Source: Candidatus Woesebacteria bacterium
GTDB taxonomy: Bacteria; Patescibacteriota; Microgenomatia; UBA8517
Direction: 5' to 3'
Assembly: GCA_020060565.1 (NCBI GenBank)
Contig: JAGVAE010000001.1
Location: 2,671 to 66,670, forward strand
DNA: 64,000 nt
Every line of letters starts with the position of its first letter. The first letter of the stretch is position 1. This document shows, in pieces, positions 1 to 64,000 of this stretch. Position numbers and translations under genes: made by a program. Under the pieces are notes generated by a model. That model saw only the letters and a list, made by a program, of their open reading frames with translations. It was not told the DNA's origin and made no database searches.

Positions 1-754
1 CAAAGAAAAAGGTGAGGAAGTTCCAGTATTGGGTAAGGGAGTAAATGTCTCTGGATTTGTGGTGGATGTAATGGGGGTTGAAGGATTTATTCCAACTTCC
101 CAAATGGGTAAGGATGCATTGGCAGAAGCCCAAAATTTGGTTGGAAAGTACTTCAAAGCCCGTGTAATGGAAGTAGATAAAATGAATAGAAAAGTTGTTC
201 TATCTGAGAAGGAAGTGTCAGAAGCTGGGGATATTAAACTTGCCAAGGAAGCTCTTAAAAAGATCAAAGAAGGAGAAGTTTATGATGGAGTTGTTACAAC
301 CGTTGCACCATTTGGAGCTTTCGTTAAAATCAATGTGGGTAAGGCAAAACTTGAGGGACTTGTACATGTTTCTGAAATTTCATACAAGAAAGTCAATCTT
401 CCAAGTGATGTTTTAACTCAGGGAGACAAAGTGTCTGTAAAAGTTTTGGCAAGCCATGTTGGTAAATTGGCTCTTTCTATGAAACAAGCCCTTAAAGATC
501 CCTGGCTTGAAGTTGAAAATAATTATAAAGCTGAGGATAAAATTACGGGTAAGGTTGTTAGAATTTCTGACTTTGGAGTATTTGTAGAACTGGAACCAGG
601 TGTGGAAGGGTTAATTCACATTACCAAGATTCCTCCTACACACAAACTAGCTTTAGGGTCTGAGGTAAAATGTACAATTGAAGAAGTTAATGCTCATGAC
701 AAAAGAATTGCCTTGGGACTTGTTCTTACCTCTATTCCTCTTGGCTACAAGTAA
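1..754 (+). CDS. rpsA: 30S ribosomal protein S1 (C-terminal S1-domain repeats); 5' end lies outside the window
   Basis: The reading frame is open from the first base; in-frame KEKGEEVPVLGKGVNVSGF precedes the first Met at 29. The product has repeated S1-type OB-fold signatures (G..V.G.V......G.FV.....GL.H.SE), twice in 241 aa. Stop at 752-754. Confidence 0.7.
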   Translation, partial: KEKGEEVPVLGKGVNVSGFVVDVMGVEGFIPTSQMGKDALAEAQNLVGKYFKARVMEVDKMNRKVVLSEKEVSEAGDIKLAKEALKKIKEGEVYDGVVTTVAPFGAFVKINVGKAKLEGLVHVSEISYKKVNLPSDVLTQGDKVSVKVLASHVGKLALSMKQALKDPWLEVENNYKAEDKITGKVVRISDFGVFVELEPGVEGLIHITKIPPTHKLALGSEVKCTIEEVNAHDKRIALGLVLTSIPLGYK

Positions 755-825
755 AAAACTTAGTCTTCGATGTAAGTAAGCTTCGCTTGCGGTGGAAATA
801 AGTTTTGTGATGCTATAATAGCCGT

Positions 826-1164
826 ATGAGATATGTTGATACGATGCTTTCGACTTCAGATATTCAAAAAATTCGTGATGAATTTGGTGACTATGTAAAA
901 CTGACGATAGACATTGTGAATAGAAGGATGGTTGTTGGCCCAATACTTCATGCAGATGGGGAAAAATTGCTTTTGGAAAAAGGAGGAGCCCAAGATGATA
1001 TTTGGGGTGGAGGAATTGATTTGAAAGACAAAATAATTGATACTACCGCGGTTTTGAATCTAAGGCCAAGACTTGGAAATGAAAGCATGGAAATTTTGGA
1101 CCCCCAAAGACGGACAGTATTTATTGAGATTGTTAAAATATTTTTTAAAGCATTATGGCATTAG
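826..1164 (+). CDS. hypothetical protein (112 aa)
   Basis: Intact ORF co-directional with its neighbours; I recognise no motif. Confidence 0.4.
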   Translation: MRYVDTMLSTSDIQKIRDEFGDYVKLTIDIVNRRMVVGPILHADGEKLLLEKGGAQDDIWGGGIDLKDKIIDTTAVLNLRPRLGNESMEILDPQRRTVFIEIVKIFFKALWH

Positions 1165-1361
1165 ATAAATATTCAAAGGAATCGGACAAGATAGCCAATC
1201 TTTATAGAGCCTCTTTTTATTTGGCTAAAGGGTCAGTCGATGTGGCTTTAAATTTTTTGAATAAAACTGGTGAGAAGTTTGATGGAATTGATCTTAAGGG
1301 GAAAGATAATCAACTCTACTGGGCAGAAAAGATATTGGATAGATATTTGATATTAAAATAA
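1155..1361 (+). CDS. hypothetical small protein (68 aa)
   Basis: ORF overlaps the previous stop and the radA start (TAATG), an operon-like arrangement; I recognise no motif. Confidence 0.35.
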   Translation: MALDKYSKESDKIANLYRASFYLAKGSVDVALNFLNKTGEKFDGIDLKGKDNQLYWAEKILDRYLILK

Positions 1362-2668
1362 TGGCTTTTCATTCTAAATACGTATGTCAACAGTGCGGGT
1401 ATGAATCAACTGGCTGGATGGGGAAGTGTCCTGAATGTGGAACATGGAATAGTCTTGTTGAGACTGTAGTTTCGACAAATTCTAAATCCCAAACCCGAAA
1501 TTCTAAACAAGCTTCAAATACAAAATCACAAATTCAAAAACTAAGCGAAATCAAATCATCTGCTACGGCGCGTATTTCTACCAAGATTTCAGAACTTGAC
1601 AGAGTTTTAGGGGGAGGTTTGGTGGGAGGCCAAGTTGTTCTTATAGCAGGAGAGCCAGGAATTGGCAAATCTACACTTCTTTTACAGTTATCCAACAATT
1701 TGGGGAATGTTCTTTATGTTTGTGGAGAAGAATCAGTAGGCCAAATTAAAGTTAGGGCAGATAGGCTTAATGTCAAAAAAGCAGATATTAATCTTCTTGA
1801 AAGCACTGATGTAGATTCTGTAGTTGAAGCAATTGATGCTCCGACTGCAATTATCGTTGATTCAATTCAAACAATGACAACGGGAGATTTGTCAGGCATG
1901 GCAGGGTCAGTTGGACAGGTTAGAGAGTGTGCATTTAGGCTTCTTAAGGCCGCAAAAGAAAAAAATATTCCTCTGTTTTTGGTTGGACATGTTACCAAAG
2001 AAGGAACCGTAGCGGGACCTGCGGTTCTTGCCCACATAGTTGATACTGTATTGTGGTTTGAAGGGGACAAAACACTCACTACACGCGTTTTAAGGGCTGT
2101 TAAGAATAGATTTGGTCCAACTGATGAGGTTGGTGTGTTTGAGATGCAGGACCGCGGTTTAATGCCTATCGCAGACCTTGAAAAAGCATTCCTGGAGAAA
2201 GGAATTAAAAATGTTTCTGGGAGTGTGGTTACTTCAGTTATGCAGGGAACAAGGCCACTTTTGGTAGAAATTCAAGCTCTGGTTGTGCCCACAAAATTGG
2301 CCATTCCTAGGCGTGTTGCGCAAGGAATTGACTCAAGACGCTTGGAACTTTTACTTGCAGTTCTTACCCGAAGATGTGGGCTTCCTCTTTATGATAATGA
2401 TGTTTTTGTTAATATCGCGGGGGGTTTGAAGGTGACAGAACCTGCAAGTGATTTGGCAATAGTCCTAGCAGTTGCATCTTCTTTTTATGACAAAGCGATT
2501 TCGAGTAAAACAATTGCAATTGGAGAAGTTGGTCTTTTGGGGGAGATACGTGAGGTGGTGGCACAAGAAAAAAGGTTTAAAGAAGCAAAGCGTATGGGGT
2601 TTACAGTTCCTATTGGGTCAAAGGAAGTTAAATTTGTGAGTCAAGCCATTAAACAACTCTTCAAATAA
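1361..2668 (+). CDS. radA: DNA repair protein RadA/Sms
   Basis: N-terminal C4 zinc ribbon (CQQCGYESTGWMGKCPECGTWNS), Walker A GEPGIGKST, a RecA-like core and a Lon-like C-terminal domain; 435 aa fits RadA. Confidence 0.9.
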   Translation: MAFHSKYVCQQCGYESTGWMGKCPECGTWNSLVETVVSTNSKSQTRNSKQASNTKSQIQKLSEIKSSATARISTKISELDRVLGGGLVGGQVVLIAGEPGIGKSTLLLQLSNNLGNVLYVCGEESVGQIKVRADRLNVKKADINLLESTDVDSVVEAIDAPTAIIVDSIQTMTTGDLSGMAGSVGQVRECAFRLLKAAKEKNIPLFLVGHVTKEGTVAGPAVLAHIVDTVLWFEGDKTLTTRVLRAVKNRFGPTDEVGVFEMQDRGLMPIADLEKAFLEKGIKNVSGSVVTSVMQGTRPLLVEIQALVVPTKLAIPRRVAQGIDSRRLELLLAVLTRRCGLPLYDNDVFVNIAGGLKVTEPASDLAIVLAVASSFYDKAISSKTIAIGEVGLLGEIREVVAQEKRFKEAKRMGFTVPIGSKEVKFVSQAIKQLFK

Positions 2669-2852
2669 GCCTCATATTTAGTTTATTGATAATAAATTAA
2701 GTTATTAACGAGTTACACCAGCAGGTGAAGTTGTTATATACAACTTATCCACATAATATTATGGGTAAATTGAATTGCCGAAAATACGACCCTTTTAAGT
2801 ACATATATGACTATAGGGATATCAAAAACTGAGTACAAATATGTTATGGGGT

Positions 2853-2881
2853 TTGACAAATTGTATTTACAGTGCTAACAT
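2853..2881 (+). promoter_or_regulatory. sigma70-like promoter (TTGACA-N17-TAACAT)
   Basis: TTGACA at 2853-2858, a 17-nt spacer, TAACAT at 2876-2881. It lies in the 736-bp non-coding gap downstream of radA and upstream of the hairpin-rich segment. Confidence 0.4.
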
Positions 2882-2899
2882 TTTTCTGTACCTTGACTT

Positions 2900-3215
2900 T
2901 AGGTGCCTTTAAGGCACAAAAAAGAGCATCGCCATCGTTGGGTTCTCCTCGAAGTTGACTCGCGGAACTCGCCACGAATAGAGATGCTCTTTAAAAATTT
3001 GATCTAAGTATAAATTAGTATACTTAGTTCACTCGATTTGTCTTGCGGACAGGACAAAACTTGCAATTTTTACTATCAAGACAAATCGTAATTAGACTAA
3101 ATCTCTTAGAGAGGGTTGTCAAGCCCCTTTAAGTGAAGTTTTGAAATATGCACTTTGATTGTTGGTTTAAGGGACGGGTGGAATTTAGGGCAGGAATTCT
3201 ACCCGCTCCTTAATT
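2900..3215 (+). ncRNA. candidate structured RNA or long structured 5' leader (unclassified)
   Basis: A series of perfect stems in a non-coding stretch. GTGCC/GGCAC hairpin at 2902-2917. A 10-bp long-range stem AAAGAGCATC (2921-2930) / GATGCTCTTT (2983-2992). A 9-bp hairpin CTAAGTATA..TATACTTAG (3005-3028). A 12-bp stem CGATTTGTCTTG (3034-3045) / CAAGACAAATCG (3077-3088). A GGGTGGAATT..GAATTCTACCC hairpin at about 3172-3208. No family assigned. Confidence 0.3.
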
Positions 3216-3404
3216 TAATAATTGGGTGCATATTTTTTTGGAAATCGGACTGAAACCCCGCATAATGCGAAGCATATATGCTGGGGCGCTCCTAAGGAAA
3301 GCAAGTACTCACGCGTTTTTTTATGTCTTGTTCCTCTACCCATAGTTTGACTTTTTGGATTTTTCGTCGTATACTTCAGCCTTAAGAAATTTAGATATAA
3401 AAAT

Positions 3405-4748
3405 ATGAGGAAAGAATTAAAAATTGCAGGTGCGGTAGGACTAATGGGTATTTGTGGCGCAACGAGTGTTTTGGCAGAAAATGTGGCAGAACGTTTTGGA
3501 TATCTCTTTAAGGATAATTCTTCAAATACAAATCCTACTTTAGAACCAGAACCAACTTCTACACCAACTCCATCAGAGACTCCCAATCCAAGTTCGACAC
3601 CAACTCCCACCTTGGAACTAACACCAACCAATATACCCACATCCACCTCAACTCCTGAATCTCATGAGGGAATTGTAGTTGAGAATGTTTTACGAAACGG
3701 GGAAGGGATAAAAAGTGATTTTCCTGCTTTCATAAACAAACTGGGAAATGAAAGTACGGGTGTAACTTTGGTGGGGATTGATAGATTCAAGGATTATTTT
3801 CTTCAGAGATTATTGAAAAAAGAGGCTGGAGATGGGTTAATCCAACGTCTTGACAGAATGTTTGGTCAGCTTAGCCTTCCTGTTGATGATCTAAAAGACC
3901 GTGATCTTAATTTTGATTGGAGAAATGAAGGACAGGGACTTGGTTTTGGACTTAACGATTTAGACAATTTAAAGACACTTGAAGAAGTGGTGGATAAAAA
4001 TGAAAGTATTTCAAGAAGAGGAGAAGATTATAGGTATCGTGCTTGGATAATGACAGATGCTAGAGGGTTTGATAGTGCAGTTTTGGCTATGGTTGATGAA
4101 AAATTAAGAATTGATAATCCCGATTACTCTCCCATGGACCCTTCTGTACAAGCAACAAGAAGGGCTCTTTTTGAAAGCGTTGTTTATGGTGATTGGGGAG
4201 TGCAGGCGGAAGATGATGGAGATGAGCGCTGGGAAACAGTTAATGACAAATTTGAAGTTTGTGAGACACATACAGTTATTGCTCGTGTTAGGAGTGAACA
4301 ATCGGAGGCACTTAGAAATGTGCTTTTTGATCCCGATCAAGAAATAAGCGGCAATAATGCTGAAGAGGAAACCATCAAAAGGCGCGATTCAGACAACTCA
4401 GTATTAGTTGCAATGGTTTATGATCCAGTGAATAAATTTTTTAGAGTTGAAGCTTATGATTTAAGCAATCCTCCCGACCCCTTAAATCCCAATCTTGATC
4501 CAGTTTTTCCTGAAGGAAACCCCGTGAGTTCTTTGGGTGGAAGATGGTTGCCCTGTGGACTTTTTGTTCCAACACAAACACACGCCCCCAACATTCCTGA
4601 AAATATACCCACACCTCCAGTTGAATATCCAACGCCAGTTCCAACTAATGTGCATAGAGTAGAAGAACATCCTGAAGAGAGTGATCAACCAGATAGACCA
4701 GTTCAACCTGACAATGAACAGGGTGATGTTTCAACACAAATTCCATGA
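3405..4748 (+). CDS. secreted hypothetical protein with Pro/Thr-rich linker
   Basis: N-terminal signal peptide (MRKELKIAGAVGLMGICGATSVLA|EN), a PT-rich low-complexity linker, then an acidic globular region. The stop overlaps the next start (ATGA). No LPxTG motif. Confidence 0.6.
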   Translation: MRKELKIAGAVGLMGICGATSVLAENVAERFGYLFKDNSSNTNPTLEPEPTSTPTPSETPNPSSTPTPTLELTPTNIPTSTSTPESHEGIVVENVLRNGEGIKSDFPAFINKLGNESTGVTLVGIDRFKDYFLQRLLKKEAGDGLIQRLDRMFGQLSLPVDDLKDRDLNFDWRNEGQGLGFGLNDLDNLKTLEEVVDKNESISRRGEDYRYRAWIMTDARGFDSAVLAMVDEKLRIDNPDYSPMDPSVQATRRALFESVVYGDWGVQAEDDGDERWETVNDKFEVCETHTVIARVRSEQSEALRNVLFDPDQEISGNNAEEETIKRRDSDNSVLVAMVYDPVNKFFRVEAYDLSNPPDPLNPNLDPVFPEGNPVSSLGGRWLPCGLFVPTQTHAPNIPENIPTPPVEYPTPVPTNVHRVEEHPEESDQPDRPVQPDNEQGDVSTQIP

Positions 4749-6016
4749 AGAAATTACTAACTAAAAACATAATCTCACTTATCATTGCACTTGTAATCGT
4801 ATTTATTGGTGCGGGAGTATATTATTTTACAAGTATTAAGGCTTCGGGGGCTGATTTTGCAGGGGGAAATATAGTTGATGCTAAAAATGTAACCGACGGT
4901 AATCCTTCATATATTGATCCTATTAGTGCTAAAGATGGAGATACTATAAGAATTAGGCTCCGTGTAATTAATCTTGGAACTGAACCTGCTACAAATACCA
5001 TTGCTAAATATGATTTAGGAAATGCGGCAAGCCCCAAAGCCAGTGTAGCTGCAGATGGTGCTTCTGAAAAAAGTGATTTTGTAAATATAAATCCAACAGG
5101 GGCTTCACTTAGTTTTATAGGTGGATCTGGCAAAAAGTATGGTCCAGTATGTCCTAGTGGATGTGCGATTGATGACACCATTGTTAGCTCTGGAGTGAAC
5201 TTGGGTACTGTTGAGGTTGGGGATAGTAACAGCTACCAACTTAGTATTGAGGCAAAAGTAGTTGGAACACCATCAGGGGGAGAAACTAAAGCTATATTTC
5301 GAAGTGGAAACATATTTGATGGGGGGGTGACTGGAGTGACTTGGGCAGATCCTGTAACAGCAAATCCTGGACAGGTTGTTGAATTCAGAGTAACTGTCGT
5401 AAATGAAGGAACAGTCGACGCAAAAAACACAATTGTTAAGGTAATGTTTCCAGGAAGTGCGGCAAATCCAATAGTTCCCACAATTTTTGTTAATGCAGAG
5501 GGAGTAGAGAAAGTTTCTGATACTTTTACAATCAATATTGCAGGAGGATCTAGCCAAAAACTAAATTATTGGGAAGGTCATGCAATCAAGTGGGGACCAG
5601 GTTGTACCAATGGTTGTTCACTTCCTGATAATGTTTATGTTGAGGGAGTTAATATTGGAACAGTTGCCCCTGGAGCTAACAATAGCTATCAAGTTGTTTT
5701 TAAAGCCTATGTAACGGGACAATCACCCACACCAACTGCGACTCCTACATCAACACCCACGGCTACACCAACTGCAACACCTACAGCTACACCAACCACG
5801 CCAACTCCTACTCCAACCGCAACACCTACGGCTACACCGACGTCAACACCAACCACGCCAACTCCCACTCCCACCCCAACAGCTCCTCCAGTTTTAGGGG
5901 CAACAACTCCTCCAGTATTACCAAAGACTGGATCAAATGATGTGTTTATCCTATTCGGGCTGGTTAGTACAATGGGGTTAGGCTTTTATATCTTCAAAAA
6001 GTTCAAATTAATTTAA
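4745..6016 (+). CDS. LPxTG cell-wall-anchored surface protein with DUF11-like repeat domains
   Basis: N-terminal TM/signal. Two similar ~130-aa modules, each ending in a CxxGC-type motif (GPVCPSGCAIDD / GPGCTNGCSLPD). A TPTATP linker. C-terminal LPKTG followed by a hydrophobic segment and a basic tail (KKFKLI), the canonical sortase sorting signal. Confidence 0.75.
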   Translation: MKKLLTKNIISLIIALVIVFIGAGVYYFTSIKASGADFAGGNIVDAKNVTDGNPSYIDPISAKDGDTIRIRLRVINLGTEPATNTIAKYDLGNAASPKASVAADGASEKSDFVNINPTGASLSFIGGSGKKYGPVCPSGCAIDDTIVSSGVNLGTVEVGDSNSYQLSIEAKVVGTPSGGETKAIFRSGNIFDGGVTGVTWADPVTANPGQVVEFRVTVVNEGTVDAKNTIVKVMFPGSAANPIVPTIFVNAEGVEKVSDTFTINIAGGSSQKLNYWEGHAIKWGPGCTNGCSLPDNVYVEGVNIGTVAPGANNSYQVVFKAYVTGQSPTPTATPTSTPTATPTATPTATPTTPTPTPTATPTATPTSTPTTPTPTPTPTAPPVLGATTPPVLPKTGSNDVFILFGLVSTMGLGFYIFKKFKLI

Positions 6017-6020
6017 AGTT

Positions 6021-6719
6021 ATGTATCCTGACGGAGTAATTTACGCATCAAGTAAATCATCAGTCTCAGGGGAAGTTAAACTAAGACCATCTTTTTTCAA
6101 AAAACTTCTCTATCATCTATTGCGTGGATTGGGAGCGGGACTTGTTGCCTTTGCCTTTATTGGAATTATTTTTAGCTTTTGGCCAATTGTTAGAAGTGAA
6201 TATCTATATAAGTTTGGGGACAAAGAAAAAATTCAGATTGATAAATTTGCTCAAATCATTGGTAGATCCCAGGCTAAGGAACTTGGACTTGATCCTTATT
6301 TTTCGATTTATATTCCCAAGATTGATGCCAAGTCGAAAGTTTTATCAAATGTTGATGCAGGAAGGGCTACAAGCTATCTAGCAGCCCTTGCTGACGGTGT
6401 AGCACATGCTAAGGGTACTAATTTTCCAGGGCAGGGAAAGACTGTTTATCTTTTTTCCCATTCAACTGATTCTCCAGTAAACGTAGCTAAATACAATGCA
6501 GTTTTTTATCTTTTAAGAAAGCTGGAAAAGGGGGATAGGATAGTTGTTTATTTCCTGGATCAGGAGCATGATTATGTGGTTACTGATAAATTTACCACTA
6601 AGGCTAACGACACTTCCTGGCTGAAAGATGATGGAAGTGGGGAGCGCTTAGTACTTCAAACCTGTGACCCACCAGGAACTTCCTGGAACAGACTTATTGT
6701 AGTAGCCAGGCCAATCTAA
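6021..6719 (+). CDS. sortase (transpeptidase)
   Basis: N-terminal TM helix. Conserved His in LFSHSTDSP, the active-site TLxTC motif as LVLQTCDPPG, and a downstream Arg (VVARP). It sits immediately after the LPKTG substrate gene. Confidence 0.8.
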   Translation: MYPDGVIYASSKSSVSGEVKLRPSFFKKLLYHLLRGLGAGLVAFAFIGIIFSFWPIVRSEYLYKFGDKEKIQIDKFAQIIGRSQAKELGLDPYFSIYIPKIDAKSKVLSNVDAGRATSYLAALADGVAHAKGTNFPGQGKTVYLFSHSTDSPVNVAKYNAVFYLLRKLEKGDRIVVYFLDQEHDYVVTDKFTTKANDTSWLKDDGSGERLVLQTCDPPGTSWNRLIVVARPI

Positions 6720-6741
6720 CCTCATATTCTGCCTATAGTAC

Positions 6742-6770
6742 TTGACTTCTTCTTCTTCTTCTTATAGAAT
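6742..6770 (+). promoter_or_regulatory. candidate promoter TTGACT-N17-TAGAAT whose spacer is a (TTC)5 trinucleotide repeat
   Basis: TTGACT at 6742-6747, the spacer tcttcttcttcttctta, TAGAAT at 6765-6770. The first ATG downstream is at 6778. The ORF-track start at 6742 is a TTG that would translate the repeat as MTSSSSS. Confidence 0.35.
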
Positions 6771-6777
6771 TCCTTCT

Positions 6778-7662
6778 ATGAGTGAAATTAGATTACCAGT
6801 TGAGAGATTTTCTCCACAAATTAAAGAGGTTAAACCTGTCGAGCCAGTGTATATAATCGGAGATGTATCATATTATGATCGTCTCCCTTCAGAACCAACA
6901 GAAAGATCAAGACATACTCTACTTCCAATGTCTTTAGTTGGTGATTGGGTTCGTGATTTCGTAGATGATTGGAACTCAAAGAATGATAAAAAGAAAAATA
7001 TCGGTTGGAAAGTGGACATGGAGGATGAAGCGTTAATAAATCCAAATTTTGGATCAGCACAACATTACGCAGAGGTCAACTACGACGCTGAAGGTAATTT
7101 AACCAATTTTATTAGTGATGGAATTTTGTGGGAAAATGGAAAACTTGATACTCGAACTGGCATAGCCACTCCTGGATCGGTTGTTGCCCCAATAGAAAAA
7201 AGAGAAGATGGTTATTATGTTCACTGTTTTTGGCAATGGAGACCTGCTCCAATGGATTCTGAGATTAAAGTTCCAGCAGAACTTACAGACCCCAAAGACA
7301 TTGAAGAATTTAAAGCCCTTAATACTGGTGAATGGTTTTTAACAACTCCAGGTGGGTTTGCTAGTTTTGTAGGGGATAAAGCCGAAGATGTTGCTAAAAG
7401 GGAAGCTTTGGAAGAGGCTGGTTTAAGAGTTGAAAAACCTGTTTTCGATAAAAAATCTTTTAATAGGGCAAATATTAGAACAAAAATAAATGTTGGATTT
7501 TCCACCTTTGAAAGAATAGGCGATGAAATGGATGATGAAGGGGAAAAACTTTTTGGAAAAATGGCAGTTAGAATTGATAAATTTAGAACTACTGACGACA
7601 TGGTTTCAGCGGCTGTCAATTTTGCCCGTGAGGAACTAGATTTGATTAGCTCTGGAAATTAG
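6778..7662 (+). CDS. NUDIX-domain protein with N-terminal extension
   Basis: Nudix box GGFASFVGDKAEDVAKREALEEAGL (Gx5Ex7REUxEExGU pattern). The start is set at the first ATG, MSEIRL; the ORF track extends upstream to a TTG at 6742. Confidence 0.55.
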   Translation: MSEIRLPVERFSPQIKEVKPVEPVYIIGDVSYYDRLPSEPTERSRHTLLPMSLVGDWVRDFVDDWNSKNDKKKNIGWKVDMEDEALINPNFGSAQHYAEVNYDAEGNLTNFISDGILWENGKLDTRTGIATPGSVVAPIEKREDGYYVHCFWQWRPAPMDSEIKVPAELTDPKDIEEFKALNTGEWFLTTPGGFASFVGDKAEDVAKREALEEAGLRVEKPVFDKKSFNRANIRTKINVGFSTFERIGDEMDDEGEKLFGKMAVRIDKFRTTDDMVSAAVNFAREELDLISSGN

Positions 7663-7673
7663 ATTCTCGCTTC

Positions 7674-7701
7674 TTGACACAACCCCAAAATAGGTTATAC
7701 T
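7674..7701 (+). promoter_or_regulatory. sigma70-like promoter upstream of rho (TTGACA-N16-TATACT)
   Basis: TTGACA at 7674-7679 and TATACT at 7696-7701, about 50 nt upstream of the rho ATG. Confidence 0.4.
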
Positions 7702-7753
7702 TGAGCTAGAAGTTAGAGATTAGTGGTTAGAAGTTAATTCTCCCGTAAAATTC

Positions 7754-9025
7754 ATGTCAGATACAAAAGTGACTACAACTGATTTAATTGGTGCCCCAGA
7801 AGACGCTGGTGCGTTGCCAGAAGCTCCTGTGGCAATTGAACCCGTGGTTTCCAATCCTTTAGTGGTTGATGACCGCATGATTCCTGATGCAGGGCTTCCT
7901 ACTGAATATGTGGAAGGAATACTTGATATTGCTAATGAAGGAAGTGGGCTTCTTCGTCCCCAAAGATTTGCCCCAAGTGACCATGACATCTATATTTCCT
8001 CATCTCAGATTAGGAGATTTAATCTTAGGGTTGGGGATATGATTGGGGGACAAGCAAGGCGTCCTAAGGAGAATGAGAGATACTGGGGGCTTTTAAAGGT
8101 TGAAAAAATCAACGCTACCGATGTTGATAAGGTTGGGGAGCGTCCTAACTTTGATGATATGACAGTTATTTATCCTGAGGAACAAATAATTCTATCGACC
8201 GACAAAGATACATTAACTACTAGAATGATAGACTTAGTGGCACCTGTAGGGTTTGGACAGAGAGCTTTGATTGTTTCCCCCCCTAAAGCAGGTAAAACTT
8301 GGCTTGTAAAAGATATCATAAAAGGCATTGCTCTAAATTATAAAAAGGCACATTTAATGGCCGTTCTTATTGGGGAGAGACCTGAGGAAGTGACTGATAT
8401 TATACGTACCATGAAGACGGTGACTGAAGATAAAGGAGAAGTGGCGGCCAGTAATTTTGATGAAGCACCACAAGACCAAACAAGAGTGGGGGAATTGGCT
8501 CTAGAGCGCGCCAGACGCTTGGTTGAGATGGGGCATGATGTTGTTATAGTTTTAGACTCCATAACTCGTATGGCAAGAGCATATAATTTAGCTCTTCCCA
8601 CATCAGGTCGCACTCTCTCAGGAGGATTTGATCCAATGGCACTATTTCCCGCCAAAAAATTCTTTGGAGCAGCAAGAAAAATTGAAGGCAAAGGTTCATT
8701 AACTATTATTGGAACTTGTTTGGTTGATACGGGATCTCGAATGGATGATCTTATCTATGAGGAATTTAAGGGAACTGGGAACATGGAGCTTCATTTAACA
8801 AGAAAACTAGCTGAGCGTAGGGTTTATCCTGCAATTGATGTTGCCAAATCAGGAACCCGCCAGGATGAGCTTTTGTTTGGAATGGAAAAATTAAAGAAAG
8901 TTAATACCCTAAGACGTATGATTGATTTAATGAATGAAGATGAAAGAACTGAGACATTAATTAGTAGGCTTGAAAAGTCTGAAAATAATGATGAGTTCTT
9001 GGATTCCCTCAAAACTGCCCAGTAG
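7754..9025 (+). CDS. rho: transcription termination factor Rho
   Basis: RNA-binding OB domain (RFNLRVGDMIGGQARRP), Walker A SPPKAGKT, a RecA-like ATPase core and a C-terminal RLEKS motif; 423 aa. Confidence 0.9.
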   Translation: MSDTKVTTTDLIGAPEDAGALPEAPVAIEPVVSNPLVVDDRMIPDAGLPTEYVEGILDIANEGSGLLRPQRFAPSDHDIYISSSQIRRFNLRVGDMIGGQARRPKENERYWGLLKVEKINATDVDKVGERPNFDDMTVIYPEEQIILSTDKDTLTTRMIDLVAPVGFGQRALIVSPPKAGKTWLVKDIIKGIALNYKKAHLMAVLIGERPEEVTDIIRTMKTVTEDKGEVAASNFDEAPQDQTRVGELALERARRLVEMGHDVVIVLDSITRMARAYNLALPTSGRTLSGGFDPMALFPAKKFFGAARKIEGKGSLTIIGTCLVDTGSRMDDLIYEEFKGTGNMELHLTRKLAERRVYPAIDVAKSGTRQDELLFGMEKLKKVNTLRRMIDLMNEDERTETLISRLEKSENNDEFLDSLKTAQ

Positions 9026-9068
9026 CCTCGACTTGACAAAATAACAACGTTTTTGTAAACTGAAGGTA

Positions 9069-9644
9069 ATGAAAAATCTTACCTTTAGCTTATATTCCCT
9101 TCCAAACACTGTTTTTACCACCCGTGAGATCGCCTTGATTCTTAGATGGGATGATCTAGATAAGATTAAGTCAAAGATCAATTATTATGTCAAAAAAGGT
9201 GTACTTAAAAAACTTAGAAGAGGACTTTTCGCAAAGAGTAATGGCTACGAGATTCTAGAAGCATCCAATAAGATCTTTACACCCTCTTATATAAGTCTGG
9301 AAACTGTATTACAAAAAGAGGGTGTAACCTTTCAAAATTATGACAGAACCATTTTTGTAATCAGTTATCAAACAAGGGAAATTGTTTTGGACGGGTTTAC
9401 AATTGTTTTTAAGAAAATTAAAGATGAAATACTAACCAATCTAGAAGGAATTAACACAGAAAACGGTTATTCGATTGCGGGTAAGGAGAGAGCATTTTTA
9501 GATGCCTTATATTTGTATAAAGATTATTATTTTGATAATTTAGATAATATAGATTTCGAAAAAGCGGAAAAAATTTTGCCAATTTACAATAGCAGAGCTG
9601 TTGAGGCAAGATTTAAAAAATATGTTAAATATCGCTTCTCATAA
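9069..9644 (+). CDS. AbiEi-type antitoxin (type IV TA, winged-helix transcriptional regulator)
   Basis: N-terminal wHTH resembling the AbiEi_4 domain (FTTREIALIL...YYVKKGVLKKLRRGLF). Immediately upstream of, and slightly overlapping, a nucleotidyltransferase toxin gene. Confidence 0.65.
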   Translation: MKNLTFSLYSLPNTVFTTREIALILRWDDLDKIKSKINYYVKKGVLKKLRRGLFAKSNGYEILEASNKIFTPSYISLETVLQKEGVTFQNYDRTIFVISYQTREIVLDGFTIVFKKIKDEILTNLEGINTENGYSIAGKERAFLDALYLYKDYYFDNLDNIDFEKAEKILPIYNSRAVEARFKKYVKYRFS

Positions 9645-10305
9645 ATTGGTAATGATAGATGTTCTTAAGGGAATTTATTCCGATATTTCTATCGGGTCGT
9701 TTATTGGATTTAAAGGAGATACGGCACTTTACCTCTTTTACAAACTACCTCGTTTCAGTGTCGACCTGGATTTTGATCTTCTTGACGAATCAAAGAAGGA
9801 AACTGTTTTTTCTAGAGTTTCCGAAATCTCTGAGAACATAGGTGAGCTTAGAGAAGGTAGGGAAAAATATTTCACACTCTTTTGGTTGATCAGTTACGAA
9901 AAAGGTAGAAGGCAGTTAAAAATTGAGATGTCAAAAAGAAATTTAGGATCATCCTATGAAGTAAAAAGCTACCTAGGACTTCCTGTTTTGATAATGAAGA
10001 AAGAGGATATGTTCGCAAACAAGTTAACAGCACTTTTGGGTAGAAAAGTACTTGTTAACCGTGATATTTTTGATATTTGGTTTATGGCTAAAAACAACTG
10101 GGATATTAATTCAGAGCTTTTGGAAAAAAGGACAAATATGCAACCGAAAAAGTATTTGCAAAAATGTATTGACCGTTTGGAAAAAGACCCTCCCAAAAGT
10201 ATTCTTAACGGATTGGGAGATCTACTGGATAACAAAACAAAAGACTGGGTGAAGAAGAATTTGATTAAAGATACCATCTTTTACCTAAAACTTCTGAGTG
10301 AGTAA
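9601..10305 (+). CDS. AbiEii/AbiGii-family nucleotidyltransferase toxin
   Basis: GFKGDTALYL...RFSVDLDFDL, the characteristic GGTAL / RxSxDLDF NTase motif of DUF1814/AbiEii. The real start is probably an internal Met near 9622. Confidence 0.7.
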   Translation: MRQDLKNMLNIASHKLVMIDVLKGIYSDISIGSFIGFKGDTALYLFYKLPRFSVDLDFDLLDESKKETVFSRVSEISENIGELREGREKYFTLFWLISYEKGRRQLKIEMSKRNLGSSYEVKSYLGLPVLIMKKEDMFANKLTALLGRKVLVNRDIFDIWFMAKNNWDINSELLEKRTNMQPKKYLQKCIDRLEKDPPKSILNGLGDLLDNKTKDWVKKNLIKDTIFYLKLLSE

Positions 10306-10433
10306 CTATATTCCTCATGCAAAAAGTTTGCTTCAATAGTTTTCACACTGTATGATCAGAAGCAACTAAAAAGTAAGAAGTAAAAAGTAAAACTGTTTTT
10401 CACTTATCACTTTTCGCTTTTAGCTCATCGTAT

Positions 10434-11525
10434 ATGGACGAAACGTTTCAAACACTTATAGAAATTTGGGAAGATATCAAAACTTTCTTTTTTGAATTAA
10501 CTAAATTTATTCTTAAATCTCTTCATTTGAGTTTTATTAAAGTTGAAGAAAGAAAGGGGATTGTGGTCAATGCACTTTATCGCCAAAGGGGAAAACTTTC
10601 CCAACGTCTAACCCATACAGGAATGGGGGCTTTAGCAGTACTGGGGGTTATGATTGCTCCTATTATTTCTCAAGAATTTCCAGGTACCAGTGTTAATCCT
10701 TGGCAAGTAACAAGTGCTCCTGCAGTTCTTTCCGCTTCAACCCAAGACCCAGGTCTTGATACAGAGATATCTAGTAAAGTAAGGGATAATATCATTAACT
10801 ATACTGTCTTGGATGGTGATACTGTTTCTTCTATTGCTGATAAATTTGGAGTATCTGCTGACTCGATTCGTTGGCAGAATAGCTTATCTGGGGACAAAAT
10901 AAAAGTAGGTCAGACTATTGAAATCTTACCCGTTACAGGTATTGCTCATAAAGTACAAAAAGGGGATACGGTTTATTCAATTGCTAAAAAGTACGACGCA
11001 GAAGCTCAGGCTATAGTTAACTTTCCTTTTAATACATTTGCAAACGATGAAACTTTTGAGCTTGCAATAGGGCAAACTGTAATAGTTCCTGATGGTGTTA
11101 TGCCAAAGGCGGCAGTTACACCTCGTATACGTCAAATTACCCCTTCTGCAGGTACTGTAGTGGCTTCAGGACAATTTGTATGGCCTACACAGGGAACAAT
11201 CTCTCAGAGATATTCTTGGTATCATCCTGGTATTGATATTGCCAATAATGCAGGCCCAACCGTGGTTGCGGCAGATTCGGGAAGAGTAGAGTATGCAGGT
11301 TGGGATGGATCAGGATATGGCAATATGGTTCTTATCGATCATGGTAATGGATTTAAGACCAGATACGGCCATTTAAGCCAAGTAATGGTAGTTTCGGGTC
11401 AAACTGTGGCTCGTGGAAATGCAGTTGGGAAAATGGGCTCCACTGGGCGTTCAACAGGAATCCACCTTCACTTTGAGATATATAAAGGTGGAACACGACC
11501 AAATCCACTTTTGTATTTGAAGTGA
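10434..11525 (+). CDS. LysM-domain M23 family metallopeptidase
   Basis: N-terminal TM, two LysM repeats (YTVLDGDTVSSIADKFGVS / HKVQKGDTVYSIAKKYD), then an M23 domain with HPGIDIA..., GYGNMVLIDHGNGFKTRYGHL and GSTGRSTGIHLHFEI motifs. Confidence 0.85.
   Translation: MDETFQTLIEIWEDIKTFFFELTKFILKSLHLSFIKVEERKGIVVNALYRQRGKLSQRLTHTGMGALAVLGVMIAPIISQEFPGTSVNPWQVTSAPAVLSASTQDPGLDTEISSKVRDNIINYTVLDGDTVSSIADKFGVSADSIRWQNSLSGDKIKVGQTIEILPVTGIAHKVQKGDTVYSIAKKYDAEAQAIVNFPFNTFANDETFELAIGQTVIVPDGVMPKAAVTPRIRQITPSAGTVVASGQFVWPTQGTISQRYSWYHPGIDIANNAGPTVVAADSGRVEYAGWDGSGYGNMVLIDHGNGFKTRYGHLSQVMVVSGQTVARGNAVGKMGSTGRSTGIHLHFEIYKGGTRPNPLLYLK
11482..11525 (+). repeat. direct repeat copy 1 (3' end of the M23 peptidase gene)
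   Basis: ataaaggtggaacacgaccaaatccacttttgtatttgaagtga. The 24-nt core caaatccacttttgtatttgaagt is identical to the copy at 12761-12804. Confidence 0.75.
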
Positions 11526-11531
11526 GAAATA

Positions 11532-12746
11532 TTAAATAATTGACCCTCCCCAAATGTAATTATCGAATTTTGGGGACAAGTTTCTACCAATTAGTTGGAT
11601 ACTTTTGACATTTGCAATAGATGCAATCTTCTTTAGATTTGAAAGGTCGTCACTTGTTGGTGTTTCTTTTGCTTCTGCGGCAAGTTTCCCATCTATAATA
11701 AAGTCTATCTCATTACCATTTTTAAGCGAATAATATTGAATTTGATTATTTCTTACCAACTGGTTATAAAGACTGTTCTCAAATTGAGAACCACTATTTA
11801 GATCAGTCAAAATATTCGCGATTCCTGTATCGCAAAAATAAAGTTTTCTGGATTTGACTATCTCGCGGCCGATATTTTTTGTAAAGACTCCGATGGTACT
11901 AATAAGATAGGTTTTTTCAAAAAAAGAAATATAATTTGCAACTGTCGGTCTGGATAACCCTGTAAGTCTTGACATTTTTGAATATTCGATTCTACTACCG
12001 ACCCTGGAGGCTAAAAGTTTTGCCAGATTATATAAATTTCTTTCGTCACTGAAATCAGCCAAGCTTTTTATGTCTATACTTACATAAGAGGAGAAAATAT
12101 CTTTTAAGTTGTCAATTTTTTCTTTCTCATTTTCCAGTAAAACTACTTGGGGGAACCCACCGAAGCGTATATATTCATTATAATAGGATGAGAGTCTACT
12201 ATATTCTAGTTTATCGAAAGTGCCATGTTTCCATTGAGAATCTGTAAAATTAACATTTTTAAAAGTTAAAAATTCACCAAAATCAAGCGGGTATAACTCA
12301 AAGATTTTTTTCCTGCCTGAAAGGGATTCAGAAAAAAGATTTTTTAGATAATATGAACTTGATCCTGTAACAATAAATTTAATTCCATAATGATCGTAAA
12401 GATATTTGATAGCACTTGGTGAATCTGGGGCGAGCTGAATTTCATCTATTGCAACAATCATATTTTCAGGCGATAGATTTTGTGAGATTAAATTGTTTCT
12501 GATCGCTTCATAGTTTTTCTCCTCAAATAACTCTCGGATATCTAGCCGTTGAAAGTCCAAATAAATTGAGTTTTTGTTAGGTAGATCGGACAAGAGCTGT
12601 TTAACTAGTGTGGTCTTTCCTGTTCTTCTCATGCCTGTCAATACCGTTACTTGTGGGGTTTTAGCATGGGAGAGGAGTTCTGGGTATATTTTTCGGGGAT
12701 ATATCATTGCAATTGATAGTTTACAAAAAGTATTACTTTTTGTCAA
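11532..12746 (-). CDS. AAA-family ATPase (AAA_14 + DUF4143 type)
   Basis: Walker A GMRRTGKTTL, Walker B IVAIDEIQ, and a C-terminal region typical of DUF4143 orphan ATPases. The ORF-track start is a TTG; the probable real start is the ATG at about 12708 (MIYPRK). Confidence 0.75.
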   Translation of the reverse strand: MTKSNTFCKLSIAMIYPRKIYPELLSHAKTPQVTVLTGMRRTGKTTLVKQLLSDLPNKNSIYLDFQRLDIRELFEEKNYEAIRNNLISQNLSPENMIVAIDEIQLAPDSPSAIKYLYDHYGIKFIVTGSSSYYLKNLFSESLSGRKKIFELYPLDFGEFLTFKNVNFTDSQWKHGTFDKLEYSRLSSYYNEYIRFGGFPQVVLLENEKEKIDNLKDIFSSYVSIDIKSLADFSDERNLYNLAKLLASRVGSRIEYSKMSRLTGLSRPTVANYISFFEKTYLISTIGVFTKNIGREIVKSRKLYFCDTGIANILTDLNSGSQFENSLYNQLVRNNQIQYYSLKNGNEIDFIIDGKLAAEAKETPTSDDLSNLKKIASIANVKSIQLIGRNLSPKFDNYIWGGSII

Positions 12747-12760
12747 GTCGCGTATCCATT

Positions 12761-12804
12761 ATAAAGGAGGGTCACGCCCAAATCCACTTTTGTATTTGAA
12801 GTAG
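12761..12804 (+). pseudogene. direct repeat copy 2, a duplicated remnant of the M23 peptidase C-terminus (..YKGGSRPNPLLYLK*)
   Basis: Differs from the YKGGTRPNPLLYLK* end of the intact gene at 11525 only in its first 14 nt. It terminates the spurious ORF 12574-12804. Confidence 0.6.
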
Positions 12805-12816
12805 GTATTATTAAAG

Positions 12817-15800
12817 CTAATTAGTTTCTGGAGTGAACTTTTCTGGGGAACCACCATTCGCAATATAGTCTAAAAATTTATATCTTTCGGGGCTGTTTTT
12901 TTCTAGAAATTCTGGAGCAGTCAAATAAAGAGCCATAGAGTCTGCTAAATCTTCCCAGGCTGCTCTCGTTAAATTAACTGATTTATCATAACTTTGTGCA
13001 TAGGGAGTGGGGGGCTTCTCGTTTAGAAGTTGATCATTTCTTCCATTGTAAAAGTAATTTATAAATGATGCTGGTAGGCTTCCGTTCACATATTTTCCAT
13101 TCTTATCAGTTTCATATTTAAGGGTATGAACAAACTCATGCACTAAAGAGGCTAATGGAACATCTTCCTTTTTTAGATATGAATCTAAACCTGGAACTCT
13201 CAAAAGATGACTTTGATAGAGGTAGTTATTATTAAAAGTAATACTAGTCTCAAGAGTTGACCCCTTGTTTGTGAGATCGTTGCCTGTTAAGCCGTAGTAA
13301 CCCTGACCCAAGTCATTTTCTCCGACTTTAATAATTTTGATTTTATTGCTCAAAAGTTGAGAAAAAGGGGCGAGATTGGTTAATGCTTTGGAGTAATTTG
13401 TTTTATCATTGGGACTAAGGCCGTATCCAGAGAGTTCTAGAGTTACGGTTTTATCTGCTTCTTTTTTCTTTGAATATACAACTTCAATTTTACTATCATT
13501 GATTGTTTTAATTTTTGAAGAAACAGTGTTTTTTGAGTTCTCAACAGAGAGGTTATTATTTTTAATCATTTGATTATTGGTAATTGTGTTTACAATTGAT
13601 TCAGCAATTATATCTGCACCATATTTGTTTGGATGAACACCGTCTTTACCAACACTTTTAGAAAGGTCATACCGACTCGCATACGAACTCCCCATAATTA
13701 CAGGTGAATCTGAAGTTGATATCTGTGAAGCTAACTCCGCGAATTTATTATTCAACTTTTCAGCATCCTCTGTATAGGGTAGACCTTTGTAAGAAAATTT
13801 CGGAACAGAAGTAATAACAACTTTTATATTAGGATTAACATTGTCACGAAGGTAATTAATAATATACTGCATATTAGGGATTATTTTGGTATCTATATCA
13901 TTTTTGTTAACCAAATCATTTATTCCAAACTGTAATACGACCAGATTAACATTTTTATCAAATTCTACTTTTTGTGGGTTTTTATCATAAAGCCACTCTT
14001 TAGCTTTTAATGCATTAACAATCGCGGCTGTAGAATATCCTGTATGACCTTCGGTTATTGTTCCTGCGGTAACTGATTTTTGGTTTCCTAAAAACTCTAT
14101 GTCATAGCCTGCTGCTTTAAGCTGTTCATACAGTGAATCAGATAGATAGCCTTGAGTTAGGGAATCTCCCAATATTAATACATTTGTTTTTGAGAAAGTA
14201 GGTTCCTCTTTCTTTGGTAGTTCTGGAACGGCTTCAGAAAATTGTTGTTGTTTTGAAGTCTCAACCGACGCTTCCCCTTTTTGTATTCTCTGGTTAGAAT
14301 CTTTTATCTTTTCATTCTGATCTTTATCAACGGATACAGGAAGTTTATCTGATGGGGCAGGGAAGATGGATTTAATCTGGTCAATTACTCCTTGCCATAG
14401 ATTTACAGAAAAGTCTATTGCTTTTGGAATTTCATTAGCTGTATTTTGTAAAATAGTTCTTCCCAAAATTGTTCCTCCCACTATATTGACAGCTGCCCCT
14501 ACGGCCAATTTACCATTACTTGTACCAAGGAAAGTTTTAAGATTGTCTGAAACCGTCGGTTTGACCTCAATTGGGACAGTTTTGGTATCAGCTTCAGAGA
14601 CAGATGTTTCTAGTGTTTTCGGAAATGTTGCAGATGGCTCGTCTGAAACTAATTTTTCAGGGAAAAGAGCCTTTGCTTCATCTAAGTTTATCTCTCGATA
14701 TGCAAACCGAGCTTTTGGTACACCATCGAGAGGATAGGATTCCAAACCAGGTATATACAAATATGGCTCTGATATTTTTTCACCAAAAGTGTTGGTGTAT
14801 ATTTGTTGTGCTGGTACTCTTATTTCGGTCATTGCATAAGGTCGAACCTCATAAATGTTTTGAATTTTTTCTATGGGAATTAGGTCTCTAACAATTACAT
14901 CTCCCAAAAAATCAATTTCAGGATTTGATGGTTTTTTAATTGATATGATATAAGAGGGTCTTTCAAATGTGGCCATAGCAAAATAACCCTCACCCTCAGC
15001 TGCATAACCTAAGGCGCGTTCGCTGTTTTGACTAAAATATATACTATCAGTATACCCAACACTTTTCATAATTGGTCCAGATTCAAGTATGTTGTTTTGA
15101 AGTATGGATTGCATTCCTTCAAAATTAATTCCCCTAAAGATAAGTTCTTCTCCATCAATTGTCGAAGGAATGTTTGAATCACCGAGAACGTGGCCATACA
15201 CATCACTAACCAGCGGTTTATATCCAGAGTCTGCAAGGAACTGAATTTCTCCATTTTCTACAACAGATAGTGAGCGATCGTAAAAAAACTCGCCGTTTTT
15301 GAGAATGTTGGAATTTGTTTCAGGGGTCAAAACTATCCTTTTTGTTTCATTATTCCATTTGCCGTTCCAATGGGATGCATAACGTTCAAGATGTTCTCCC
15401 ATATCAAAAACATCACCCATCTTTCCGCCCTTGAGATTTTTTATAGGTAAATCATTAATCCAAGTTTTTTCATTGGTCATCTGGGGTGGTGCAACTGCTA
15501 GATAGGGTTCATCTGGAGCTACTAATGTTCCCACCTCTTCGTGTATTGGAACTACCGGGGTAGTGGGATTTTCTGTTCTTAATTTTGGCAGCCATCCTCG
15601 TTTATCTTTAATATTTTCATTCCACCAACCTTTAGTATTGATTACTGCGGGGGATTGGGTAATGTTTTGTGTGGTTTCTGTTAGTTTATTCCAAGTACTG
15701 GTAAAAATGTTTTGATTTTGAAGGGGAACTATGCCATTTGTATTTCTATTGATTGGTTTGCCTGTATTGATGTTAAATTTACCTTTTTCGTCTTTGAATA

Positions 15801-18729
15801 TAGTGACTATTGGAGTATCACGACGAGTGTTTGTATCAGAACTTAATATACTATCATTATAAGTAATTCGTAAATTATCCTCCAAAACAATATTATTTGC
15901 TTTTACCCAAGCATTATTTTCTTTATCGAAGTAGTAAATGGGACTGTCGTTAGTTCTTTGCAAAACATAAGTTCCATCAGTGGTTTGGCCAACAATTAGT
16001 CCTTCAGCTTCTTCTGCTTTCTCAAGAATATTTTTACCATTAACTTTATGTACCTTTTTTAGTGGAACTTTAGGGGTGGTGTCAGTGGCTACCCTTGCGT
16101 TTTCTAGATAATAACTAAATGATGGCACCCCTATTGAATGGTTTCCATTATAAAATATACTTACAGTGTTATCAGCTTGAATTTTACTTCCAGCTTGAAT
16201 TTTTACAGATTGACCTGGAGCGCACGACCTTCCATCAATTATTATTGTTCTTCCTGTTGTATTTTCAACACTTACTCCATCTCTAGATTTGGTGACTTTA
16301 ACCAACTGAGGATCTGACAAAGATGATTCATGTATTCTAAATTGGCTGTCTGGAGAATTTCCCAAACTATATGTTGTTGTATCAGTCCCTATTTTTCCAG
16401 GTATACCTGGTCGGTTGGGTTCAAGGGTGACTGGCACCATTGAATCTGTGGCTTTTGAAGGTTCAAAGGTAAGATCTGAGGACTTTAATTGGATAGGTTG
16501 GGGATTAGTTGGTTCTTGTGAAACCTTAGGCTTTCCAAGATTATCTACAAAACCCACAATCCTTGCCTGTGCATTCTGAGCAGTTTCTTTTGACTTATCC
16601 CAAGCTTGAGCAAGTGGGGAAGGGAAAGTTGCTGGAATCTCTTTAGGTGCAAAAAGCATATCAGATTTATTTGTAATTTTTATGGGTGCATAGGGTACAA
16701 GTTGGCTTTCATCAGGCATGACTGGACGGGGATTTGATGCAGCTGCTGCCAATGGGTCGGATGGGTGTATCTCTGGGATTCCCTTTGATATAGATGGAAT
16801 ATCAACTTCAGATATCTTACGGAGAGGATTTCCTATTGATAATTGTCCTTGTTTATAATCTATAACCCCAAAACCAGCATCAGCAACCACTGCAACAATT
16901 GAACCTGCGCAATCTAAAACTGATCTTCCTTCTTGAGTGCAGGTGGTAATGGCTGTTGGAATATCAACGACTAAGTTTATACCTGATACTCCAGTATTTA
17001 AACTTCGTGCTAAATTAAGTGATTGAACAGTGGAGGCGGTATTGGAAAATGTTTTTATTAAATAGTTGGCTGTTCCTAAATTTGTCCAAGATAAAGCAGC
17101 AAGACCTGTTTGCTTCCAAGCCTCAAGCGAGCCAGGGTTTTCCACTTGAGCCACGGTTGCATCAACGGTCTGTTGAACGGACGATATTGCTCCCAGATGC
17201 ATAAATCCTGTTGCCACAGCACTTCCAACACTTCCCGCAGTAAAAACAGCCGGTGCAGCAAACACACCCCCCAATGCTGCGGCAGTAATCTTAAACTCAT
17301 TTGTTATTTGGGTGTTCCAATTTTTACATTCAGTACTATTTGGATTATTTTTGCAGGCTTCTGTACCTTCCAAATAAACTTGTGAGAGTTGGGGTGTAGT
17401 AAAATTTTGTCCGATTTGGTTTGTATTTCCCGGAAGGGGATTGTAGGCATTACAAACTCCTCCAAGACATATTTTCTGATCGCTCTTTGCAACTTGAGTT
17501 TCTATCAAAGGTGGGGTATTGATTTGGGGTGGTTTTTCCTGACAAATACCATTGGATGCGTATCCTGATTCACAATACGAAGCGTATTGAACACGTGTCC
17601 CGATTGGATATTTAACCATTACACTTCCTTGTTCGTTTGAAGTGATTGAAGCTGTCTGAGCTTTTGGTACTTCTTGTTTTTTGGTTGATGTCTCTCCGAC
17701 GAATTTACCCGTACTTAGGTCTAAATTTCCAGATGTTGTAACGAGATATGTTTTACCCTGAGCGGGGACTATTTGTGTTTGTGTAGATGGAATTGTAGAA
17801 ACTGTTATTCGTGTGGTCTTGTTTGTTGTTGGGTCATAGGTTGTGGTGGTTGTGTTGGTTACTTGATCTCCTCCTCCTGCAACACCCAGACTTCCATAAG
17901 TGGTTGTGACTGTGGTTGTTGGTTTTTTGTTTTCGATATCGTCTATTCTTCGTAAAGCAGCTTCATTTCTGGATTGTTGTACTTTTTGTGTTGCTTCTGC
18001 CTCAGCTGCAGCTTTATCAGCCATTTGTTTCTCATAATTGGCCTTATTTACAGTTGCTAATGATGTCTCTACATATGTATTAGGATCGTTGCCTGTTCCT
18101 GCGATTGGATAATAAATTTCGCCGATACGATAATAACCTGCGATTTCTACTCCAGGAGCGCACCCTCCTCTTGTGAGACAATCATATCCTGCTCCATTAA
18201 GAGGGGCTTCGGTGTTAACAGCATCTTGACCATGATAACCACCATTGATGGTTTTTACCTTGTTAATAGATGTTGTAGTGGAAACAGTTTTGGTATAAGT
18301 TACATTGCCTTTATGGCAGACATTGCCTTCACAAACTTCTTCACATTCTTTTTGTCCGACTCCACCACATTCATTACTACTGGAACTTTTGGCCGCTTCT
18401 GCAGCTGCTTTGTTGGCATTACTATCAATTTCTATAGCTCTTGGGTCTTCATTGGCCAGTTGGGCTCTATAACTTGCCATAGCCTCTGCATCATTTGGAA
18501 TCTGTTTGGGGGCTCCTGTCATGGGATCTGTAACTGTTATTGTTCCAGCTGCTTTTGGTGAAAAAATTTCTTTTATGTTGGGATTAATTGTTACAGATAA
18601 GATGGTTAGGGTAGAGAAGACTAAAAAGCCAATAAGCGTAATACTTAATATGTCAGCTATTCCACGCTCAAAAAACCCAACAGGTTTAGGCATTAAATAT
18701 ACTTTATTAAATCGCGTGAAAAATAGCAA
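12817..18729 (-). CDS. giant (1970 aa) membrane-anchored multidomain surface protein with an SGNH/GDSL hydrolase domain and a C-terminal HExxH motif
   Basis: N-terminal TM (ILSITLIGFLVFSTLTILSVTI), a Cys-rich segment (NECGGVGQKECEEVCEGNVCHKGN) and Thr-rich tracts. SGNH blocks: I ILGDSLT (14161-14175), II GHTGYS, III FGINDL, V DGVHPN (about 13651-13664). LVHEFVH at 13123-13140. The ORF-track start is a TTG. Confidence 0.8.
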   Translation of the reverse strand: MLFFTRFNKVYLMPKPVGFFERGIADILSITLIGFLVFSTLTILSVTINPNIKEIFSPKAAGTITVTDPMTGAPKQIPNDAEAMASYRAQLANEDPRAIEIDSNANKAAAEAAKSSSSNECGGVGQKECEEVCEGNVCHKGNVTYTKTVSTTTSINKVKTINGGYHGQDAVNTEAPLNGAGYDCLTRGGCAPGVEIAGYYRIGEIYYPIAGTGNDPNTYVETSLATVNKANYEKQMADKAAAEAEATQKVQQSRNEAALRRIDDIENKKPTTTVTTTYGSLGVAGGGDQVTNTTTTTYDPTTNKTTRITVSTIPSTQTQIVPAQGKTYLVTTSGNLDLSTGKFVGETSTKKQEVPKAQTASITSNEQGSVMVKYPIGTRVQYASYCESGYASNGICQEKPPQINTPPLIETQVAKSDQKICLGGVCNAYNPLPGNTNQIGQNFTTPQLSQVYLEGTEACKNNPNSTECKNWNTQITNEFKITAAALGGVFAAPAVFTAGSVGSAVATGFMHLGAISSVQQTVDATVAQVENPGSLEAWKQTGLAALSWTNLGTANYLIKTFSNTASTVQSLNLARSLNTGVSGINLVVDIPTAITTCTQEGRSVLDCAGSIVAVVADAGFGVIDYKQGQLSIGNPLRKISEVDIPSISKGIPEIHPSDPLAAAASNPRPVMPDESQLVPYAPIKITNKSDMLFAPKEIPATFPSPLAQAWDKSKETAQNAQARIVGFVDNLGKPKVSQEPTNPQPIQLKSSDLTFEPSKATDSMVPVTLEPNRPGIPGKIGTDTTTYSLGNSPDSQFRIHESSLSDPQLVKVTKSRDGVSVENTTGRTIIIDGRSCAPGQSVKIQAGSKIQADNTVSIFYNGNHSIGVPSFSYYLENARVATDTTPKVPLKKVHKVNGKNILEKAEEAEGLIVGQTTDGTYVLQRTNDSPIYYFDKENNAWVKANNIVLEDNLRITYNDSILSSDTNTRRDTPIVTIFKDEKGKFNINTGKPINRNTNGIVPLQNQNIFTSTWNKLTETTQNITQSPAVINTKGWWNENIKDKRGWLPKLRTENPTTPVVPIHEEVGTLVAPDEPYLAVAPPQMTNEKTWINDLPIKNLKGGKMGDVFDMGEHLERYASHWNGKWNNETKRIVLTPETNSNILKNGEFFYDRSLSVVENGEIQFLADSGYKPLVSDVYGHVLGDSNIPSTIDGEELIFRGINFEGMQSILQNNILESGPIMKSVGYTDSIYFSQNSERALGYAAEGEGYFAMATFERPSYIISIKKPSNPEIDFLGDVIVRDLIPIEKIQNIYEVRPYAMTEIRVPAQQIYTNTFGEKISEPYLYIPGLESYPLDGVPKARFAYREINLDEAKALFPEKLVSDEPSATFPKTLETSVSEADTKTVPIEVKPTVSDNLKTFLGTSNGKLAVGAAVNIVGGTILGRTILQNTANEIPKAIDFSVNLWQGVIDQIKSIFPAPSDKLPVSVDKDQNEKIKDSNQRIQKGEASVETSKQQQFSEAVPELPKKEEPTFSKTNVLILGDSLTQGYLSDSLYEQLKAAGYDIEFLGNQKSVTAGTITEGHTGYSTAAIVNALKAKEWLYDKNPQKVEFDKNVNLVVLQFGINDLVNKNDIDTKIIPNMQYIINYLRDNVNPNIKVVITSVPKFSYKGLPYTEDAEKLNNKFAELASQISTSDSPVIMGSSYASRYDLSKSVGKDGVHPNKYGADIIAESIVNTITNNQMIKNNNLSVENSKNTVSSKIKTINDSKIEVVYSKKKEADKTVTLELSGYGLSPNDKTNYSKALTNLAPFSQLLSNKIKIIKVGENDLGQGYYGLTGNDLTNKGSTLETSITFNNNYLYQSHLLRVPGLDSYLKKEDVPLASLVHEFVHTLKYETDKNGKYVNGSLPASFINYFYNGRNDQLLNEKPPTPYAQSYDKSVNLTRAAWEDLADSMALYLTAPEFLEKNSPERYKFLDYIANGGSPEKFTPETN

Positions 18730-19532
18730 TGGATATTAGAGGACTATTGACACAAGCTAATAAAAAAATGATACTTAAATATATGGAACCTGCCGTTGAG
18801 TCTAGATTTACTGCAAATTATTCTTCTGATACTAAGCCCACGATGTCTAATGGAGTTAAAAAGATTATAACATATGGTTTAATAGCCATTGTTTTATTGG
18901 TTATTTGGACGTATGTGAATTCTCCCTTAGTGGTCACGGTTACAGGATCGGGGGAGGTTAGTGTTCCTGCTACAAATGCCACAGTTAGTTTTTCCTTGTC
19001 TGCTAATGATGGGTCAATTGGTGCTGCAGTTTCTGCAGTTCAAGCCAAAGCTGAGCTAATGAGAGCCTATTTGCAGGAAAATGGGGTTTCTGAAGGGGAC
19101 ATTGCAGTTTCTCAGGTTACTGCTGTTCCTGCTGCCCTTATTACAGAAGGAGTAGGGGGATATCAGGCAACAGTTTCAATGGCTGCTAAGACATCTCATG
19201 TAACAGGAGTAAGTAATTTAGTTTCTGATCTTTATACCAATGGGGCATTGGTAGTTGCCCAGCCTATTTTATCTGTTGAGAATGAAGATAAATTGGACAA
19301 AGAAGTGTTTGCAACAGCCATGAAAGATGCAAATGCTCAGGCAGCAAAGATAGGGAAAACAAATTGGAAGTTTATTAGAAAGATTATTTCAATTGACCAG
19401 GCAACATCTGGTACTACATCAACTTCAACTACTAAGGCAGATACACTAACTACAGCAAATGATTCAGTGGCTGCAACAAATGGAGTATTTAAAATTGTTA
19501 AAGCAGTCTCCGTTAGCTACAAGATGTGGTGA
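18729..19532 (+). CDS. SIMPL/DUF541-like membrane-anchored protein
   Basis: N-terminal TM, then a domain with VTGSGEVSVPATNATVSFS and a C-terminal pattern resembling the SIMPL (26-kDa periplasmic immunogenic protein) family. It is divergent from the giant gene, and the two start positions abut. Confidence 0.6.
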   Translation: MDIRGLLTQANKKMILKYMEPAVESRFTANYSSDTKPTMSNGVKKIITYGLIAIVLLVIWTYVNSPLVVTVTGSGEVSVPATNATVSFSLSANDGSIGAAVSAVQAKAELMRAYLQENGVSEGDIAVSQVTAVPAALITEGVGGYQATVSMAAKTSHVTGVSNLVSDLYTNGALVVAQPILSVENEDKLDKEVFATAMKDANAQAAKIGKTNWKFIRKIISIDQATSGTTSTSTTKADTLTTANDSVAATNGVFKIVKAVSVSYKMW

Positions 19533-19540
19533 GATAGATT

Positions 19541-19777
19541 TTGTGGTACAATTTAGGCATGACACCCCAGTTTATTCGTAAATATTTTTGGGATATTAAG
19601 ATTGAAAAGGCTGATCCAAAAAAACATCCAGAGTATTTTATTAGTAGGATTTTGGAGTTTGGAGATAGAAAGTCTTTTGGCTGGCTGAAGTCTTTTTTTG
19701 GGATGGAGAAGATTCGTAAAGTTGTAAAATCTAGAAAATTGACACCTAAATCTCAAAATTTCTGGCAAAATGTTTGA
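19541..19777 (+). CDS. small hypothetical protein (78 aa), putative partner of the downstream nucleotidyltransferase
   Basis: Overlaps the next ORF by 8 nt, a TA-like organisation; I recognise no wHTH. Confidence 0.4.
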   Translation: MWYNLGMTPQFIRKYFWDIKIEKADPKKHPEYFISRILEFGDRKSFGWLKSFFGMEKIRKVVKSRKLTPKSQNFWQNV

Positions 19778-20378
19778 AAATACACTTTCTTCCAATAGTC
19801 TTAAGTTTATTAAAGAAATCAAATCTGATAGTTTGCCAAATGATTCCTATCTAGGAGGGGGGACGGCAATTGCTCTTCAAATTGGCCACAGAAAGTCTCT
19901 GGACTTGGATTTTTTTACTCAAACTCAATTTAATGAGACTCAATGGCAACAAAAGTTGGAAGAAGACATTGGGTTTGACCTGATTCAAAAAGATTGGCAG
20001 ACATTAGTTGGAAGCGTGCAAGATATCAAGTTTTCTCTTTTTTATTATAAACATGCCTTGATTGATAAAACTAAGGATTATTACAATATTAAATTAGCCT
20101 CACTTGAAGATTTATCTGCAATGAAATTGGACACTGTCATTTCCAGGGGAACAAGGCGGGATTTAATAGATATCTATTTCCTGGCACAAAAATTTTCCAT
20201 TCCTGGGATGTTTGAATTCTATGATAGAAAGTTTGGAAACTTTAAAGACCGTGAGATTATGATCAAAAAAGCTCTTATTTATTTTGAAGACGCAGAGAAG
20301 GATGAGACCCCTGATATGCTTATTCCTTTCGATTGGAATGAGTTAAAAACATTCTTCAAAAAGGAAATTGAACTTTAA
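19770..20378 (+). CDS. short AbiEii-like nucleotidyltransferase (DUF1814-type)
   Basis: YLGGGTAIALQIGHRKSLDLDFF, the same NTase motif as the other AbiEii copies. At 202 aa it is short for the family. Confidence 0.6.
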   Translation: MFENTLSSNSLKFIKEIKSDSLPNDSYLGGGTAIALQIGHRKSLDLDFFTQTQFNETQWQQKLEEDIGFDLIQKDWQTLVGSVQDIKFSLFYYKHALIDKTKDYYNIKLASLEDLSAMKLDTVISRGTRRDLIDIYFLAQKFSIPGMFEFYDRKFGNFKDREIMIKKALIYFEDAEKDETPDMLIPFDWNELKTFFKKEIEL

Positions 20379-20394
20379 ATAGGTTGTAAGTAAG

Positions 20395-20465
20395 GGCTTG
20401 TAGGTAAGTGGTATACCGTATCATTCGCATTGATAAATCGGCGGTTCGATTCCGCCCAAGTCCAC
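20395..20465 (+). tRNA. tRNA-like element with a CGC (Ala-type) anticodon and a defective acceptor stem; probable tRNA pseudogene or att-site remnant
   Basis: By hand it folds as GGGCTTG-TA-GGTA/AGTGGTA/TACC-G-TATCA/TTCGCAT/TGATA-AATC-GGCGG/TTCGATT/CCGCC-CAATCCA-C. The D, anticodon and T arms are canonical (T-loop TTCGATT), but acceptor pairs 1:72 (G:A) and 4:69 (C:T) are mismatched. Confidence 0.4.
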
Positions 20466-21196
20466 TATTGTAATTTTGACTTCAGTTTTTGGATGAGTAG
20501 ATTCTTCAAATTTTTTGCAATTTCTCTTTGTGATCTGGGTAAAAATTGTGTTAAATCCATATCTAGTTTGGCTTGAGGATAGGATTCAATCTTTTTTAAT
20601 AAATCTGAGATATTAACATCCTTTTTAAGAGGAATTCCTTTTTCCAGTAGAAACCAGACATCAAAAGAATCCCTTCCTTTATTTCGATCCAGAAGAGCCT
20701 CAATTTTTTCTGCAAGAATTTCCTTATTTGAAAAATGTGATATTAAAGGAAACATGGGGATTGGGAATTTGGTTATTAGGGGAGAAACTACAATCTCTGG
20801 TGTATTTTTGATTTGGGTAAAATCCAAACGAATAGTTAAGGGGAACTTAAATCCAACTGGCTGATATTTTATGCGGTAACGGATACCGTTTTTGCCAGAA
20901 TACAAAAGAAGTATTTGCATTTTTGGCATCTCTTTTTGTATGGCTTGTTCCAACTTTTCCAATATTTGTTTAATCTGTTCTTTGTTGTAGGTGGTAGAGA
21001 AATCTAGATCTTCTGAGAATCGTGAGGAACCCAACAGCAATCTAATAGCTGTTCCACCCTTGAAATAAATTTTATTTGCTTTTGCATCTTGGTAAAGATA
21101 ACTCAAGAATAAAAGCTGAAAATGTTCGCGTATGATAGTGAAAGTATCTATTTGATAGTCTTTTGCTAGAGCATCTATTTGTTCTTTAGTAATCAT
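20465..21196 (-). CDS. AbiEii/AbiGii-family nucleotidyltransferase toxin
   Basis: YFKGGTAIRLLLGSSRFSEDLDFS motif; 243 aa. Its stop codon abuts the 3' end of the tRNA-like element. Confidence 0.75.
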   Translation of the reverse strand: MITKEQIDALAKDYQIDTFTIIREHFQLLFLSYLYQDAKANKIYFKGGTAIRLLLGSSRFSEDLDFSTTYNKEQIKQILEKLEQAIQKEMPKMQILLLYSGKNGIRYRIKYQPVGFKFPLTIRLDFTQIKNTPEIVVSPLITKFPIPMFPLISHFSNKEILAEKIEALLDRNKGRDSFDVWFLLEKGIPLKKDVNISDLLKKIESYPQAKLDMDLTQFLPRSQREIAKNLKNLLIQKLKSKLQ

Positions 21197-21783
21197 TTGA
21201 TGATTTTCTTAATAATCTTAGACATCTTTTTATTATCAAATCTTCTAGTGTAAATAACAAGCTTTTGCCTATCAATTCCAGATAATTCCATTTCATCAAA
21301 ATCTAAATTCCGCAATCCCTTTAGTCCTAAATAAATATAATCCAGAAGTGCCTTTTCGGGGTCGGCAATTAAAAAGTCATCTTTTTTTTCGTACCCCCAA
21401 TATAACTTGTTTGCTATTTGTGAATATTGGAACTCCTTTTGTTGAATATTGATATTTTTACTTTTTTTGACAGATATGGATGTTATTTGGTAGGGGAAAC
21501 CAGTAATTATTCCATAAAATGATAGTGCAGATTCGAGAGAAATGTAGGAGGGTTGGAGGGTAAAATTAGCTATTAGAAAGTCATCTGGCGGATTAAGTAA
21601 AAAACTGTATTTACCATTTGTTAATTTCTGGATTAGACCTTTTTTTTCCAGTCTTTGAATCCTTTTGTATAGGTTCAAACTATTTGAAATATCAAACAAT
21701 CTTCCAAAATCTGTTAATGAAAATAGAGAAATTTGTTTTTCTTGCAAAACTTTAATAATATCGGTTGCAGAATACGTTCCCAT
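21193..21783 (-). CDS. AbiEi-type antitoxin (winged-helix)
   Basis: N-terminal wHTH (LYKRIQRLEKKGLIQKLTNGKYSF). Its stop overlaps the toxin start by 4 nt (ATGA). It resembles the 9069-9644 protein (SYISLE...L motif). Confidence 0.7.
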   Translation of the reverse strand: MGTYSATDIIKVLQEKQISLFSLTDFGRLFDISNSLNLYKRIQRLEKKGLIQKLTNGKYSFLLNPPDDFLIANFTLQPSYISLESALSFYGIITGFPYQITSISVKKSKNINIQQKEFQYSQIANKLYWGYEKKDDFLIADPEKALLDYIYLGLKGLRNLDFDEMELSGIDRQKLVIYTRRFDNKKMSKIIKKIIK

Positions 21784-21833
21784 AATTAAGACAATTATAT
21801 GCTAAAATTTGGAACGTGTCAAGCCAAAACTAT

Positions 21834-23873
21834 TTATTGTGTTGCAGCTGGGGGAGTAGCTTCTTCGGGAAGCTCAATTGGAGGTTTTACATTTGATGGC
21901 TCAATCGCTTGAGGGGCTTGTAAGTTGTCAGTTTCCTCACTTGTTTTTGCAGGCTTGTTTTTATTTAGTTCATCCAGAGTGCTTTTTGCAAGTTTATAAT
22001 CTTCTGAATCATTGGGAACCAAACTTATAACATTATTAATTGATGTAATTGCATTGTCATAATCTTTCTTGGCTTGATAGGCGATTGCTAAATTGTAATG
22101 GGCATTGGCAAGATTACTTTTGGCAAGAACTGCAAGTTTAAATGTATCAATTGCATCATCATATCTACCCAGAGCGTAATAAACGCCGCCTAGAGAGATT
22201 CTAAGGGATGGATTTGTTGGATCAAGCGCAACGGCTTGATTGTATGTTTGAATAGCAAATTGATCAGCTCCTGTTGCAAAAGGCATAATGCTTCTATAAA
22301 TTTGCGCCAGTATTTCCCAATTTCCAGATCTTGCTGGGTTTAATGTAACCGTAGCTTTTCCTTCATTGATAGCTTCTTGAACAAGTTGGGTAATTGTTTC
22401 TTTATCAGTATCTGTGACCTCAGTTTTTGAGGCCAGAGATTGAGCTAATGCCATGTCAATCTGGGCTAAGGAAGCATGATATCTGTCCACGGTTGGATTT
22501 TGTTTAACAGCAGCCACAATTGCATCGTATGTAGTTTTAGCATCATTTTTAGCTAAAGCCTCAAGAGCTTTTGTGTAATTGGCCTCAGCTCTGATCCAGC
22601 CGCTTGCAACAAAGAAGAAAACCCCTAAAGCTACTGCAAAAGGCAAACAAATAAGAACAACTGCCGATTTTGATGACGACTCCGCTAAGAGATTTACATT
22701 TTTATTTTCAGATTCAGAAATTATGGCAAGCAAAACAAACAGAATTGTTATTAGAGCAGGGGCAATGGGGAAAATTGCAAAAAGAACCAAGGTGATAATA
22801 GCTGGTAGAAATTTGATATCAAATTTCCTAGAAACAAACTTATAAAGAACAATGAAAAGAACTGCAAAAGCCAATATTCCTGCAAATCCAAGCTCGGAAA
22901 TGGCTGTCATGTAATAATTAGTGGCTGTAGTGAATCTAACTTGCCAAAGATCCGAAGCATTGTATGATACTGGTCTAAATCTATTGAATGCCGTCAAATA
23001 ATTTCCAGGTCCTACCCCCCAAATAGGGCTTACTTTAAGTGTATCAACCGCGATTTGCCAAGATGTATTCAAATCTGGAAGCTTAGGACTTTGGGGCTGT
23101 CCTGGAAGTATGTTTTTACCAAGAATAATCATTCCCAAAATTATTACTCCAGCAGAAACTCCTGCAAAAAGTTTATATACATTATCTTTTTGTTTAAAAA
23201 TAAATAGTGCTGCAATGGTTAATGCAGCTAACATATAGACAACTGCAGGTAAACTTCCACCCATGGGGTTAAAGGTTACGTCTTTTACAAAAGCGGGGAG
23301 TTGGGGAATTTTTGTTAACACTCCAATTTGTGCAAAAAGAACGACAACAGAAAGAAGAACTCCAGAAATTACCACCGCAAAAGATATTCCTTCTTTATCC
23401 TCTGCTTTTAATTGGTTAATTAAGAAATAGAGAAGTGCCGATGCTCCTACAATGGTTGCGGCTCCCGGGAAAAAGAAAGCTTCCATTTTATTAGGAGTTG
23501 CCAAAAACCCTGATGCTATATAAGAAGTTGCCACTAATAGTATAGGTATATCAAATTTTCCAGCCTTAAAACTTACAGACCCTTTTATAACAGATTCAAC
23601 CATCCAAAGGATTATGGCAAGACCAACAACTACTGATAGGAGAATAGTTTTAGGTAGGGTATACGTAGCCGAAGCAAAAGAGAAAACAAAAACAGGATAC
23701 AAAACAACTAAGGTGTAAAGAAGATATTTTTTGATTGTTTCTATGGCTTTAATCATATCATTCCAAGCTAAGTCAGTATTAAATATTTTACCTCTATTGT
23801 CAATAGCGCTTTGCTGCAAAGTATAACTAAATATATATAAATATATACTTTGATATATTAAAGTATCATTCAA
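21834..23873 (-). CDS. O-antigen ligase-like (Wzy_C/PglL-type) polytopic membrane protein with C-terminal TPR repeats
   Basis: At least 10 predicted TM helices. SPIWGVGPGNYLTAF, the loop typical of O-antigen ligase / O-oligosaccharyltransferase families. A C-terminal ~230 aa with TPR-like repeats (YNQAVALDPTNPSLRISLGGVYYALGRYDDAIDTFK..). Confidence 0.7.
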   Translation of the reverse strand: MNDTLIYQSIYLYIFSYTLQQSAIDNRGKIFNTDLAWNDMIKAIETIKKYLLYTLVVLYPVFVFSFASATYTLPKTILLSVVVGLAIILWMVESVIKGSVSFKAGKFDIPILLVATSYIASGFLATPNKMEAFFFPGAATIVGASALLYFLINQLKAEDKEGISFAVVISGVLLSVVVLFAQIGVLTKIPQLPAFVKDVTFNPMGGSLPAVVYMLAALTIAALFIFKQKDNVYKLFAGVSAGVIILGMIILGKNILPGQPQSPKLPDLNTSWQIAVDTLKVSPIWGVGPGNYLTAFNRFRPVSYNASDLWQVRFTTATNYYMTAISELGFAGILAFAVLFIVLYKFVSRKFDIKFLPAIITLVLFAIFPIAPALITILFVLLAIISESENKNVNLLAESSSKSAVVLICLPFAVALGVFFFVASGWIRAEANYTKALEALAKNDAKTTYDAIVAAVKQNPTVDRYHASLAQIDMALAQSLASKTEVTDTDKETITQLVQEAINEGKATVTLNPARSGNWEILAQIYRSIMPFATGADQFAIQTYNQAVALDPTNPSLRISLGGVYYALGRYDDAIDTFKLAVLAKSNLANAHYNLAIAYQAKKDYDNAITSINNVISLVPNDSEDYKLAKSTLDELNKNKPAKTSEETDNLQAPQAIEPSNVKPPIELPEEATPPAATQ

Positions 23874-23918
23874 TCAAGATTTAATCCCTTAAGATTCGAT
23901 CATTTTTCAGCAGACCAA

Positions 23919-26900
23919 TTACTGTACTTGTACTATCCACCAATTGAACTTTACATCAATATCGATAGGATTCGTAAAACCGACTACAAATTGTCCATTC
24001 TCTTTACTTTTTACATACAAAACATTGTTAAGAGTTGGGGAGGTAGGGGTTACATAGACCAAAGTTAGATCTGTAACTTTGGGATTTTTGATGATTATCT
24101 CGCTTGTTTCTGCAGGAACAGTTGCCTGTCCAATCATTGAATTTGTAGTAATAACTCCATCTATAATAGTGCCTGAGACTGTCGCGTCGGAAGCGGCAAC
24201 AATTAGTTCGGGGGTGGTAACAGAATTAAGTGTTGCTGATCCTGTTGCATTGATTATTTTGGCATTAAGCTCTAAAGTTGTAATTTTTCCTGCAACATAC
24301 AAGTTTCCAGCCATTCTCATGTTTCCTTGGGTATCAATTGAAATAAGCCCTCCCATAATTTCAACTGGTGCCATGGCGAGAGATTGAATTTGGAGTGGGG
24401 CAGAAAGACTATTAATAGTATTGCCGTTAAGTCCAATTACCAAGTCGCTTCCTAGGGTTAAGGAATCTGCAATGGAAACTGAGCTCATTGCAGCATTACC
24501 TGTTACAAATAAATCATTTGTAATAAGTTCTGCTATATTTGCACTTCCACTTGCAGTTAAATTGGCTCCTGCAGTTGCAGTAAAAAGAAGAGATTGATCT
24601 GCTGACACTTGGGCAAGTAAAGCTTCAATTTCATCAATGTTTTGTGATCTGACGACTCCACTAAATGAGGCATTACCCATATTGTCAATTGAGGCTACTT
24701 CTGACCCTTCTGAGTTTTGAATTGCAAATTTACCTGATGGAGTAGCTTCCGACCCAATTCTTACTGTTACATCTGTTTCATCAGCAAGAGGGGAGATAAG
24801 TGGGGTTTGAATCCTCTGGGCTATTAATTTATCAGTATCAACTACACCTGCTTTGATACTGGCAATGAGCGCCTGGCTGAAGATTCCAATGTTATTTATT
24901 GTTTCCCCTGTAGCATCTTTAATTTCGTATGCAATTCCGGCCGCATTTACTTTTGCATTTAATAAGTAGGCATTTATATCAGAAAGGATTGGAGTTAAAG
25001 AACTTCCGTTTCCTATAAAAATCATTACATTGTCTTTTTGGTATGTTGGATCCCAAGGTTCGAGAGCGGTTCCAATTGATTTTTCACCCAATACTGCTTT
25101 TTTAGCACGTCCTGGGGTAGAGGAGGAGGTGATTGGATCTCCTGTTTTAATTGCTGCCGAGTCTGTTGCAACTTTGACAGGAACTCGTCCAACAAGAGCC
25201 AGAAGTCTTCTATCTTCAGCTTCAATTCCCAAGGTTTGACCTGCTTTGGTTGAAATTACACCAATAAGTCCAGGGTCACGAATTCCATTTGACTTTCTAA
25301 GAATTGGTACTCCGTAATCGTCCAAGTTGCCACTAACCGAGACTACATCTCCTGAAACAATATCTTGATTGTCTACTCCATAATACTCAGCCAAGTCAGC
25401 TCCGTATACAACTGCGTCAAGCCTAAGTTCCTGATTTTGGCCAGTGTAGTTATATAACCTGACATTATTTGCATCTGTTTGAGTTATTTTGTAGCTGTTG
25501 TTATAACTAAACTGAACATTGTTTACCTGGGGCTGGAAACTTGTATTGGTGGTAGTAAATATTGCTCTATACTGCAAGTAATTGTTGGGGGTTGAGACAA
25601 TTGGTGAACCACTACTTACAGTCATAGCTTTTTCAGCTTTGAAATTATCAAAGTGAATTGTATTCCATGGGTTATTCAAGTTTGTTACTCTAAGTTTGGT
25701 AACACCGTCCTTAGAAGTTGAAACTATATCCGACAAATCCCAATATACTTTTTGCCAAGTACTTGTGGCGTCAATTGTTACAGTTTCTTCTTGTTCTGTT
25801 CCTGCAGCTTCTCCAAAACCAAGCTTTACAGTATTTCCAGATGAGGTTGCATATACCCAAGCAGTTAAGTAGTCATATCCAGAGATGTCAGTTGCACCAA
25901 TAGTTGCTTCTGCGTAACCTCCTCCTTGGGCGGTGTTAACAAATTGAGTTGTGTTTCCCGCAGTTCCTTCATCTTCATCTTCAAATTGATCTACATTCCT
26001 TGTTACTGTGCCATCAGCAACTGTTGCACTAGATCCTGTCCAATCTGTGTGGGTGTTGGCATCTTGAAGGGAAAGGTAATTGGTTGAGGCTATCGCAGGT
26101 TTCCAAGCTTCCCATGTTCCATCAGTTGGATTGGTTGAATTTCCAGTCCTTGTTTGGAATTCTACTTTGCCCCAAGCAGAAGGGGTAGCTTCCCATCTAA
26201 GATCACTTAATGAAACTGCGTTTGGTGTACTAATTACTCCCGAATGATACAAACCATATGGATAGTATGGTTGAACTGTATAGGCTGCAGTGGGGGAGTT
26301 GGTTGAACCTGTATAAGAGGTTGTGTAGTAAATAGCTGTACGTCCTTTGCCTCCCGCACCACCCGCAACAGGTAAACTAGCTCCTCCCGCACCACCCGAT
26401 CCATTTGTTGCAGATACTAAGTTTGTACCTAAAGTAACCGTACCAGCAGATAATTTAACAGATCCTCCAGCTCCACCTCCACCTCCAGCACTCCAATTTG
26501 AACCTGCACTACCGTTTGCACCATTTGACGAGACGGTTCCGCTTACTGTAACACTTGCTGCTGAGATTGTAACGATTCCTCCTCCCGCACCTCCAAGTCC
26601 ACGGGTATCGGAAGAATACTGTCCTGCTGCACCTCCACCCGACCCGAACATAAGATCGGCAAGTGCTGCATCTCCATAAGTTCCACCACCACCCCCACCT
26701 CCAGCTCCTGATGCACCTCCATTACCTGAGGTATTGGTTCCTCCATTTGATCCATTATCTCCTCCATAACCATAAGTTCCGTAACCACCACCTCCACCTG
26801 CGCGACCTCCAGAGTTTTGATCTCCTAATCCCCCTCCTCCTGATCCTCCAAGGGCGGCAGAACCTGTGCCTCCTGCAGGATCTCCACCACCTCCACCACC

Positions 26901-29900
26901 ACAGTATCCATTTGCACCTGAAGCATTGTGTCCACCTCCACCTCCAGCAGCCCCTGCGGATCCATTAACTCCTGATGTTCCTCCAGCTCCGCCTAGTCCG
27001 CAGAAAGCTTCTCCTCCGTTACCACCACCATAACCTCCTGCACCACCAGTTGTTGCACCTCTATAACCCATAGCGTTGGCATGAATATTACCACTTATAG
27101 AAACGGCTCCAGTTGCTCTAAAGAAAATCACTCCACCTTTAGCTCCGTCAAAAGCTGTTGGATAGAAATTTTGAGATGCATTAACGGTTACAGTTGTATA
27201 GTTGGGGACTCTTTGAAGCATCACTCTTTGTGTTCCTGCGGTGGTACCAAGATTGGAATCATCAGTTGCATTATCACCATAGAATTTTGTTTTGGATTTG
27301 GTGAAGTTAACAGTATTGGAGGAAACCGATGAAACCCTAAGTGTTTCGTAATTTCCTACATTTACATATGCACTAGTTGCTCCTTGAAGATTGATAAGCA
27401 AAACTTCATCTCCTACTGTTAAACAACCTGCAGATGGGGTAGTGGAAAGGGTTGCTGCGGTTGAGGTTAGGGAACTTACTGAATAATTTACAGCATCTCC
27501 GCCGTCAGCACAGGAGCGGGCACTAATTAAGCTTGTGGCGTTTATACTAGTGTTTCCTGATACAGTAATGGCGCCATCTGCTCCTGTTCCTGTATCAACT
27601 GATGGGGCAAGTTCAATATCAGTTAGTCTGGTTTGGGTTCTAACTTTTCCTGATGCTGAAGCATTATCAAATTCATTCTGAAGTGACTGCTTCATTGTTA
27701 CTGATTTATCTGTTATTTTTTCCCACAGGCTTGTAATAGTATTTTTGACCCAACCGGTGAGACTTATATCATTTGTGTTTTGATTGTGGGCTACTTCAAC
27801 ATAACCAAGATTGGCAATGTTTGCTGCAGTTGTTGCGTATTTAGTCATATCCATTGCAATCCTATGGAAAGCACTATCTCCAGTTCGAAGATAAAGATGG
27901 TCAACATCTGTGTCGTAATAAATAGTTCCTTCTGCAGTATTTGTAGTTGAGGCCATACCTGCTAGAGTGATTGCTCCATCGTTGTGAACTGTAAATTTAG
28001 ATACACCCGAAGCGGAAGCTGTAAATATATCCCCACCTTTTTGTTGATTAACCATTAGAGCTGCTTGACCAACATTTGCGGTGTTATCTACCAACCAGCT
28101 ACTAGCCCCTAATGTGTTTGATGTTGTTGTTGGTGCAGAAGAGAAAACTATAGTTGCAGTTCCTGCTGAGTTGGCGATTATTCCACTATCAAGATATAAG
28201 TTTCCATCAAGTTCCAAATCACTACTAATTAGAAGATCGCTTCCATCTGTTATTCCTCCTGAATGTCCTGTGGTATTGGTTCCAAATCTATTGTATGCGG
28301 TTGCTGAAGAGTTGTTTACCTGTAGGTTTGAGGTAAAAAGACCTGTTGTGGCTGTCATAGTTCCCGAACAAGCAAGATTGCCGTTAGATCCATCTACTGT
28401 ACAGCCAGTGTCGGTAGATCCACCACCGAACAGTATAGATGAAGCACCACTTCCAGTTGGCCCTAAGTTTATTGTAGTTGCTGCTCCTCCAACATTAAGA
28501 GATGTAGTTGTGGTATTGAAAAGTTCAGCTGTCGTAGCCCCAGAATTAAGATCTCCAGCAATTGTAATATTTGATCCATTGGCAGTTAAAGAGGTGATAC
28601 CTCGAGAATTAATAACTACATTGCCTGTTGTTGCACTCCCTAGGGTAAGATTGGCCATATTTGTTGTTGAAAGATTTCCGTTTCCATTTATGTAGGTAGC
28701 AACATTGGCTGTCGTTCCTGCAATACTTGCAGTTGGTGTTCCTGAGGTAACTCCAGTGAATGCAAACTTGGCAGAAGCTGTTGCAATTCCTCCGATTAAG
28801 ACATCAACGGTTTGGCTATTGGGGTATATTGTTCCTGTTGCATCATCTAGTGTCCAGGTTCCACCTCCTCCTGCTCCATTGTCAACCCAACTTAACTGTC
28901 CTGCAGCATCACTAGAAAGAACATATCCTGAAGAAACTGCATCAGCATCAGGCCATGTGTAGGTTATCCCATGCAGCTGAGTTGTCCCTATGTTTACTAA
29001 GTTTCCAGAAGCATCGATTCTTTGTGTCCCTGCAGTTGCACCAGTGTAAATTCCGTTAACTGCATTAACTGTTCCAGGGGCTCTAAAGTCTGAAGGAATT
29101 GAAAGAGTAATATCTCCTGTTCCTGCACTTGCTGTAATTTGATTTGCAGTTCCAGCCAAAGAACTTACGTAGTTCCCAGTTGTGTGAGTTCCAAGAACTA
29201 TCTTTCCCCAAGATGGAGCAGCTCCAACACCTCCTGAGATTAGAGCATTTCCAACTGCAATATCAGCAAGTTGTGAGAGTGTGTTTGTACTGCTGGCATA
29301 TATCAAATCTCCTGTTGTATATGAATTAAGGCCAGTTCCTCCTTGATCAGTTCCAAGTACTCCGGTTGAGGTCAATGTTTTGTTTGCATCGGTAAATACT
29401 CCTTTTGATGCAGTCAGCCCTGTATCTGTTATGGATCCTGCAGAGAATGGGGAAGAGGAGATTACATTTCCAGTTGTTGCACCTCCAAGTGTAATATCTT
29501 TCATATCAGTATTTGCCAAGTTTCCAGTGGAGGTTAAATATGTTCCTGAAATACTAGCAGTTGGTGTTCCTGATGTAACTCCAGTGAAGGCAAATTTGGC
29601 AGATGTTGTTGCATCTGATCCTATTAGAACATCCATACTGTTGTTCTTTGGAAATAGTGCTCCTTCTGCTGCAGTCCAGTAAATTGAAGAAGCAACAGCA
29701 TCTGCAGGATCCACCCAAGCTAGGGTTGAAGATGCTCCTGTTCCTGTTGATTGAAGTACATAATTTGCAGTGGCACTCCCAGGCCAGGTGTATGTAACTC
29801 CGTTTATCTGAGTAGTACCAATATTGGTTAGATTACCTGATGCATCAATCCTTTGTGTTCCTGCTGTTGCACCAGTGTAAATTCCGTTAACTGCATTAAC

Positions 29901-32900
29901 TGTTCCTGGTGCTCTAAAGTCAGATGGGACACTTAGGGTTATGTCTCCAGTTGATCCTGAAGCTGTAATTTGATTTGCTGTACCTGCTAAACTTGATACA
30001 TAATTTCCAGTTGTATGAGTTCCAAGGGTAATTTGTCCCCAAGATGGAGCTGTCCCAATTCCTCCTGAAAGAAGTACATTTCCAACTGCTACATCACTAA
30101 GTTTGGCAAGGGAAGTGGTGGAGTCTGCATACAACAAATCTCCAACTGTATATGACGACTGTCCAGTTCCTCCATATGCTGCTCCAATAGCTGTTCCATT
30201 CCAGGTTCCACTTGTTATTGGACTTCCAAAATCAACTCCTCCAGTTGTTGCTCCTCCAATTGTTAAGTGGTTCATGTTTGTTGTGGCTAGTGTTCCATTA
30301 CCTGTGAGATATGTGGCTACATCAGATGTAGAACCTGAAATACTTGCTGTTGGTGTTCCTGAAGAAACCCCAGTGAATGCAAACTTGGCAGATGAGGTTG
30401 CATCTGATCCTATTAAAACGTCTATAGTGTTATTTTTAGGGAAGAGGACTCCATTTACCGTGCTTTGATCCCAAAATACTGAAGATGCCGTAAGGGCAGA
30501 GGTCCAAGAAAGTCCTCCCGTGCTATTTGTTGAAAGAACTTGGCCATTGGTTCCATCTAAGGCTGGCCAGGTATATGTAATTCCGTTTAATTGGGTTGTT
30601 CCAATGTTTACTAAATTTCCAGATGCATCAATTCTTTGTGTTCCTGCAGTTGCACCAGTATACAAACCATTGACTGCATTAACTGTTCCAGGAGCACGAA
30701 AATCAGAAGGAATTGAAAGTGTTATATCCCCAGTTGATCCTGAAGCTGTAATCTGATTAGCTGTACCCGCAAGGGAACTTACATAGTTTCCAGAGGTATG
30801 TGTACCTAATGTTACTTTTCCATATGATGGTGCTGCTCCAATTCCACCGGAAAGAAGAACATTTCCTGTAGCTACATCAGCAAGTTTGGCAAGGGAAGTA
30901 GTGGTATCTGCATAAAGCATGTCTCCGATTGTGTACGAAGAAAATCCCGTTCCGCCTTGATCTACTCCAATCGAACCTGTAGAAGTAAGTTGTTTTGATC
31001 CGTCTGTAAATACAACTTTATTGGCAGTAAGGCCACTGTCTATTAAGTTTCCTATAGTCAAGGTGTTAGTTGTTGATGCGCCTCGTGTAGTTACAGAATC
31101 TAAGGTATCAGCTTCAGTTGCGGTTAGATTTAGAGTTCCACCTAATGAAACCGCTCCGCCTCCTGACAATATTCCTCCTGCATTTATTGTTATGGCAGAA
31201 TTTGCCAGTTCGGAATTGGCTACACAACCTGAACATGTAAGGTCGGTTGCTGAAATTGTTCCTGTTCCACTTGTAGAAAGACTTGCTCCAGTTCCTACCA
31301 CCATTGTGGCTGTAGTATTAGTTCCTGAAAGAAGTCCTGAGAAGGGGACAGTTGCTGCGGTTCCAACGGAAACCCAAGCTGAACCATTCCAGAAATATAT
31401 GATGTTTTCTGTGGAGTTATAGACCATGGATCCTGTTCCAACATTTGTGGGATTGGTTACAAAATTGCCTAGCTTTAATTGACCATCAAATTGAGCGTTT
31501 CCATTTGAAACTAAAAGAGCCATGCCTGTTCCAAAAGCGTTGTATCTATTAAGAACTAAAGTTGAATAGCTGGTGTTGGGTGTTACATCTCGCTCGTCTA
31601 ATGTCATAGTAACTGCATTGTTTAATGCTGTGCCTGTTTTGGTAACAGAGGCAAAGTCTCCTGGATTTTGATTTATGACAAAGTTACCTGAGTTTTGAGA
31701 ATAGCCTGTTATGTTTTGTAATGCTCCAGTTGAACTTATTCTTGATGTGCCTCCTGTTTGGATTGAGCCTCCAGCATTGATATTTCCAGTTGCCATGGTA
31801 TTACCCAATGCATCAACTGAAAAACGAGTGATTGGTTTTGATCCATTTTGTAATCTTATGAGATCATAGCCAGTTGCATTATTTGCCACTATTCCGTAAT
31901 AAAGAGAACCACTGTTTAGGTTAGGGGCTTGGGCATTAAGAAAGTTACCTTTCGACCCCTCAAAAAGAAAATGGGCAATACCTTTGCCGTCTGGGTTAAT
32001 CTCGATGTTTCCATTCGTGCCATCAACCGTTTTTAACGTAAGAGCTTGCCCTTGAACTAAAAGATTTCCTGCCTTTGCATTTATGGCAGGGGATTCACTG
32101 GCTAAATTAAGTGAACCATTTTCATCAATCACTGGAACGGTTAGTGCGTTTGCTCCAACTTTTGGATCTGCTGGCAAGTAACCTCCAAGATTTGCCGCAA
32201 TATTTGCGGTAGAAACTGGAATTCTGGCATTTGCTGTTGCGGAAGCTATCTCTGGTTCTACAAATAGCTTTTGATTCTCAAAAAAGAGGTTGCTTGGAAC
32301 TCTATCTAAAGATATCAAAGCAGATCCTGTATCATCAGTTGTTATTGTTTGAGGTTCACTTGTGTATAGAGCTGTTCCTCCGACTTCCGAATTATAGACT
32401 TTGAATGATAAGGTTTGAGAACCAACCTTTGGAGTTCCGTCTTCGTTTGACAATTTTAAATTTGCGTAAAGATTCCAGGAGCCATTTGACGCATTATCTG
32501 CGGAGATTGAACCTGACGGGGTTGAGTTGGGAAGTATGTTTTGATTATCTAAAGTAATCTTGGCTGTGGGGTTATTTTCAACCCCTGCTGCAAAGTTTCT
32601 TATGAACTCAATTGGGGATCCAAGCTTCCAAGAAAGAAGAAAAATAAGAACAATAAGACCCAATGTTGTGCCCGTTAGTAACCAAGTTCTAGCCGAAATT
32701 CTGCCTTTGGGTTTTGAGATTGAATTAGTAAATGTTTGTGGCATGGGGTTGGTTTCAATGTGGCCCTTCTCTTCCGCCCAGCCAAAGAATTTATTTAAAG
32801 AAGCTACTTTTCTTTTGGCTGTAGCAGGAGATGCGATTCTAGCCATCTCTTCTTGATACTTTTGAATTATTTGGGGAGATATTGTGGGTAGAGTAGACAT
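23919..32900 (-). CDS. giant (2993 aa) single-pass membrane surface protein with a cytoplasmic integrase-type SAM-like N-terminal domain, tandem repeat modules and a Gly-rich block
   Basis: N-terminal ~60 aa (IIQKYQEEMARIASPATAKRKVASLNKFFGWAEEKGHIETNP) resembles a phage-integrase core-binding domain. One TM helix follows (TWLLTGTTLGLIVLIFLLSW), then about 2900 aa of Ser/Thr/Gly/Asn-rich beta-type sequence. Three ~270-aa repeats (..GTHTxGNYVSSLAGTANQITASGSTGDITLSxPSDFRAPGTVNAVNG.YTGATAGTQRIDASGNL.NIGTTQ.NG.TYTWP..). A GGxGG-type Gly-rich block. Confidence 0.8.
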   Translation of the reverse strand: MSTLPTISPQIIQKYQEEMARIASPATAKRKVASLNKFFGWAEEKGHIETNPMPQTFTNSISKPKGRISARTWLLTGTTLGLIVLIFLLSWKLGSPIEFIRNFAAGVENNPTAKITLDNQNILPNSTPSGSISADNASNGSWNLYANLKLSNEDGTPKVGSQTLSFKVYNSEVGGTALYTSEPQTITTDDTGSALISLDRVPSNLFFENQKLFVEPEIASATANARIPVSTANIAANLGGYLPADPKVGANALTVPVIDENGSLNLASESPAINAKAGNLLVQGQALTLKTVDGTNGNIEINPDGKGIAHFLFEGSKGNFLNAQAPNLNSGSLYYGIVANNATGYDLIRLQNGSKPITRFSVDALGNTMATGNINAGGSIQTGGTSRISSTGALQNITGYSQNSGNFVINQNPGDFASVTKTGTALNNAVTMTLDERDVTPNTSYSTLVLNRYNAFGTGMALLVSNGNAQFDGQLKLGNFVTNPTNVGTGSMVYNSTENIIYFWNGSAWVSVGTAATVPFSGLLSGTNTTATMVVGTGASLSTSGTGTISATDLTCSGCVANSELANSAITINAGGILSGGGAVSLGGTLNLTATEADTLDSVTTRGASTTNTLTIGNLIDSGLTANKVVFTDGSKQLTSTGSIGVDQGGTGFSSYTIGDMLYADTTTSLAKLADVATGNVLLSGGIGAAPSYGKVTLGTHTSGNYVSSLAGTANQITASGSTGDITLSIPSDFRAPGTVNAVNGLYTGATAGTQRIDASGNLVNIGTTQLNGITYTWPALDGTNGQVLSTNSTGGLSWTSALTASSVFWDQSTVNGVLFPKNNTIDVLIGSDATSSAKFAFTGVSSGTPTASISGSTSDVATYLTGNGTLATTNMNHLTIGGATTGGVDFGSPITSGTWNGTAIGAAYGGTGQSSYTVGDLLYADSTTSLAKLSDVAVGNVLLSGGIGTAPSWGQITLGTHTTGNYVSSLAGTANQITASGSTGDITLSVPSDFRAPGTVNAVNGIYTGATAGTQRIDASGNLTNIGTTQINGVTYTWPGSATANYVLQSTGTGASSTLAWVDPADAVASSIYWTAAEGALFPKNNSMDVLIGSDATTSAKFAFTGVTSGTPTASISGTYLTSTGNLANTDMKDITLGGATTGNVISSSPFSAGSITDTGLTASKGVFTDANKTLTSTGVLGTDQGGTGLNSYTTGDLIYASSTNTLSQLADIAVGNALISGGVGAAPSWGKIVLGTHTTGNYVSSLAGTANQITASAGTGDITLSIPSDFRAPGTVNAVNGIYTGATAGTQRIDASGNLVNIGTTQLHGITYTWPDADAVSSGYVLSSDAAGQLSWVDNGAGGGGTWTLDDATGTIYPNSQTVDVLIGGIATASAKFAFTGVTSGTPTASIAGTTANVATYINGNGNLSTTNMANLTLGSATTGNVVINSRGITSLTANGSNITIAGDLNSGATTAELFNTTTTSLNVGGAATTINLGPTGSGASSILFGGGSTDTGCTVDGSNGNLACSGTMTATTGLFTSNLQVNNSSATAYNRFGTNTTGHSGGITDGSDLLISSDLELDGNLYLDSGIIANSAGTATIVFSSAPTTTSNTLGASSWLVDNTANVGQAALMVNQQKGGDIFTASASGVSKFTVHNDGAITLAGMASTTNTAEGTIYYDTDVDHLYLRTGDSAFHRIAMDMTKYATTAANIANLGYVEVAHNQNTNDISLTGWVKNTITSLWEKITDKSVTMKQSLQNEFDNASASGKVRTQTRLTDIELAPSVDTGTGADGAITVSGNTSINATSLISARSCADGGDAVNYSVSSLTSTAATLSTTPSAGCLTVGDEVLLINLQGATSAYVNVGNYETLRVSSVSSNTVNFTKSKTKFYGDNATDDSNLGTTAGTQRVMLQRVPNYTTVTVNASQNFYPTAFDGAKGGVIFFRATGAVSISGNIHANAMGYRGATTGGAGGYGGGNGGEAFCGLGGAGGTSGVNGSAGAAGGGGGHNASGANGYCGGGGGGDPAGGTGSAALGGSGGGGLGDQNSGGRAGGGGGYGTYGYGGDNGSNGGTNTSGNGGASGAGGGGGGGTYGDAALADLMFGSGGGAAGQYSSDTRGLGGAGGGIVTISAASVTVSGTVSSNGANGSAGSNWSAGGGGGAGGSVKLSAGTVTLGTNLVSATNGSGGAGGASLPVAGGAGGKGRTAIYYTTSYTGSTNSPTAAYTVQPYYPYGLYHSGVISTPNAVSLSDLRWEATPSAWGKVEFQTRTGNSTNPTDGTWEAWKPAIASTNYLSLQDANTHTDWTGSSATVADGTVTRNVDQFEDEDEGTAGNTTQFVNTAQGGGYAEATIGATDISGYDYLTAWVYATSSGNTVKLGFGEAAGTEQEETVTIDATSTWQKVYWDLSDIVSTSKDGVTKLRVTNLNNPWNTIHFDNFKAEKAMTVSSGSPIVSTPNNYLQYRAIFTTTNTSFQPQVNNVQFSYNNSYKITQTDANNVRLYNYTGQNQELRLDAVVYGADLAEYYGVDNQDIVSGDVVSVSGNLDDYGVPILRKSNGIRDPGLIGVISTKAGQTLGIEAEDRRLLALVGRVPVKVATDSAAIKTGDPITSSSTPGRAKKAVLGEKSIGTALEPWDPTYQKDNVMIFIGNGSSLTPILSDINAYLLNAKVNAAGIAYEIKDATGETINNIGIFSQALIASIKAGVVDTDKLIAQRIQTPLISPLADETDVTVRIGSEATPSGKFAIQNSEGSEVASIDNMGNASFSGVVRSQNIDEIEALLAQVSADQSLLFTATAGANLTASGSANIAELITNDLFVTGNAAMSSVSIADSLTLGSDLVIGLNGNTINSLSAPLQIQSLAMAPVEIMGGLISIDTQGNMRMAGNLYVAGKITTLELNAKIINATGSATLNSVTTPELIVAASDATVSGTIIDGVITTNSMIGQATVPAETSEIIIKNPKVTDLTLVYVTPTSPTLNNVLYVKSKENGQFVVGFTNPIDIDVKFNWWIVQVQ
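26340..27060 (-). repeat. Gly-rich low-complexity coding block (GGxGG repeats) inside the giant gene
   Basis: Translated as GGAGGYGGGNGG...GGGGGGDPAGGTGS...GGGGGGGTYG. GGN codons make the segment locally GC-rich and create long spurious antisense ORFs (the Pro/His-rich 26347-26679 and 26663-26968). Confidence 0.6.
28200..30900 (-). repeat. three tandem ~800-bp DNA repeats inside the giant gene
   Basis: Near-identical segments recur at about 28985-29225, 29805-30050 and 30585-30830 (for example ...gcatcaat(c/t)ctttgtgttcctgc(a/t)gttgcaccagt(g/a)ta(a/c)a...), with periods of about 830 and 780 bp. They match the three protein-level repeats. Confidence 0.7.
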
Positions 32901-32905
32901 AGAAT

Positions 32906-33421
32906 TTAGTATTTAGAATTTAGAATTTCATGGTTAGTCTCTAACCATGTCAAGAACTGTTTGATATCACTTAGGTAGTTTTTGATTGTGCTAGAAGAAA
33001 CCTTTTCGGCCTCAAGAAAAGCTCTGAAGTCGTTGACGACTGGATCCATATTTGGTTTTTCTTTAGCTCCAATTCCTACGTTTTCAATGCCACTCATAAA
33101 GTCAAGATCAATTATTTGTGTTGCAGTTAAGAAGCGTGAGAGATGCCTAAGGGTAGAGAGCCTGCGATTAACAGTTTTAACAGGAACTGAATTTTCAGTC
33201 ATGTAGTTTTTGTAACTTTTTGCCAGATCAAAAGTTAAAAACGGAACGACCTCACTCAATGATTCAACGTAAGAGCCAAATGATCTGATCTTAAGAATTG
33301 CCCAACCAATGAAGTGGCTTAAATCGCTTCTGTAGTTCTTGTGGGATTTAGGTGAAATACCAAGAGATTCAAGATATTTTACGAATTCGTTTTTGATGGA
33401 GTCTAATTGTTTTTCGGGCAT
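32906..33421 (-). CDS. orphan protein of two tandem phage-integrase N-terminal SAM-like (core-binding) domains, with no catalytic domain
   Basis: Two ~80-aa repeats with the ..KNYRSDLSHFIGWA.. and ..KNYLSDIKQFLTWLE.. pattern typical of tyrosine-recombinase N-terminal domains. 171 aa in total, with no R..HxxR..Y catalytic region. Its stop lies 5 bp upstream of the giant gene. Confidence 0.55.
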   Translation of the reverse strand: MPEKQLDSIKNEFVKYLESLGISPKSHKNYRSDLSHFIGWAILKIRSFGSYVESLSEVVPFLTFDLAKSYKNYMTENSVPVKTVNRRLSTLRHLSRFLTATQIIDLDFMSGIENVGIGAKEKPNMDPVVNDFRAFLEAEKVSSSTIKNYLSDIKQFLTWLETNHEILNSKY

Positions 33422-33961
33422 TTTATTTCAAGGCTAAATTATACTGATTATACTTATTAGACTATTATTAAAAGATTTTAGGAACCTGTCAAGAGGCTAA
33501 ACGGCCAATAATCTAATAAGCAAATAATCAAATAAACAAATAAATTTCACGGTGTATGTAGTATAATTACCGCATAATATTTACGCATATATCTAATGGC
33601 TTAGTGGATAATATGATAACTTATAACTTAAATTTTAACGTATTTTGCCTGTATTTTTTGTGCCTAAATATTATTTGCGGGAAAGTGCGGAGATATATAT
33701 GATTTTAGTAGCACTGCGGAAATCGATATTGTGTTATGCCTAATATCGTATATCATAATATATCAAATTGTATAACCTGCTTTATTTTTATACTTTTATG
33801 TGTGGAGATTATTATTGTTTTTATCGAGTACATTATAAGATTGCAATTGGCAGATTAGACTACTGAGCGCTAGGAAATATTATTGGTGATTTGTTCCGAA
33901 AAATTGGGGATTATTTTTTTGTGTAGCTTACTGTTGCAATTTTACCCTTTTCGGATAAAAT

Positions 33962-36298
33962 TTGTTTATGACGCAAGACGATGCATATATGGCTAGTAAG
34001 TATGATCATATCAAAGTAGAGAAAAAGTGGCAAGAGGAGTGGAAAAGTAAGAATTTGTACGTTGCGGATATCAAGGGAAACGGTAAACATTTCTATAATC
34101 TCTGGATGTTTCCATACCCTTCAGCCGAAGGACTTCATGCAGGACACGCATTTGCATCGACTGGTTCTGACATATTTGGTCGTTTTATGAGGATGAGAGG
34201 AATGGAAGTCTTTCAGCCTATTGGCTATGACTCATTTGGAATCCACTCTGAAAACTACGCAATTAAGATCAATGAGAATCCTCATGAGGTAGTTAAAAGA
34301 ACTACAAAACATTATGAAGAACAAATGAGAAGTTTGGGTCATGGTTATGACTGGACAAGGACGGTAACTACTTCAGATCCTGATTACTACAAATGGACAC
34401 AATGGCTGTTTATTAAGATGTTTGAAAATGGTTTGGCTTACAAAAAGAAAGCCACTGTTAACTTTTGTCCTTCCTGCAAGACCGTGTTGGCTGACGAACA
34501 GGTAATGAGTCCCAAAGCAGCGGGGAAGGAAGCTAGGAGTGCTCAAGGTGAATCGATTGCGGGTGACGAGTTACGGGTATGTGAGAGATGTGGAACTGTT
34601 GTAGAAAAGAAAGATCTTGACCAGTGGTTTTTTAAAATCACTAAATATGCTGACAAGCTTTTATCAGGATTAGATAAGATTGACTGGAGCGAAAGAGTAG
34701 TTATTGCCCAAAGGAATTGGATAGGACGTTCCAATGGCATGCTTATTGATTTCAAAAAAGAGGACGGAAGTAAGTTATCAGTCTTTACTACACGACCAGA
34801 TACACTAAATGCTATCACTTTTATAGCGATAGCTGATGAGAAGCTGTATAACCAGGCAAGCAAAGAAAAAGTGGGCAAGTTTACGGGGGAATATGCAATT
34901 GATCCACTAAGTGGTAAGAAGCTTCCAATTTGGAAAACTAATTATGTTGCTCCAGGGTATGGTACTGGTGTTGTCATGGGAGTACCTGCACACGATGAAC
35001 GTGATAGGGAGTTTGCCAAAAAGTATAAGTTAGATATAGTTCAGAAAGACCCTGATGAAAAACTTTGGGCTACAATCCAAAAAGAAAAGTGGGGTAAAAA
35101 GGAAACCAATTATCACCTTAGAGATTGGCTTGTAAGCCGTCAGAGATATTGGGGTGCGCCAATTCCAATGATTAATTGCCCCAAATGTGGTTGGGTGAGC
35201 GTACCTGAAAAGGATTTACCAGTACTGCTTCCCACAATAACTGATTTTAAACCCGAAGGAACAGGGAAAGGGCCTCTTGCCAATCACAAAGAGTTTTACA
35301 GTGTAAGCTGTCCGCATTGTGGATCTGAAGCAGCCAGGGAAACTGATGTGATGGATACTTTTGTTGATTCTTCTTGGTATTTTTTAAGATATCCAACTGT
35401 TGGAAGTAAAAGTGCTAGTACGATACCTTTTGATAAGGAAATTACAAAGAAATGGTTGCCTGTTGACCTTTATTTTGGGGGAGCTGAACATTCAGTTTTA
35501 CATCTTATGTATGCCCGTTTTGTAACGATGGTACTAAACGATATTGGAGTTTTAGACTTTGATGAGCCTTTTCCTAGATTCTTTGCTCATGGTCTTATGA
35601 TTAAAGATGGTGCCAAGATGAGTAAAAGCAGGGGAAATGTGGTCAATCCAGATGATTATATTAAAAAATTTGGGGCTGACGCACTACGTCTTTATCTTGC
35701 TTTTATGGGACCCATGGATGCTTCTCCTGATTTTAGAGATTCTGGAATTGAAGGAGCGAGTAGATTTTTGGGGAGAGTCTGGAGGCTATTTACTGAGCCT
35801 AAAGCTTTAAAGGAAAGTAAAAATACTGATGAAGAAGTAGTGTCTAGATTACATCAAACCATTCAGAAAGTAACCGATGATATTGAAAAGTATAAATTCA
35901 ATACTTCAATAGCCTCAATTATGGAGCTGGTAAATGTAATTCAGGCTCGAGGAGCGGACAAAGAAACCCTTAAGAACCTCGCCCTTCTTTTAGCTCCATT
36001 TGCGCCTCATATGATGGAAGATGTGTGGGTTACGTACTTACATATGCCTTTTAGTATTCACAAGGCTCCTTGGCCCTTATATGAAGCCAAGCACATTAAG
36101 CAAAATGAGGTAACGGTAGTGATTCAGATAAATGGAAAAGTACGGGGACAATTAACAGTGAACATTGAACGGTCAACAGATAAGAAAGAAGTTGAGAAGT
36201 TGGCAAAGAAAGATGAAAAAATCGTTAAATGGTTGAACGGACAAATAGTTAAGAAAACAATCTTCGTCTCTGGAAAATTAATCAACTTCGTTATATAA
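33962..36298 (+). CDS. leuS: leucyl-tRNA synthetase
   Basis: HIGH motif (GLHAGHAF), KMSKS (GAKMSKSRGN), the zinc-knuckle CPSCKT...CERCG, and a C-terminal anticodon-binding region; 778 aa. Confidence 0.9.
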   Translation: MFMTQDDAYMASKYDHIKVEKKWQEEWKSKNLYVADIKGNGKHFYNLWMFPYPSAEGLHAGHAFASTGSDIFGRFMRMRGMEVFQPIGYDSFGIHSENYAIKINENPHEVVKRTTKHYEEQMRSLGHGYDWTRTVTTSDPDYYKWTQWLFIKMFENGLAYKKKATVNFCPSCKTVLADEQVMSPKAAGKEARSAQGESIAGDELRVCERCGTVVEKKDLDQWFFKITKYADKLLSGLDKIDWSERVVIAQRNWIGRSNGMLIDFKKEDGSKLSVFTTRPDTLNAITFIAIADEKLYNQASKEKVGKFTGEYAIDPLSGKKLPIWKTNYVAPGYGTGVVMGVPAHDERDREFAKKYKLDIVQKDPDEKLWATIQKEKWGKKETNYHLRDWLVSRQRYWGAPIPMINCPKCGWVSVPEKDLPVLLPTITDFKPEGTGKGPLANHKEFYSVSCPHCGSEAARETDVMDTFVDSSWYFLRYPTVGSKSASTIPFDKEITKKWLPVDLYFGGAEHSVLHLMYARFVTMVLNDIGVLDFDEPFPRFFAHGLMIKDGAKMSKSRGNVVNPDDYIKKFGADALRLYLAFMGPMDASPDFRDSGIEGASRFLGRVWRLFTEPKALKESKNTDEEVVSRLHQTIQKVTDDIEKYKFNTSIASIMELVNVIQARGADKETLKNLALLLAPFAPHMMEDVWVTYLHMPFSIHKAPWPLYEAKHIKQNEVTVVIQINGKVRGQLTVNIERSTDKKEVEKLAKKDEKIVKWLNGQIVKKTIFVSGKLINFVI

Positions 36299-36305
36299 CT
36301 AGTTA

Positions 36306-36938
36306 ATGGATGGTTTCAATTATCAAGAACTGTTGTCAAAATTTCGTTATCCTTTATTAATTTTTTTAATTGGTATGGTTTTGGTTTTGGGGGGAATTTT
36401 CTTTTTTAAGTCGGGTCTTTCTTTTGGTGGGACAAAAGTTGAAGTGTTAACAGATGGGGTAGAGGAAAACAATAATTCAAAAAGTATAACTGCTGAAATT
36501 TCTGGAGAAGTAGTAAACCCTGGTGTTTATAAACTTTCAAGTAATGGTAGGGTTGATGATTTATTGATTGCTGCGGGTGGTTTTTCGCAAAAAGCGGACA
36601 GAGTTTGGACGGATAAATACTTAAATAGGGCAGCTAAAGTAATTGATGGACAAAAGGTATTTATACCATCGGTAGACAAGCAGTCCGATGTTTTAAGTGC
36701 TAAAAATGTGGGAGGAGATCAAAGTATATCAACCAATTTTTCATCCGATAGTATGGGTCTAATTAACATAAATTCTGCTAGCCTTGGGGAATTAGACAGC
36801 TTACCTGGAATTGGCCAAGTTTACGGCCAAAGTATCATTGAACACAGACCTTACTCAGATGTGTCAGAATTGTTGTCAAAAGGGGTTTTGAAAAAATCTG
36901 TTTATGAAAAGATTAAAAACGAAATTTCCATATATTAA
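36306..36938 (+). CDS. comEA: ComEA-like DNA-binding competence protein (SLBB + helix-hairpin-helix)
   Basis: N-terminal TM, an SLBB-like segment (VVNPGVYKL..GRVDDLLIAAGGF) and a C-terminal tandem HhH (ININSASLGELDSLPGIGQVYGQSIIEHRP). Confidence 0.75.
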   Translation: MDGFNYQELLSKFRYPLLIFLIGMVLVLGGIFFFKSGLSFGGTKVEVLTDGVEENNNSKSITAEISGEVVNPGVYKLSSNGRVDDLLIAAGGFSQKADRVWTDKYLNRAAKVIDGQKVFIPSVDKQSDVLSAKNVGGDQSISTNFSSDSMGLININSASLGELDSLPGIGQVYGQSIIEHRPYSDVSELLSKGVLKKSVYEKIKNEISIY

Positions 36939-36943
36939 CTATT

Positions 36944-38029
36944 TTGATCAAAAATTTAGTAATTATTTCTCTTCTAATTTTAGTAATTTTCATCCGTTAT
37001 ATAACAGCTAGACCCATCTATAAAGACGGCGATAGGGTAAGAATTACAACTTCTGTTTTATCCGATCCAATTAAATATTCGACCAGTGTTTATATAAAAG
37101 TTAGGGACTTAAAAGTTTATTTACCAAAAGACACAGATATTTCTTATGGTGACAAAATTATTGTGGAGGGGGTAGTTAATGACGACCCCAACAGTGGAGT
37201 TAAAAAACTAACTAACACAAAGCTTAAAAAGGTGGAGAAAGAAAAAACCGTTTTGTCTTCTTTTAGAAACTCAATAATTTCTTTTTATCAACGAGTTTTG
37301 CCGGAGCCCTCGGGGGGACTAATGAGCGGAATAATAATTGGAGCAAAAGGAGCACTATCAACTGAATTTTATGATTTAACTAAAAAAGTAGGAGTTGCCC
37401 ATGTTGTCGTTGCATCGGGGACAAATATTTCTTTTGTAGTTTCTTTCTTAATGGGAACATTAACATTGGTACTTTCTAGAAGAAAAGCGATATTGTTTGT
37501 TATAGTTGGTATTGTTTTGTATCTATTTATATCAGGGTTTGATGCTCCACTAATAAGAGCGGCTATCATGGCTTCACTTCTTTTTGTGGCTCAGAGAAGT
37601 GGAAGACTTTCTTCTTCTTGGAGGATTTTGGTTTTGACTGCCTCGGCTATGCTTATTTATAACCCTGAGTGGACAAACGACATTGGTTTTATCCTTTCTT
37701 TTGTTTCAACTGCAAGTATTATGCTTTTTGAGAAAAGAATTAGAGTTTTTTTAAAAAAGGTGCCAGAAATCTTAAGAGAAGGGCTTTCTACCTCTTTTGC
37801 TGCTCAAATTGGGGTTTCTCCTATCATTTTTGTTACTTTTGGTCAGTTTAATATATTTTCCCCTTTGGTTAATGCACTTGTTCTGTGGACCATTCCGTAT
37901 ATTATGGTTTTGGGTGTGGTTGGAGGAATGATGGGACTTATTTTCCCAATAATTGGAAAAATGGTTCTTTGGATGGCTTATCCTTTATTATGGTGGTTCG
38001 TACATATCGTTACATTATTCAACTTTTAG
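36944..38029 (+). CDS. comEC: ComEC/Rec2 competence channel, N-terminal part (DUF4131 OB-fold plus Competence TM domain)
   Basis: Polytopic membrane region with a ComEC 'Competence'-domain pattern (GGLMSGIIIGAKGAL..HVVVASGTNISFV..). It ends at the TAG at 38027-38029. The beta-lactamase domain continues in another frame. Confidence 0.7.
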   Translation: MIKNLVIISLLILVIFIRYITARPIYKDGDRVRITTSVLSDPIKYSTSVYIKVRDLKVYLPKDTDISYGDKIIVEGVVNDDPNSGVKKLTNTKLKKVEKEKTVLSSFRNSIISFYQRVLPEPSGGLMSGIIIGAKGALSTEFYDLTKKVGVAHVVVASGTNISFVVSFLMGTLTLVLSRRKAILFVIVGIVLYLFISGFDAPLIRAAIMASLLFVAQRSGRLSSSWRILVLTASAMLIYNPEWTNDIGFILSFVSTASIMLFEKRIRVFLKKVPEILREGLSTSFAAQIGVSPIIFVTFGQFNIFSPLVNALVLWTIPYIMVLGVVGGMMGLIFPIIGKMVLWMAYPLLWWFVHIVTLFNF

Positions 38030-38031
38030 TT

Positions 38032-38823
38032 TTGGTAATTGCGGGGGTTGTTATTGCAATAACCCAACTACCTGATGACAATCTTCATATTATTGCTTGT
38101 AATGTTGGACAAGGGGACGCAATTTTAGTTACTTATAAAAATATTCAGATTTTGACTGATGGAGGACCAGACTCATCTGTCTTAGATTGTCTTGGAAAAT
38201 ATATTCCTTTTTGGGATAGAGACATAGAACTGGTTATTCTATCCCATCCCGATGCAGATCATCTGACAGGCTTAGTCGATGTAATAAAAAGATATAATGT
38301 TGACAGTATTCTTAAAAATCCAACGGAAGTTAGCACTGAAATACAACGACTGCTAGAGAATGCGGTGGGGGGTCGGGGGGTAAGGGTCATTGAGCCTGAT
38401 ATAAATATGTCTTTTAGGTTAGATTTGATATATTTAGATATAGTCTCTGAATATGATTTCACAAATGCGGATACGAATTACAATTCTATTGTTTATAAAT
38501 TGAAATTTAAAGCTTTCTCAGGCTTGTTTATGGGAGACATTCCTCCTGAAGTAAGTGACAAACTTGCAGAACAGATGGAAACAGTTAACTATATCAAAGT
38601 ACCTCACCATGGAAGTCGCAATGGAATGACCAAAAATCTCCTCAAGGTTCTTGTGCCTAAAGTTGCGGTAATCTCAGTAAGTGCTAAAAACCCATGGGGG
38701 TTTCCTTCAAATGAAATTCTCCAAATGTTAAAAGACTATAATAATGTTGAAGTTTTGCGGACTGATCTTATGGGGGATGTTGAGGTGATTAGTGATGGGG
38801 AGAGGATTTGGTGGAAAAATTAA
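38032..38823 (+). CDS. comEC: ComEC C-terminal metallo-beta-lactamase domain (split or frameshifted relative to the upstream part)
   Basis: ACNVGQGDAILV...LSHPDADHLTGL...VPHHGS, the MBL-fold motifs of the ComEC C-terminus. It is in the +1 frame relative to the 36944-38029 ORF and overlaps it. A TTG at 38032 could act as an independent start; the ORF track extends back to 37885. Confidence 0.6.
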   Translation: MVIAGVVIAITQLPDDNLHIIACNVGQGDAILVTYKNIQILTDGGPDSSVLDCLGKYIPFWDRDIELVILSHPDADHLTGLVDVIKRYNVDSILKNPTEVSTEIQRLLENAVGGRGVRVIEPDINMSFRLDLIYLDIVSEYDFTNADTNYNSIVYKLKFKAFSGLFMGDIPPEVSDKLAEQMETVNYIKVPHHGSRNGMTKNLLKVLVPKVAVISVSAKNPWGFPSNEILQMLKDYNNVEVLRTDLMGDVEVISDGERIWWKN

Positions 38824-39047
38824 CGTTTACTTTTTATTTTATTTAATTCCTTAACAAAATCTTCATATCTCTTAAAATCACCAAGGTTTTCAAGCGACTC
38901 TTTTTCTTCAGGATCCAGATTAAACTTAGTATTCCCAAAACCTTGAGCAATGGTTTCCATACGGGTGTCTTTTTTTAAAATGCCTTTTTTAAATCTTTCA
39001 CTTATTATTCCCACTTCATGGATGACATCGATATCTTTTTGGGGCAT
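38820..39047 (-). CDS. hypothetical small protein (75 aa)
   Basis: Intact ORF paired with the next small ORF on the same strand; no motif recognised. Confidence 0.35.
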   Translation of the reverse strand: MPQKDIDVIHEVGIISERFKKGILKKDTRMETIAQGFGNTKFNLDPEEKESLENLGDFKRYEDFVKELNKIKSKR

Positions 39048-39054
39048 ATTACTA

Positions 39055-39330
39055 TTATGGTTTGCGTTCGACCATGGAGCCGAATAATTGAGTTGTTACA
39101 GAAGTCTTGGGGAAGACCTTAATTGAATCTATATGGTTATCTCCTCTCATTCTAGCCATATGAATGTTGTAATGGTCGCCACAATCAAAAACTTCGAATG
39201 TGGGAGGTTTATTGCTAAGTTGACTAATTTCTGAGGGTGCAGTCTCACTAACTGGATTGACTAATTGAGCGTGACGATAGGGGGGATCTATGTCAATTGG
39301 TTGTGTAGAGATTTCTACCATAGCAGGCAA
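39055..39330 (-). CDS. hypothetical small protein (91 aa)
   Basis: Intact ORF; no motif recognised. Possibly a two-gene module with 38820-39047. Confidence 0.35.
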   Translation of the reverse strand: MPAMVEISTQPIDIDPPYRHAQLVNPVSETAPSEISQLSNKPPTFEVFDCGDHYNIHMARMRGDNHIDSIKVFPKTSVTTQLFGSMVERKP

Positions 39331-39401
39331 GTTTAACTGTATTTTTTAAAAAAATAAATAGGAATGTATCATTTTTTGCTTAAAGATATTAAAATGATCG
39401 T

Positions 39402-41081
39402 ATGATTAAAGATAAACTTGAAAAAATATTGGGATTTGAGATTGAAGCTACTGAGAATCCAATTTTTGGAGATTATTCTTCGAATATTGCCATGAATCAA
39501 AAATCTCCACGAGAATTTGCTGAAAAAGAAGTTGAAAAACTTAAGACAAATAATGAACTAGGGGAGCTTGTAGATAAAATCGAAATTGCAGGACCTGGAT
39601 TTATTAACTTTTGGCTTAAAAAAGATATATTACTTAGTAATTTGATGCAGATTGATAGTGAGAAAGAAAATTACGGGAAATCAGATATTCTTAAGGGTCA
39701 AAAAATAATGTTTGAGTTTGCTCACCCTAATACCCACAAAGCTTTCCATATTGGACATTTAAGAAATATTACAATAGGGGAAACATTGTCGAGATTTTAT
39801 GAAGCAGTTGGAGCGAAAGTAATCCGTGCCAATTATCAGGGGGACGTGGGGCTCCATATTGCAAAAGCGTTGTATGGGATTAAAAGGCTTGGTTTTAACG
39901 ACCCTAAAGATATTAAACTAAGAGCTGAGTATCTTGGCAAGGTTTATGCCTCAGGCGCTACTGCTTATGAAGTGGACGAAAAGGCCAAAGAAGAAATTCA
40001 TGCAATAAATGGAAAACTCTATGACAAATCTGACTCTGAAATTAACAAAATTTATCAAGAAACCAGGCATTGGTCCTTAGATTATTTTGATCAAATATAT
40101 AAAAGAGTATATACAAAGTTCGACAGACTCTATTTTGAGAGCGAAGTATACGAAAGTGGTAAACAAATAGCCGAAGAAGCTCTTTCAAAAGGGATCTTAA
40201 AGAAAAGCGATGGTGCAGTAATTTTCCCTGGGTCGGAATATGACCTTCATGACAGAGTTTTTATATCCAGTAAGGGTGTACCTACGTATGAGGCAAAAGA
40301 CTTAGGTTTGGCCAAACTTCAATTTTTGGAATACGATTCGGATAAAATAATTCATACAGTTGGACCTGAACAAAGTGCTTATTTCCAGGTAATTTTTAAA
40401 GCTCTTGAGTTTATTGAACCCGAAACCAAAGGACGCGAAATACATATTCCGTACGGATGGGTAAGACTAAAAGAAGGGAAAATGAGCAGTAGGACTGGAA
40501 ATGTTGTTTTGGGAGAGCAAATACTTGATGACGCAAAGGAAGCTATTAAAAAAACATATAAAACCAAAGAAAATGTGGCAGAAATGATAGCCGTGGGAGC
40601 AGTTAAATATTCATTTTTAAAGACGGGTTTGAACCAGGATATCGCTTTTGATCTTAAAGAATCAATTTCTTTGGAAGGCAATAGTGGGCCATATCTCCAA
40701 TATACCGTTGCTCGTACTAATTCAGTTGTTTCAAAAGCAAAAGAAGGGGGAGATATTAAACCAGATATTAAAACTGATTTAAACAATGAAGAGCTTACAA
40801 TTTTAAGGAGTTTGATCCGATTTCCTGAGATAATTGAGACTGCAGCAAAAAGTTACTCACCTAATTTGCTATGTAATTATCTGTATGATTTAGCTTCTAA
40901 ATACAATACTTTTTATGCCAAATATAGAATACTGGCACCTAGCGAGGAATCGAGCGACAATAAACATAAGATAATAGATTCGGAAAATGAAAGTTTCAGA
41001 CTGATGTTAACTAAAGCTACGGGGCAGGTGCTTAAAAATGGCCTAAAACTATTGGGAATTCAAACACCCGAACGTATGTAG
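39402..41081 (+). CDS. argS: arginyl-tRNA synthetase
   Basis: Class I HIGH (HPNTHKAFHIGHLRN), a degenerate KMSKS (GKMSSRTGN) and a C-terminal DALR anticodon-binding domain; 559 aa. Confidence 0.9.
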   Translation: MIKDKLEKILGFEIEATENPIFGDYSSNIAMNQKSPREFAEKEVEKLKTNNELGELVDKIEIAGPGFINFWLKKDILLSNLMQIDSEKENYGKSDILKGQKIMFEFAHPNTHKAFHIGHLRNITIGETLSRFYEAVGAKVIRANYQGDVGLHIAKALYGIKRLGFNDPKDIKLRAEYLGKVYASGATAYEVDEKAKEEIHAINGKLYDKSDSEINKIYQETRHWSLDYFDQIYKRVYTKFDRLYFESEVYESGKQIAEEALSKGILKKSDGAVIFPGSEYDLHDRVFISSKGVPTYEAKDLGLAKLQFLEYDSDKIIHTVGPEQSAYFQVIFKALEFIEPETKGREIHIPYGWVRLKEGKMSSRTGNVVLGEQILDDAKEAIKKTYKTKENVAEMIAVGAVKYSFLKTGLNQDIAFDLKESISLEGNSGPYLQYTVARTNSVVSKAKEGGDIKPDIKTDLNNEELTILRSLIRFPEIIETAAKSYSPNLLCNYLYDLASKYNTFYAKYRILAPSEESSDNKHKIIDSENESFRLMLTKATGQVLKNGLKLLGIQTPERM

Positions 41082-41642
41082 TTATTTTTTAGAATTAATA
41101 GTTTCTTTTATAATTTCTGTGATTTCAGTAATAGGTTTATCTGAGTTTACAAGTTGTTCTTGAAGCTTTCTTTCAATATACCCAGCGTCAATATTTTTTG
41201 TCATATCGTCAAGTTCTACATCTGTCTCACAATCTTTCTTAATTTCTTCACGAATTTCTTTAAGTAGTTTTAAAACCTTAGTAATTTCACGCTCAGCTAT
41301 TAAATTTACCTGTAGTTGAAGATCTTGTCTTAAACTATTCATTTGATTTTCCCTGTTTTGACTAATAAGAACAATAATAGATAAAACAATCGCTTCAAGT
41401 GAGACAGTCATTGTTAAAAATATATAAGGATATGGATCAAACACACCGATCCATTTAACGTGGCCGTTGTTAATATAAATCCAAACAACAAAGAATATAA
41501 TATTAACAACTAAAAATGTTAGGGTCCCGAATTGGGAAGTAAAAATATCTGCTAATTTAATAGAAAAAGGTCTTTTCTTTGCTGCTTGAGCCTCAAAACT
41601 TTTGATTAAATAAAAACTTCTTTTGTCGCGTACTTCTGCCAT
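41082..41642 (-). CDS. DUF1003-like membrane protein
   Basis: Two TM helices with the FGT..F......W......FDPYPYIFL pattern I associate with DUF1003, plus a C-terminal coiled coil. Confidence 0.5.
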   Translation of the reverse strand: MAEVRDKRSFYLIKSFEAQAAKKRPFSIKLADIFTSQFGTLTFLVVNIIFFVVWIYINNGHVKWIGVFDPYPYIFLTMTVSLEAIVLSIIVLISQNRENQMNSLRQDLQLQVNLIAEREITKVLKLLKEIREEIKKDCETDVELDDMTKNIDAGYIERKLQEQLVNSDKPITEITEIIKETINSKK

Positions 41643-41671
41643 ATATTAATAATTTATTATATACTAATCGC

Positions 41672-42946
41672 ATGGATTACAAGCTTCAAAAACTTTCATC
41701 TGGTCTTAGATTTCTTACGGTTCCTATGCCTTCACTTGAATCTGCAACTGTTGCTGTTTGGGTAAAAACTGGTTCTCGGTATGAAGAAAAAGGTACAAAT
41801 GGTCTTTCTCATTTCTTGGAACACGTGGTTTTTAAGGGAAGTAAAAAAAGACCCTCAGCTCATGCTATTTCTGAAGTGGTAGATTCAATTGGGGGAGAGT
41901 TTAATGCAGGAACGAGCAAAGATTGGACTAACTTCTACATAAAAACTAGAGTTGGGAATATCGATCTCGCAATGGATGTCTTAAGCGATATGGTACTAAA
42001 CCCACTTTTAAAGGAAGAAGAAATAGAAAGAGAGAAGGGAACAATAATTCAGGAGATTGCCATGTATGAAGACACCCCCATGATGCACATTGGGGACATT
42101 TTTGAAAGTGTTGCTTTTGACGGTAATCCACTTGGTTGGGATACGGTGGGGAGTGCAAAAACAGTTAAAAATATCCATAGAAATGACTTTGTCCGATATA
42201 GAGATATACATTATTACTCAGAAAATATGCTGGTAACTGTTGTGGGTGGGGTGACTGATAATAATTCAAAAAAACTAGTAGAAAAGTATTTCGGGGAATT
42301 TAATTCCAATGGAGTCGAATCCACCTTCAATGAATTTTCGGTGAGGCAAGCAAAACCTCAGGTGAAACTGCAAACAAAAGATGCTGAACAGGCACATTTG
42401 ATACTGGGATTTATGTCAGAGGGAAGAAATTATGAAGGTAGATTTGCCCAAAGCCTTCTTTCTACTATCTTGGGCGGGGGAATGAGTTCCAGGATGTTTA
42501 TTGAAGTAAGGGAAAGGCGCGGACTTGCTTACGCTATCAGAACTGGAATGGATAGATATCAGGAAGTGGGCTATTTATCTACTTATGCGGGGGTAAATGT
42601 TGAAAAAGCCGATGAAGCTGTAAAAGTTATGCTGGAGCAGTACTATGGAATTAAAAATTTAAAATTAAAAATTAAAAATTCGGAACTCCTCAAGGCCAAG
42701 GAGTTCTTGAAGGGACGTTTAGCCTTGGCTTTGGAGGATACAAAGGATGTAACTTCCTTTTTTGCTGATCAGGCTTTGTTTGCCAATGAAATACTAACAC
42801 CCGAGGAGGTATATAAAAAGATTGATAAAGTAGGCCTCGATAGTGTTCTATTTGAGGCTGCAAAGCTTTTTGTACCTGAAAGACTTAATCTAGCCATAAT
42901 TGGTCCTTTCAAGAGTGGGGAAAAATTTGTACAATTGCTCAAATGA
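41672..42946 (+). CDS. M16-family (pitrilysin/insulinase-like) zinc peptidase
   Basis: Inverted zinc-binding motif HFLEH (HxxEH) near the N-terminus and a downstream E..E region; 424 aa. Confidence 0.8.
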   Translation: MDYKLQKLSSGLRFLTVPMPSLESATVAVWVKTGSRYEEKGTNGLSHFLEHVVFKGSKKRPSAHAISEVVDSIGGEFNAGTSKDWTNFYIKTRVGNIDLAMDVLSDMVLNPLLKEEEIEREKGTIIQEIAMYEDTPMMHIGDIFESVAFDGNPLGWDTVGSAKTVKNIHRNDFVRYRDIHYYSENMLVTVVGGVTDNNSKKLVEKYFGEFNSNGVESTFNEFSVRQAKPQVKLQTKDAEQAHLILGFMSEGRNYEGRFAQSLLSTILGGGMSSRMFIEVRERRGLAYAIRTGMDRYQEVGYLSTYAGVNVEKADEAVKVMLEQYYGIKNLKLKIKNSELLKAKEFLKGRLALALEDTKDVTSFFADQALFANEILTPEEVYKKIDKVGLDSVLFEAAKLFVPERLNLAIIGPFKSGEKFVQLLK

Positions 42947-44007
42947 AAGGCTTGGAATTTCCACTAATTGGCACTAAAGTCGCAGGTTTAACTAAAAAAT
43001 TTGATCTTAATTCTCCAGAAGGCCGTGCCGCCTATTTTGAAGCCAAAGCAGGTACGGAAATTGAAAAGATTAGAAAATACTTAGATAAAAACACCTTTGT
43101 TGCTTATTTAATAGGTAAGAAAAATTCAGGTAAAGGGACTTATTCTCAGATATTTACGGAAATATTTGGTGCTGACAAAATAGCCTTGGTTTCTATAGGA
43201 GATGTAGTTAGAAATACAAGTGATGACTGGGAAAATTTTAAGAAATCTGATAAATTTGAAAGACTTAAAAGACTATACAGAGGTTATATTTCCTTTGATG
43301 ACGCGTGTGACGCGTTAACCGGGAGAACACAGTCAAAGTTGCTTCCGACAGAGTTTGTTTTGGCACTTTTGAAACTTACAATTGAAGATCTTAAGGGTAA
43401 AACTCTATTTATTGATGGACTTCCTCGTGAGCTTGATCAAGTTTCCTATTCACTCTACTTCAGGGATCTTATTGGTTACAGAGAAGATCCTGATATGTTT
43501 ATATTAATTGATATTCCCGAGTCAGTAATTGATGAAAGAATAAAATACCGTGTGGTTTGCCCAAACTGTAAAAATACAAGAAATATCAAGCTTCTTATAA
43601 CCAGTAAGTATGAATATGACAAGAAAACCAAAAAATTCTATCTGCTTTGCGACAGCCCCAGGTGTACAGGGGGATTCAGGATGGAGCCTAAAGAAGGGGA
43701 TAGTTTAGGAATTGGACCGATCAGAGATAGGCTGGATAAAGATGAAGAGATTTTAAGAAAAGCCTTCGCTCTGCATGGCATTCCAAAGGTTCTTCTTAGA
43801 AACCATGTAGCAGAAGCTGAATCAGATACTTACTTTGATGATTATGAAATTACTCCTGAATATTCATTTAAACTAAATGGAGAAAAAATTGAGGTTGTTG
43901 AGAAACCTTGGAGTGTAAAAGATGATAATGGGATTTCCTCGGTAAGTTTACTCTCAGCCCCAGTTGTAGTCTCCATGCTCAAACAGATTGCTGAAATTCT
44001 TCCCTAG
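42943..44007 (+). CDS. adenylate-kinase-like NMP kinase with Cys4 LID and long insertions
   Basis: P-loop YLIGKKNSGKGTYS, the NMP-binding motif LFIDGLPRELDQV (compare xDGFPR..xQ), and a zinc-ribbon LID CPNCKN...CDSPRC. At 354 aa it is much longer than a canonical Adk. Confidence 0.5.
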   Translation: MKGLEFPLIGTKVAGLTKKFDLNSPEGRAAYFEAKAGTEIEKIRKYLDKNTFVAYLIGKKNSGKGTYSQIFTEIFGADKIALVSIGDVVRNTSDDWENFKKSDKFERLKRLYRGYISFDDACDALTGRTQSKLLPTEFVLALLKLTIEDLKGKTLFIDGLPRELDQVSYSLYFRDLIGYREDPDMFILIDIPESVIDERIKYRVVCPNCKNTRNIKLLITSKYEYDKKTKKFYLLCDSPRCTGGFRMEPKEGDSLGIGPIRDRLDKDEEILRKAFALHGIPKVLLRNHVAEAESDTYFDDYEITPEYSFKLNGEKIEVVEKPWSVKDDNGISSVSLLSAPVVVSMLKQIAEILP

Positions 44008-44025
44008 TTTTAAAATAGTAAAAAT

Positions 44026-44385
44026 ATGATTTCAAGTGAGGAATGGAAGATTGTTTATTATGAAAGCACCAATGGAGACATTCCTGTTCATAATTTTATT
44101 GAGAGTTTGAATGCTAGGGCTAAATCTAAAATCTCCAATACCTTTGATTTATTGTCTGAGTATGGAATCAGATTAGGATTGCCTCATGTTAAGAAATTGG
44201 TAGGTACAGATATTTGGGAATTGAGAATATTGGGAGGTGATAACATCAGAATTTTCTATATTGCGATTTCTGGCAAGGTTTTTTTACTTCTTCACGGGTT
44301 TATTAAAAAGAGTCAAAAAACACCAAACAAAGAGATGAAAGTTGCCTTGATGAGGCTAAATGAATACAAGAGTAGAAAACATTGA
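44026..44385 (+). CDS. RelE/ParE-superfamily toxin (phage Gp49/HigB-like)
   Basis: 119 aa with a W.I.YY......P...F......F...HGFIKKSQKTP pattern typical of Gp49-like toxins. Immediately followed by an XRE HTH gene. Confidence 0.65.
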   Translation: MISSEEWKIVYYESTNGDIPVHNFIESLNARAKSKISNTFDLLSEYGIRLGLPHVKKLVGTDIWELRILGGDNIRIFYIAISGKVFLLLHGFIKKSQKTPNKEMKVALMRLNEYKSRKH

Positions 44386-44418
44386 CATATCACAATTTTG
44401 TGATATTATGATTGTAAT

Positions 44419-44691
44419 ATGGATTGGAAAACACACAAAAAACAACTATTAAAGGATCCTGAAGTAAGACAGGCTCTCAAAGAAAGCGAACTTGAGTTTC
44501 AGATTGCAAAATCTATAATTGAAGCGAGGATAAAAAGGGGAATGACCCAAAAAGAGCTAGCCAGAAGACTAAAAACTAAACAATCTGTGATCTCTAGACT
44601 AGAAACAGTTAAGACAATCCCCACTCTCTCATTTCTTAAGAGAGTGGCAGAGACTTTGGGTATTTCACTTAAAGTAGAATTGGGTGTTTAG
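44419..44691 (+). CDS. XRE-family helix-turn-helix antitoxin (HigA-like)
   Basis: HTH_3 core RIKRGMTQKELARRLKTKQSVISRLE; 90 aa. Its stop codon abuts the tRNA-Pro 3' end. Confidence 0.7.
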   Translation: MDWKTHKKQLLKDPEVRQALKESELEFQIAKSIIEARIKRGMTQKELARRLKTKQSVISRLETVKTIPTLSFLKRVAETLGISLKVELGV

Positions 44692-44763
44692 TCGGAGAGG
44701 AGGGAATTGAACCCTCTACTTCCGCGTCCCGAACGCGGCGGTCTACCGATGACCTACTCTCCG
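44692..44763 (-). tRNA. tRNA-Pro (anticodon CGG)
   Basis: On the minus strand it folds as CGGAGAG-TA-GGTC/ATCGGTA/GACC-G-CCGCG/TTCGGGA/CGCGG-AAGTA-GAGGG/TTCAATT/CCCTC-CTCTCCG-A. All four stems are perfectly paired, with a C1:G72 pair and G37, as expected for bacterial tRNA-Pro. CCA is not encoded. Confidence 0.85.
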
Positions 44764-44827
44764 AATAGCTTCAATTATATATCATTCGTATTGAGATTTT
44801 ATGACACTTGTAGTATAAAGTCGCAAT

Positions 44828-45316
44828 ATGGCTGAAATTGACAATCAAATTTTTTATGCAAAAAGAGATCCCATTGAGGCTAGATTGATAGATGGATTAC
44901 CAGAAGACGGAGTGAGAAATTTTCTGAATGAAACCGATCGCAACAAATTGAACCAAATGGCAATCGATTTTGGTCTGATGAGACCAAATGAGGAAGTGGT
45001 GACATCTGAATTCTCGGAATTTATTAGTGAAAAAGGAAGATTATTGTCCTTAAAAGAGTACAAATACTATTTGACAATATACAGACTAACACTTGAAGGT
45101 CCAGTAAGTGCAAAAACTATTCATGAGAATGTTTGGGGGTTATCTTTTGATGAAGATCTTGGTGACAAAGAAAATATTTGGGTTGGCATCTCTAGAATAA
45201 GGGAAAAAATAGGCAAAGACGCAATTGTGACTGTACGAGGATCAGGTTATGTCTCGTTGGAGGCTCTTAGACGAAACAATATATCTTTGAGGGAATATAG
45301 AGAGAAATATTGTTAA
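44828..45316 (+). CDS. stand-alone OmpR/PhoB-type winged-helix DNA-binding protein (no receiver domain)
   Basis: C-terminal trans_reg_C-like pattern (IHENVWGLSFDEDLGDKENIWVGISRIREKIG...VTVRGSGYVS); 162 aa. Flanked by two tRNA genes. Confidence 0.55.
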   Translation: MAEIDNQIFYAKRDPIEARLIDGLPEDGVRNFLNETDRNKLNQMAIDFGLMRPNEEVVTSEFSEFISEKGRLLSLKEYKYYLTIYRLTLEGPVSAKTIHENVWGLSFDEDLGDKENIWVGISRIREKIGKDAIVTVRGSGYVSLEALRRNNISLREYREKYC

Positions 45317-45322
45317 AGTTTG

Positions 45323-45394
45323 TGCCCCCAGCAGGAATTGGACCTACATTCCCCGCTTAGGACGCGGATGCTCTATCCGTTGAGCTATGGGGGC
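45323..45394 (-). tRNA. tRNA-Arg (anticodon CCT), with an atypical T-loop
   Basis: On the minus strand it folds as GCCCCCA-TA-GCTC/AACGGATA/GAGC-A-TCCGC/GTCCTAA/GCGGG-GAAT-GTAGG/TCCAATT/CCTGC-TGGGGGC-A. The acceptor stem is perfect, with one G.U in the anticodon stem and one in the T stem. The T-loop reads TCCAATT, so C occupies the near-invariant U55 position. Confidence 0.55.
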
Positions 45395-45430
45395 GCGTCT
45401 ACTTTGAAATTATACCACGAATGAAGCTAG

Positions 45431-46648
45431 TTACTTGATTGTCAGGGTGTAAAGATTGGCTGGGGTATTTTCTGCTCCTAAGTTGGTTAGAATAAGAAGT
45501 CTAGTGGTGTTATTAAATGGAAAAGCAAATGTATTGATGTATGAGCCTGAATAGACGGTTTCTCTGTTTGTTCCATCATAGTCCATGATTACAATCTGAC
45601 CAGGTGAGGCCAAAAGTAGGTGACGGCTTGTTGACATCCACCTTAAAGCAGGAATTATATTTTCTTTTTCTGATAATTTCTCACCAATTACTACTGGCTG
45701 ATCAGTGAGCTTGAAGTTTCTATCTTCTTTAATATCATAAACATACGTGCTCCCTGTCTGAATATTTCTTTCCTGTTTTTGAGTTGAGGCTCCTGGCAAT
45801 TGTTTAATTAAGTTATCGGGGAGAGTACCCGAAGTACTTGCTGTATAAAGTATCATTTGATCATCGGGCGAGAAAACAAAACTACTAGTTCTTCTAGTTA
45901 AAACTTCATTTAAGATATTAGGTAAATTTTTTGTTAGACTGGTGTTTTTGGTTGTTTCTTCCTTTTTCCATTGGGTTAGAATTGTTTCCTTTTGACTGGT
46001 TACATTAACCATTTGATTTTGAGCTGTAAATGATCCAGAATCAAGTACAAATATACCGTTTGATGTAGTTAGCATAATCTGTCTACCATCGGGAGAAAAG
46101 GTATATGTTGTATTTATAAGATTGCCGTCTGTTATTCTTTTGGGATCATTGGAAAAACCTAATGGAAGAGAAAAAGTATCAAGTGTCCAAAGACCAATTT
46201 TATCTGTTGTAATACTTTCTCCAGGGAGAACTGAGTATGCAATTTTACCTCCATCTGGGGCCATTATTGGATTTGAGGCTCCCGAAAAGGTGGTTGGGGA
46301 GAGGGAAGGGACATTTCTAAATAATGAAACAGTAGCCTGAGTTACGATTTCTTTTTCAATAGTTAACCTTTTATACCAACTAAAATAACCATCACGTCTT
46401 ACTTCGACGTCATATATCCCGGGTGAGAGGGAAATTGTTGCATTTGTGGCAGTCCTGAGATCTCCATTTATAAAAACGGACGCCCCATCGGGTTCAGATT
46501 TGATTACTAAAATTCCGTTAGGTTGAAAATCTAGAGTTTTGAGATTGAATCTGTAACCTCTGGCATAGAGAGCAAAAAAAACACCCACGATTCCCACTAT
46601 TAATATACCAATAGCAAAAGCAATAACCCTGATTTTAGCCATAGCCAT
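45431..46648 (-). CDS. membrane-anchored PEGA-domain / TolB-like beta-propeller protein
   Basis: N-terminal TM. A PEGA-like segment (ILVIKSEPDGASVFINGDLR...PGIYDVEVRRDGYFSW). Then repeated SPDG..I.. motifs like TolB/PD40 propeller blades. Confidence 0.55.
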   Translation of the reverse strand: MAMAKIRVIAFAIGILIVGIVGVFFALYARGYRFNLKTLDFQPNGILVIKSEPDGASVFINGDLRTATNATISLSPGIYDVEVRRDGYFSWYKRLTIEKEIVTQATVSLFRNVPSLSPTTFSGASNPIMAPDGGKIAYSVLPGESITTDKIGLWTLDTFSLPLGFSNDPKRITDGNLINTTYTFSPDGRQIMLTTSNGIFVLDSGSFTAQNQMVNVTSQKETILTQWKKEETTKNTSLTKNLPNILNEVLTRRTSSFVFSPDDQMILYTASTSGTLPDNLIKQLPGASTQKQERNIQTGSTYVYDIKEDRNFKLTDQPVVIGEKLSEKENIIPALRWMSTSRHLLLASPGQIVIMDYDGTNRETVYSGSYINTFAFPFNNTTRLLILTNLGAENTPANLYTLTIK

Positions 46649-46649
46649 A

Positions 46650-46672
46650 TTATATCAGATGATCTGATATAA
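46650..46672. promoter_or_regulatory. 23-bp perfect palindrome (TTATATCAGAT-G-ATCTGATATAA) in a 31-bp divergent intergenic region
   Basis: 11-bp inverted arms around a central G, between the start codons of the PEGA/TolB-like gene (46648, minus) and mreB (46680, plus). Confidence 0.45.
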
Positions 46673-46679
46673 TCCGATT

Positions 46680-47687
46680 ATGCTTCGAAAAAATATTGCT
46701 ATTGATTTAGGAACTGCTAATACGTTAGTTTGGGTAGCGGGGGTAGGTCTTATTGTAAATGAACCTACGGTTGTTGCAATTTCTTCAGAAGATGGAAAAG
46801 TTGTGGCAGTTGGGGAGGAAGCAAAACAAATGTTAGGAAGAACTCCTGAAGCCCTGACCGCAAGCCGTCCAATGAGGGATGGGGTAATTGCTGACTATCA
46901 AGTAACCGAGGCCATGCTCAGGTATTTTATAGGCAAAGTCGTTGGAAGATTCCAGTTTTTTAAGCCTGAAGTGATGGTATGTGTGCCTGCTGGTTGTACT
47001 CAAGTGGAAAGGAGAGCAGCACTTGATGCTACCATGTCAGCAGGAGCAGGGCATGCCTATTTAATTGATGAACCCTTAGCTGCTGCAATTGGAGCAGGTA
47101 TTCCAGTGTCAGCTCCTTCTGGGCACATGATAGTTGACGTTGGGGGTGGTTCAACCGAGGCTGCAGTTATTTCTTTGGGGGGGGTTGTTAATCATAAATC
47201 AGTGAGAGTAGCGGGGAATAAAATAGATGAAGCAATCCAAATATATCTTAAAAAGAAACATAATCTAATAGTTGGAGACACAACTGCAGAGGATATCAAA
47301 CTTAAAATTGGTTCGGCAACACCTCTTGTTAAGGAAGAAAAACTTGAAATATCGGGGAGGGACTTGGTATTTGGTCTTCCTAGAAGTGTTGTTATTACAA
47401 GTACTGAGGTTACTGAAGCCATAAAGCCCGTTTTGATACAAATAATTGGGGGTGTTAAGGGAGTTTTAGAAGACACGCCACCCGAACTTGCAGCTGATAT
47501 TATAGATAAAGGAATAGTTATGAGTGGAGGAACATCAACTTTAAGGAATTTTGATAAACTAATGACAGAGGAAACAGGAGTTCCTGCTCATGTGGCTGAC
47601 GAGCCACTTTTGAGTGTAGTCAGGGGAACAGGTCTAGTTCTTGAGAACATTGAACTTTGGAAAAGAAGTATAACCAATAAGCGTTAG
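46680..47687 (+). CDS. mreB: rod-shape-determining protein MreB
   Basis: Actin-fold motifs IAIDLGTANTLV, MIVDVGGGSTE and VMSGGTSTLRNFDKL; 335 aa. Confidence 0.9.
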   Translation: MLRKNIAIDLGTANTLVWVAGVGLIVNEPTVVAISSEDGKVVAVGEEAKQMLGRTPEALTASRPMRDGVIADYQVTEAMLRYFIGKVVGRFQFFKPEVMVCVPAGCTQVERRAALDATMSAGAGHAYLIDEPLAAAIGAGIPVSAPSGHMIVDVGGGSTEAAVISLGGVVNHKSVRVAGNKIDEAIQIYLKKKHNLIVGDTTAEDIKLKIGSATPLVKEEKLEISGRDLVFGLPRSVVITSTEVTEAIKPVLIQIIGGVKGVLEDTPPELAADIIDKGIVMSGGTSTLRNFDKLMTEETGVPAHVADEPLLSVVRGTGLVLENIELWKRSITNKR

Positions 47688-48094
47688 ATCTAATTATAGG
47701 ATATATCTGATTTGATAGAGTTCTAAAAGCTATAGGAGTTATATTTCGAAGTTATAAAAAGTTATAATATTGAAAGTAATAAAAATATTGGGGCTACTAA
47801 TCATGCTAGAGAGAATTACTTATAGTACGAGATAAATATATACGAATAATTCTTGATAGAATGAGGATAAGTTTTTTCAGACGAAGCTGAAAAAAGAGTT
47901 AAAAAATTGCTCAATAGTGTGTATTTGATTATCTGAAGCACTCAAGAATTTTGCCTGTAGTAGATGAATATTTTGATTGAGAACTAATATACTATAAACA
48001 CTTTGGCCTTTTAAATATAGGATGATGATAGATGCGGAAAATGTGAGGCTAATAGTATAAAAACTAAAAATTATAAGGTAAAAGTCAAAAGTTT

Positions 48095-48895
48095 ATGAAA
48101 AATATTATGAAAAATATTAACCAAATGAGCCAAAATTACGTCAATATATTGGGAATTAACGTGCTTAGCACAACCACTTCCCATCTGCTAACAAGCGTAA
48201 GAGAAAAAGTTACCCATAGTAAGAGGTTTTATATACTTACACCCAATCCCGAGCTTGTTTTAGCTTCAACTAAGAATAATGATTTAAAAAATGCACTAAA
48301 CTCTGCAACATATGCAGTTCCTGATGGAGTTGGTTTAAACTATGCTTCAAAATTTTTGTATGGAAAAAGTATTAATATTATTCCTGGAAGAAAATTATTT
48401 AAAGATTTGATTGAACTAGCCAATAAAAAGGCCTGGAAAGTATTTTTTCTGGGTGGACATGGGGCTGAGGCTAAAGGCGCAGCTGAAAAATTAAGAATTA
48501 ACTACAAAAGCGTCAAAATAGAAACATTTGCAGGACCGATTGTAAATACTGCGGGTGTACCAGTGGGGGAAGAAGACAAAGAACTTCAAAAAGAGGCTAT
48601 AGCTAGAATAAATAAGTTCTCACCCCAACTTCTTTTTGTAGCTTTTACTAATCCTAAGCAGGAGATTTGGATTCACAAGAATCTTAAAAGCCTTAATGTT
48701 GGGGGTGCAATGGCTGTAGGAGGCACTTTCCGCTATATTGCTGGGGCAAGTAAGCTCCCACCTAGCTGGATGGAGAGGGCGGGGCTTGAGTGGGTCTGGA
48801 GGCTTATTACAGAGCCTTACAGATTGGCAAGAATATTTAATGCCTTTCCTCTTTTTCCTTTAAGAGTGTTTTGGTTCAAGCTTACTGGACTCTGA
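48095..48895 (+). CDS. WecB/TagA/CpsF-family glycosyltransferase (UDP-ManNAc/ManNAcA transferase-like)
   Basis: Family pattern ..ILGINVLSTT....YILTPNPELV....AVPDGVGL..A......IPGR.LF.....A..K...VFFLGG........A; 266 aa. Confidence 0.75.
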   Translation: MKNIMKNINQMSQNYVNILGINVLSTTTSHLLTSVREKVTHSKRFYILTPNPELVLASTKNNDLKNALNSATYAVPDGVGLNYASKFLYGKSINIIPGRKLFKDLIELANKKAWKVFFLGGHGAEAKGAAEKLRINYKSVKIETFAGPIVNTAGVPVGEEDKELQKEAIARINKFSPQLLFVAFTNPKQEIWIHKNLKSLNVGGAMAVGGTFRYIAGASKLPPSWMERAGLEWVWRLITEPYRLARIFNAFPLFPLRVFWFKLTGL

Positions 48896-49399
48896 CCAAA
48901 CTTCTGCAAACTCCTCTTTTGCTCTATAGATTCTTCCTTCAACAGCTCGATCTGAAATACCAAGGATTTTTCCAATCTTCTCATATGAGTAATCTTTCCA
49001 GTATCTAAACCAAAGAAGTTGTCTTTTTTCGTAGGGAAGAAGATTTAAACAGTTGTTAACTGAGGTTCTAAGTTCTTTTAAGGCCAAATTTTCTTCGGGG
49101 GATAAGTTATCTCGATCAATATATGTCAAACTATCAATAAGTGGAACAATTATGCCTGAGTTTTCATTGACTTGATCGTGATAATAGTCTGCGATTTTGT
49201 TTAGAGCGATTCTACAAAGCCAGGTAAAATATGTGCTTTTATGTTGAAATGTTTTATATCCTTTCCAACCTGCGACTATTGTTTCTTCAAATATTTCCTC
49301 AACAGTAACTTGATCTTTTCCTAAATGTTTTGCAATGAATTTAAAAAGAGGGGTGGAAATGGATCTGTAGAGGGCGTCGAAGTGTGGGTTTTTAGTCAT
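48860..49399 (-). CDS. RNA polymerase sigma-70 family factor, ECF-type
   Basis: Region 2 (FTWLCRIALNKIADYY) and a region 4 HTH (YSYEKIGKILGISDRAVEGRIYRAKEEF); 179 aa. Its 3' end overlaps the convergent glycosyltransferase gene by 36 nt. Confidence 0.8.
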   Translation of the reverse strand: MTKNPHFDALYRSISTPLFKFIAKHLGKDQVTVEEIFEETIVAGWKGYKTFQHKSTYFTWLCRIALNKIADYYHDQVNENSGIIVPLIDSLTYIDRDNLSPEENLALKELRTSVNNCLNLLPYEKRQLLWFRYWKDYSYEKIGKILGISDRAVEGRIYRAKEEFAEVWSESSKLEPKHS

Positions 49400-49474
49400 A
49401 CTAAAGACTAATTATATACCATGCAGGTGCCAAGAGTGGAATTGAAGGGGGATAAATGAGAGAATACTTTTCAA

Positions 49475-49942
49475 ATGGAACAAGAGAAGATTAATATTTG
49501 GGGAAAGGTTGGATGTGAATTACCCGATGGTAGCCTTTGTTACGCCTGTTGTGTTTTATCACGAATAGAATTGGAAAACACTTATGTGTCTGTTATTAAA
49601 CCTGAAAATTCTCCGTGTCCGAATTTATATAGTCGGGATAAAGAGAGTAATGATTACCAGGGGTGTAAACTTCAAAATAATGGAAAGCCAGGCAATTGTC
49701 TTGGATGGCATTGTAGTATGGCGGATTTAAATAAAAAGATGGATTTTATTGCACAAGGTTTGTCCTTGGGTTTGGTTACAGAAGCTAAGGCAATTACTTC
49801 TGCCCTAAAACTATTAAGAGAAAAAGGAGGGACTGTCAACATTGTTGGTGTAATCAAAAATGAAGTATTGGATAAATCTGTTTTGTTGACAAAAATAACA
49901 AATTCTAAAGATTTAATTGCTTGTGACCTAGATGAAACATGA
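49475..49942 (+). CDS. Cys-rich hypothetical protein (155 aa)
   Basis: Ten Cys in the first 85 aa (C..C..CC......C.....C....C...C); function unknown. Its stop overlaps the start of the first GHMP kinase gene. Confidence 0.4.
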   Translation: MEQEKINIWGKVGCELPDGSLCYACCVLSRIELENTYVSVIKPENSPCPNLYSRDKESNDYQGCKLQNNGKPGNCLGWHCSMADLNKKMDFIAQGLSLGLVTEAKAITSALKLLREKGGTVNIVGVIKNEVLDKSVLLTKITNSKDLIACDLDET

Positions 49943-50760
49943 GAAAATTAATAGTAAACAAAGTATCAACACCAGGTAAAATAATTCTTTCTGGTGAACA
50001 TGCAGTTGTTTATGGTTATCCTGCAATTGCTACTGCTATTAATTTGCGTTTAACAGCCACGAGAGCAGGTAAAATTGAATCAGATATTCCAATTGGGGCG
50101 GGAATGGGGTCTTCCGCCGCTTTTGCTGTGGCAATATCTGCTTTTAAAGTGGGTGAACTTAATTTTGAAAAAATAAATAATCATGCGTATAAGTTGGAGA
50201 AAGATCTTCATGGCAATCCCAGTGGGGTGGATAATACAATTGTTACTTATGGTGGTTTTTTGTGGTACAGAAAAGAGACTGAGGATTTTAAGACTTTTAA
50301 ACAAATTGAGTCAAAAGCAAAACTGCCAAAATTATTTTTACTCAATTCAGGTAAGCCACAAGAATCTACAAAAGAAATGGTTTCATTTGTAGCGGGATTA
50401 TATAAAAGAAAGAAGAAGGCTACAGAAGAAATTTTTAGACAGATAGAAGGTGTAACCAAAGGTTTTTTAAGACTTTTATTAGATGATGATAATTTTGAGT
50501 TGGGGGAATTGATAAAAAACAATGAGAAGCTTTTGGAAAGATTGGGTGTGGTTTCGGATAATACTAAACAAATTATTAAGATAATCGAAAAAGAAGGAGG
50601 AAGTGCTAAAATCTCAGGAGCGGGGGGAATTAAAGATGGGTCTGGGATGGTAATTGTGTATCATAAAGATATAAAAAAGATTAGTTTGATAGCAAAAAAA
50701 TATAATTTTGGTTTATCTCCTGTAAAATTGGGGGAGGAGGGATTAAGAATTGAAAAATAA
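49939..50760 (+). CDS. GHMP kinase, mevalonate-kinase-like
   Basis: N-terminal TPGKIILSGEHAVVYG and GHMP motif PIGAGMGSSAAFAVA; a short (273 aa) archaeal-type form. Confidence 0.7.
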   Translation: MRKLIVNKVSTPGKIILSGEHAVVYGYPAIATAINLRLTATRAGKIESDIPIGAGMGSSAAFAVAISAFKVGELNFEKINNHAYKLEKDLHGNPSGVDNTIVTYGGFLWYRKETEDFKTFKQIESKAKLPKLFLLNSGKPQESTKEMVSFVAGLYKRKKKATEEIFRQIEGVTKGFLRLLLDDDNFELGELIKNNEKLLERLGVVSDNTKQIIKIIEKEGGSAKISGAGGIKDGSGMVIVYHKDIKKISLIAKKYNFGLSPVKLGEEGLRIEK

Positions 50761-51736
50761 CATTACGGTTTCTGCCCCAGGCAAACTCATGCTTTTTGGA
50801 GAACACGCTGTTGTCTACGGTTTACCGTGCATAGTCACCGCGGTGGATCAAAGAATGTGGACAAATATTATTCGCACTCAGAAATTGACAATTAAGCTCG
50901 CGGCTCCCGAAGTCAAAATACCAAAGTTTGAAGCAGATATAAATATTCCATTGAAAAAAGTTCCCCAGGGAGCTAAGTTTGTGTTTGCGGCTGTCAAAAA
51001 TTTTTACAAGGAATATAAGGTTAGTTCTGGTTTGGATATTAAAACCCGAAGCGATTTTTCAAGTAGCTTCGGATTTGGTAGCTCATCGGCTGTTACTGTT
51101 TGTGTAGTCAAAGGTTTGGCGGAAATCTTTGGAATAAAAATTAGCAATAAAGCACTTTTTGATATTTGTTATAAAACAATCCTTGATGTTCAAGGTGTGG
51201 GGAGTGGTTTTGACATTGCAGCGGCCATTTGGGGAGGAACATTGTATTTTGTTGGGGGTGGTAAAAAAATTGCACAGATATCAAAAGAGAATTTACCCTT
51301 AACTGTTGGTTATACAGGAGTTAAAGCGGATACGACCACTCTGGTAAAAAAAGTGGCAGAATTAAAGAAGATAAAACCAAAAGTAGTAAATTCTATATTT
51401 AATTTGATTGTTTTAATTGTTGAAGATGCCAAAAAACTATTAAAAAAGGCTAATTGTGAAGAGTTGGGTAGACTTGCAAATTTAAATCAAGGACTTTTAG
51501 AAGCATTGGGTATTAGTACTTTTGAGCTTTCAAATTTGATATATGCATCAAGAGGAGCTGGGGCTTTTGGGGCCAAATTATCTGGGGCTGGTGGAGGGGA
51601 TTGTATGATTGCCTTTGCACCCCCAACTAAAACATCTAAAATCAAAAAAGCGATTGAGAAACATGGTGGTACATTTTTACCTGTCAAAACTGGAGCAGAG
51701 GGGGTTAGAGTTGAGAAAATAAATATTAAAAGATGA
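50750..51736 (+). CDS. GHMP kinase, second mevalonate/phosphomevalonate-kinase-like paralogue
   Basis: N-terminal APGKLMLFGEHAVVYG, GHMP motif GFGSSSAVTV, and a C-terminal KLSGAGGGDCMIA; 328 aa. Confidence 0.7.
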   Translation: MKNNITVSAPGKLMLFGEHAVVYGLPCIVTAVDQRMWTNIIRTQKLTIKLAAPEVKIPKFEADINIPLKKVPQGAKFVFAAVKNFYKEYKVSSGLDIKTRSDFSSSFGFGSSSAVTVCVVKGLAEIFGIKISNKALFDICYKTILDVQGVGSGFDIAAAIWGGTLYFVGGGKKIAQISKENLPLTVGYTGVKADTTTLVKKVAELKKIKPKVVNSIFNLIVLIVEDAKKLLKKANCEELGRLANLNQGLLEALGISTFELSNLIYASRGAGAFGAKLSGAGGGDCMIAFAPPTKTSKIKKAIEKHGGTFLPVKTGAEGVRVEKINIKR

Positions 51737-52698
51737 AAATAACAGTAAAAGCACCAGCAAATATTGCTTTTATAAAATATTGGGGTAAAAGAAATGAAAA
51801 GTTGAGATTGCCAGCCAATTCTTCTATTTCGATGAATTTATCAGGAGCATATACCACAACCTCTGTAGAATTTGATAGCAAGCTAAAATCAGATATCCTG
51901 ATATTAAATAATAAAGAAGTTGTTGGTAGAGAAATGGAGAGGGTATCTAAACACCTAGATTTAATTAGAAGTATTGCAAAAAGTAAGAATTATGCTCAAG
52001 TAAAAAGTACAAACAATTTCCCAAAGGGGGCTGGAATAGCTTCATCTGCTTCTGGATTTGCTGCATTGACAGTTGCTGCGGCTAAAGCAGTTAACTTGAA
52101 TCTCTCAGAAAAAAAACTTTCTATACTAGCACGTCTAGGATCGGGATCTGCTTGCCGCTCAATTCCTAACGGCTTTGTTGAATGGAAAATGGGAAATTCC
52201 AGCGAGAGTTCATACGCTCGATCACTTTTCGGATCAGAATATTGGAATATCTATGATTTGATTGCAGTAGTTGGTGAAAATAGTAAAAAAATTAGTTCTA
52301 CCGAAGGTCATGCCGTAGCTGAAAGTAGTCCATTTTACAAAACAAGACTTTCTGGTATGAAAGATAAAGTTGCAGAAATTAAATCTGCATTGAAAAGGAA
52401 AGATTTTACAAAATTTGGTGAAATCACAGAAGCTGAGGCTATTAACATGCATACAGTTATGATGACCTCTGTTCCACCACTCTATTATTTATTACCAGGA
52501 ACTTTGGATGTTATATCCCATGTTTTGGAGTTGAGGGAAAAGGGAATTGAATGTTACTTTACGATAGATGCTGGTCCTAATGTACATGTTATCTGTAAAG
52601 AGGAAAATAAACGTAAGATACAAAAAGTACTCTCGGATATTAAAAGTGTAAAGACAGTTTTAATAAACAGAGCTGCTTGTGGCGCGAGAGTTATATAA
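51733..52698 (+). CDS. mvaD: diphosphomevalonate decarboxylase
   Basis: APANIAFIKYWGKRNEKLRLPANSSISMNL and GIASSASGFAAL, the hallmark MDD N-terminus and GHMP motif; 321 aa. Confidence 0.8.
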   Translation: MKITVKAPANIAFIKYWGKRNEKLRLPANSSISMNLSGAYTTTSVEFDSKLKSDILILNNKEVVGREMERVSKHLDLIRSIAKSKNYAQVKSTNNFPKGAGIASSASGFAALTVAAAKAVNLNLSEKKLSILARLGSGSACRSIPNGFVEWKMGNSSESSYARSLFGSEYWNIYDLIAVVGENSKKISSTEGHAVAESSPFYKTRLSGMKDKVAEIKSALKRKDFTKFGEITEAEAINMHTVMMTSVPPLYYLLPGTLDVISHVLELREKGIECYFTIDAGPNVHVICKEENKRKIQKVLSDIKSVKTVLINRAACGARVI

Positions 52699-53210
52699 CC
52701 ATGAATAATATAGTTTTAGTTGATAAAAGGGATAGAGTAATTGGGTTAAAAGAAAAGTTTGAAGCTCACAAAATTCCAGTTCCTCTTCACCGTGCAATTT
52801 CAATAGTAATTTTTAACAAAGATAAAAGTCAGATACTTATAACAAAAAGAGCCAAAACCAAACCCACCTGGCCATCAGTTTGGTCTAACGCTGTTTGCAC
52901 CCATCCATACCCAGACGAATCTTATCTAAAGGCTTCAAAAAGACGTCTTTATGAAGAGTTGGGATTTAAAACATCACTTAAGGAGGCATTCAGTTTTATC
53001 TATCAAGCAAAAATGGCTGATGGAATTTGGGGGGAAAATGAACTTGACCATACTTTTGTTGGTAAATATGAAGGAAGAGTGATTCCCAATCCTTCTGAGG
53101 TTGATGGATATGAATGGATTAAGACAAGTGATTTAAAGAAGGATATTGAAAAGAATCCTAAAAAATACACTCCATGGTTTAAAATCATTATGGAAAAGCT
53201 TGAAGTTTAG
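52677..53210 (+). CDS. idi: isopentenyl-diphosphate delta-isomerase, type 1 (Nudix fold)
   Basis: HRAISIVIFN...TKRAKTKPTWPSVWSNAVCTHPYP..E and the ELGF motif match type 1 IDI; 177 aa. Confidence 0.8.
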   Translation: MWRESYITMNNIVLVDKRDRVIGLKEKFEAHKIPVPLHRAISIVIFNKDKSQILITKRAKTKPTWPSVWSNAVCTHPYPDESYLKASKRRLYEELGFKTSLKEAFSFIYQAKMADGIWGENELDHTFVGKYEGRVIPNPSEVDGYEWIKTSDLKKDIEKNPKKYTPWFKIIMEKLEV

Positions 53211-54088
53211 TATTTTCTTTCCAAAATAAAATCTATAAGTTCTATTAGTTGATTTCTGGCAGGCTCATCTTTCAGAAAATTTAACTTTGTGTCAAAAATT
53301 TCTTTTGCTTTTTGTTTCATTTCCTCTGCTAGTTCTTTTGCATATTTTATTCCTTTTGTGTTTGCAAGTGTTACCTTTCCTTCTTTTTTATCTTGTTCTA
53401 GATCAATTAGATCGTCAACCAGTTGGAAACAACGTCCAAGGTATAGTCCAAATTCAGTAATGGAATCTAATTGTGTTTTTGTAGAATTGGCAATCATTGC
53501 CCCCAATCTCATGGGTCCTGCAATAGAGTAATATGCACTTTTACTGTCAGCAATGAATAAGCATTCATCTTTTGTGATATTTTTCTTTCCCTTGTTTGTC
53601 CAAATTTGTTCCACTCCTTGGCCAAGAACTGTGCGCATTAGCATTGTGTAAAACTCCTCATTTATCTCTTTTGAGTTTTGATCATTAATTATTTTCCACA
53701 TAATAACGTGTAGGCAATCTCCTGCATTTATGGCTAATTCATGGCCGTAGATTTTATGAAGAGTTGTTTTTTCTCGTCTTTTCTCTGAATTGTCCTCTAT
53801 GTCATCATGAATCAATATCCATTCCTCTGAAAGCTGCATGGCTGCGGCAGTTTTGATTGCCTTTGTGACATCCGTCCCCATGGCTTGGGCAATAAGAAGA
53901 ACAAGTGTGGGGCGTAGATATTTACCTTTTCTTTCTGGATACTCCTTGTTTATCTTCCAATATAAATCAACATCCTTCTTATATTTTGAAGGGATTCTAA
54001 ATTGGGAAGGATAGATAGGATCTTTTAAGTATTTCTGAATCTCGGGCCAGACAAGTGTTTTGGTTTTCTCTAGGGTTTCTTGTACCAT
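53207..54088 (-). CDS. short-chain trans-polyprenyl diphosphate synthase (FPP/GGPP synthase family)
   Basis: First aspartate-rich motif LIHDDIEDNSEKRR and second FQLVDDLIDLEQD; 293 aa. Confidence 0.8.
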   Translation of the reverse strand: MVQETLEKTKTLVWPEIQKYLKDPIYPSQFRIPSKYKKDVDLYWKINKEYPERKGKYLRPTLVLLIAQAMGTDVTKAIKTAAAMQLSEEWILIHDDIEDNSEKRREKTTLHKIYGHELAINAGDCLHVIMWKIINDQNSKEINEEFYTMLMRTVLGQGVEQIWTNKGKKNITKDECLFIADSKSAYYSIAGPMRLGAMIANSTKTQLDSITEFGLYLGRCFQLVDDLIDLEQDKKEGKVTLANTKGIKYAKELAEEMKQKAKEIFDTKLNFLKDEPARNQLIELIDFILERKY

Positions 54089-54093
54089 GAGAT

Positions 54094-55365
54094 TTGTATT
54101 ATAATACTTTCTACATGGCAGACGAAATAAATCTTCCTAGTGGCACCGTTTTCCCAAATCACATAGCCATGATTCTTGATGGAAATAGACGCTGGGCAAG
54201 AGCTCGTGGACTTGAACCCTGGAAAGGGCATTTTTATGGCTACAAAGCAGTTAATGCATTGGCTCATGCAACCAGAAAGCTTGGAATTCATACTTTTACT
54301 GTTTGGGCATTTTCAACTGAGAATTGGGAGCGTCCTAAAAACGAGATTGATGAGATTATGAATATATTTAGACGAGCTCTCAAAGAAACTGAGAAGGAAT
54401 TCCACAAAGAGCATGTTGCTATGGTTCACTTGGGTCGCAAAGACAGACTCCCTGTTGATATTCAGGAGGAAGTTGCAAGGATTGAGGCTGAAACTGCCAA
54501 GTATGCCAATGAGCATATTTTTAATATGGCAATTGATTATGGTGGGAGGGATGAAATTGTCAGGGCTGTAAAGAAATTGGTCAAAGATAAAGTTCCAGTG
54601 AATGAGATTGACGAGAAAACATTTGAAAAATGTCTTGATACATATGGTCAACCATATCCTGACCCTGATTTGTTTATTAGAACCAGCGGGGAACAAAGAA
54701 CTTCAGGGTTTCTTCCTTGGCAAATGAGCTACACCGAGTTCTATTTTGAGCAGGAACACCTTCCTGACTTTACTCCTGGCAAACTAAAAACTGCAATTTT
54801 GGATTATTCAAGACGAAGGCGCAGATTTGGAGGAGATGATGTAGTGGAACATTTTAAATTTAATCCTGAACTTTTAGCAAGGCTTGAGATTAAGTGGTGG
54901 AGATTGGGTAAGATTCCTGAAGGGATGAGATTTATGGATTATACAATGAAGCATTTAAAGGAACAGTATGGGCTTTCTAAAGAATTGGCAAAAGATGCCG
55001 CCAAATTACTTTTTGAATCTTTGGCTGAAGAAAATGATTCCAAATTTGAAATGGCAAAGGTTAAAACTGTTAAATTCTATGAACTAATCAGGGATGAAAT
55101 TAAATTAGCATTTGAGCCTGAAATTGTTGCTTCATTGGAAGTTAGGATGCGAAAAGAAATGGGAGAGGGGGAAGATACAACTCGTGAGTATTTGGCAGAG
55201 GTATATAGAATCTCACTTTTCCAAGCTGCCAAAGCTGCACATCTTAAAGTTCTTGCTAATATTGAACGAAATAAAGCAGAAAAAGGACAAGGAGAGGAAC
55301 ATTGGGCCAAAGCTGAGGATTATCTTCAAAAGTATTATCATGCCCTAAAGGAAAGAGTTGCTTAA
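54094..55365 (+). CDS. uppS: undecaprenyl-diphosphate synthase (cis-prenyltransferase) with a ~170-aa C-terminal all-alpha extension
   Basis: HIAMILDGNRRWA, TVWAFSTENWERP, IDYGGRDEI and FIRTSGEQRTSGFLPWQ are canonical UPPS motifs. The N-terminal ~250 aa is UppS-like; the remaining ~170 aa is charged/helical with no match I recognise. Confidence 0.8.
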   Translation: MYYNTFYMADEINLPSGTVFPNHIAMILDGNRRWARARGLEPWKGHFYGYKAVNALAHATRKLGIHTFTVWAFSTENWERPKNEIDEIMNIFRRALKETEKEFHKEHVAMVHLGRKDRLPVDIQEEVARIEAETAKYANEHIFNMAIDYGGRDEIVRAVKKLVKDKVPVNEIDEKTFEKCLDTYGQPYPDPDLFIRTSGEQRTSGFLPWQMSYTEFYFEQEHLPDFTPGKLKTAILDYSRRRRRFGGDDVVEHFKFNPELLARLEIKWWRLGKIPEGMRFMDYTMKHLKEQYGLSKELAKDAAKLLFESLAEENDSKFEMAKVKTVKFYELIRDEIKLAFEPEIVASLEVRMRKEMGEGEDTTREYLAEVYRISLFQAAKAAHLKVLANIERNKAEKGQGEEHWAKAEDYLQKYYHALKERVA

Positions 55366-55742
55366 CCACTTATTTCTTTGCCAATGATTCTTTGGATAAA
55401 TTGCTCTTGCGCTGTGGGATTTAATAAATCAAAAAGATCTGGTATTGCTCTTTCATTTCTACTTAATACACCGTTTCTAACCAATTCACTCTCCTGCGAA
55501 GTTAAGTAATAAAAAGTATCGCAGGATCCAAAAGCTTTCCAAATAACCCCCTTTTCTACCAGAAGATCAATTATTCCTGAAAGTCTGAATAATTCTGAAT
55601 GGCTTGCTCCATCTTCTTTGGGTAAAAACTCACCTCTTGGTTGGGGCCCCGAGGATAATTTATTGATAATTTCTTGCTCATCTTTGGTAAATATCAAACT
55701 GTGTCCGTTTTTTCTAGGCATAATGCGCGAATTATAACACAT
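55362..55742 (-). CDS. hypothetical protein
   Basis: Intact ORF (probable start MPRKNGHSL); no motif recognised. Confidence 0.35.
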   Translation of the reverse strand: MCYNSRIMPRKNGHSLIFTKDEQEIINKLSSGPQPRGEFLPKEDGASHSELFRLSGIIDLLVEKGVIWKAFGSCDTFYYLTSQESELVRNGVLSRNERAIPDLFDLLNPTAQEQFIQRIIGKEISG

Positions 55743-55786
55743 TTTTATTTTTTGCTAAAAACATGGTTTTAGTCTAGAATCTCTTC

Positions 55787-57280
55787 ATGTCGAAAGCCTT
55801 TAGAAACAGGGTAATTCTAAATATTCTGGATAAATATAAAGATATATGGGCATTGGGGTATATGGGAGCTGTTGCTAATTGGGATCTGGAGACTTATATG
55901 CCAGTTAGTGGTGCGAAAGTACGAGGAGAGGCATTTGGGAGACTATCTACTATTAGTCAAAATCTTTTTTTGAAGAAGGATTTTGTTTCATTGATACATA
56001 AAGGTGAGAAAGAAAAGAATCTAACTGATGAAGAGAAGGGAGTTATTAGGGCTTTAATACGTTCACTTAAATACTACACTAGGCTGCCGAGTGATTTCTT
56101 AGAGAAATACGAAAAGACTACAACGGAAGCCACTGTTATCTGGAGAGAAGCGAGAGACAGTAATAACTTTAAGCTATTTGAACCCTATTTATCTAAAATT
56201 TTTAATTTAAATAAAGCTAAGGCAGAATATCTTGGCTACAAAGATTCTCCATACGATGCACTCATGGATCAATATGAAGAAAATCTTTCAACCCGTGAGG
56301 TTGAACTGTTTTTTGGGGAGATTAGGGAACCGCTTAAAGAATTACTCGTAAAAATACAAAAATCACCTAAGTACTTTAAAGAACACAAATTAGAAAAGGC
56401 CTTATATAATGAAGAAAAACTAAAAGACCTAAATTTTAAAATATTGGAGACGTTTTGGGCAGATTTCAGCCGATTAAGGCTGGACATCTCAAGTCATCCT
56501 TTCACAACCTCCTTTTCTAATACGGACACCCGTATAACTACATGGTATCACAAGAGCGATTTTGCAAGAAGTTTACTAGGCACTATTCATGAGTTTGGTC
56601 ATGCTTTATATGACTTGCAATGTAAAGATGAACTTGAAATGACACCAATTGTAGGTGGAACTTCACTGGTTATTCATGAAAGCCAAAGTAGGCTTTGGGA
56701 AAACTTCGTAGGTCGTAGTGAGGGATTTATAAGAAAGTATAAAAAAGATTTTGACTCTGTTTTGTCAGTTAAACAGTCTGTCAGTTTGCCAGTTGATCAG
56801 TATTTACAATATTTTAATAAAGTAAGACCTAGTCTGCTACGTGTCGAGGCGGATGAAGTCACTTATCACTTCCATATAATGTTAAGGTTTGAGATTGAAA
56901 AAGGACTAATTGAAGGAAGATTGAAGGTAAGGGATGTAAGGGAGGTTTGGAATAGCAAGATGAAGGAATATTTGGGTGTTATACCTAAGAAAGATTCGGA
57001 TGGGGTACTTCAGGATATTCATTGGAGTGGGGGAACTGTTGGGTACTTTCCAACTTACAGTTTAGGTACGTTTCTGAGCGCTCAGTGGGAGCAAAAAATG
57101 GGTTTAGAGTTTAGAATTCAGAATTTAGAGTTTGTGAAGAATTGGCTCGAAGAACACATTCACAAATATGGCTCAACATATACACTTGACGATCTACTCA
57201 AGAAAAATCATATGAAATTTGATCCAAGCGTTAACTTAAAATATTTGGAGAAAAAATATTCAAAAATATATGGATTTTGA
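55787..57280 (+). CDS. M32-family carboxypeptidase (Taq-like)
   Basis: HEFGHALYD zinc motif plus DIHWSGGTVGYFPTYSLG and the other M32 signature blocks; 497 aa. Confidence 0.85.
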   Translation: MSKAFRNRVILNILDKYKDIWALGYMGAVANWDLETYMPVSGAKVRGEAFGRLSTISQNLFLKKDFVSLIHKGEKEKNLTDEEKGVIRALIRSLKYYTRLPSDFLEKYEKTTTEATVIWREARDSNNFKLFEPYLSKIFNLNKAKAEYLGYKDSPYDALMDQYEENLSTREVELFFGEIREPLKELLVKIQKSPKYFKEHKLEKALYNEEKLKDLNFKILETFWADFSRLRLDISSHPFTTSFSNTDTRITTWYHKSDFARSLLGTIHEFGHALYDLQCKDELEMTPIVGGTSLVIHESQSRLWENFVGRSEGFIRKYKKDFDSVLSVKQSVSLPVDQYLQYFNKVRPSLLRVEADEVTYHFHIMLRFEIEKGLIEGRLKVRDVREVWNSKMKEYLGVIPKKDSDGVLQDIHWSGGTVGYFPTYSLGTFLSAQWEQKMGLEFRIQNLEFVKNWLEEHIHKYGSTYTLDDLLKKNHMKFDPSVNLKYLEKKYSKIYGF

Positions 57281-57672
57281 TATATAATATGAATATGACA
57301 GAATCTTTTAACCCAAGCCCTGAAGATATTGAAGTGTACGGAAATTTGGGGAGGATGTTGGACAAATTTCGCCGTACCCCCGGAAGCCGCATAAATGATA
57401 CGTGGTATGAGTATAGAAAAGGAGCCATAAAAAATTTTGGTGAAGATGCGATTGCTACTTTAATCCCCCAAAAAATCAATGTTTCATCGACTTTGATTAC
57501 GAGAGCCTTGAATAATCTTGCCAGAAATGGGGTAAAAACGACGCAAGACTTGGTTTGTATTGACTTAGACGATTTTATGAGGGATGAGCCCAAAGACTTC
57601 GGGTCAAAATCATTAGAGTTTGCAAAGGCTCTAAAGGCAGTTTCCCAGATTGAATTAAAAAGAAAATTTTAA
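57277..57672 (+). CDS. hypothetical protein with an HhH-like motif reminiscent of RNA polymerase alpha-CTD
   Basis: INVSSTLITRALNNLARNGVKTTQDLV resembles the alpha-CTD HhH. The ORF overlaps the previous stop (ATGA). A weak call. Confidence 0.35.
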   Translation: MIYNMNMTESFNPSPEDIEVYGNLGRMLDKFRRTPGSRINDTWYEYRKGAIKNFGEDAIATLIPQKINVSSTLITRALNNLARNGVKTTQDLVCIDLDDFMRDEPKDFGSKSLEFAKALKAVSQIELKRKF

Positions 57673-57797
57673 TCAATTACTTCTTAATTTTTTGTCAACT
57701 AAAAACTTTTAATATCAAAATGACTATTGACACCCATGAAGCGCTTTGATATCTTCTGACTAAGATTGATAAGAGATAGGCAGGGAACTATAACAAA

Positions 57798-58016
57798 ATG
57801 GAACCAACTACAAAAAAGAAAGTCAGATTAGAAGCTTTACCCGATTTACTCACTGTTCGTGAAGTTGCAGATATACTTCGAGTTTCACCCTTAACCATTA
57901 AAAGATGGGGTAAACGAGGCAAGCTTCCTGCAATACGTATAAACTCTCGAGGTGATAGACGTTACAAGAAAGAAGCTGTTCTTTGGCTTCTCGGCATGCA
58001 GGCAAAGGAAGAATAA
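57798..58016 (+). CDS. small helix-turn-helix DNA-binding protein (MerR/excisionase-type HTH_17)
   Basis: LLTVREVADILRVSPLTIKRWGKRGKLPAIRI; 72 aa. Confidence 0.6.
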   Translation: MEPTTKKKVRLEALPDLLTVREVADILRVSPLTIKRWGKRGKLPAIRINSRGDRRYKKEAVLWLLGMQAKEE

Positions 58017-58018
58017 CT

Positions 58019-59758
58019 TCAGTCTAACTTAATCTGTAAATTCCAAAAGTGGGAATATAAACTATTTTTATCTTTGAGTAAGGATTCATGAGTTCCTATT
58101 TCTTTTATTTTGCCATACTCCATGACAACTATTTTATCTGCTCTCATAATAGTTGAGAGTCTGTGGGCAACAATGATGGTGGTTTTTCCTGCTCTAGCTT
58201 TCCAGAAGGCATCCTGAATTAATTTTTCAGACTCGGAATCTAAATGACTTGTTGCTTCATCAAATACAACAATATCTGGATCACTTAGTATCATGCGTGC
58301 TATGGCAAGTCTTTGTTTTTGTCCTCCAGAGAGCTTAACACCGCGTTCACCAACTTCAGTATTATATTTGTCTTTAAGATCTTCTATAAACTCATCTATA
58401 TTAGCAAGATTTGAAGCTATTTTTATCTCACTTAGTTTTGGTCTATTTTTTCCATAGCCGATGTTGTAGGCAATTGTGTTATTAAATAGTATTGGTTCTT
58501 GGGGAACTACTCCAATAAAACTTCTTAAAGTGCTTTTTGTAAATTTTGTGATATTCACTCCATCAATGGTGATTTCACCACTGTCCAAATCATAAAATCT
58601 CATTAATAGCTTGGTTAAGGTGGTTTTTCCACTTCCACTTCTACCTACAAGCGCTATTGATTCACCGGGCTTGATATTAAGATTTATACCGTTTATGGCA
58701 TTTTTGGATCTGCCGTTATATGTAAAGCGAATATTGTTAAATTTAATCTCACCTTTTACATGGGACATTTTTATTGGATTTTCTGGATCGACGATTTCTA
58801 TTTTTTCATCAAGAAATCCAAAATACTTTTCAATATCAGCGTAGTTTTTAGCAATTCCACGAATTCCATAGACCAGATTCCATATTTTTGGAATAAACAT
58901 TCCAATGAATCCTATGACCAAAACAAACTCCCCAATACTCAATCTATGATTAACCGTCAGATATAAAGCCACAAAAAAAGTAAGAAATGTACTGATACTT
59001 GTTATAATTCCCAATACAACATCAATTAACCTAAATGAGTTGGCATAGCCCCAAAGTGTTTTAATCCATCTGATAAATGCGACGGAAAGACGTTTTTCTT
59101 CCCATTTTTCCTTGGCAAAAAGCTTTACAGTCTCGTAGTTGATCATGTTGTCAGCGATAATTCCCGAGACATAATCTTCTTCTTTGTTAAAAATATTTCT
59201 TTTTTGGATGTTGAACCTAATCAAAAACTTAATGGATATGAGTATTATGACTAAAGGAACAACCATAGTTACAGCAATTAGAAGGTTAATCTTTGTAAAA
59301 AAGAAAACCATAACTATTGTGGTTATTAAAATGTTTATAATATTGAAGTGAATTGTATGAAACATATCAAAGAATGATCCATCACCTCTTTTAAAGGCTG
59401 AAATAAGCCCACCGGTACTTTTACCTGAGTGGAAGACGAAATCAAGGTCTTGAACGTGCTTAAAGATTTCTTGTCTGGCATCTCGTGATGAGTTAAGAAG
59501 AATTACATCCCCAACCCACTCACCTAGTATTGAGACAGTTAAACCCAAAACACTAGCTCCCGTATATATAAGTAGTATATTTATGAGCCTTCCATAATCC
59601 AGGGATGGAATAGCATCTACAAACAGTTTTAAAAAGTAGGGAGATATGCTTTGTAGAATTCCAGCCACAACAATAGAAACAATAAACAGTATGTAAACTG
59701 CCTTTTTACGGTAAACAAAATGAAAAAAAGTTTTTAGTACTTTAAGCATAAAAAACAC
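58019..59758 (-). CDS. ABC transporter, fused permease/ATPase exporter (MsbA-like)
   Basis: Six TM helices in the N-terminal half; Walker A GRSGSGKTT, signature LSGGQKQRLAIAR, Walker B IVVFDEATSHLD. The ORF-track start is a GTG; an ATG follows three codons later. Confidence 0.85.
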   Translation of the reverse strand: MFFMLKVLKTFFHFVYRKKAVYILFIVSIVVAGILQSISPYFLKLFVDAIPSLDYGRLINILLIYTGASVLGLTVSILGEWVGDVILLNSSRDARQEIFKHVQDLDFVFHSGKSTGGLISAFKRGDGSFFDMFHTIHFNIINILITTIVMVFFFTKINLLIAVTMVVPLVIILISIKFLIRFNIQKRNIFNKEEDYVSGIIADNMINYETVKLFAKEKWEEKRLSVAFIRWIKTLWGYANSFRLIDVVLGIITSISTFLTFFVALYLTVNHRLSIGEFVLVIGFIGMFIPKIWNLVYGIRGIAKNYADIEKYFGFLDEKIEIVDPENPIKMSHVKGEIKFNNIRFTYNGRSKNAINGINLNIKPGESIALVGRSGSGKTTLTKLLMRFYDLDSGEITIDGVNITKFTKSTLRSFIGVVPQEPILFNNTIAYNIGYGKNRPKLSEIKIASNLANIDEFIEDLKDKYNTEVGERGVKLSGGQKQRLAIARMILSDPDIVVFDEATSHLDSESEKLIQDAFWKARAGKTTIIVAHRLSTIMRADKIVVMEYGKIKEIGTHESLLKDKNSLYSHFWNLQIKLD

Positions 59759-59829
59759 CCCCGAGGGGGAAAAGTGTGCGGCGAGCCTTAATTGTATGAT
59801 ATAATACCAGTACTTTCAACTAAATTTCC

Positions 59830-60711
59830 ATGCGAAAACTAATTTTTCTATTGTTATTTGTGGTTGTAGGCTTGGTTTTGCCCGAAAGGGCCATTGCTGT
59901 TGTTCCTACAATTAGTCCATCCCCTGAGGCTTCAGCCAGTGCAGTCCCTATTGCTATACCTACTTCTGTACCAGACATAACTCAAAAAACAGCAGAAACC
60001 TTGGGTCCATTGGAGCAAATATTAGAATCCCAAATTCTGGGTCCCGTTTGGCCAACAAACCCTATTAAGTACGCAATCCGTGGAGCAGTTGGCTCGGGAG
60101 TTCCTGCCAATACAATAGTTCTTCTTCTACTTCTTCCCATAATGACCTTTATTATTGCATTCTCACGCAATGTTGTTGGAATTAGGGGGTTTGGAATTTT
60201 TCTTCCCGCTGCTTTATCTGTTGTTTTAGTTGCAACTGGACCAATTGTAGGAATTGGGCTTTTCTTACTAATTGTTGCAGTTTCAACACTCCTGCGTCTT
60301 ATTTTAAGAACACTAAAGATCAAACTTCAATATTTACCCAGGATGGCATTTATCCTTTGGGGTGTGGTTGTTGGAGTATTGGGAGCTTTATTCTTGGCTC
60401 CATATCTTAAATTTTCACAATTAAATAATGTTTCGATTTTTGCTGTCTTGATACTGATATTATTATCTGAAGATTTTACCAGAGTCCAACTTGGTAAAAG
60501 TGCTAAGACAGCTATAAATCTTACATTTGAAACATTAGTTCTTTCCCTAATTTCTTTCTTCTTTTTGACTCTTAAACCTCTTCAGGAATTTGTTCTTCTT
60601 AATCCTGAGGCTAGTCTTATTGGAGTTGCCTTACTTGATTTGATATTGGGTAAATATGCTGGACTTCGGGTAATGGAGTTCTATCGTTTTAGAAAAATTA
60701 TTAATCAATAA
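59830..60711 (+). CDS. polytopic membrane protein (about 7 TM helices) with signal peptide and Pro-rich N-terminal linker; first gene of the ATP-grasp cluster
   Basis: A signal/TM, a PT-rich stretch, then about seven hydrophobic helices. Its stop abuts the next start (TAA-ATG). Confidence 0.5.
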   Translation: MRKLIFLLLFVVVGLVLPERAIAVVPTISPSPEASASAVPIAIPTSVPDITQKTAETLGPLEQILESQILGPVWPTNPIKYAIRGAVGSGVPANTIVLLLLLPIMTFIIAFSRNVVGIRGFGIFLPAALSVVLVATGPIVGIGLFLLIVAVSTLLRLILRTLKIKLQYLPRMAFILWGVVVGVLGALFLAPYLKFSQLNNVSIFAVLILILLSEDFTRVQLGKSAKTAINLTFETLVLSLISFFFLTLKPLQEFVLLNPEASLIGVALLDLILGKYAGLRVMEFYRFRKIINQ

Positions 60712-61998
60712 ATGAAGCTTTCTTCAATTCTCGGTTTAAATGCCCGTTCTCAACTCTTTGCTTATCGTTACAATACTCGCAAGGGTAAAAAGATTGCTGA
60801 CAGTAAGATCCAGACTGCAGGAGCATTAAGACGTGCGGGGGTTGCCCACCCCAAGATTTTTAAAAAATTTAGGGATCCTAGGGAGGTAACAAATTTTAAT
60901 TGGGATAGCCTTCCTGATAAGTTTGCCCTTAAACCAAGCCGAGGATTTGGGGGAGAGGGAATAATTGTAGTTAAACAAAGGCTCAATGGTGGCGGTTGGC
61001 TGACAACACAAAAAGAGAAAGTTAATATTTCCGATCTTAAACTTCACACATTGGATATTTTAGAAGGTGCTTATTCAATGGGGGATGAGCCTGATGTTGC
61101 GTTTACCCAAGAATATATTGGACGTCACCCCGCATTTCGCCGTTGGGCGTTTAGGGGCACTCCTGATATACGCATTATTATTTTTAATAAAGTTCCCGTT
61201 ATGGCGATGCTAAGACTTCCAACAAAAGAGTCTGGGGGAAGAGCAAATTTACATCAAGGAGCGATTGGGGTAGGAATAGATATTGCAACTGGAATAACCA
61301 CAAAGGCCATTTGGCATGGGGAGCAAATTGTATTCAAACCAGGGACAGTAAAGAAACTTAGAGGAATAAAGATACCCAATTGGAACAACATTCTTGAAAC
61401 TGCAGTAAATGCTCAAATAGCCTCACATTTGGGCTATGTTGGAATAGACATAGTACTTCATCCAGAAAAAGGACCCATGGTTCTTGAAATGAATGCTCAA
61501 CCAGGGCTTCAGATCCAGTTGGCTAATATGGAGGGGCTAAGAAGAAGGCTGGAAAGAATTGATGATTTAGAAATACGAAATGCTGAGCATGGTGTTAAAA
61601 TAGCCAAGGCTCTTTTTGCTGGAAGGTTTGCAGATAGAGTTAGGGCTGAGGAGGGGGTAAAAACCATTGGTGTCTGGGAAGAAATAAAAGTACTATCTGG
61701 AGATGGAGTAAAAGCTGCCGTAAAAGCCAAGATTGACACTGGAGCTTGGAAAACATCTATCGATAAAGATTTAGCGGATAAACTAAATCTTGAAAAGAAA
61801 AGTAACATTCTTTGGGAAAAGGAATATAAAAGTTCCCTGGGAAGCGAGCGAAGAAAGGTTATTGGCCTGACCATTTTTATAGCAGGAAGAAGGATAACAA
61901 CTATTGCCAATGTAGCCAATCGGTCAAACCTTAGGTCCCAAGTGATTATAGGTAGGAGAGACCTCGAAGGCTTTTTGGTTAAGACAAACAAAGAATAA
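60712..61998 (+). CDS. ATP-grasp ligase (alpha-L-glutamate-ligase-like) fused to a C-terminal retropepsin-like aspartic protease domain
   Basis: ATP-grasp core (FALKPSRGFGGEGIIVV...VGIDIVLHPEKGPMVLEMNAQPG). The C-terminal ~110 aa carries VKAKIDTGAWKTSI, the D-T-G-A catalytic signature of retropepsin-like domains. Confidence 0.65.
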   Translation: MKLSSILGLNARSQLFAYRYNTRKGKKIADSKIQTAGALRRAGVAHPKIFKKFRDPREVTNFNWDSLPDKFALKPSRGFGGEGIIVVKQRLNGGGWLTTQKEKVNISDLKLHTLDILEGAYSMGDEPDVAFTQEYIGRHPAFRRWAFRGTPDIRIIIFNKVPVMAMLRLPTKESGGRANLHQGAIGVGIDIATGITTKAIWHGEQIVFKPGTVKKLRGIKIPNWNNILETAVNAQIASHLGYVGIDIVLHPEKGPMVLEMNAQPGLQIQLANMEGLRRRLERIDDLEIRNAEHGVKIAKALFAGRFADRVRAEEGVKTIGVWEEIKVLSGDGVKAAVKAKIDTGAWKTSIDKDLADKLNLEKKSNILWEKEYKSSLGSERRKVIGLTIFIAGRRITTIANVANRSNLRSQVIIGRRDLEGFLVKTNKE

Positions 61999-62020
61999 GC
62001 TTTATAATAGGACACCCACT

Positions 62021-62929
62021 ATGAAAAAAATATTAATACTAGTAGATAAAATAGGACGCAAAAAGGAGCTTTTTGCTGAAGAAATTGCCAAAAGAGCTCC
62101 CGAAACAACCATAACTCTGGCCAGATTTTCGGATCTTTATTTTGAAATTGATCAAGAAAATATATATGTAGAAATAAATAAAATACCAATTGTGGAATAT
62201 GACTTAGTGTATTTCCGAAGAGCGGGTAATGACTTCTCGGTTCTTGCTGCAACTCTTGCTTTTAGTCTAAAACATCTTGGAGTCAAGTTCATGGATACCA
62301 CCTGGGGAGATATTGGGTCTTTGGGAAGCAAATTTACGTCGTTGGTAAAATTGGCTAGTATTAACCTTCCAATATTTCATTCAATTTATGTCTGGAAGAC
62401 TCAAATTTCTGATAATAAAGAAAGAATAGTCAAAAATTTAAAACTACCCCTAATTGCAAAAGAGCTTTCAACCCAAAGAGGAATGGGGGTTCATATGATT
62501 AGCTCTTTGGAAGATTTCGACAAGCTTCCAATGACTGACAAAGGTGGTAGAGATAATCAATATCTTTTTCAGGAATTTGCAGAGTTAGATGAGGAATATA
62601 GACTTTTAGTTTTAGGTAATAGGGTGGGGGTTTGGGAGAAAAAGATTGTTACGGTTGAGGGGGAGTTTCGTCACAATTTATCACTCGGAGCAGATGAAGA
62701 ATATCTAAAGATTGCCGATTTACCTGCCGATCTTGAAAAAATTACAGTTGATAGTGCCAGGATTCTTAATCTTCAAATTGCAGGAGTAGATGTTGCAAAG
62801 GCTAAATCAGATGGGAAGTATAGAATGATTGAGGTAAACCGTGGACCAGGGTTTACATATGATACAAATATCTCTCCTGAAATGAATGAACTTGCAAAGT
62901 TTTTAAAGAAAGAAGCAGAGGATAAATGA
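62021..62929 (+). CDS. RimK-like ATP-grasp ligase
   Basis: LPLIAKELSTQRGMGVHMI, LLVLGNRVGVWEKKIV and QIAGVDVA..GKYRMIEVNRGPGF: the ATP-grasp fold in RimK/GshB-like order; 302 aa. Confidence 0.65.
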   Translation: MKKILILVDKIGRKKELFAEEIAKRAPETTITLARFSDLYFEIDQENIYVEINKIPIVEYDLVYFRRAGNDFSVLAATLAFSLKHLGVKFMDTTWGDIGSLGSKFTSLVKLASINLPIFHSIYVWKTQISDNKERIVKNLKLPLIAKELSTQRGMGVHMISSLEDFDKLPMTDKGGRDNQYLFQEFAELDEEYRLLVLGNRVGVWEKKIVTVEGEFRHNLSLGADEEYLKIADLPADLEKITVDSARILNLQIAGVDVAKAKSDGKYRMIEVNRGPGFTYDTNISPEMNELAKFLKKEAEDK

Positions 62930-63876
62930 TCAAAAAAAGTGTTGGTATGGCCTTCTCCAGAAAACTTACTGGGAGTGATCCTCTAGGGCATATTGGTGTT
63001 AAAAAGCCCGTATATATGAGATTTTTTGAGTTATGCAAAAAAGAGGGATGGAACTTATATGTTTTAACTAGAAAGACGTACAAAGGAAATGGAATCTTTG
63101 AAGGAGGGTGGAAGTATGATGAAAAAAAATTTGTTTTGGATAGGTCTTCTATAAAAATTGATTTGGTATATGACAGAAGTGCTGGTGTGAAGTTTCCTCC
63201 AAAGAATGACACAAGTACTATTTGGGTAAATGAACATTCCTTTAAAACTTTAGCGTGGGACAAGTGGGCTGCCTATCAAGGAATCGGAAAATATATGCCA
63301 CAAACACTGTTGGTTGAAGATGAAAGTATGCTATCCAAAATTTTACCCAAAATAAATACTGACTGGGTAGTACTTAAGCCGTTTAACGGATTAAAGGGGA
63401 TTGGTATTTTTATTGGTCCAAAGGCTGATGCCGAAGATTTTACTTTTAATAAAAAATACAGGCCCTACATTGCTCAAGAATTTGTTGATACATCGGGTGG
63501 AATTGAGGGAGTCACGTCAGGGAGACACGATTTAAGAATTGTTATTATAAACGGAAAAGTAGTGTGGAGTCATATAAGAACTCCAGTTGGTGAGAGCTTT
63601 TTAGCAAATGCTGCACAGGGTGGAAACTTAGTGGAAATTGATTATTCAAAAGTACCACTATCCGTTAAAGGTGTTGTGGAAAATGTATCAGAATTATTTT
63701 CTGAGAAGTATGACAGTCCTATCTATAGTTTAGATTTTGGAATTGATAGAGAAGGGGAGCCAAGAATATTTGAGATTAATGATCAAATAGGTTTCCCTCA
63801 GTGGGACATGAAGAATAGGGACAAATTCTTGTTTTCACTGATTGAGAACTTCAAAGGTAAGCTTTCTGCCCACTAA
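62926..63876 (+). CDS. RimK-like ATP-grasp ligase (second paralogue)
   Basis: WVVLKPFNGLKGIGIFI, DLRIVIINGKVVW and YSLDFGIDREGEPRIFEINDQIGFP; 316 aa. Its start overlaps the previous stop (ATGA). Confidence 0.65.
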   Translation: MIKKSVGMAFSRKLTGSDPLGHIGVKKPVYMRFFELCKKEGWNLYVLTRKTYKGNGIFEGGWKYDEKKFVLDRSSIKIDLVYDRSAGVKFPPKNDTSTIWVNEHSFKTLAWDKWAAYQGIGKYMPQTLLVEDESMLSKILPKINTDWVVLKPFNGLKGIGIFIGPKADAEDFTFNKKYRPYIAQEFVDTSGGIEGVTSGRHDLRIVIINGKVVWSHIRTPVGESFLANAAQGGNLVEIDYSKVPLSVKGVVENVSELFSEKYDSPIYSLDFGIDREGEPRIFEINDQIGFPQWDMKNRDKFLFSLIENFKGKLSAH

Positions 63877-64000
63877 CTATTTATTGGTATTTTGGCCATT
63901 AACTACATATATAGAACAATTAAAATATCCAGCAAAGCGTGAAAACATTAGCCTTTTCACAATCCCAACATAATACGAAGCAATTTTTGTATACAATTAT

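What the first reader, a model, noticed from the sequence alone, without database searches (positions are those of the whole stretch)
23919..33421. Giant surface protein with a cytoplasmic integrase-type SAM-like N-terminus, preceded by an orphan tandem-SAM-like protein
The 171-aa product of 32906-33421 consists only of two tandem copies of the ~80-aa N-terminal SAM-like core-binding domain of tyrosine recombinases (KNYRSDLSHFIGWA / KNYLSDIKQFLTWLE). It has no catalytic domain. Five bp downstream, the 2993-aa protein opens with a third copy of the same domain (SLNKFFGWAEEKGHIETNP) on the cytoplasmic side of its single TM helix; about 2900 aa of extracellular repeat sequence follow. Placing a DNA-arm-binding module of site-specific recombinases at the intracellular N-terminus of a giant adhesin-like protein, alongside a catalytically dead two-domain paralogue, is not an arrangement I can assign to any described system. 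It suggests the domain has been recruited for secretion, anchoring or partner recognition. A programmed DNA rearrangement is also possible, given the three internal 800-bp tandem repeats.
Basis: partly seen in the sequence, partly recalled or inferred. Interest (0 to 1): 0.75.

Follow-up and report, generated by a model that had tools for sequence, protein, structure and literature searches.

The report
Split recombinase-type head on giant surface protein
A small protein that databases call an "integrase" and the giant surface protein encoded 5 bp downstream are two pieces of one conserved protein of Microgenomates (CPR) bacteria, whose intracellular head is made of two catalysis-free recombinase DNA-binding (core-binding) domains, the second of which is cut in half between the two genes.

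Summary
Both ORFs are real: 171 aa at 32906-33421(-) and 2993 aa at 23919-32900(-), 5 nt apart. The domain count is wrong. ORF1 holds one complete SAM-like/core-binding (CB) domain plus only helices 1-2 of a second. The giant protein starts with helices 3-4 of that same second domain, then one TM helix. Joining the two pieces gives a single full-length Pfam match.

This is a true gene fission. It is not an assembly error, a frameshift or a broken integrase.
- 42 related loci break at the same alignment position, with the giant ORF in frame 0, +1 or +2, each with its own ATG. Some have whole genes inserted between the pieces.
- About 33 other Microgenomates loci encode the same head fused in one ORF (up to 6048 aa).
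- Both halves are under strong purifying selection (dN/dS about 0.1).
- No catalytic domain exists anywhere in the window.

A tandem GTATAAT element upstream is co-conserved with the family and is unique in the window.

The function is inferred, not shown. I favour a membrane-tethered nucleic-acid-binding head completed by ORF1 docking onto the giant's tail. I found no published description. Databases mislabel ORF1 as XerD.

The parts
33464..33492 (-). Promoter-like site: TTGACA, 17 nt, AATAAT. It is the best sigma-70-type match in the region and lies about 43 nt upstream of the ORF1 ATG.
   Evidence: 11 of 12 matches. TTGACA is invariant in 21 aligned upstream regions.
33438..33459 (-). Tandem TAAT / GTATAAT boxes, phased 9-10 nt (TAATAAGTATAATCAGTATAAT), between the promoter and the ORF1 start. 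This is a conserved cis-element of unknown role.
   Evidence: Unique in the 64-kb window. Across 1.08 Mb of related loci there are 38 matches against 3.2 expected, and 36 of them lie just upstream of the head gene, in both split and fused lineages. Alignment.
32906..33421 (-). ORF1, 171 aa: the soluble subunit, made of CB1 plus the first half of CB2. Databases call it 'site-specific recombinase XerD' or 'integrase'.
   Evidence: Hundreds of homologues of 164-181 aa. dN/dS 0.08-0.11.
33122..33391 (-). CB1: a complete SAM-like/core-binding domain (ORF1 residues 11-100). Conserved motifs are HKNYRSDL on helix 2 and NRRLSTLRH on helix 4.
   Evidence: Pfam PF02899, E 1.3e-13. Invariant columns. Fold.
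32918..33046 (-). CB2a: helices 1-2 of the second core-binding domain (ORF1 residues about 126-168; motif TIKNYLSDIKQFLTW).
   Evidence: Pfam SAM_4 profile positions 3-35 of 85 only. Module HMM positions up to 167.
32900..32928 (-). Gene junction: ORF1 stop TAA (32906-32908), a 5-nt spacer and the giant ATG (32898-32900), embedded in 4 imperfect 7-nt repeats. Deleting 14 nt would fuse the two ORFs in frame.
   Evidence: No promoter-like or terminator-like site lies between the ORFs.
23919..32900 (-). Giant ORF, 2993 aa: the membrane subunit, made of CB2b, a TM helix and an acidic (pI 4.5), Thr/Gly/Ser/Ala-rich ectodomain.
32745..32900 (-). CB2b: helices 3-4 of the second core-binding domain (giant residues 1-52; motif SPATAKRKVASLNKFFGWA).
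   Evidence: Pfam profile positions 39-82 of 83. PHROG_1 E 1e-6. The rejoined domain scores 38.9 bits. Module HMM positions 169-232. dN/dS 0.07-0.12.
32628..32687 (-). Single TM helix / signal anchor (residues 72-91, TWLLTGTTLGLIVLIFLLSW). The basic stretch on its N-side implies an N-in topology.
   Evidence: Sequence. A TM helix follows CB2 in nearly all of the 75 loci. The AF2 model of the homologue has helix 219-240.
31221..32573 (-). Conserved membrane-proximal ectodomain (residues 110-560).
   Evidence: tblastn hits in 64 of 79 loci. The AF2 model is low-confidence except for a beta-sandwich of about 75 residues.
28624..30971 (-). Three diverged tandem repeats of about 800 bp (about 265 aa each) in the variable middle of the protein.
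26464..26950 (-). Gly-rich low-complexity stretch (GGAGG-type repeats).
23922..25700 (-). Conserved C-terminal region (residues 2401-2993). The last 87 aa (23922-24182) are shared even with 365-aa 'mini' family members.
   Evidence: tblastn hits in 34 loci. P0158 versus the window: 41% identity, E 5e-17.
21834..23873 (-). Downstream gene on the same strand: Wzy_C (O-antigen-ligase-like) membrane protein with TPR repeats. It is a candidate glycosylation partner of the Ser/Thr-rich giant protein.
   Evidence: It follows the giant gene in at least 9 related loci.

Best explanation
ORF1 and the giant ORF are two adjacent cistrons of one operon. Together they encode a naturally split member of a Microgenomates-wide family of bitopic (N-in) giant surface proteins.

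Anatomy (shown): the family's cytoplasmic head has two tandem core-binding (CB, SAM-like) four-helix domains of the tyrosine-recombinase type, with no catalytic domain. A TM helix follows, then a conserved membrane-proximal ectodomain, a variable repeat-rich middle and a conserved C-terminal domain. In this genome and a large clade that includes Woesebacteria, the gene is cut in the loop between helices 2 and 3 of CB2.

Assembly (inferred): the 171-aa protein (CB1 plus helices 1-2 of CB2) docks onto the giant's cytoplasmic tail (helices 3-4 of CB2) by completing the four-helix bundle. This rebuilds the same head that the fused relatives carry.

Function (inferred from homology only): the head binds nucleic acid, most likely double-stranded DNA. 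That would link a cell-surface fibre to the chromosome or to gene control. The co-conserved tandem GTATAAT element in its own promoter/leader is the obvious candidate target. It is not a recombinase and does not rearrange DNA.
For: Split domain:
- The Pfam half-matches are complementary.
- The rejoined segment gives one full-length match above the gathering threshold.
- On a module HMM, ORF1 covers positions 2-167 and the giant covers 169-232.

Real fission:
- 42 loci break at the same model position (ORF1 ends at 156-176, the giant starts at 166-173).
- The giant ORF is in frame 0, +1 or +2 and has its own ATG. Gaps run from -47 to +1010 nt.
- Some loci hold inserted 23S_rRNA_IVP or NYN genes.

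Fused form:
- About 33 loci have the head fused, as does P0097.
- The family has 461 clusters (50% identity) at E<=1e-30, with the head always at residues 1 to about 220 of proteins up to 6048 aa.

Both halves are maintained: dN/dS is 0.07-0.12, and motifs are invariant.

Fold:
- The AF2 model of the fused homologue has pLDDT 92.2, two four-helix domains and a TM helix.

Not an integrase: a genuine XerD-like query finds only ORF1's CB part in the 64 kb.

DNA-binding plausibility:
- Every characterised close structural relative binds DNA. This includes the catalysis-free exaptations MrpR, SroF, Ndc10 and ALOG.
- CB1 has pI 9.6 and the giant's tail pI 9.8.
- The cis-element accompanies the family in 36 loci, against 3.2 matches expected over all loci.

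Operon: one strong promoter-like site lies upstream of ORF1 and nothing lies between the ORFs.
Against: - No experiment or co-fold shows that the two halves reassemble.
- DNA binding is inferred by homology alone. Isolated CB domains of recombinases bind DNA weakly without the catalytic domain (own knowledge).
- The rejoined CB2 is nearly neutral (pI 6.95).
- The GTATAAT repeats are perfect -10 hexamers. They may simply be tandem promoters or sigma-dependent pause sites of a highly expressed long gene.
- No PDB sequence match reached significance.
- The NJ tree used to order fission and fusion events is rough.
Confidence: 0.55

Rival explanations
1. The anatomy is the same (split head, docking), but the CB-type domains serve as a protein-protein adaptor. 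They might recruit a biogenesis, export, glycosylation or cytoskeletal partner to the giant protein's tail, and they bind no nucleic acid.
For: - The head is conserved together with the TM and juxtamembrane motifs.
- A Wzy_C/TPR gene is linked downstream.
- In the Roizmanbacteria-type clade a conserved small ORF sits between the two genes and could be a partner.
- CB2 is not basic.
Against: - The best sequence and structure matches are all DNA-binding CB domains.
- The most conserved residues are the KNYxSD and NRR/KRK motifs on helices 2 and 4. These helices correspond to the DNA-facing helices B and D of recombinase CB domains (own knowledge, not tested here).
- No partner has been identified.
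Confidence: 0.27
2. The two ORFs are joined during expression into a single polypeptide. The route would be programmed frameshifting or ribosome hopping, or phase variation through slippage of the 7-nt repeats at the junction.
For: - The junction holds 4 imperfect heptanucleotide repeats.
- Deleting 14 nt would give an exact in-frame fusion...EILNS|MSTLP.
- The same layout occurs in L019 and L080.
Against: - The frame relation differs between genomes (0, +1, +2).
- Every giant ORF has its own ATG.
- Gaps reach 1 kb and hold inserted genes.
- Relatives 87-88% identical have no heptads at all.
- Copy number is 4 in all three genomes that have the repeats.
- There is no canonical slippery site.
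Confidence: 0.05
3. ORF1 is the decaying 5' remnant of a phage or Xer integrase, or the split is an assembly or sequencing artefact, and it has no function with the giant gene.
For: - Sources name ORF1 'site-specific recombinase XerD' or 'integrase'.
- Metagenome assemblies can carry frameshift errors.
Against: - Hundreds of independent assemblies give the same ORF of about 171 aa.
- dN/dS is about 0.1.
- No catalytic domain is found.
- The missing half of the domain sits on the next gene.
- Fused orthologues continue into a TM helix, not into a catalytic domain.
- The locus is syntenic next to leuS-comEA-comEC in 32-44 loci, so it is not in a mobile element.
Confidence: 0.02

Closest known systems
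Core-binding (CB / N-terminal SAM-like) domain of tyrosine recombinases (XerD 1a0p, lambda Int 1z1b/2oxo, Cre, XerA, IntI)
   Different: No catalytic domain follows. There are two CB domains in tandem, followed by a TM helix and thousands of extracellular residues. The second CB domain is encoded on two genes.
Catalysis-free, recombinase-derived DNA binders: SPbeta MrpR (8a0a), phi3T SroF (9rd5), yeast kinetochore Ndc10 (3sqi, 4aco), plant ALOG domain (8p5q)
   Different: Those proteins are soluble regulators or kinetochore proteins, and most keep a dead catalytic-domain fold. None is membrane-anchored, attached to a surface protein or split. Their roles are from my own knowledge and the PDB titles.
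ToxR/CadC/TcpP-type bitopic membrane-bound transcription regulators, and RsgI-type anti-sigma factors with large ectodomains
   Same: The topology matches: an N-terminal cytoplasmic (putative) DNA-binding or regulatory domain, one TM helix and an extracytoplasmic domain. This is the closest 'works like' model if the head binds DNA.
   Different: The DNA-binding fold differs (winged helix in ToxR; no such Pfam hit here). The ectodomain is 10-50 times larger. The two-subunit head has no counterpart. No regulatory function has been shown.
Naturally split genes of reduced genomes (for example the split reverse gyrase and alanyl-tRNA synthetase of Nanoarchaeum equitans; own knowledge)
   Same: One ancestral protein is encoded as two polypeptides that must reassemble. 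Fused orthologues exist in relatives, and both pieces are under purifying selection.
   Different: Here the cut falls inside a small four-helix domain (2+2 helices). The pieces stay adjacent in one operon. Split and fused forms are intermixed in the rough NJ tree, which suggests more than one fission or fusion event at this loop.
Giant surface proteins and adhesins of CPR and other bacteria
   Same: Size, acidic Thr/Ser/Gly-rich repeats, a variable middle and a linked glycosylation-type gene.
   Different: Described giant proteins have signal peptides, C-terminal anchors or type I secretion signals. None is reported with a recombinase-type cytoplasmic head (the giant-gene preprint mentions no integrase).

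Membership tests
Tyrosine recombinase / XerD-type integrase (the database name of ORF1) | N-terminal core-binding (SAM-like) domain | tested here: met
Tyrosine recombinase / XerD-type integrase (the database name of ORF1) | C-terminal catalytic domain (PF00589) with the RHR...Y active site | tested here: not met
   No Pfam hit in ORF1 or the giant protein. tblastn with a genuine 299-aa XerD-like protein finds only the CB part, in ORF1, within the whole window. Fused relatives go from CB2 straight into a TM helix.
Tyrosine recombinase / XerD-type integrase (the database name of ORF1) | Cognate recombination sites, or a mobile-element or dif context | not tested
   The locus is syntenic next to leuS-comEA-comEC in 32-44 loci, which argues against a mobile element. 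No site search was done.
Pfam Phage_int_SAM_1 / CB-domain superfamily | Profile match above the gathering score over the whole domain | tested here: met
   CB1: profile positions 2-81 of 83. Rejoined CB2: positions 2-82 of 83, 38.9 bits against a cutoff of 22.3. Neither half of CB2 alone covers the domain.
Pfam Phage_int_SAM_1 / CB-domain superfamily | Four-helix CB fold | tested here: met
Split-gene heterodimer (domain fission) | Two separate cistrons with their own start codons, breaking at a conserved position | tested here: met
   42 loci, frames 0, +1 and +2, gaps -47 to +1010 nt.
Split-gene heterodimer (domain fission) | Fused orthologues exist, and both pieces are under purifying selection | tested here: met
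   About 33 fused loci. dN/dS 0.07-0.12 for both pieces.
Split-gene heterodimer (domain fission) | Physical reassembly of the two polypeptides | not testable with these tools
This needs AF-multimer or biochemistry.
Programmed frameshift / recoding gene | A conserved frame relation and a slippery or recoding signal at the junction | tested here: not met
   The frame relation varies between genomes and the junction sequences are unrelated.
Phase variation by short-repeat slippage | Repeat copy number differs between close strains | tested here: inconclusive
   There are 4 heptads in WIN, L080 and L019, and none in L081 or L082. Only three genomes carry the repeats, and no read-level data were available.
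ToxR-like membrane-bound transcription regulator (considered as a 'works like' model) | Cytoplasmic N-terminal DNA-binding domain, a single TM helix and an extracytoplasmic domain | tested here: met
   Topology inferred from the sequence and the positive-inside rule. The homologue model agrees.
ToxR-like membrane-bound transcription regulator (considered as a 'works like' model) | OmpR-type winged-helix domain, and demonstrated promoter binding | tested here: not met
   No winged-helix hit. Binding cannot be tested here. This is therefore an analogy only, not membership.

The most novel reading that the evidence does not exclude
The two halves of a DNA-binding domain lie on a small soluble protein and on the cytoplasmic tail of a giant cell-surface fibre, and they form a reversible switch. 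When assembled, the tandem CB head holds DNA at the membrane, for example the co-conserved tandem GTATAAT element of its own promoter, or the nucleoid. Events at the surface, such as host contact, load or cleavage of the fibre, would release or capture the 171-aa factor. This would give ultra-small CPR cells, which are generally held to have few classical signalling systems (own knowledge), a direct surface-to-chromosome signalling or anchoring device.
Probability: 0.15. Interest if true: 0.85.

Novelty: new variant of a known kind. Interest (0 to 1): 0.62.

Why it matters
- It corrects a systematic mis-annotation. Hundreds of small "XerD/integrase" genes in Patescibacteria are not recombinases. 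They are subunits of a giant envelope protein, so counts of "integrases" and mobile elements in CPR genomes are inflated.
- It defines a large, syntenic and apparently core protein family of Microgenomates (461 clusters at 50% identity). The family has an architecture I could not find described: a recombinase-type DNA-binding head on the inside of a giant surface protein.
- It offers a clean natural case of a small helical domain cut 2+2 and kept as two genes across deep lineages, with fused and split forms side by side. This is useful for studying domain fission and for protein-complementation design.
- If the head binds DNA, it would physically couple the cell surface to the chromosome or to gene control in organisms whose host interaction is poorly understood. 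The co-conserved GTATAAT element gives an immediate, testable target.

Tried and rejected
- A MAFFT alignment mixing ORF1 homologues with giant N-termini misaligned the paralogous halves, so I dropped it. I used natural fused homologues instead.
- AF2 of ectodomain residues 100-560 gave pLDDT 53. It was not fit for a fold search.
- The afdb50 fold library was unavailable.
- PDB sequence searches with the ORF1 profile or with CB1 gave nothing significant.
- Pfam and PHROGs on five segments of the giant protein gave nothing above threshold beyond the head.
- The homologue search with giant residues 1-513 was limited by the word index to 20 mostly partial proteins.
- The exact look-up of P0001 found no contig, so the window's source record was not identified.
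- Four literature searches and one paper check found no description.
- Considered and rejected: frameshift or recoding, assembly error, integrase remnant, and a DGR or recombination role for the 800-bp repeats. See the rival explanations.
- I did not scan every window ORF with Pfam. I did not search for a reverse transcriptase near the 23S_rRNA_IVP/bAvd-like inserts.
Full report
**Observation.** The window is low-GC (about 37%) and gene-dense. On the minus strand, ORF1 (32906-33421, 171 aa) is followed by its TAA stop, 5 nt, and then a 2993-aa ORF (23919-32900).
- ORF1 matches Phage_int_SAM_1 at E 1.3e-13, but only residues 11-100 cover a whole domain.
- ORF1 residues 130-162 match just the first 35 of 85 profile positions.
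- The giant protein's residues 3-45 match only positions 39-82 of 83 of the same profile (E 0.033). A PHROG integrase profile hits residues 6-66 at E 1e-6.
- When ORF1 residues 126-171 are written in front of giant residues 1-60, Pfam returns one match over positions 2-82 of 83 (E 1.1e-9, 38.9 bits, cutoff 22.3).

The locus therefore has two core-binding (CB) domains, not three. The second is divided between the two genes after its second helix. The giant protein continues with a basic stretch and one hydrophobic helix (residues 72-91), which fits an N-in topology. An acidic (pI 4.5), Thr/Gly/Ser/Ala-rich ectodomain follows. It contains three diverged repeats of about 800 bp.

**Is the split real?** ORF1 has hundreds of homologues of 164-181 aa in Patescibacteria assemblies from independent sources. 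I fetched 79 related genomic loci and analysed them with scripts.
- In 42 loci the head is encoded in two ORFs that break at the same alignment position. ORF1 ends at module-HMM position 156-176 and the giant starts at 166-173. The HMM was built from these same sequences.
- The giant ORF is in frame 0, +1 or +2 depending on the genome. It always has its own ATG, and the gap ranges from -47 to +15 nt in the Woesebacteria-type clade.
- In other clades the gap is 68-1010 nt. In several it contains whole inserted genes: 23S_rRNA_IVP four-helix-bundle genes, an NYN gene, or a conserved ORF of 58-80 aa.

These facts exclude assembly error and any conserved recoding signal. In about 33 other loci, and in protein P0097, the same two domains are fused in one ORF that runs on into the TM helix and a long ectodomain. 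A rough NJ tree of the head intermixes split and fused clades. One fused gene is nested in the Woesebacteria-type split clade, and a Beckwithbacteria-type split clade sits among fused ones. This suggests more than one fission or fusion event at the same loop. Both pieces are under strong purifying selection. dN/dS is 0.08-0.11 for ORF1 and 0.07-0.12 for the giant's first 55 codons.

**Not an integrase.** No catalytic domain is detected in either protein. A genuine 299-aa XerD-like protein, used as a tblastn query against the whole window, matches only ORF1's CB segments. The locus lies divergent from leuS-comEA-comEC in 32-44 of the loci, so it is a stable chromosomal position and not a mobile element.

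**Structure.** The tool would not accept a concatenated sequence. I therefore modelled the natural fused homologue P0097 with an alignment of fused and split relatives.
- The model has mean pLDDT 92.2.
- CB1 comprises helices 2-11, 16-39, 56-68 and 73-92.
- A flexible linker follows.
- CB2 comprises helices 119-130, 135-154, 163-177 and 180-199.
- The TM helix is 219-240.
- The break in the window proteins maps to the loop after helix 135-154.

**The family.**
- A profile search of 1.84 billion cluster representatives finds 461 clusters at E<=1e-30. In the top 150, the head is nearly always at residues 1 to about 220, on proteins from truncated fragments up to 6048 aa.
- Record titles place the loci in Woese-, Roizman-, Beckwith-, Collier- and Levybacteria and in unclassified Microgenomates.
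- The membrane-proximal ectodomain (residues 110-560) is conserved in 64 loci. The C-terminal region is conserved in 34 loci. The middle is variable.
- 'Mini' members such as P0158 (365 aa, on a 749-kb contig) have only the head, the TM helix and the last roughly 90 residues. Those residues are 41% identical to the window protein's C-terminus.
- A Wzy_C/TPR gene follows the giant gene here and in at least 9 other loci. This suggests that the Ser/Thr-rich ectodomain is glycosylated (inference).

**A co-conserved DNA element.** Upstream of ORF1 there is a TTGACA-17-AATAAT promoter-like site. It is followed by 9-10-nt-phased TAAT/GTATAAT boxes.
- This block of about 75 nt is nearly invariant across Woesebacteria-type genomes whose proteins are only 55-70% identical.
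- It is unique in the 64-kb window.
- A relaxed pattern occurs 38 times in 1.08 Mb of loci, against 3.2 in shuffles. Of those, 36 lie just upstream of the head gene, in split and fused lineages of several classes.

The element could be an operator for the tandem CB head, tandem promoters, or sigma-dependent pause sites for a very long transcript. I cannot tell which.

**Mechanism.**
- Shown: the anatomy, the fission, its conservation and the fold.
- Inferred: ORF1 docks on the giant's tail by completing CB2. The head binds nucleic acid, as do all characterised close relatives of the fold, and so links a surface fibre to DNA. The main rival is a pure protein-adaptor role.
- Rated unlikely: recoding or phase variation. 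The 7-nt repeats at the junction are intriguing, because a 14-nt deletion would fuse the ORFs in frame. However, they are absent from relatives 87-88% identical, and their number is constant where they occur.

**Novelty.** Four full-text searches and a check of the giant-gene preprint found no description. Sources label these proteins 'XerD' or 'integrase'. I rate this as a new variant of a known kind: reuse of a recombinase CB domain, here membrane-tethered on a giant surface protein and naturally split. Interest is 0.62.

Noticed in passing
window 33438-33492 (-); also L001-L020, L025, L027, L035, L038, L043, L044, L049, L056, L060, L062-L064, L069, L070, L076, L079, just upstream of the head gene: A conserved promoter/leader element: TTGACA, then TAATAAT, then tandem GTATAAT boxes phased 9-10 nt. 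It occurs 38 times in 1.08 Mb of loci against 3.2 in shuffles, and 36 of the matches are at this one position. Its role is unknown (operator, tandem promoters or sigma-pause sites).
   Followed up: partly
L013:2869-3261, L015:10497-10892, L023:10503-11153, L031:10618-10998, L033:2998-3579, L028:4035-4601: In several lineages a 23S_rRNA_IVP (bAvd-like four-helix-bundle) gene or an NYN-domain gene sits exactly between the two halves of the split gene. The split point may be a recurrent insertion site, or an insertion may have caused the fission. I did not look for a reverse transcriptase or DGR nearby.
   Followed up: partly
L026:4526-4711, L027:10468-10680, L032:1438-1680, L036:3972-4160, L040:10528-10695, L071:10444-10620, L072:10453-10629, L073:4525-4701: A conserved small ORF (58-80 aa, motif FDPAxEGxPY) with no Pfam match lies between the ORF1-type gene and the giant gene in the Roizmanbacteria-type clade. 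It may be a third component.
   Followed up: partly
window 32900-32928: Four imperfect 7-nt repeats straddle the stop and start codons. The peptide ILNS is encoded twice, 14 nt apart, so a 14-nt deletion would fuse the two ORFs in frame. The layout is shared with L019 and L080 but not with L081 or L082.
   Followed up: yes
window 12817-18729 (-): A second giant ORF (1970 aa) with an N-terminal TM anchor and a GDSL lipase/acylhydrolase domain near its C-terminus. It has no CB head and no homologue in the 79 related loci.
   Followed up: partly
window 19770-21783: An AbiEii toxin gene (20465-21196, -) overlaps by 4 nt an upstream 196-aa ORF with no Pfam hit, probably its antitoxin. A second, partial AbiEii-like ORF (19770-20378, +) abuts tRNA-Ala (20394-20465). 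The cluster looks like an insertion between the tRNA and the Wzy_C/TPR gene.
   Followed up: no
window 36944-38823 (+): ComEC appears as two overlapping ORFs in different frames: the Competence domain at 36944-38029 and the Lactamase_B domain at 37885-38823. This may be another split or frameshifted gene in this genome.
   Followed up: no
P0158 (365 aa), P0147 (420 aa): Complete 'mini' family members have only the tandem CB head, the TM helix, a short spacer and the C-terminal domain of about 90 aa. This suggests that the head and the C-terminal domain are the functional core and that the giant middle is an expansion.
   Followed up: partly
L006, L007, L012, L014 and many others (record titles): Many of the MAG records carrying this Microgenomates locus are titled 'uncultured Gammaproteobacteria' or 'uncultured Pseudomonadales'. 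These look like placeholder or wrong taxonomic labels.
   Followed up: no

What the first reader, a model, noticed from the sequence alone, without database searches (positions are those of the whole stretch)
58019..63876. Cluster of three ATP-grasp ligases (one fused to a retropepsin-like DTGA protease), a polytopic membrane protein and a divergent ABC exporter
Four co-directional, translationally coupled genes encode a polytopic membrane protein, an ATP-grasp ligase with a C-terminal retropepsin-like domain (KIDTGAWKT), and two RimK-like ATP-grasp paralogues. An MsbA-type exporter lies divergently upstream. RimK-type enzymes add amino-acid tails to proteins or build small poly-amino-acid products. 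I recall comparative-genomic work associating ATP-grasp ligases with retropepsin-like peptidases and 7TM proteins as ligation/processing systems of unknown product. Three ligases together suggest stepwise synthesis of a short peptide or modification of a membrane-associated target, a function that would be uncharacterised in this lineage.
Basis: partly seen in the sequence, partly recalled or inferred. Interest (0 to 1): 0.7.

Follow-up and report, generated by a model that had tools for sequence, protein, structure and literature searches.

The report
Membrane-coupled peptide ligase–protease module in CPR bacteria
This is a real, strongly conserved gene cluster from an uncultured Patescibacteria (CPR) genome: a membrane protein, an amino-acid ligase fused to its own retrovirus-type protease, and two extra ligases, forming a compact variant of the recently described Pseudomonas "Rlo" stress-tolerance system whose chemical product is still unknown.

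Summary
All five ORFs exist at the stated coordinates. The three ligases pass Pfam ATP-grasp thresholds and keep their catalytic residues. KIDTGAWKT lies in a retropepsin fold that matches RloA (9g58).

The constant core is two genes: 7TM_transglut followed by the ATPgrasp_ST–retropepsin fusion. They are adjacent in 80 of 80 informative loci, and in other organisms they are covalently fused. Both evolve about as slowly as ribosomal proteins L10 and L1. AG2 and AG3 belong to a variable tailoring set of one to four ligases, sometimes with a methyltransferase, a C45 enzyme or DUF3541. The ABC exporter is only a lineage-specific neighbour (13 of 40 loci).

The closest known systems are Pseudomonas RloABC and RimB–RimK. 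This version differs from RloABC in three ways: the protease is cytoplasmic and fused C-terminally to the ligase, the membrane protein has no transglutaminase ectodomain, and extra ligases are present. The residues that bind poly-glutamate in RloA are conserved here.

My best reading is a ligase docked at the membrane that builds acidic, probably oligo-glutamate, chains, with a built-in trimming protease. The product is inferred, not shown.

One new pattern emerged. Relatives that carry a MATCAP carboxypeptidase mostly have a dead retropepsin motif, whereas this type keeps an intact one. I classify the finding as a new variant of a known kind, of moderate interest.

The parts
59830..60711 (+). 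Core gene 1: a 7TM_transglut-family membrane protein (293 aa). It has a signal peptide (residues 1-23), a variable Pro/Ser/Thr/Ala-rich linker, a conserved short ecto-segment (residues ~49-95), seven TM helices (~96-276) and a basic cytoplasmic tail (277-293). It has no transglutaminase domain.
60712..61611 (+). Core gene 2, N-terminal part (residues 1-~300): a cytoplasmic ATP-grasp amino-acid ligase of the ATPgrasp_ST / TIGR02291 (RloC-like) clade. It has no signal peptide or TM segment.
   Evidence: PF14397 scores 1.7e-64. TIGR02291 scores 264 bits, below its cut-off of 314. K74, D246, E259 and N261 are invariant in 80/80 unique homologues. Foldseek finds ArgX/LysX 3vpb at 2.7e-9, plus RimK 5zct and CphA1. 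Fusions of 7TM directly to ATPgrasp_ST exist elsewhere: P0250, P0257 and P0276.
61660..61986 (+). Core gene 2, C-terminal part (residues ~317-425): a retropepsin-like (RloA/RimB/Zn_protease PF05618 family) aspartic peptidase domain. The catalytic motif D342-T-G-A345 is at 61735-61746 and the GRxD motif at residues 414-417.
   Evidence: The window protein itself gives only weak sequence hits: PF05618 2e-4, PF13975 1.6e-3, RloA2/A3 ~3e-4. PF05618 is precomputed for many homologues. A profile of the domain hits 9g59 at 5e-5 and 9g58 at 4e-3. Foldseek gives 9g58 RloA at 4.1e-7 and 2pma at 5.7e-7. The equivalents of RloA's K46, D48, R114 and R137 are K340, D342, R381 and R404, all conserved. Net charge of the domain is +7 to +14.
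62021..62929 (+). Accessory ligase AG2: a RimK-like ATP-grasp (302 aa) that is variable between relatives.
   Evidence: PF08443 scores 1.6e-16 and TIGR00768 scores 65 bits, below its cut-off of 143. The PDB sequence match is to RimK 7qyr at 1.4e-6, with the D...E-x-N motif aligned. Mean identity among relatives is 44%.
62926..63876 (+). Accessory ligase AG3: a divergent ATP-grasp (316 aa) of the RimK/GshB/ATPgrasp_ST clade.
   Evidence: PF14397 scores 39.5 bits, PF08443 35.5, PF02955 32.5 and PF14398 30.5, all above their cut-offs. There is no PDB sequence match. D...E-I-N is present in the sequence. It is found in only a subset of loci. Mean identity is 60%.
58019..59758 (-). Divergent ABC half-transporter of the exporter type (579 aa). 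It is a lineage-specific neighbour, not a core component.
   Evidence: It has ABC_membrane plus ABC_tran. The MsbA equivalog TIGR02203 scores 371 bits, below its cut-off of 602. It lies within 4.5 kb upstream in only 13/40 close loci and 0/8 distant loci.
57798..58016 (+). Small HTH_17/MerR-type DNA-binding protein (72 aa), a recurrent upstream neighbour and possible regulator. Whether it belongs to the system is uncertain.
   Evidence: PF12728 scores 9.6e-11. It scores 129 bits against the L001 orthologue. It is within 4.5 kb upstream in 24/40 close loci.

Best explanation
This is the Microgenomatia/Woesebacteria-type (CPR) variant of the 7TM_transglut + ATPgrasp_ST + retropepsin amidoligase/peptidase module. 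The only studied example of that module is Pseudomonas rloABC.

**Proposed mechanism**
1. The 7TM protein has its N-terminus outside and its C-terminus inside the cell.
2. The cytoplasmic ATP-grasp ligase docks on its cytoplasmic face. The two genes are abutting here and covalently fused in other organisms.
3. Using ATP, the ligase adds amino acids one at a time to a carboxylate. The product is most likely an alpha-linked oligo- or poly-glutamate-like acidic chain. It could be a free chain or be built on an acceptor that is not yet known.
4. The C-terminal retropepsin domain, active as a homodimer, cuts such acidic chains. It therefore limits chain length or releases the product, as RimB does for RimK.
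5. AG2 and AG3 are lineage-variable tailoring ligases that alter or extend the product.
6. The 7TM protein either passes the product to the cell surface or couples ligase activity to the state of the envelope.

**Shown here:** domain identities, intact catalytic residues, conservation of RloA's poly-Glu-binding residues, obligatory 7TM–ligase linkage, cytoplasmic location of the protease, and variability of the accessory genes.

**Inferred:** the identity of the amino acid, the acceptor, any export, and dimerisation.
For: **Domains and catalytic residues:**

**7TM–ligase coupling**
- The two genes are adjacent in 67/67 close and 13/13 distant loci.
- They are also adjacent in Peregrinibacteria-type loci.
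- Natural 7TM-to-ATPgrasp_ST fusions exist: P0250, P0257 and P0276.

**Ligase type**
- The ligase fold is closest to enzymes that extend C-terminal carboxylates: ArgX/LysX and RimK.
- The RANLHQGA loop is invariant in the fusion alignment; I match it from memory to RimK's RSNLHRGG loop.

**Protease specificity**
- RloA's poly-E-coordinating K46, R114 and R137 map to K340, R381 and R404 with the same 23-residue Arg–Arg spacing.
- R381 and R404 are conserved in 69/69 close homologues; position 340 is K in 56 and R in 13.
- The domain is strongly basic.

**Precedents**
- RimB trims poly-Glu and stimulates RimK, and an active RimB–RimK hybrid exists (PMC11957791).
- Deleting rloB or rloC suppresses the ΔrloA1-3 defects. 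So the ligase and the 7TM protein together make what the protease removes (PMC12239564).

**An eraser peptidase seems to be required.** Relatives with a MATCAP carboxypeptidase have a degenerate retropepsin motif, while those without it keep DTGA.

**Conservation.** The core evolves at ribosomal-protein-like rates.
Against: - No product, acceptor or substrate gene was identified.
- The amino-acid specificity of ATPgrasp_ST/TIGR02291 enzymes has never been determined, even for RloC.
- In Pseudomonas the protease is periplasmic, whereas here it is cytoplasmic. The logic of the pathway may therefore differ.
- The 7TM fold has no structural analogue. Export through it is speculation.
- The basic charge of the protease domain is weak evidence in a Lys-rich, low-GC proteome.
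- The window protein's own Pfam protease hits are below the gathering thresholds. The assignment rests on the profile, fold and motif evidence.
- The ligase's active-site loop (residues 175-217) is modelled with low confidence.
Confidence: 0.55

Rival explanations
1. Envelope-glycopolymer or peptidoglycan-precursor tailoring. The ligases amidate carboxylates of lipid-linked sugars or stem peptides with amino acids. The 7TM protein and/or the ABC exporter flips the decorated precursor. The retropepsin edits the peptide and has no particular poly-Glu specificity.
For: - Pfam names PF14397 'sugar-transfer associated'.
- UPP synthase and polyprenyl synthase lie upstream in the window and in many loci.
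- A related locus carries a DegT sugar aminotransferase next to four ATP-grasp genes.
- The accessory set is hypervariable (methyltransferase, C45, DUF3541, 1-4 ligases), as is typical of surface structures.
- Ectodomains on the 7TM protein vary between lineages: transglutaminase, PKD or a short segment.
- An MsbA/PglK-like exporter is adjacent in this window.
Against: - No glycosyltransferase sits inside the conserved core.
- ABC linkage is only 13/40.
- UPPS is separated from the cluster by unrelated genes and is absent from the distant loci.
- The poly-Glu-binding residues of RloA are conserved.
Confidence: 0.2
2. Signal transduction. The 7TM protein is an envelope or osmotic sensor whose variable ectodomain senses the outside and switches the docked ligase/protease on or off. 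The product stays in the cytoplasm, for example as tails on cytoplasmic proteins.
For: - The architecture is receptor-like: a variable ectodomain, a highly conserved TM core with many invariant charged residues, and a conserved cytoplasmic tail.
- The protease is cytoplasmic here.
- The Rlo phenotypes concern osmotic and envelope stress.
Against: - In Pseudomonas the protease acts in the periplasm, yet is epistatically downstream of the cytoplasmic ligase. That implies transfer of material across the membrane.
- No output domain or target was identified.
Confidence: 0.13
3. A RimK/RimB-type ribosomal-protein tail modification system, suggested by the conserved position next to rplL-rplJ-rplA-rplK.
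For: - The cluster is convergent to rplL within 6.5 kb in 35/37 close loci.
- The retropepsin is cytoplasmic, like RimB.
- AG2 is RimK-like.
- Some relatives carry a canonical Rimk_N+RimK gene.
Against: - The 7TM partner is obligatory and sometimes covalently fused.
- The adjacency to rplL is convergent, so the genes are not co-transcribed. It is absent from the distant group (0/5).
- L7/L12 and L10 C-termini are ordinary.
- All three ligases score far below the RimK-family cut-off.
- No acidic-tailed ORF is present in the window.
Confidence: 0.08
4. A RiPP/graspetide-type cluster in which the ATP-grasp enzymes macrocyclise a ribosomal precursor peptide, the protease removes the leader, and the ABC transporter exports the product.
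For: Foldseek lists the graspetide ligase PsnB among the ATP-grasp matches. A protease and an ABC exporter are nearby.
Against: - No conserved small precursor ORF lies in or beside the cluster.
- The best family matches are RimK/LysX-type extenders.
- The ABC gene lacks a C39 peptidase domain and is not consistently linked.
- Ribosomal-protein-like conservation is atypical for RiPP clusters.
Confidence: 0.03

Closest known systems
Pseudomonas RloABC (retropepsin-like osmotic stress tolerance operon; Lormand et al., mBio 2025, PMC12239564)
   Same: It has the same three functional parts: a 7TM_transglut membrane protein, an ATPgrasp_ST/TIGR02291-type cytoplasmic ligase and an RloA-family retropepsin. 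The protease fold matches (9g58), as do the catalytic DTG and the basic residues shown to bind poly-Glu. The membrane-protein and ligase genes are adjacent.
   Different: - The protease here is fused to the C-terminus of the ligase and has no signal peptide, so it is cytoplasmic. RloA is secreted.
- The 7TM protein lacks the inactive transglutaminase ectodomain.
- One to four extra ATP-grasp genes follow the fusion.
- The host is a CPR bacterium. The paper reports that 96% of RloB hits are from Proteobacteria.
- TIGR02291 and the RloB/RloA NCBIfam models all score below their cut-offs.
RimK–RimB, and the RimBK hybrid of Desulfotalea psychrophila (Little et al., JBC 2025, PMC11957791)
   Same: A cytoplasmic ATP-grasp ligase is paired with, or fused to, a cytoplasmic retropepsin that trims poly-alpha-glutamate. 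The hybrid shows that a ligase–retropepsin fusion can be proteolytically active.
   Different: - Domain order is reversed. RimBK has the protease at the N-terminus, and here it is at the C-terminus.
- The ligase belongs to the ATPgrasp_ST clade, not RimK proper (TIGR00768 scores 42 bits against a cut-off of 143).
- The 7TM partner is obligatory here and absent from Rim.
- No RpsF link is evident.
7TM_transglut / ATPgrasp_ST / TIGR02421 'QEGLA' (MATCAP, DUF1704) neighbourhoods predicted by comparative genomics (Iyer, Abhiman, Burroughs & Aravind 2009, Mol Biosyst 5:1636; cited in PMC12096838, not readable here)
   Same: The same Pfam families and the same idea of a ligase plus peptidases acting on a peptide tail or metabolite. 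I found these versions in other CPR lineages, both as separate genes and as ~800-aa triple fusions.
   Different: The window's type has no MATCAP and no transglutaminase. It keeps an intact retropepsin motif, whereas MATCAP-linked versions mostly have a degenerate one.
Tubulin tyrosination and glutamylation cycle (TTL/TTLL ATP-grasp writers; MATCAP/CCP erasers). This is an analogy only.
   Same: An ATP-grasp 'writer' that adds amino acids to a C-terminal carboxylate is paired with dedicated peptidase 'erasers'. The MATCAP family is shared with the CPR relatives.
   Different: There is no evidence that a protein C-terminus is the acceptor here. The bacterial module is coupled to a membrane protein.

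Membership tests
ATP-grasp superfamily (all three ligases) | Pfam ATP-grasp family hit above the gathering threshold | tested here: met
   The fusion scores 218 bits on PF14397. AG2 scores 61 bits on PF08443. AG3 scores 39.5 on PF14397, 35.5 on PF08443 and 32.5 on PF02955.
ATP-grasp superfamily (all three ligases) | ATP-binding Lys and Mg-binding D…E-x-N residues present | tested here: met
   In the fusion, K74, D246, E259 and N261 are invariant in 80 unique homologues. AG2's D/E/N align to RimK 7qyr. AG3 has SLDFG…FEIN, read directly from the sequence.
Rlo system (RloA/RloB/RloC) | RloC-type ligase (TIGR02291 equivalog) | tested here: inconclusive
   TIGR02291 is the best NCBIfam hit (1.4e-78, 264 bits) but is below its cut-off of 314. 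This places the ligase in the same clade but does not demonstrate orthology.
Rlo system (RloA/RloB/RloC) | RloB: inactive transglutaminase ectodomain fused to the 7TM domain | tested here: not met
   The 7TM domain is present (PF14402, 82.6 bits) but there is no Transglut_core. NF052267 scores 59 bits against a cut-off of 900 and matches only its positions 312-506. All 120 listed CPR homologues carry PF14402 only.
Rlo system (RloA/RloB/RloC) | RloA: a separate, secreted retropepsin with a signal peptide | tested here: not met
   The domain is the C-terminal part of the cytoplasmic ligase, and the N-terminus MKLSSILGLNARSQ… is not hydrophobic. The fold and the catalytic and binding residues do match RloA.
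Rlo system (RloA/RloB/RloC) | Conserved operonic linkage of the membrane protein with the ligase | tested here: met
   67/67 close and 13/13 distant loci.
Rlo system (RloA/RloB/RloC) | Role in hypo-osmotic tolerance, with suppression by loss of the ligase or the 7TM protein | not testable with these tools
   This is a genetic phenotype in Pseudomonas. The organism here is uncultured.
Retropepsin-like peptidases (clan AA; PF05618 'Zn_protease'/RimB-like) | D-T/S-G catalytic motif and a downstream G-R-x-D/N motif | tested here: met
   DTGAW is invariant, and G414, R415, D417 and L418 of the IIGRRDL motif are invariant. D-(T/S)-G-A is present in 69/69 unique close homologues.
Retropepsin-like peptidases (clan AA; PF05618 'Zn_protease'/RimB-like) | Retropepsin beta-barrel fold | tested here: met
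   The AF2 domain has pLDDT ~85-91. Foldseek gives 9g58 at 4.1e-7 (TMt 0.53) and 2pma at 5.7e-7. The domain profile hits 9g59, 9g58, 2pma, ApRick and Ddi1.
Retropepsin-like peptidases (clan AA; PF05618 'Zn_protease'/RimB-like) | Pfam family score above the gathering threshold | tested here: inconclusive
   The window protein scores 21.7 bits on PF05618, below the cut-off of 27. Many close homologues carry a precomputed PF05618 hit.
Retropepsin-like peptidases (clan AA; PF05618 'Zn_protease'/RimB-like) | Homodimer forming a two-Asp active site | not testable with these tools
   No multimer prediction was available.
RimK–RimB ribosomal S6 glutamylation system | RimK-family ligase (TIGR00768 / PRK10446) | tested here: not met
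   TIGR00768 scores 42 bits for the fusion, 65 for AG2 and 45.5 for AG3, against a cut-off of 143.
RimK–RimB ribosomal S6 glutamylation system | Substrate RpsF with a C-terminal Glu-Glu | not tested
   rpsF was not identified in the window. No ORF in the window has an acidic C-terminus.
MsbA-type lipid exporter (the ABC gene) | Equivalog-level match to MsbA | tested here: not met
   TIGR02203 scores 371 bits against a cut-off of 602. The gene is a generic ABC_membrane + ABC_tran exporter.

The most novel reading that the evidence does not exclude
The 7TM protein plus the ligase–protease fusion could be a near-universal, housekeeping-grade machine of Microgenomatia-type CPR bacteria. It would build, trim and deliver lineage-variable peptide decorations, possibly polyanionic chains, to the cell surface. 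That would be a non-ribosomal 'peptide-tail code' for the envelope, written by ATP-grasp ligases and erased by retropepsin or MATCAP peptidases, and potentially relevant to how these episymbionts manage osmotic integrity or attach to hosts. The 7TM_transglut domain would then represent a new class of exporter or transducer with no structural analogue.
Probability: 0.2. Interest if true: 0.8.

Novelty: new variant of a known kind. Interest (0 to 1): 0.5.

Why it matters
The Rlo-type module affects osmotic tolerance, cell shape, biofilm formation and antibiotic sensitivity in Pseudomonas, yet its chemical product is unknown.

The CPR version is the most compact form seen here. Ligase and protease sit in one polypeptide, and the membrane partner has been stripped of its ectodomain. 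It is as conserved as ribosomal proteins across a large uncultured lineage with minimal genomes. That argues for a fundamental envelope-related role.

It also offers a simpler two-protein system for biochemical reconstitution. The reciprocal pattern of intact retropepsin versus MATCAP carboxypeptidase suggests that an 'eraser' activity is an obligatory part of the module.

Tried and rejected
- **Source contig.** An exact look-up of the window's fusion protein, and of its 100%-identical cluster representative P0001, found no record. The genes downstream of 63876 were therefore inferred from relatives, where rplL lies convergent.
- **Iyer et al. 2009.** PMC3268129 is not held. It is cited only through another paper's reference list.
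- **Promoter and terminator scan of 59650-64000.** It found 18 promoter-like sites against 11.5 ± 3.1 expected, which is not informative.
- **L7/L12 or L10 as substrates.** Their C-termini are canonical, so this was rejected. No acidic-tailed ORF is present in the window.
- **AG3 against PDB sequences.** No hit.
- **ABC exporter as part of the system.** Rejected as a core component, at 13/40.
- **Graspetide/RiPP reading.** Rejected because no precursor gene was found.
- **Literature on this cluster in CPR.** The search found nothing specific.
- **Caveat on the counts.** The loci were not fully de-duplicated, because a few contigs recur in different samples. Locus counts therefore overstate independence. 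The residue tables use unique sequences only.

Full report
**1. Observation**

- an ABC exporter on the minus strand, 58019-59758;
- a 293-aa membrane protein, 59830-60711;
- a 428-aa ATP-grasp protein, 60712-61998;
- a 302-aa ATP-grasp protein, 62021-62929;
- a 316-aa ATP-grasp protein, 62926-63876.

The last four are co-directional on the plus strand. The junctions are tight. The 7TM stop TAA is followed at once by the next ATG, there is a 22-nt spacer before AG2, and AG2 and AG3 share an ATGA overlap.

Pfam and NCBIfam confirm every domain call:
- 7TM_transglut, 82.6 bits.
- ATPgrasp_ST, 218 bits, for the fusion. Its best NCBIfam match is TIGR02291 'alpha-L-glutamate ligase-like', at 264 bits against a cut-off of 314.
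- RimK, 61 bits, for AG2.
- Several ATP-grasp families above threshold for AG3.
- ABC_membrane plus ABC_tran for the exporter. MsbA is only a sub-threshold best match.

**2. The DTGA domain is a retropepsin**

The window protein's own sequence hits to protease models are weak: PF05618 at 2e-4, gag-asp_proteas at 1.6e-3, and RloA2/RloA3 at about 3e-4. Three further lines of evidence settle the question.
- In 42 homologues the motifs K-x-D-T-G-A-W and the GRxD core of I-I-G-R-R-D-L (G414, R415, D417, L418) are invariant.
- An AlphaFold2 model built on that alignment gives a confident beta-rich domain at residues ~317-425, with pLDDT ~85-91.
- Foldseek matches that domain to the crystal structure of P. 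fluorescens RloA (9g58, E 4.1e-7) and to the DUF785/Zn_protease structure 2pma. The N-terminal part matches ArgX/LysX, RimK, PsnB and CphA1.

A profile of the C-terminal domain alone also hits 9g59, 9g58, 2pma, ApRick and Ddi1.

Lormand et al. showed that K46, R114 and R137 of RloA coordinate poly-glutamate around the catalytic D48. In the HMMER alignment to 9g58, the chain has D28, R94 and R117. These have the same 66- and 89-residue spacings. They align to D342, R381 and R404 of the window protein, and K340 sits two residues before D342, as K46 does before D48. Position 340 is K in 56 and R in 13 of the 69 unique close homologues, and R381 and R404 are conserved in all 69. The domain carries a net charge of +7 to +14. 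An acidic substrate is therefore the most economical inference.

**3. Source and relatives**

The fusion protein has thousands of homologues. The best 120 are 70-100% identical, 425-446 aa long, and named from Woesebacteria, Microgenomates, Woykebacteria and 'Patescibacteria group'. The organism is therefore a CPR bacterium of the Microgenomatia type. Public records call these proteins only 'alpha-L-glutamate ligase-like protein', 'glutathione synthase/RimK-type ligase-like ATP-grasp enzyme' and 'hypothetical protein'.

**4. What is conserved**

I analysed 97 loci: 17 from look-ups and GTDB representative genomes, and 80 from metagenomes. ORFs were called and scored against the window's proteins.

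| Feature | Close group (fusion ≥ 500 bits, n = 83) | Distant group (320-460 bits, n = 14) |
|---|---|---|
| 7TM gene directly upstream | 67/67 informative loci | 13/13 |
| Another ATP-grasp gene immediately downstream | 61/67 | none in 6 of 7 |
| Number of extra ligases | 1 (16 loci), 2 (29), 3 (3), 4 (1) | mostly 0 |
| ABC exporter within 4.5 kb upstream | 13/40 | 0/8 |
| HTH_17 gene within 4.5 kb upstream | 24/40 | not scored |
| rplL convergent within 6.5 kb downstream | 35/37 | 0/5 |

In the close group the extra ligases vary in type: AG2-like, AG3-like, canonical Rimk_N+RimK, or a 613-aa tandem double ligase. Other accessory genes also appear, namely SAM methyltransferases, a C45 acyltransferase/hydrolase and DUF3541. 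The rplL that lies downstream is followed by rplJ, rplA, rplK and nusG.

Across 13 non-redundant loci, the fusion shows 71.5% mean identity and the 7TM protein 69.6%. That is as conserved as L10 (68.9%) and L1 (66.4%). AG2 (44%) and AG3 (60%) diverge much faster.

The system is therefore a two-gene constant core with a variable tailoring periphery. The ABC exporter and the ribosomal-protein neighbourhood are lineage-specific synteny.

**5. Evidence from fusions**

An exhaustive search of 50%-identity representatives found 1,896 relatives. Several multi-domain forms are informative:
- 7TM_transglut fused to the N-terminus of ATPgrasp_ST (P0250, P0257).
- The same with a transglutaminase core in front (P0276).
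- ATPgrasp_ST plus a retropepsin-like domain, followed by a MATCAP/DUF1704 carboxypeptidase (many proteins of ~800 aa), by YdjC, or by a second ATP-grasp.

The 7TM-to-ligase fusions show that the membrane protein's C-terminus is cytoplasmic and that the two proteins work in physical contact. This agrees with the topology I read from the sequence: a signal peptide, positive-inside loops and a basic C-terminal tail.

The ~800-aa triple fusions come from Peregrinibacteria and other Patescibacteria. They sit directly after a 7TM_transglut gene that carries a PKD ectodomain.

**6. A reciprocal pattern**

The distant metagenomic group has a fuller module: a separate secreted transglutaminase-core protein, a small holin-like 4-TM protein, the 7TM protein, the fusion, and a separate MATCAP/TIGR02421-like carboxypeptidase.

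In all 11 such loci the retropepsin motif is degenerate (NTG, HTG or DTK). Every locus without MATCAP keeps K/R-x-DTGA. The triple fusions are likewise mostly degenerate, with motifs such as DTS, DPT and NTT. The ATP-grasp catalytic residues stay intact throughout.

One working 'eraser' peptidase therefore seems to be required. It is the retropepsin in the window's type and the carboxypeptidase elsewhere. As far as I could find, this pattern has not been described.

**7. Comparison with known systems**

The closest system is Pseudomonas rloABC (PMC12239564). It comprises a secreted retropepsin RloA that cleaves runs of 8 or more Glu, an inactive-transglutaminase 7TM protein RloB, and a cytoplasmic ATP-grasp RloC. 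Loss of rloB or rloC suppresses the defects of the ΔrloA1-3 mutant, which implies that the ligase and the membrane protein generate what the protease removes.

The second precedent is RimK–RimB (PMC11957791). RimB trims poly-Glu tails and stimulates poly-alpha-glutamate synthesis by RimK. A natural RimB–RimK hybrid from Desulfotalea is proteolytically active.

The window's system differs from both:
- The protease is at the C-terminus of an RloC-clade ligase, the reverse order and a different ligase clade from RimBK.
- The protease is cytoplasmic, unlike RloA.
- The membrane partner has no transglutaminase domain.
- Extra ligases are attached.
- All the NCBIfam Rlo and RimK models score below their cut-offs.

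I therefore file it as a new variant of a known kind, not as a member of the Rlo or Rim families in the strict sense.

**8. Mechanism**

My best-supported reading (confidence about 0.55) is as follows.
- The ligase is docked at the membrane and extends an acidic, probably oligo-glutamate, chain.
- The fused retropepsin, acting as a dimer, trims or releases that chain.
- AG2 and AG3 act as variable tailoring ligases.
- The 7TM protein either exports the product or couples synthesis to the state of the envelope.

The domain identities, residue conservation, linkage and topology are shown. The amino acid, the acceptor, export and dimerisation are inferred.

The rivals are tailoring of lipid-linked envelope precursors (0.2), a sensor-controlled cytoplasmic modification (0.13), ribosomal-protein modification suggested by the rplL neighbourhood (0.08), and a RiPP cluster (0.03).

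The 7TM fold has no informative analogue among solved structures, so its activity remains the main unknown.

**9. Verdict**

The finding is a real and highly conserved CPR variant of a module that has been recognised but remains biochemically unsolved. It is of moderate interest.

Noticed in passing
L028, L030, L044, L049, L056-L059, L073, L094 (distant loci); P0133-P0231 (~800-aa proteins): Relatives that encode a MATCAP/DUF1704 carboxypeptidase, either separately or fused, almost always have a degenerate retropepsin motif (NTG, HTG, DTK, DTS or DPT). The window's type lacks MATCAP and keeps DTGA. This suggests that one functional 'eraser' peptidase is required.
   Followed up: yes
window 63877-64000 and beyond; L001-L097: In 35 of 37 close loci the cluster ends convergent to rplL-rplJ-rplA-rplK-nusG. 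So rpoB/rpoC do not follow rplL in these genomes. The adjacency is absent from the distant group, so it looks like lineage synteny rather than a functional link.
   Followed up: partly
window 55787-57280 (+): An M32 (Taq-type) carboxypeptidase (PF02074, 465 bits) lies 2.5 kb upstream of the cluster. It recurs upstream in L005, L011, L016 and L078. It is probably unrelated, but it is a carboxypeptidase near a ligase system that uses a different carboxypeptidase family elsewhere.
   Followed up: partly
window 54094-55365 (+): The undecaprenyl-diphosphate synthase is 423 aa, but its Prenyltransf domain covers only residues 27-246. The remaining ~175-aa C-terminal extension matches no Pfam family. 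The orthologue in L001 has a similar total length (417 aa).
   Followed up: no
window 51733-54088: Mevalonate-pathway genes sit just upstream: diphosphomevalonate decarboxylase, a NUDIX-type protein that is probably IPP isomerase, and a polyprenyl synthase. That is notable for a small CPR genome.
   Followed up: no
window 57277-57672 (+): A 131-aa ORF overlaps the M32 stop codon. It has a marginal match to the RNA polymerase alpha C-terminal domain (PF03118, 23.4 bits against a cut-off of 23.8). No homologue was found in the other loci.
   Followed up: no
L098 4470-5999; L099 4398-5990 and 8361-14376: In Peregrinibacteria-type loci the 7TM_transglut protein carries a PKD ectodomain instead of a transglutaminase. 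L099 follows the triple fusion with a DegT aminotransferase, four more ATP-grasp genes and DUF3541. This hints at a sugar-linked peptide product.
   Followed up: partly
L009, L010, L011: Three GTDB representative MAGs titled 'uncultured Gammaproteobacteria bacterium' carry a typical Woesebacteria-like locus with 69-72% identity to the fusion and the same synteny. The record titles are probably wrong.
   Followed up: no
window 59830-59859: JGI's gene call for the 7TM protein starts 10 codons later (283 aa) than NCBI's (293 aa). The conserved MRK start in 35 homologues supports the longer form.
   Followed up: yes
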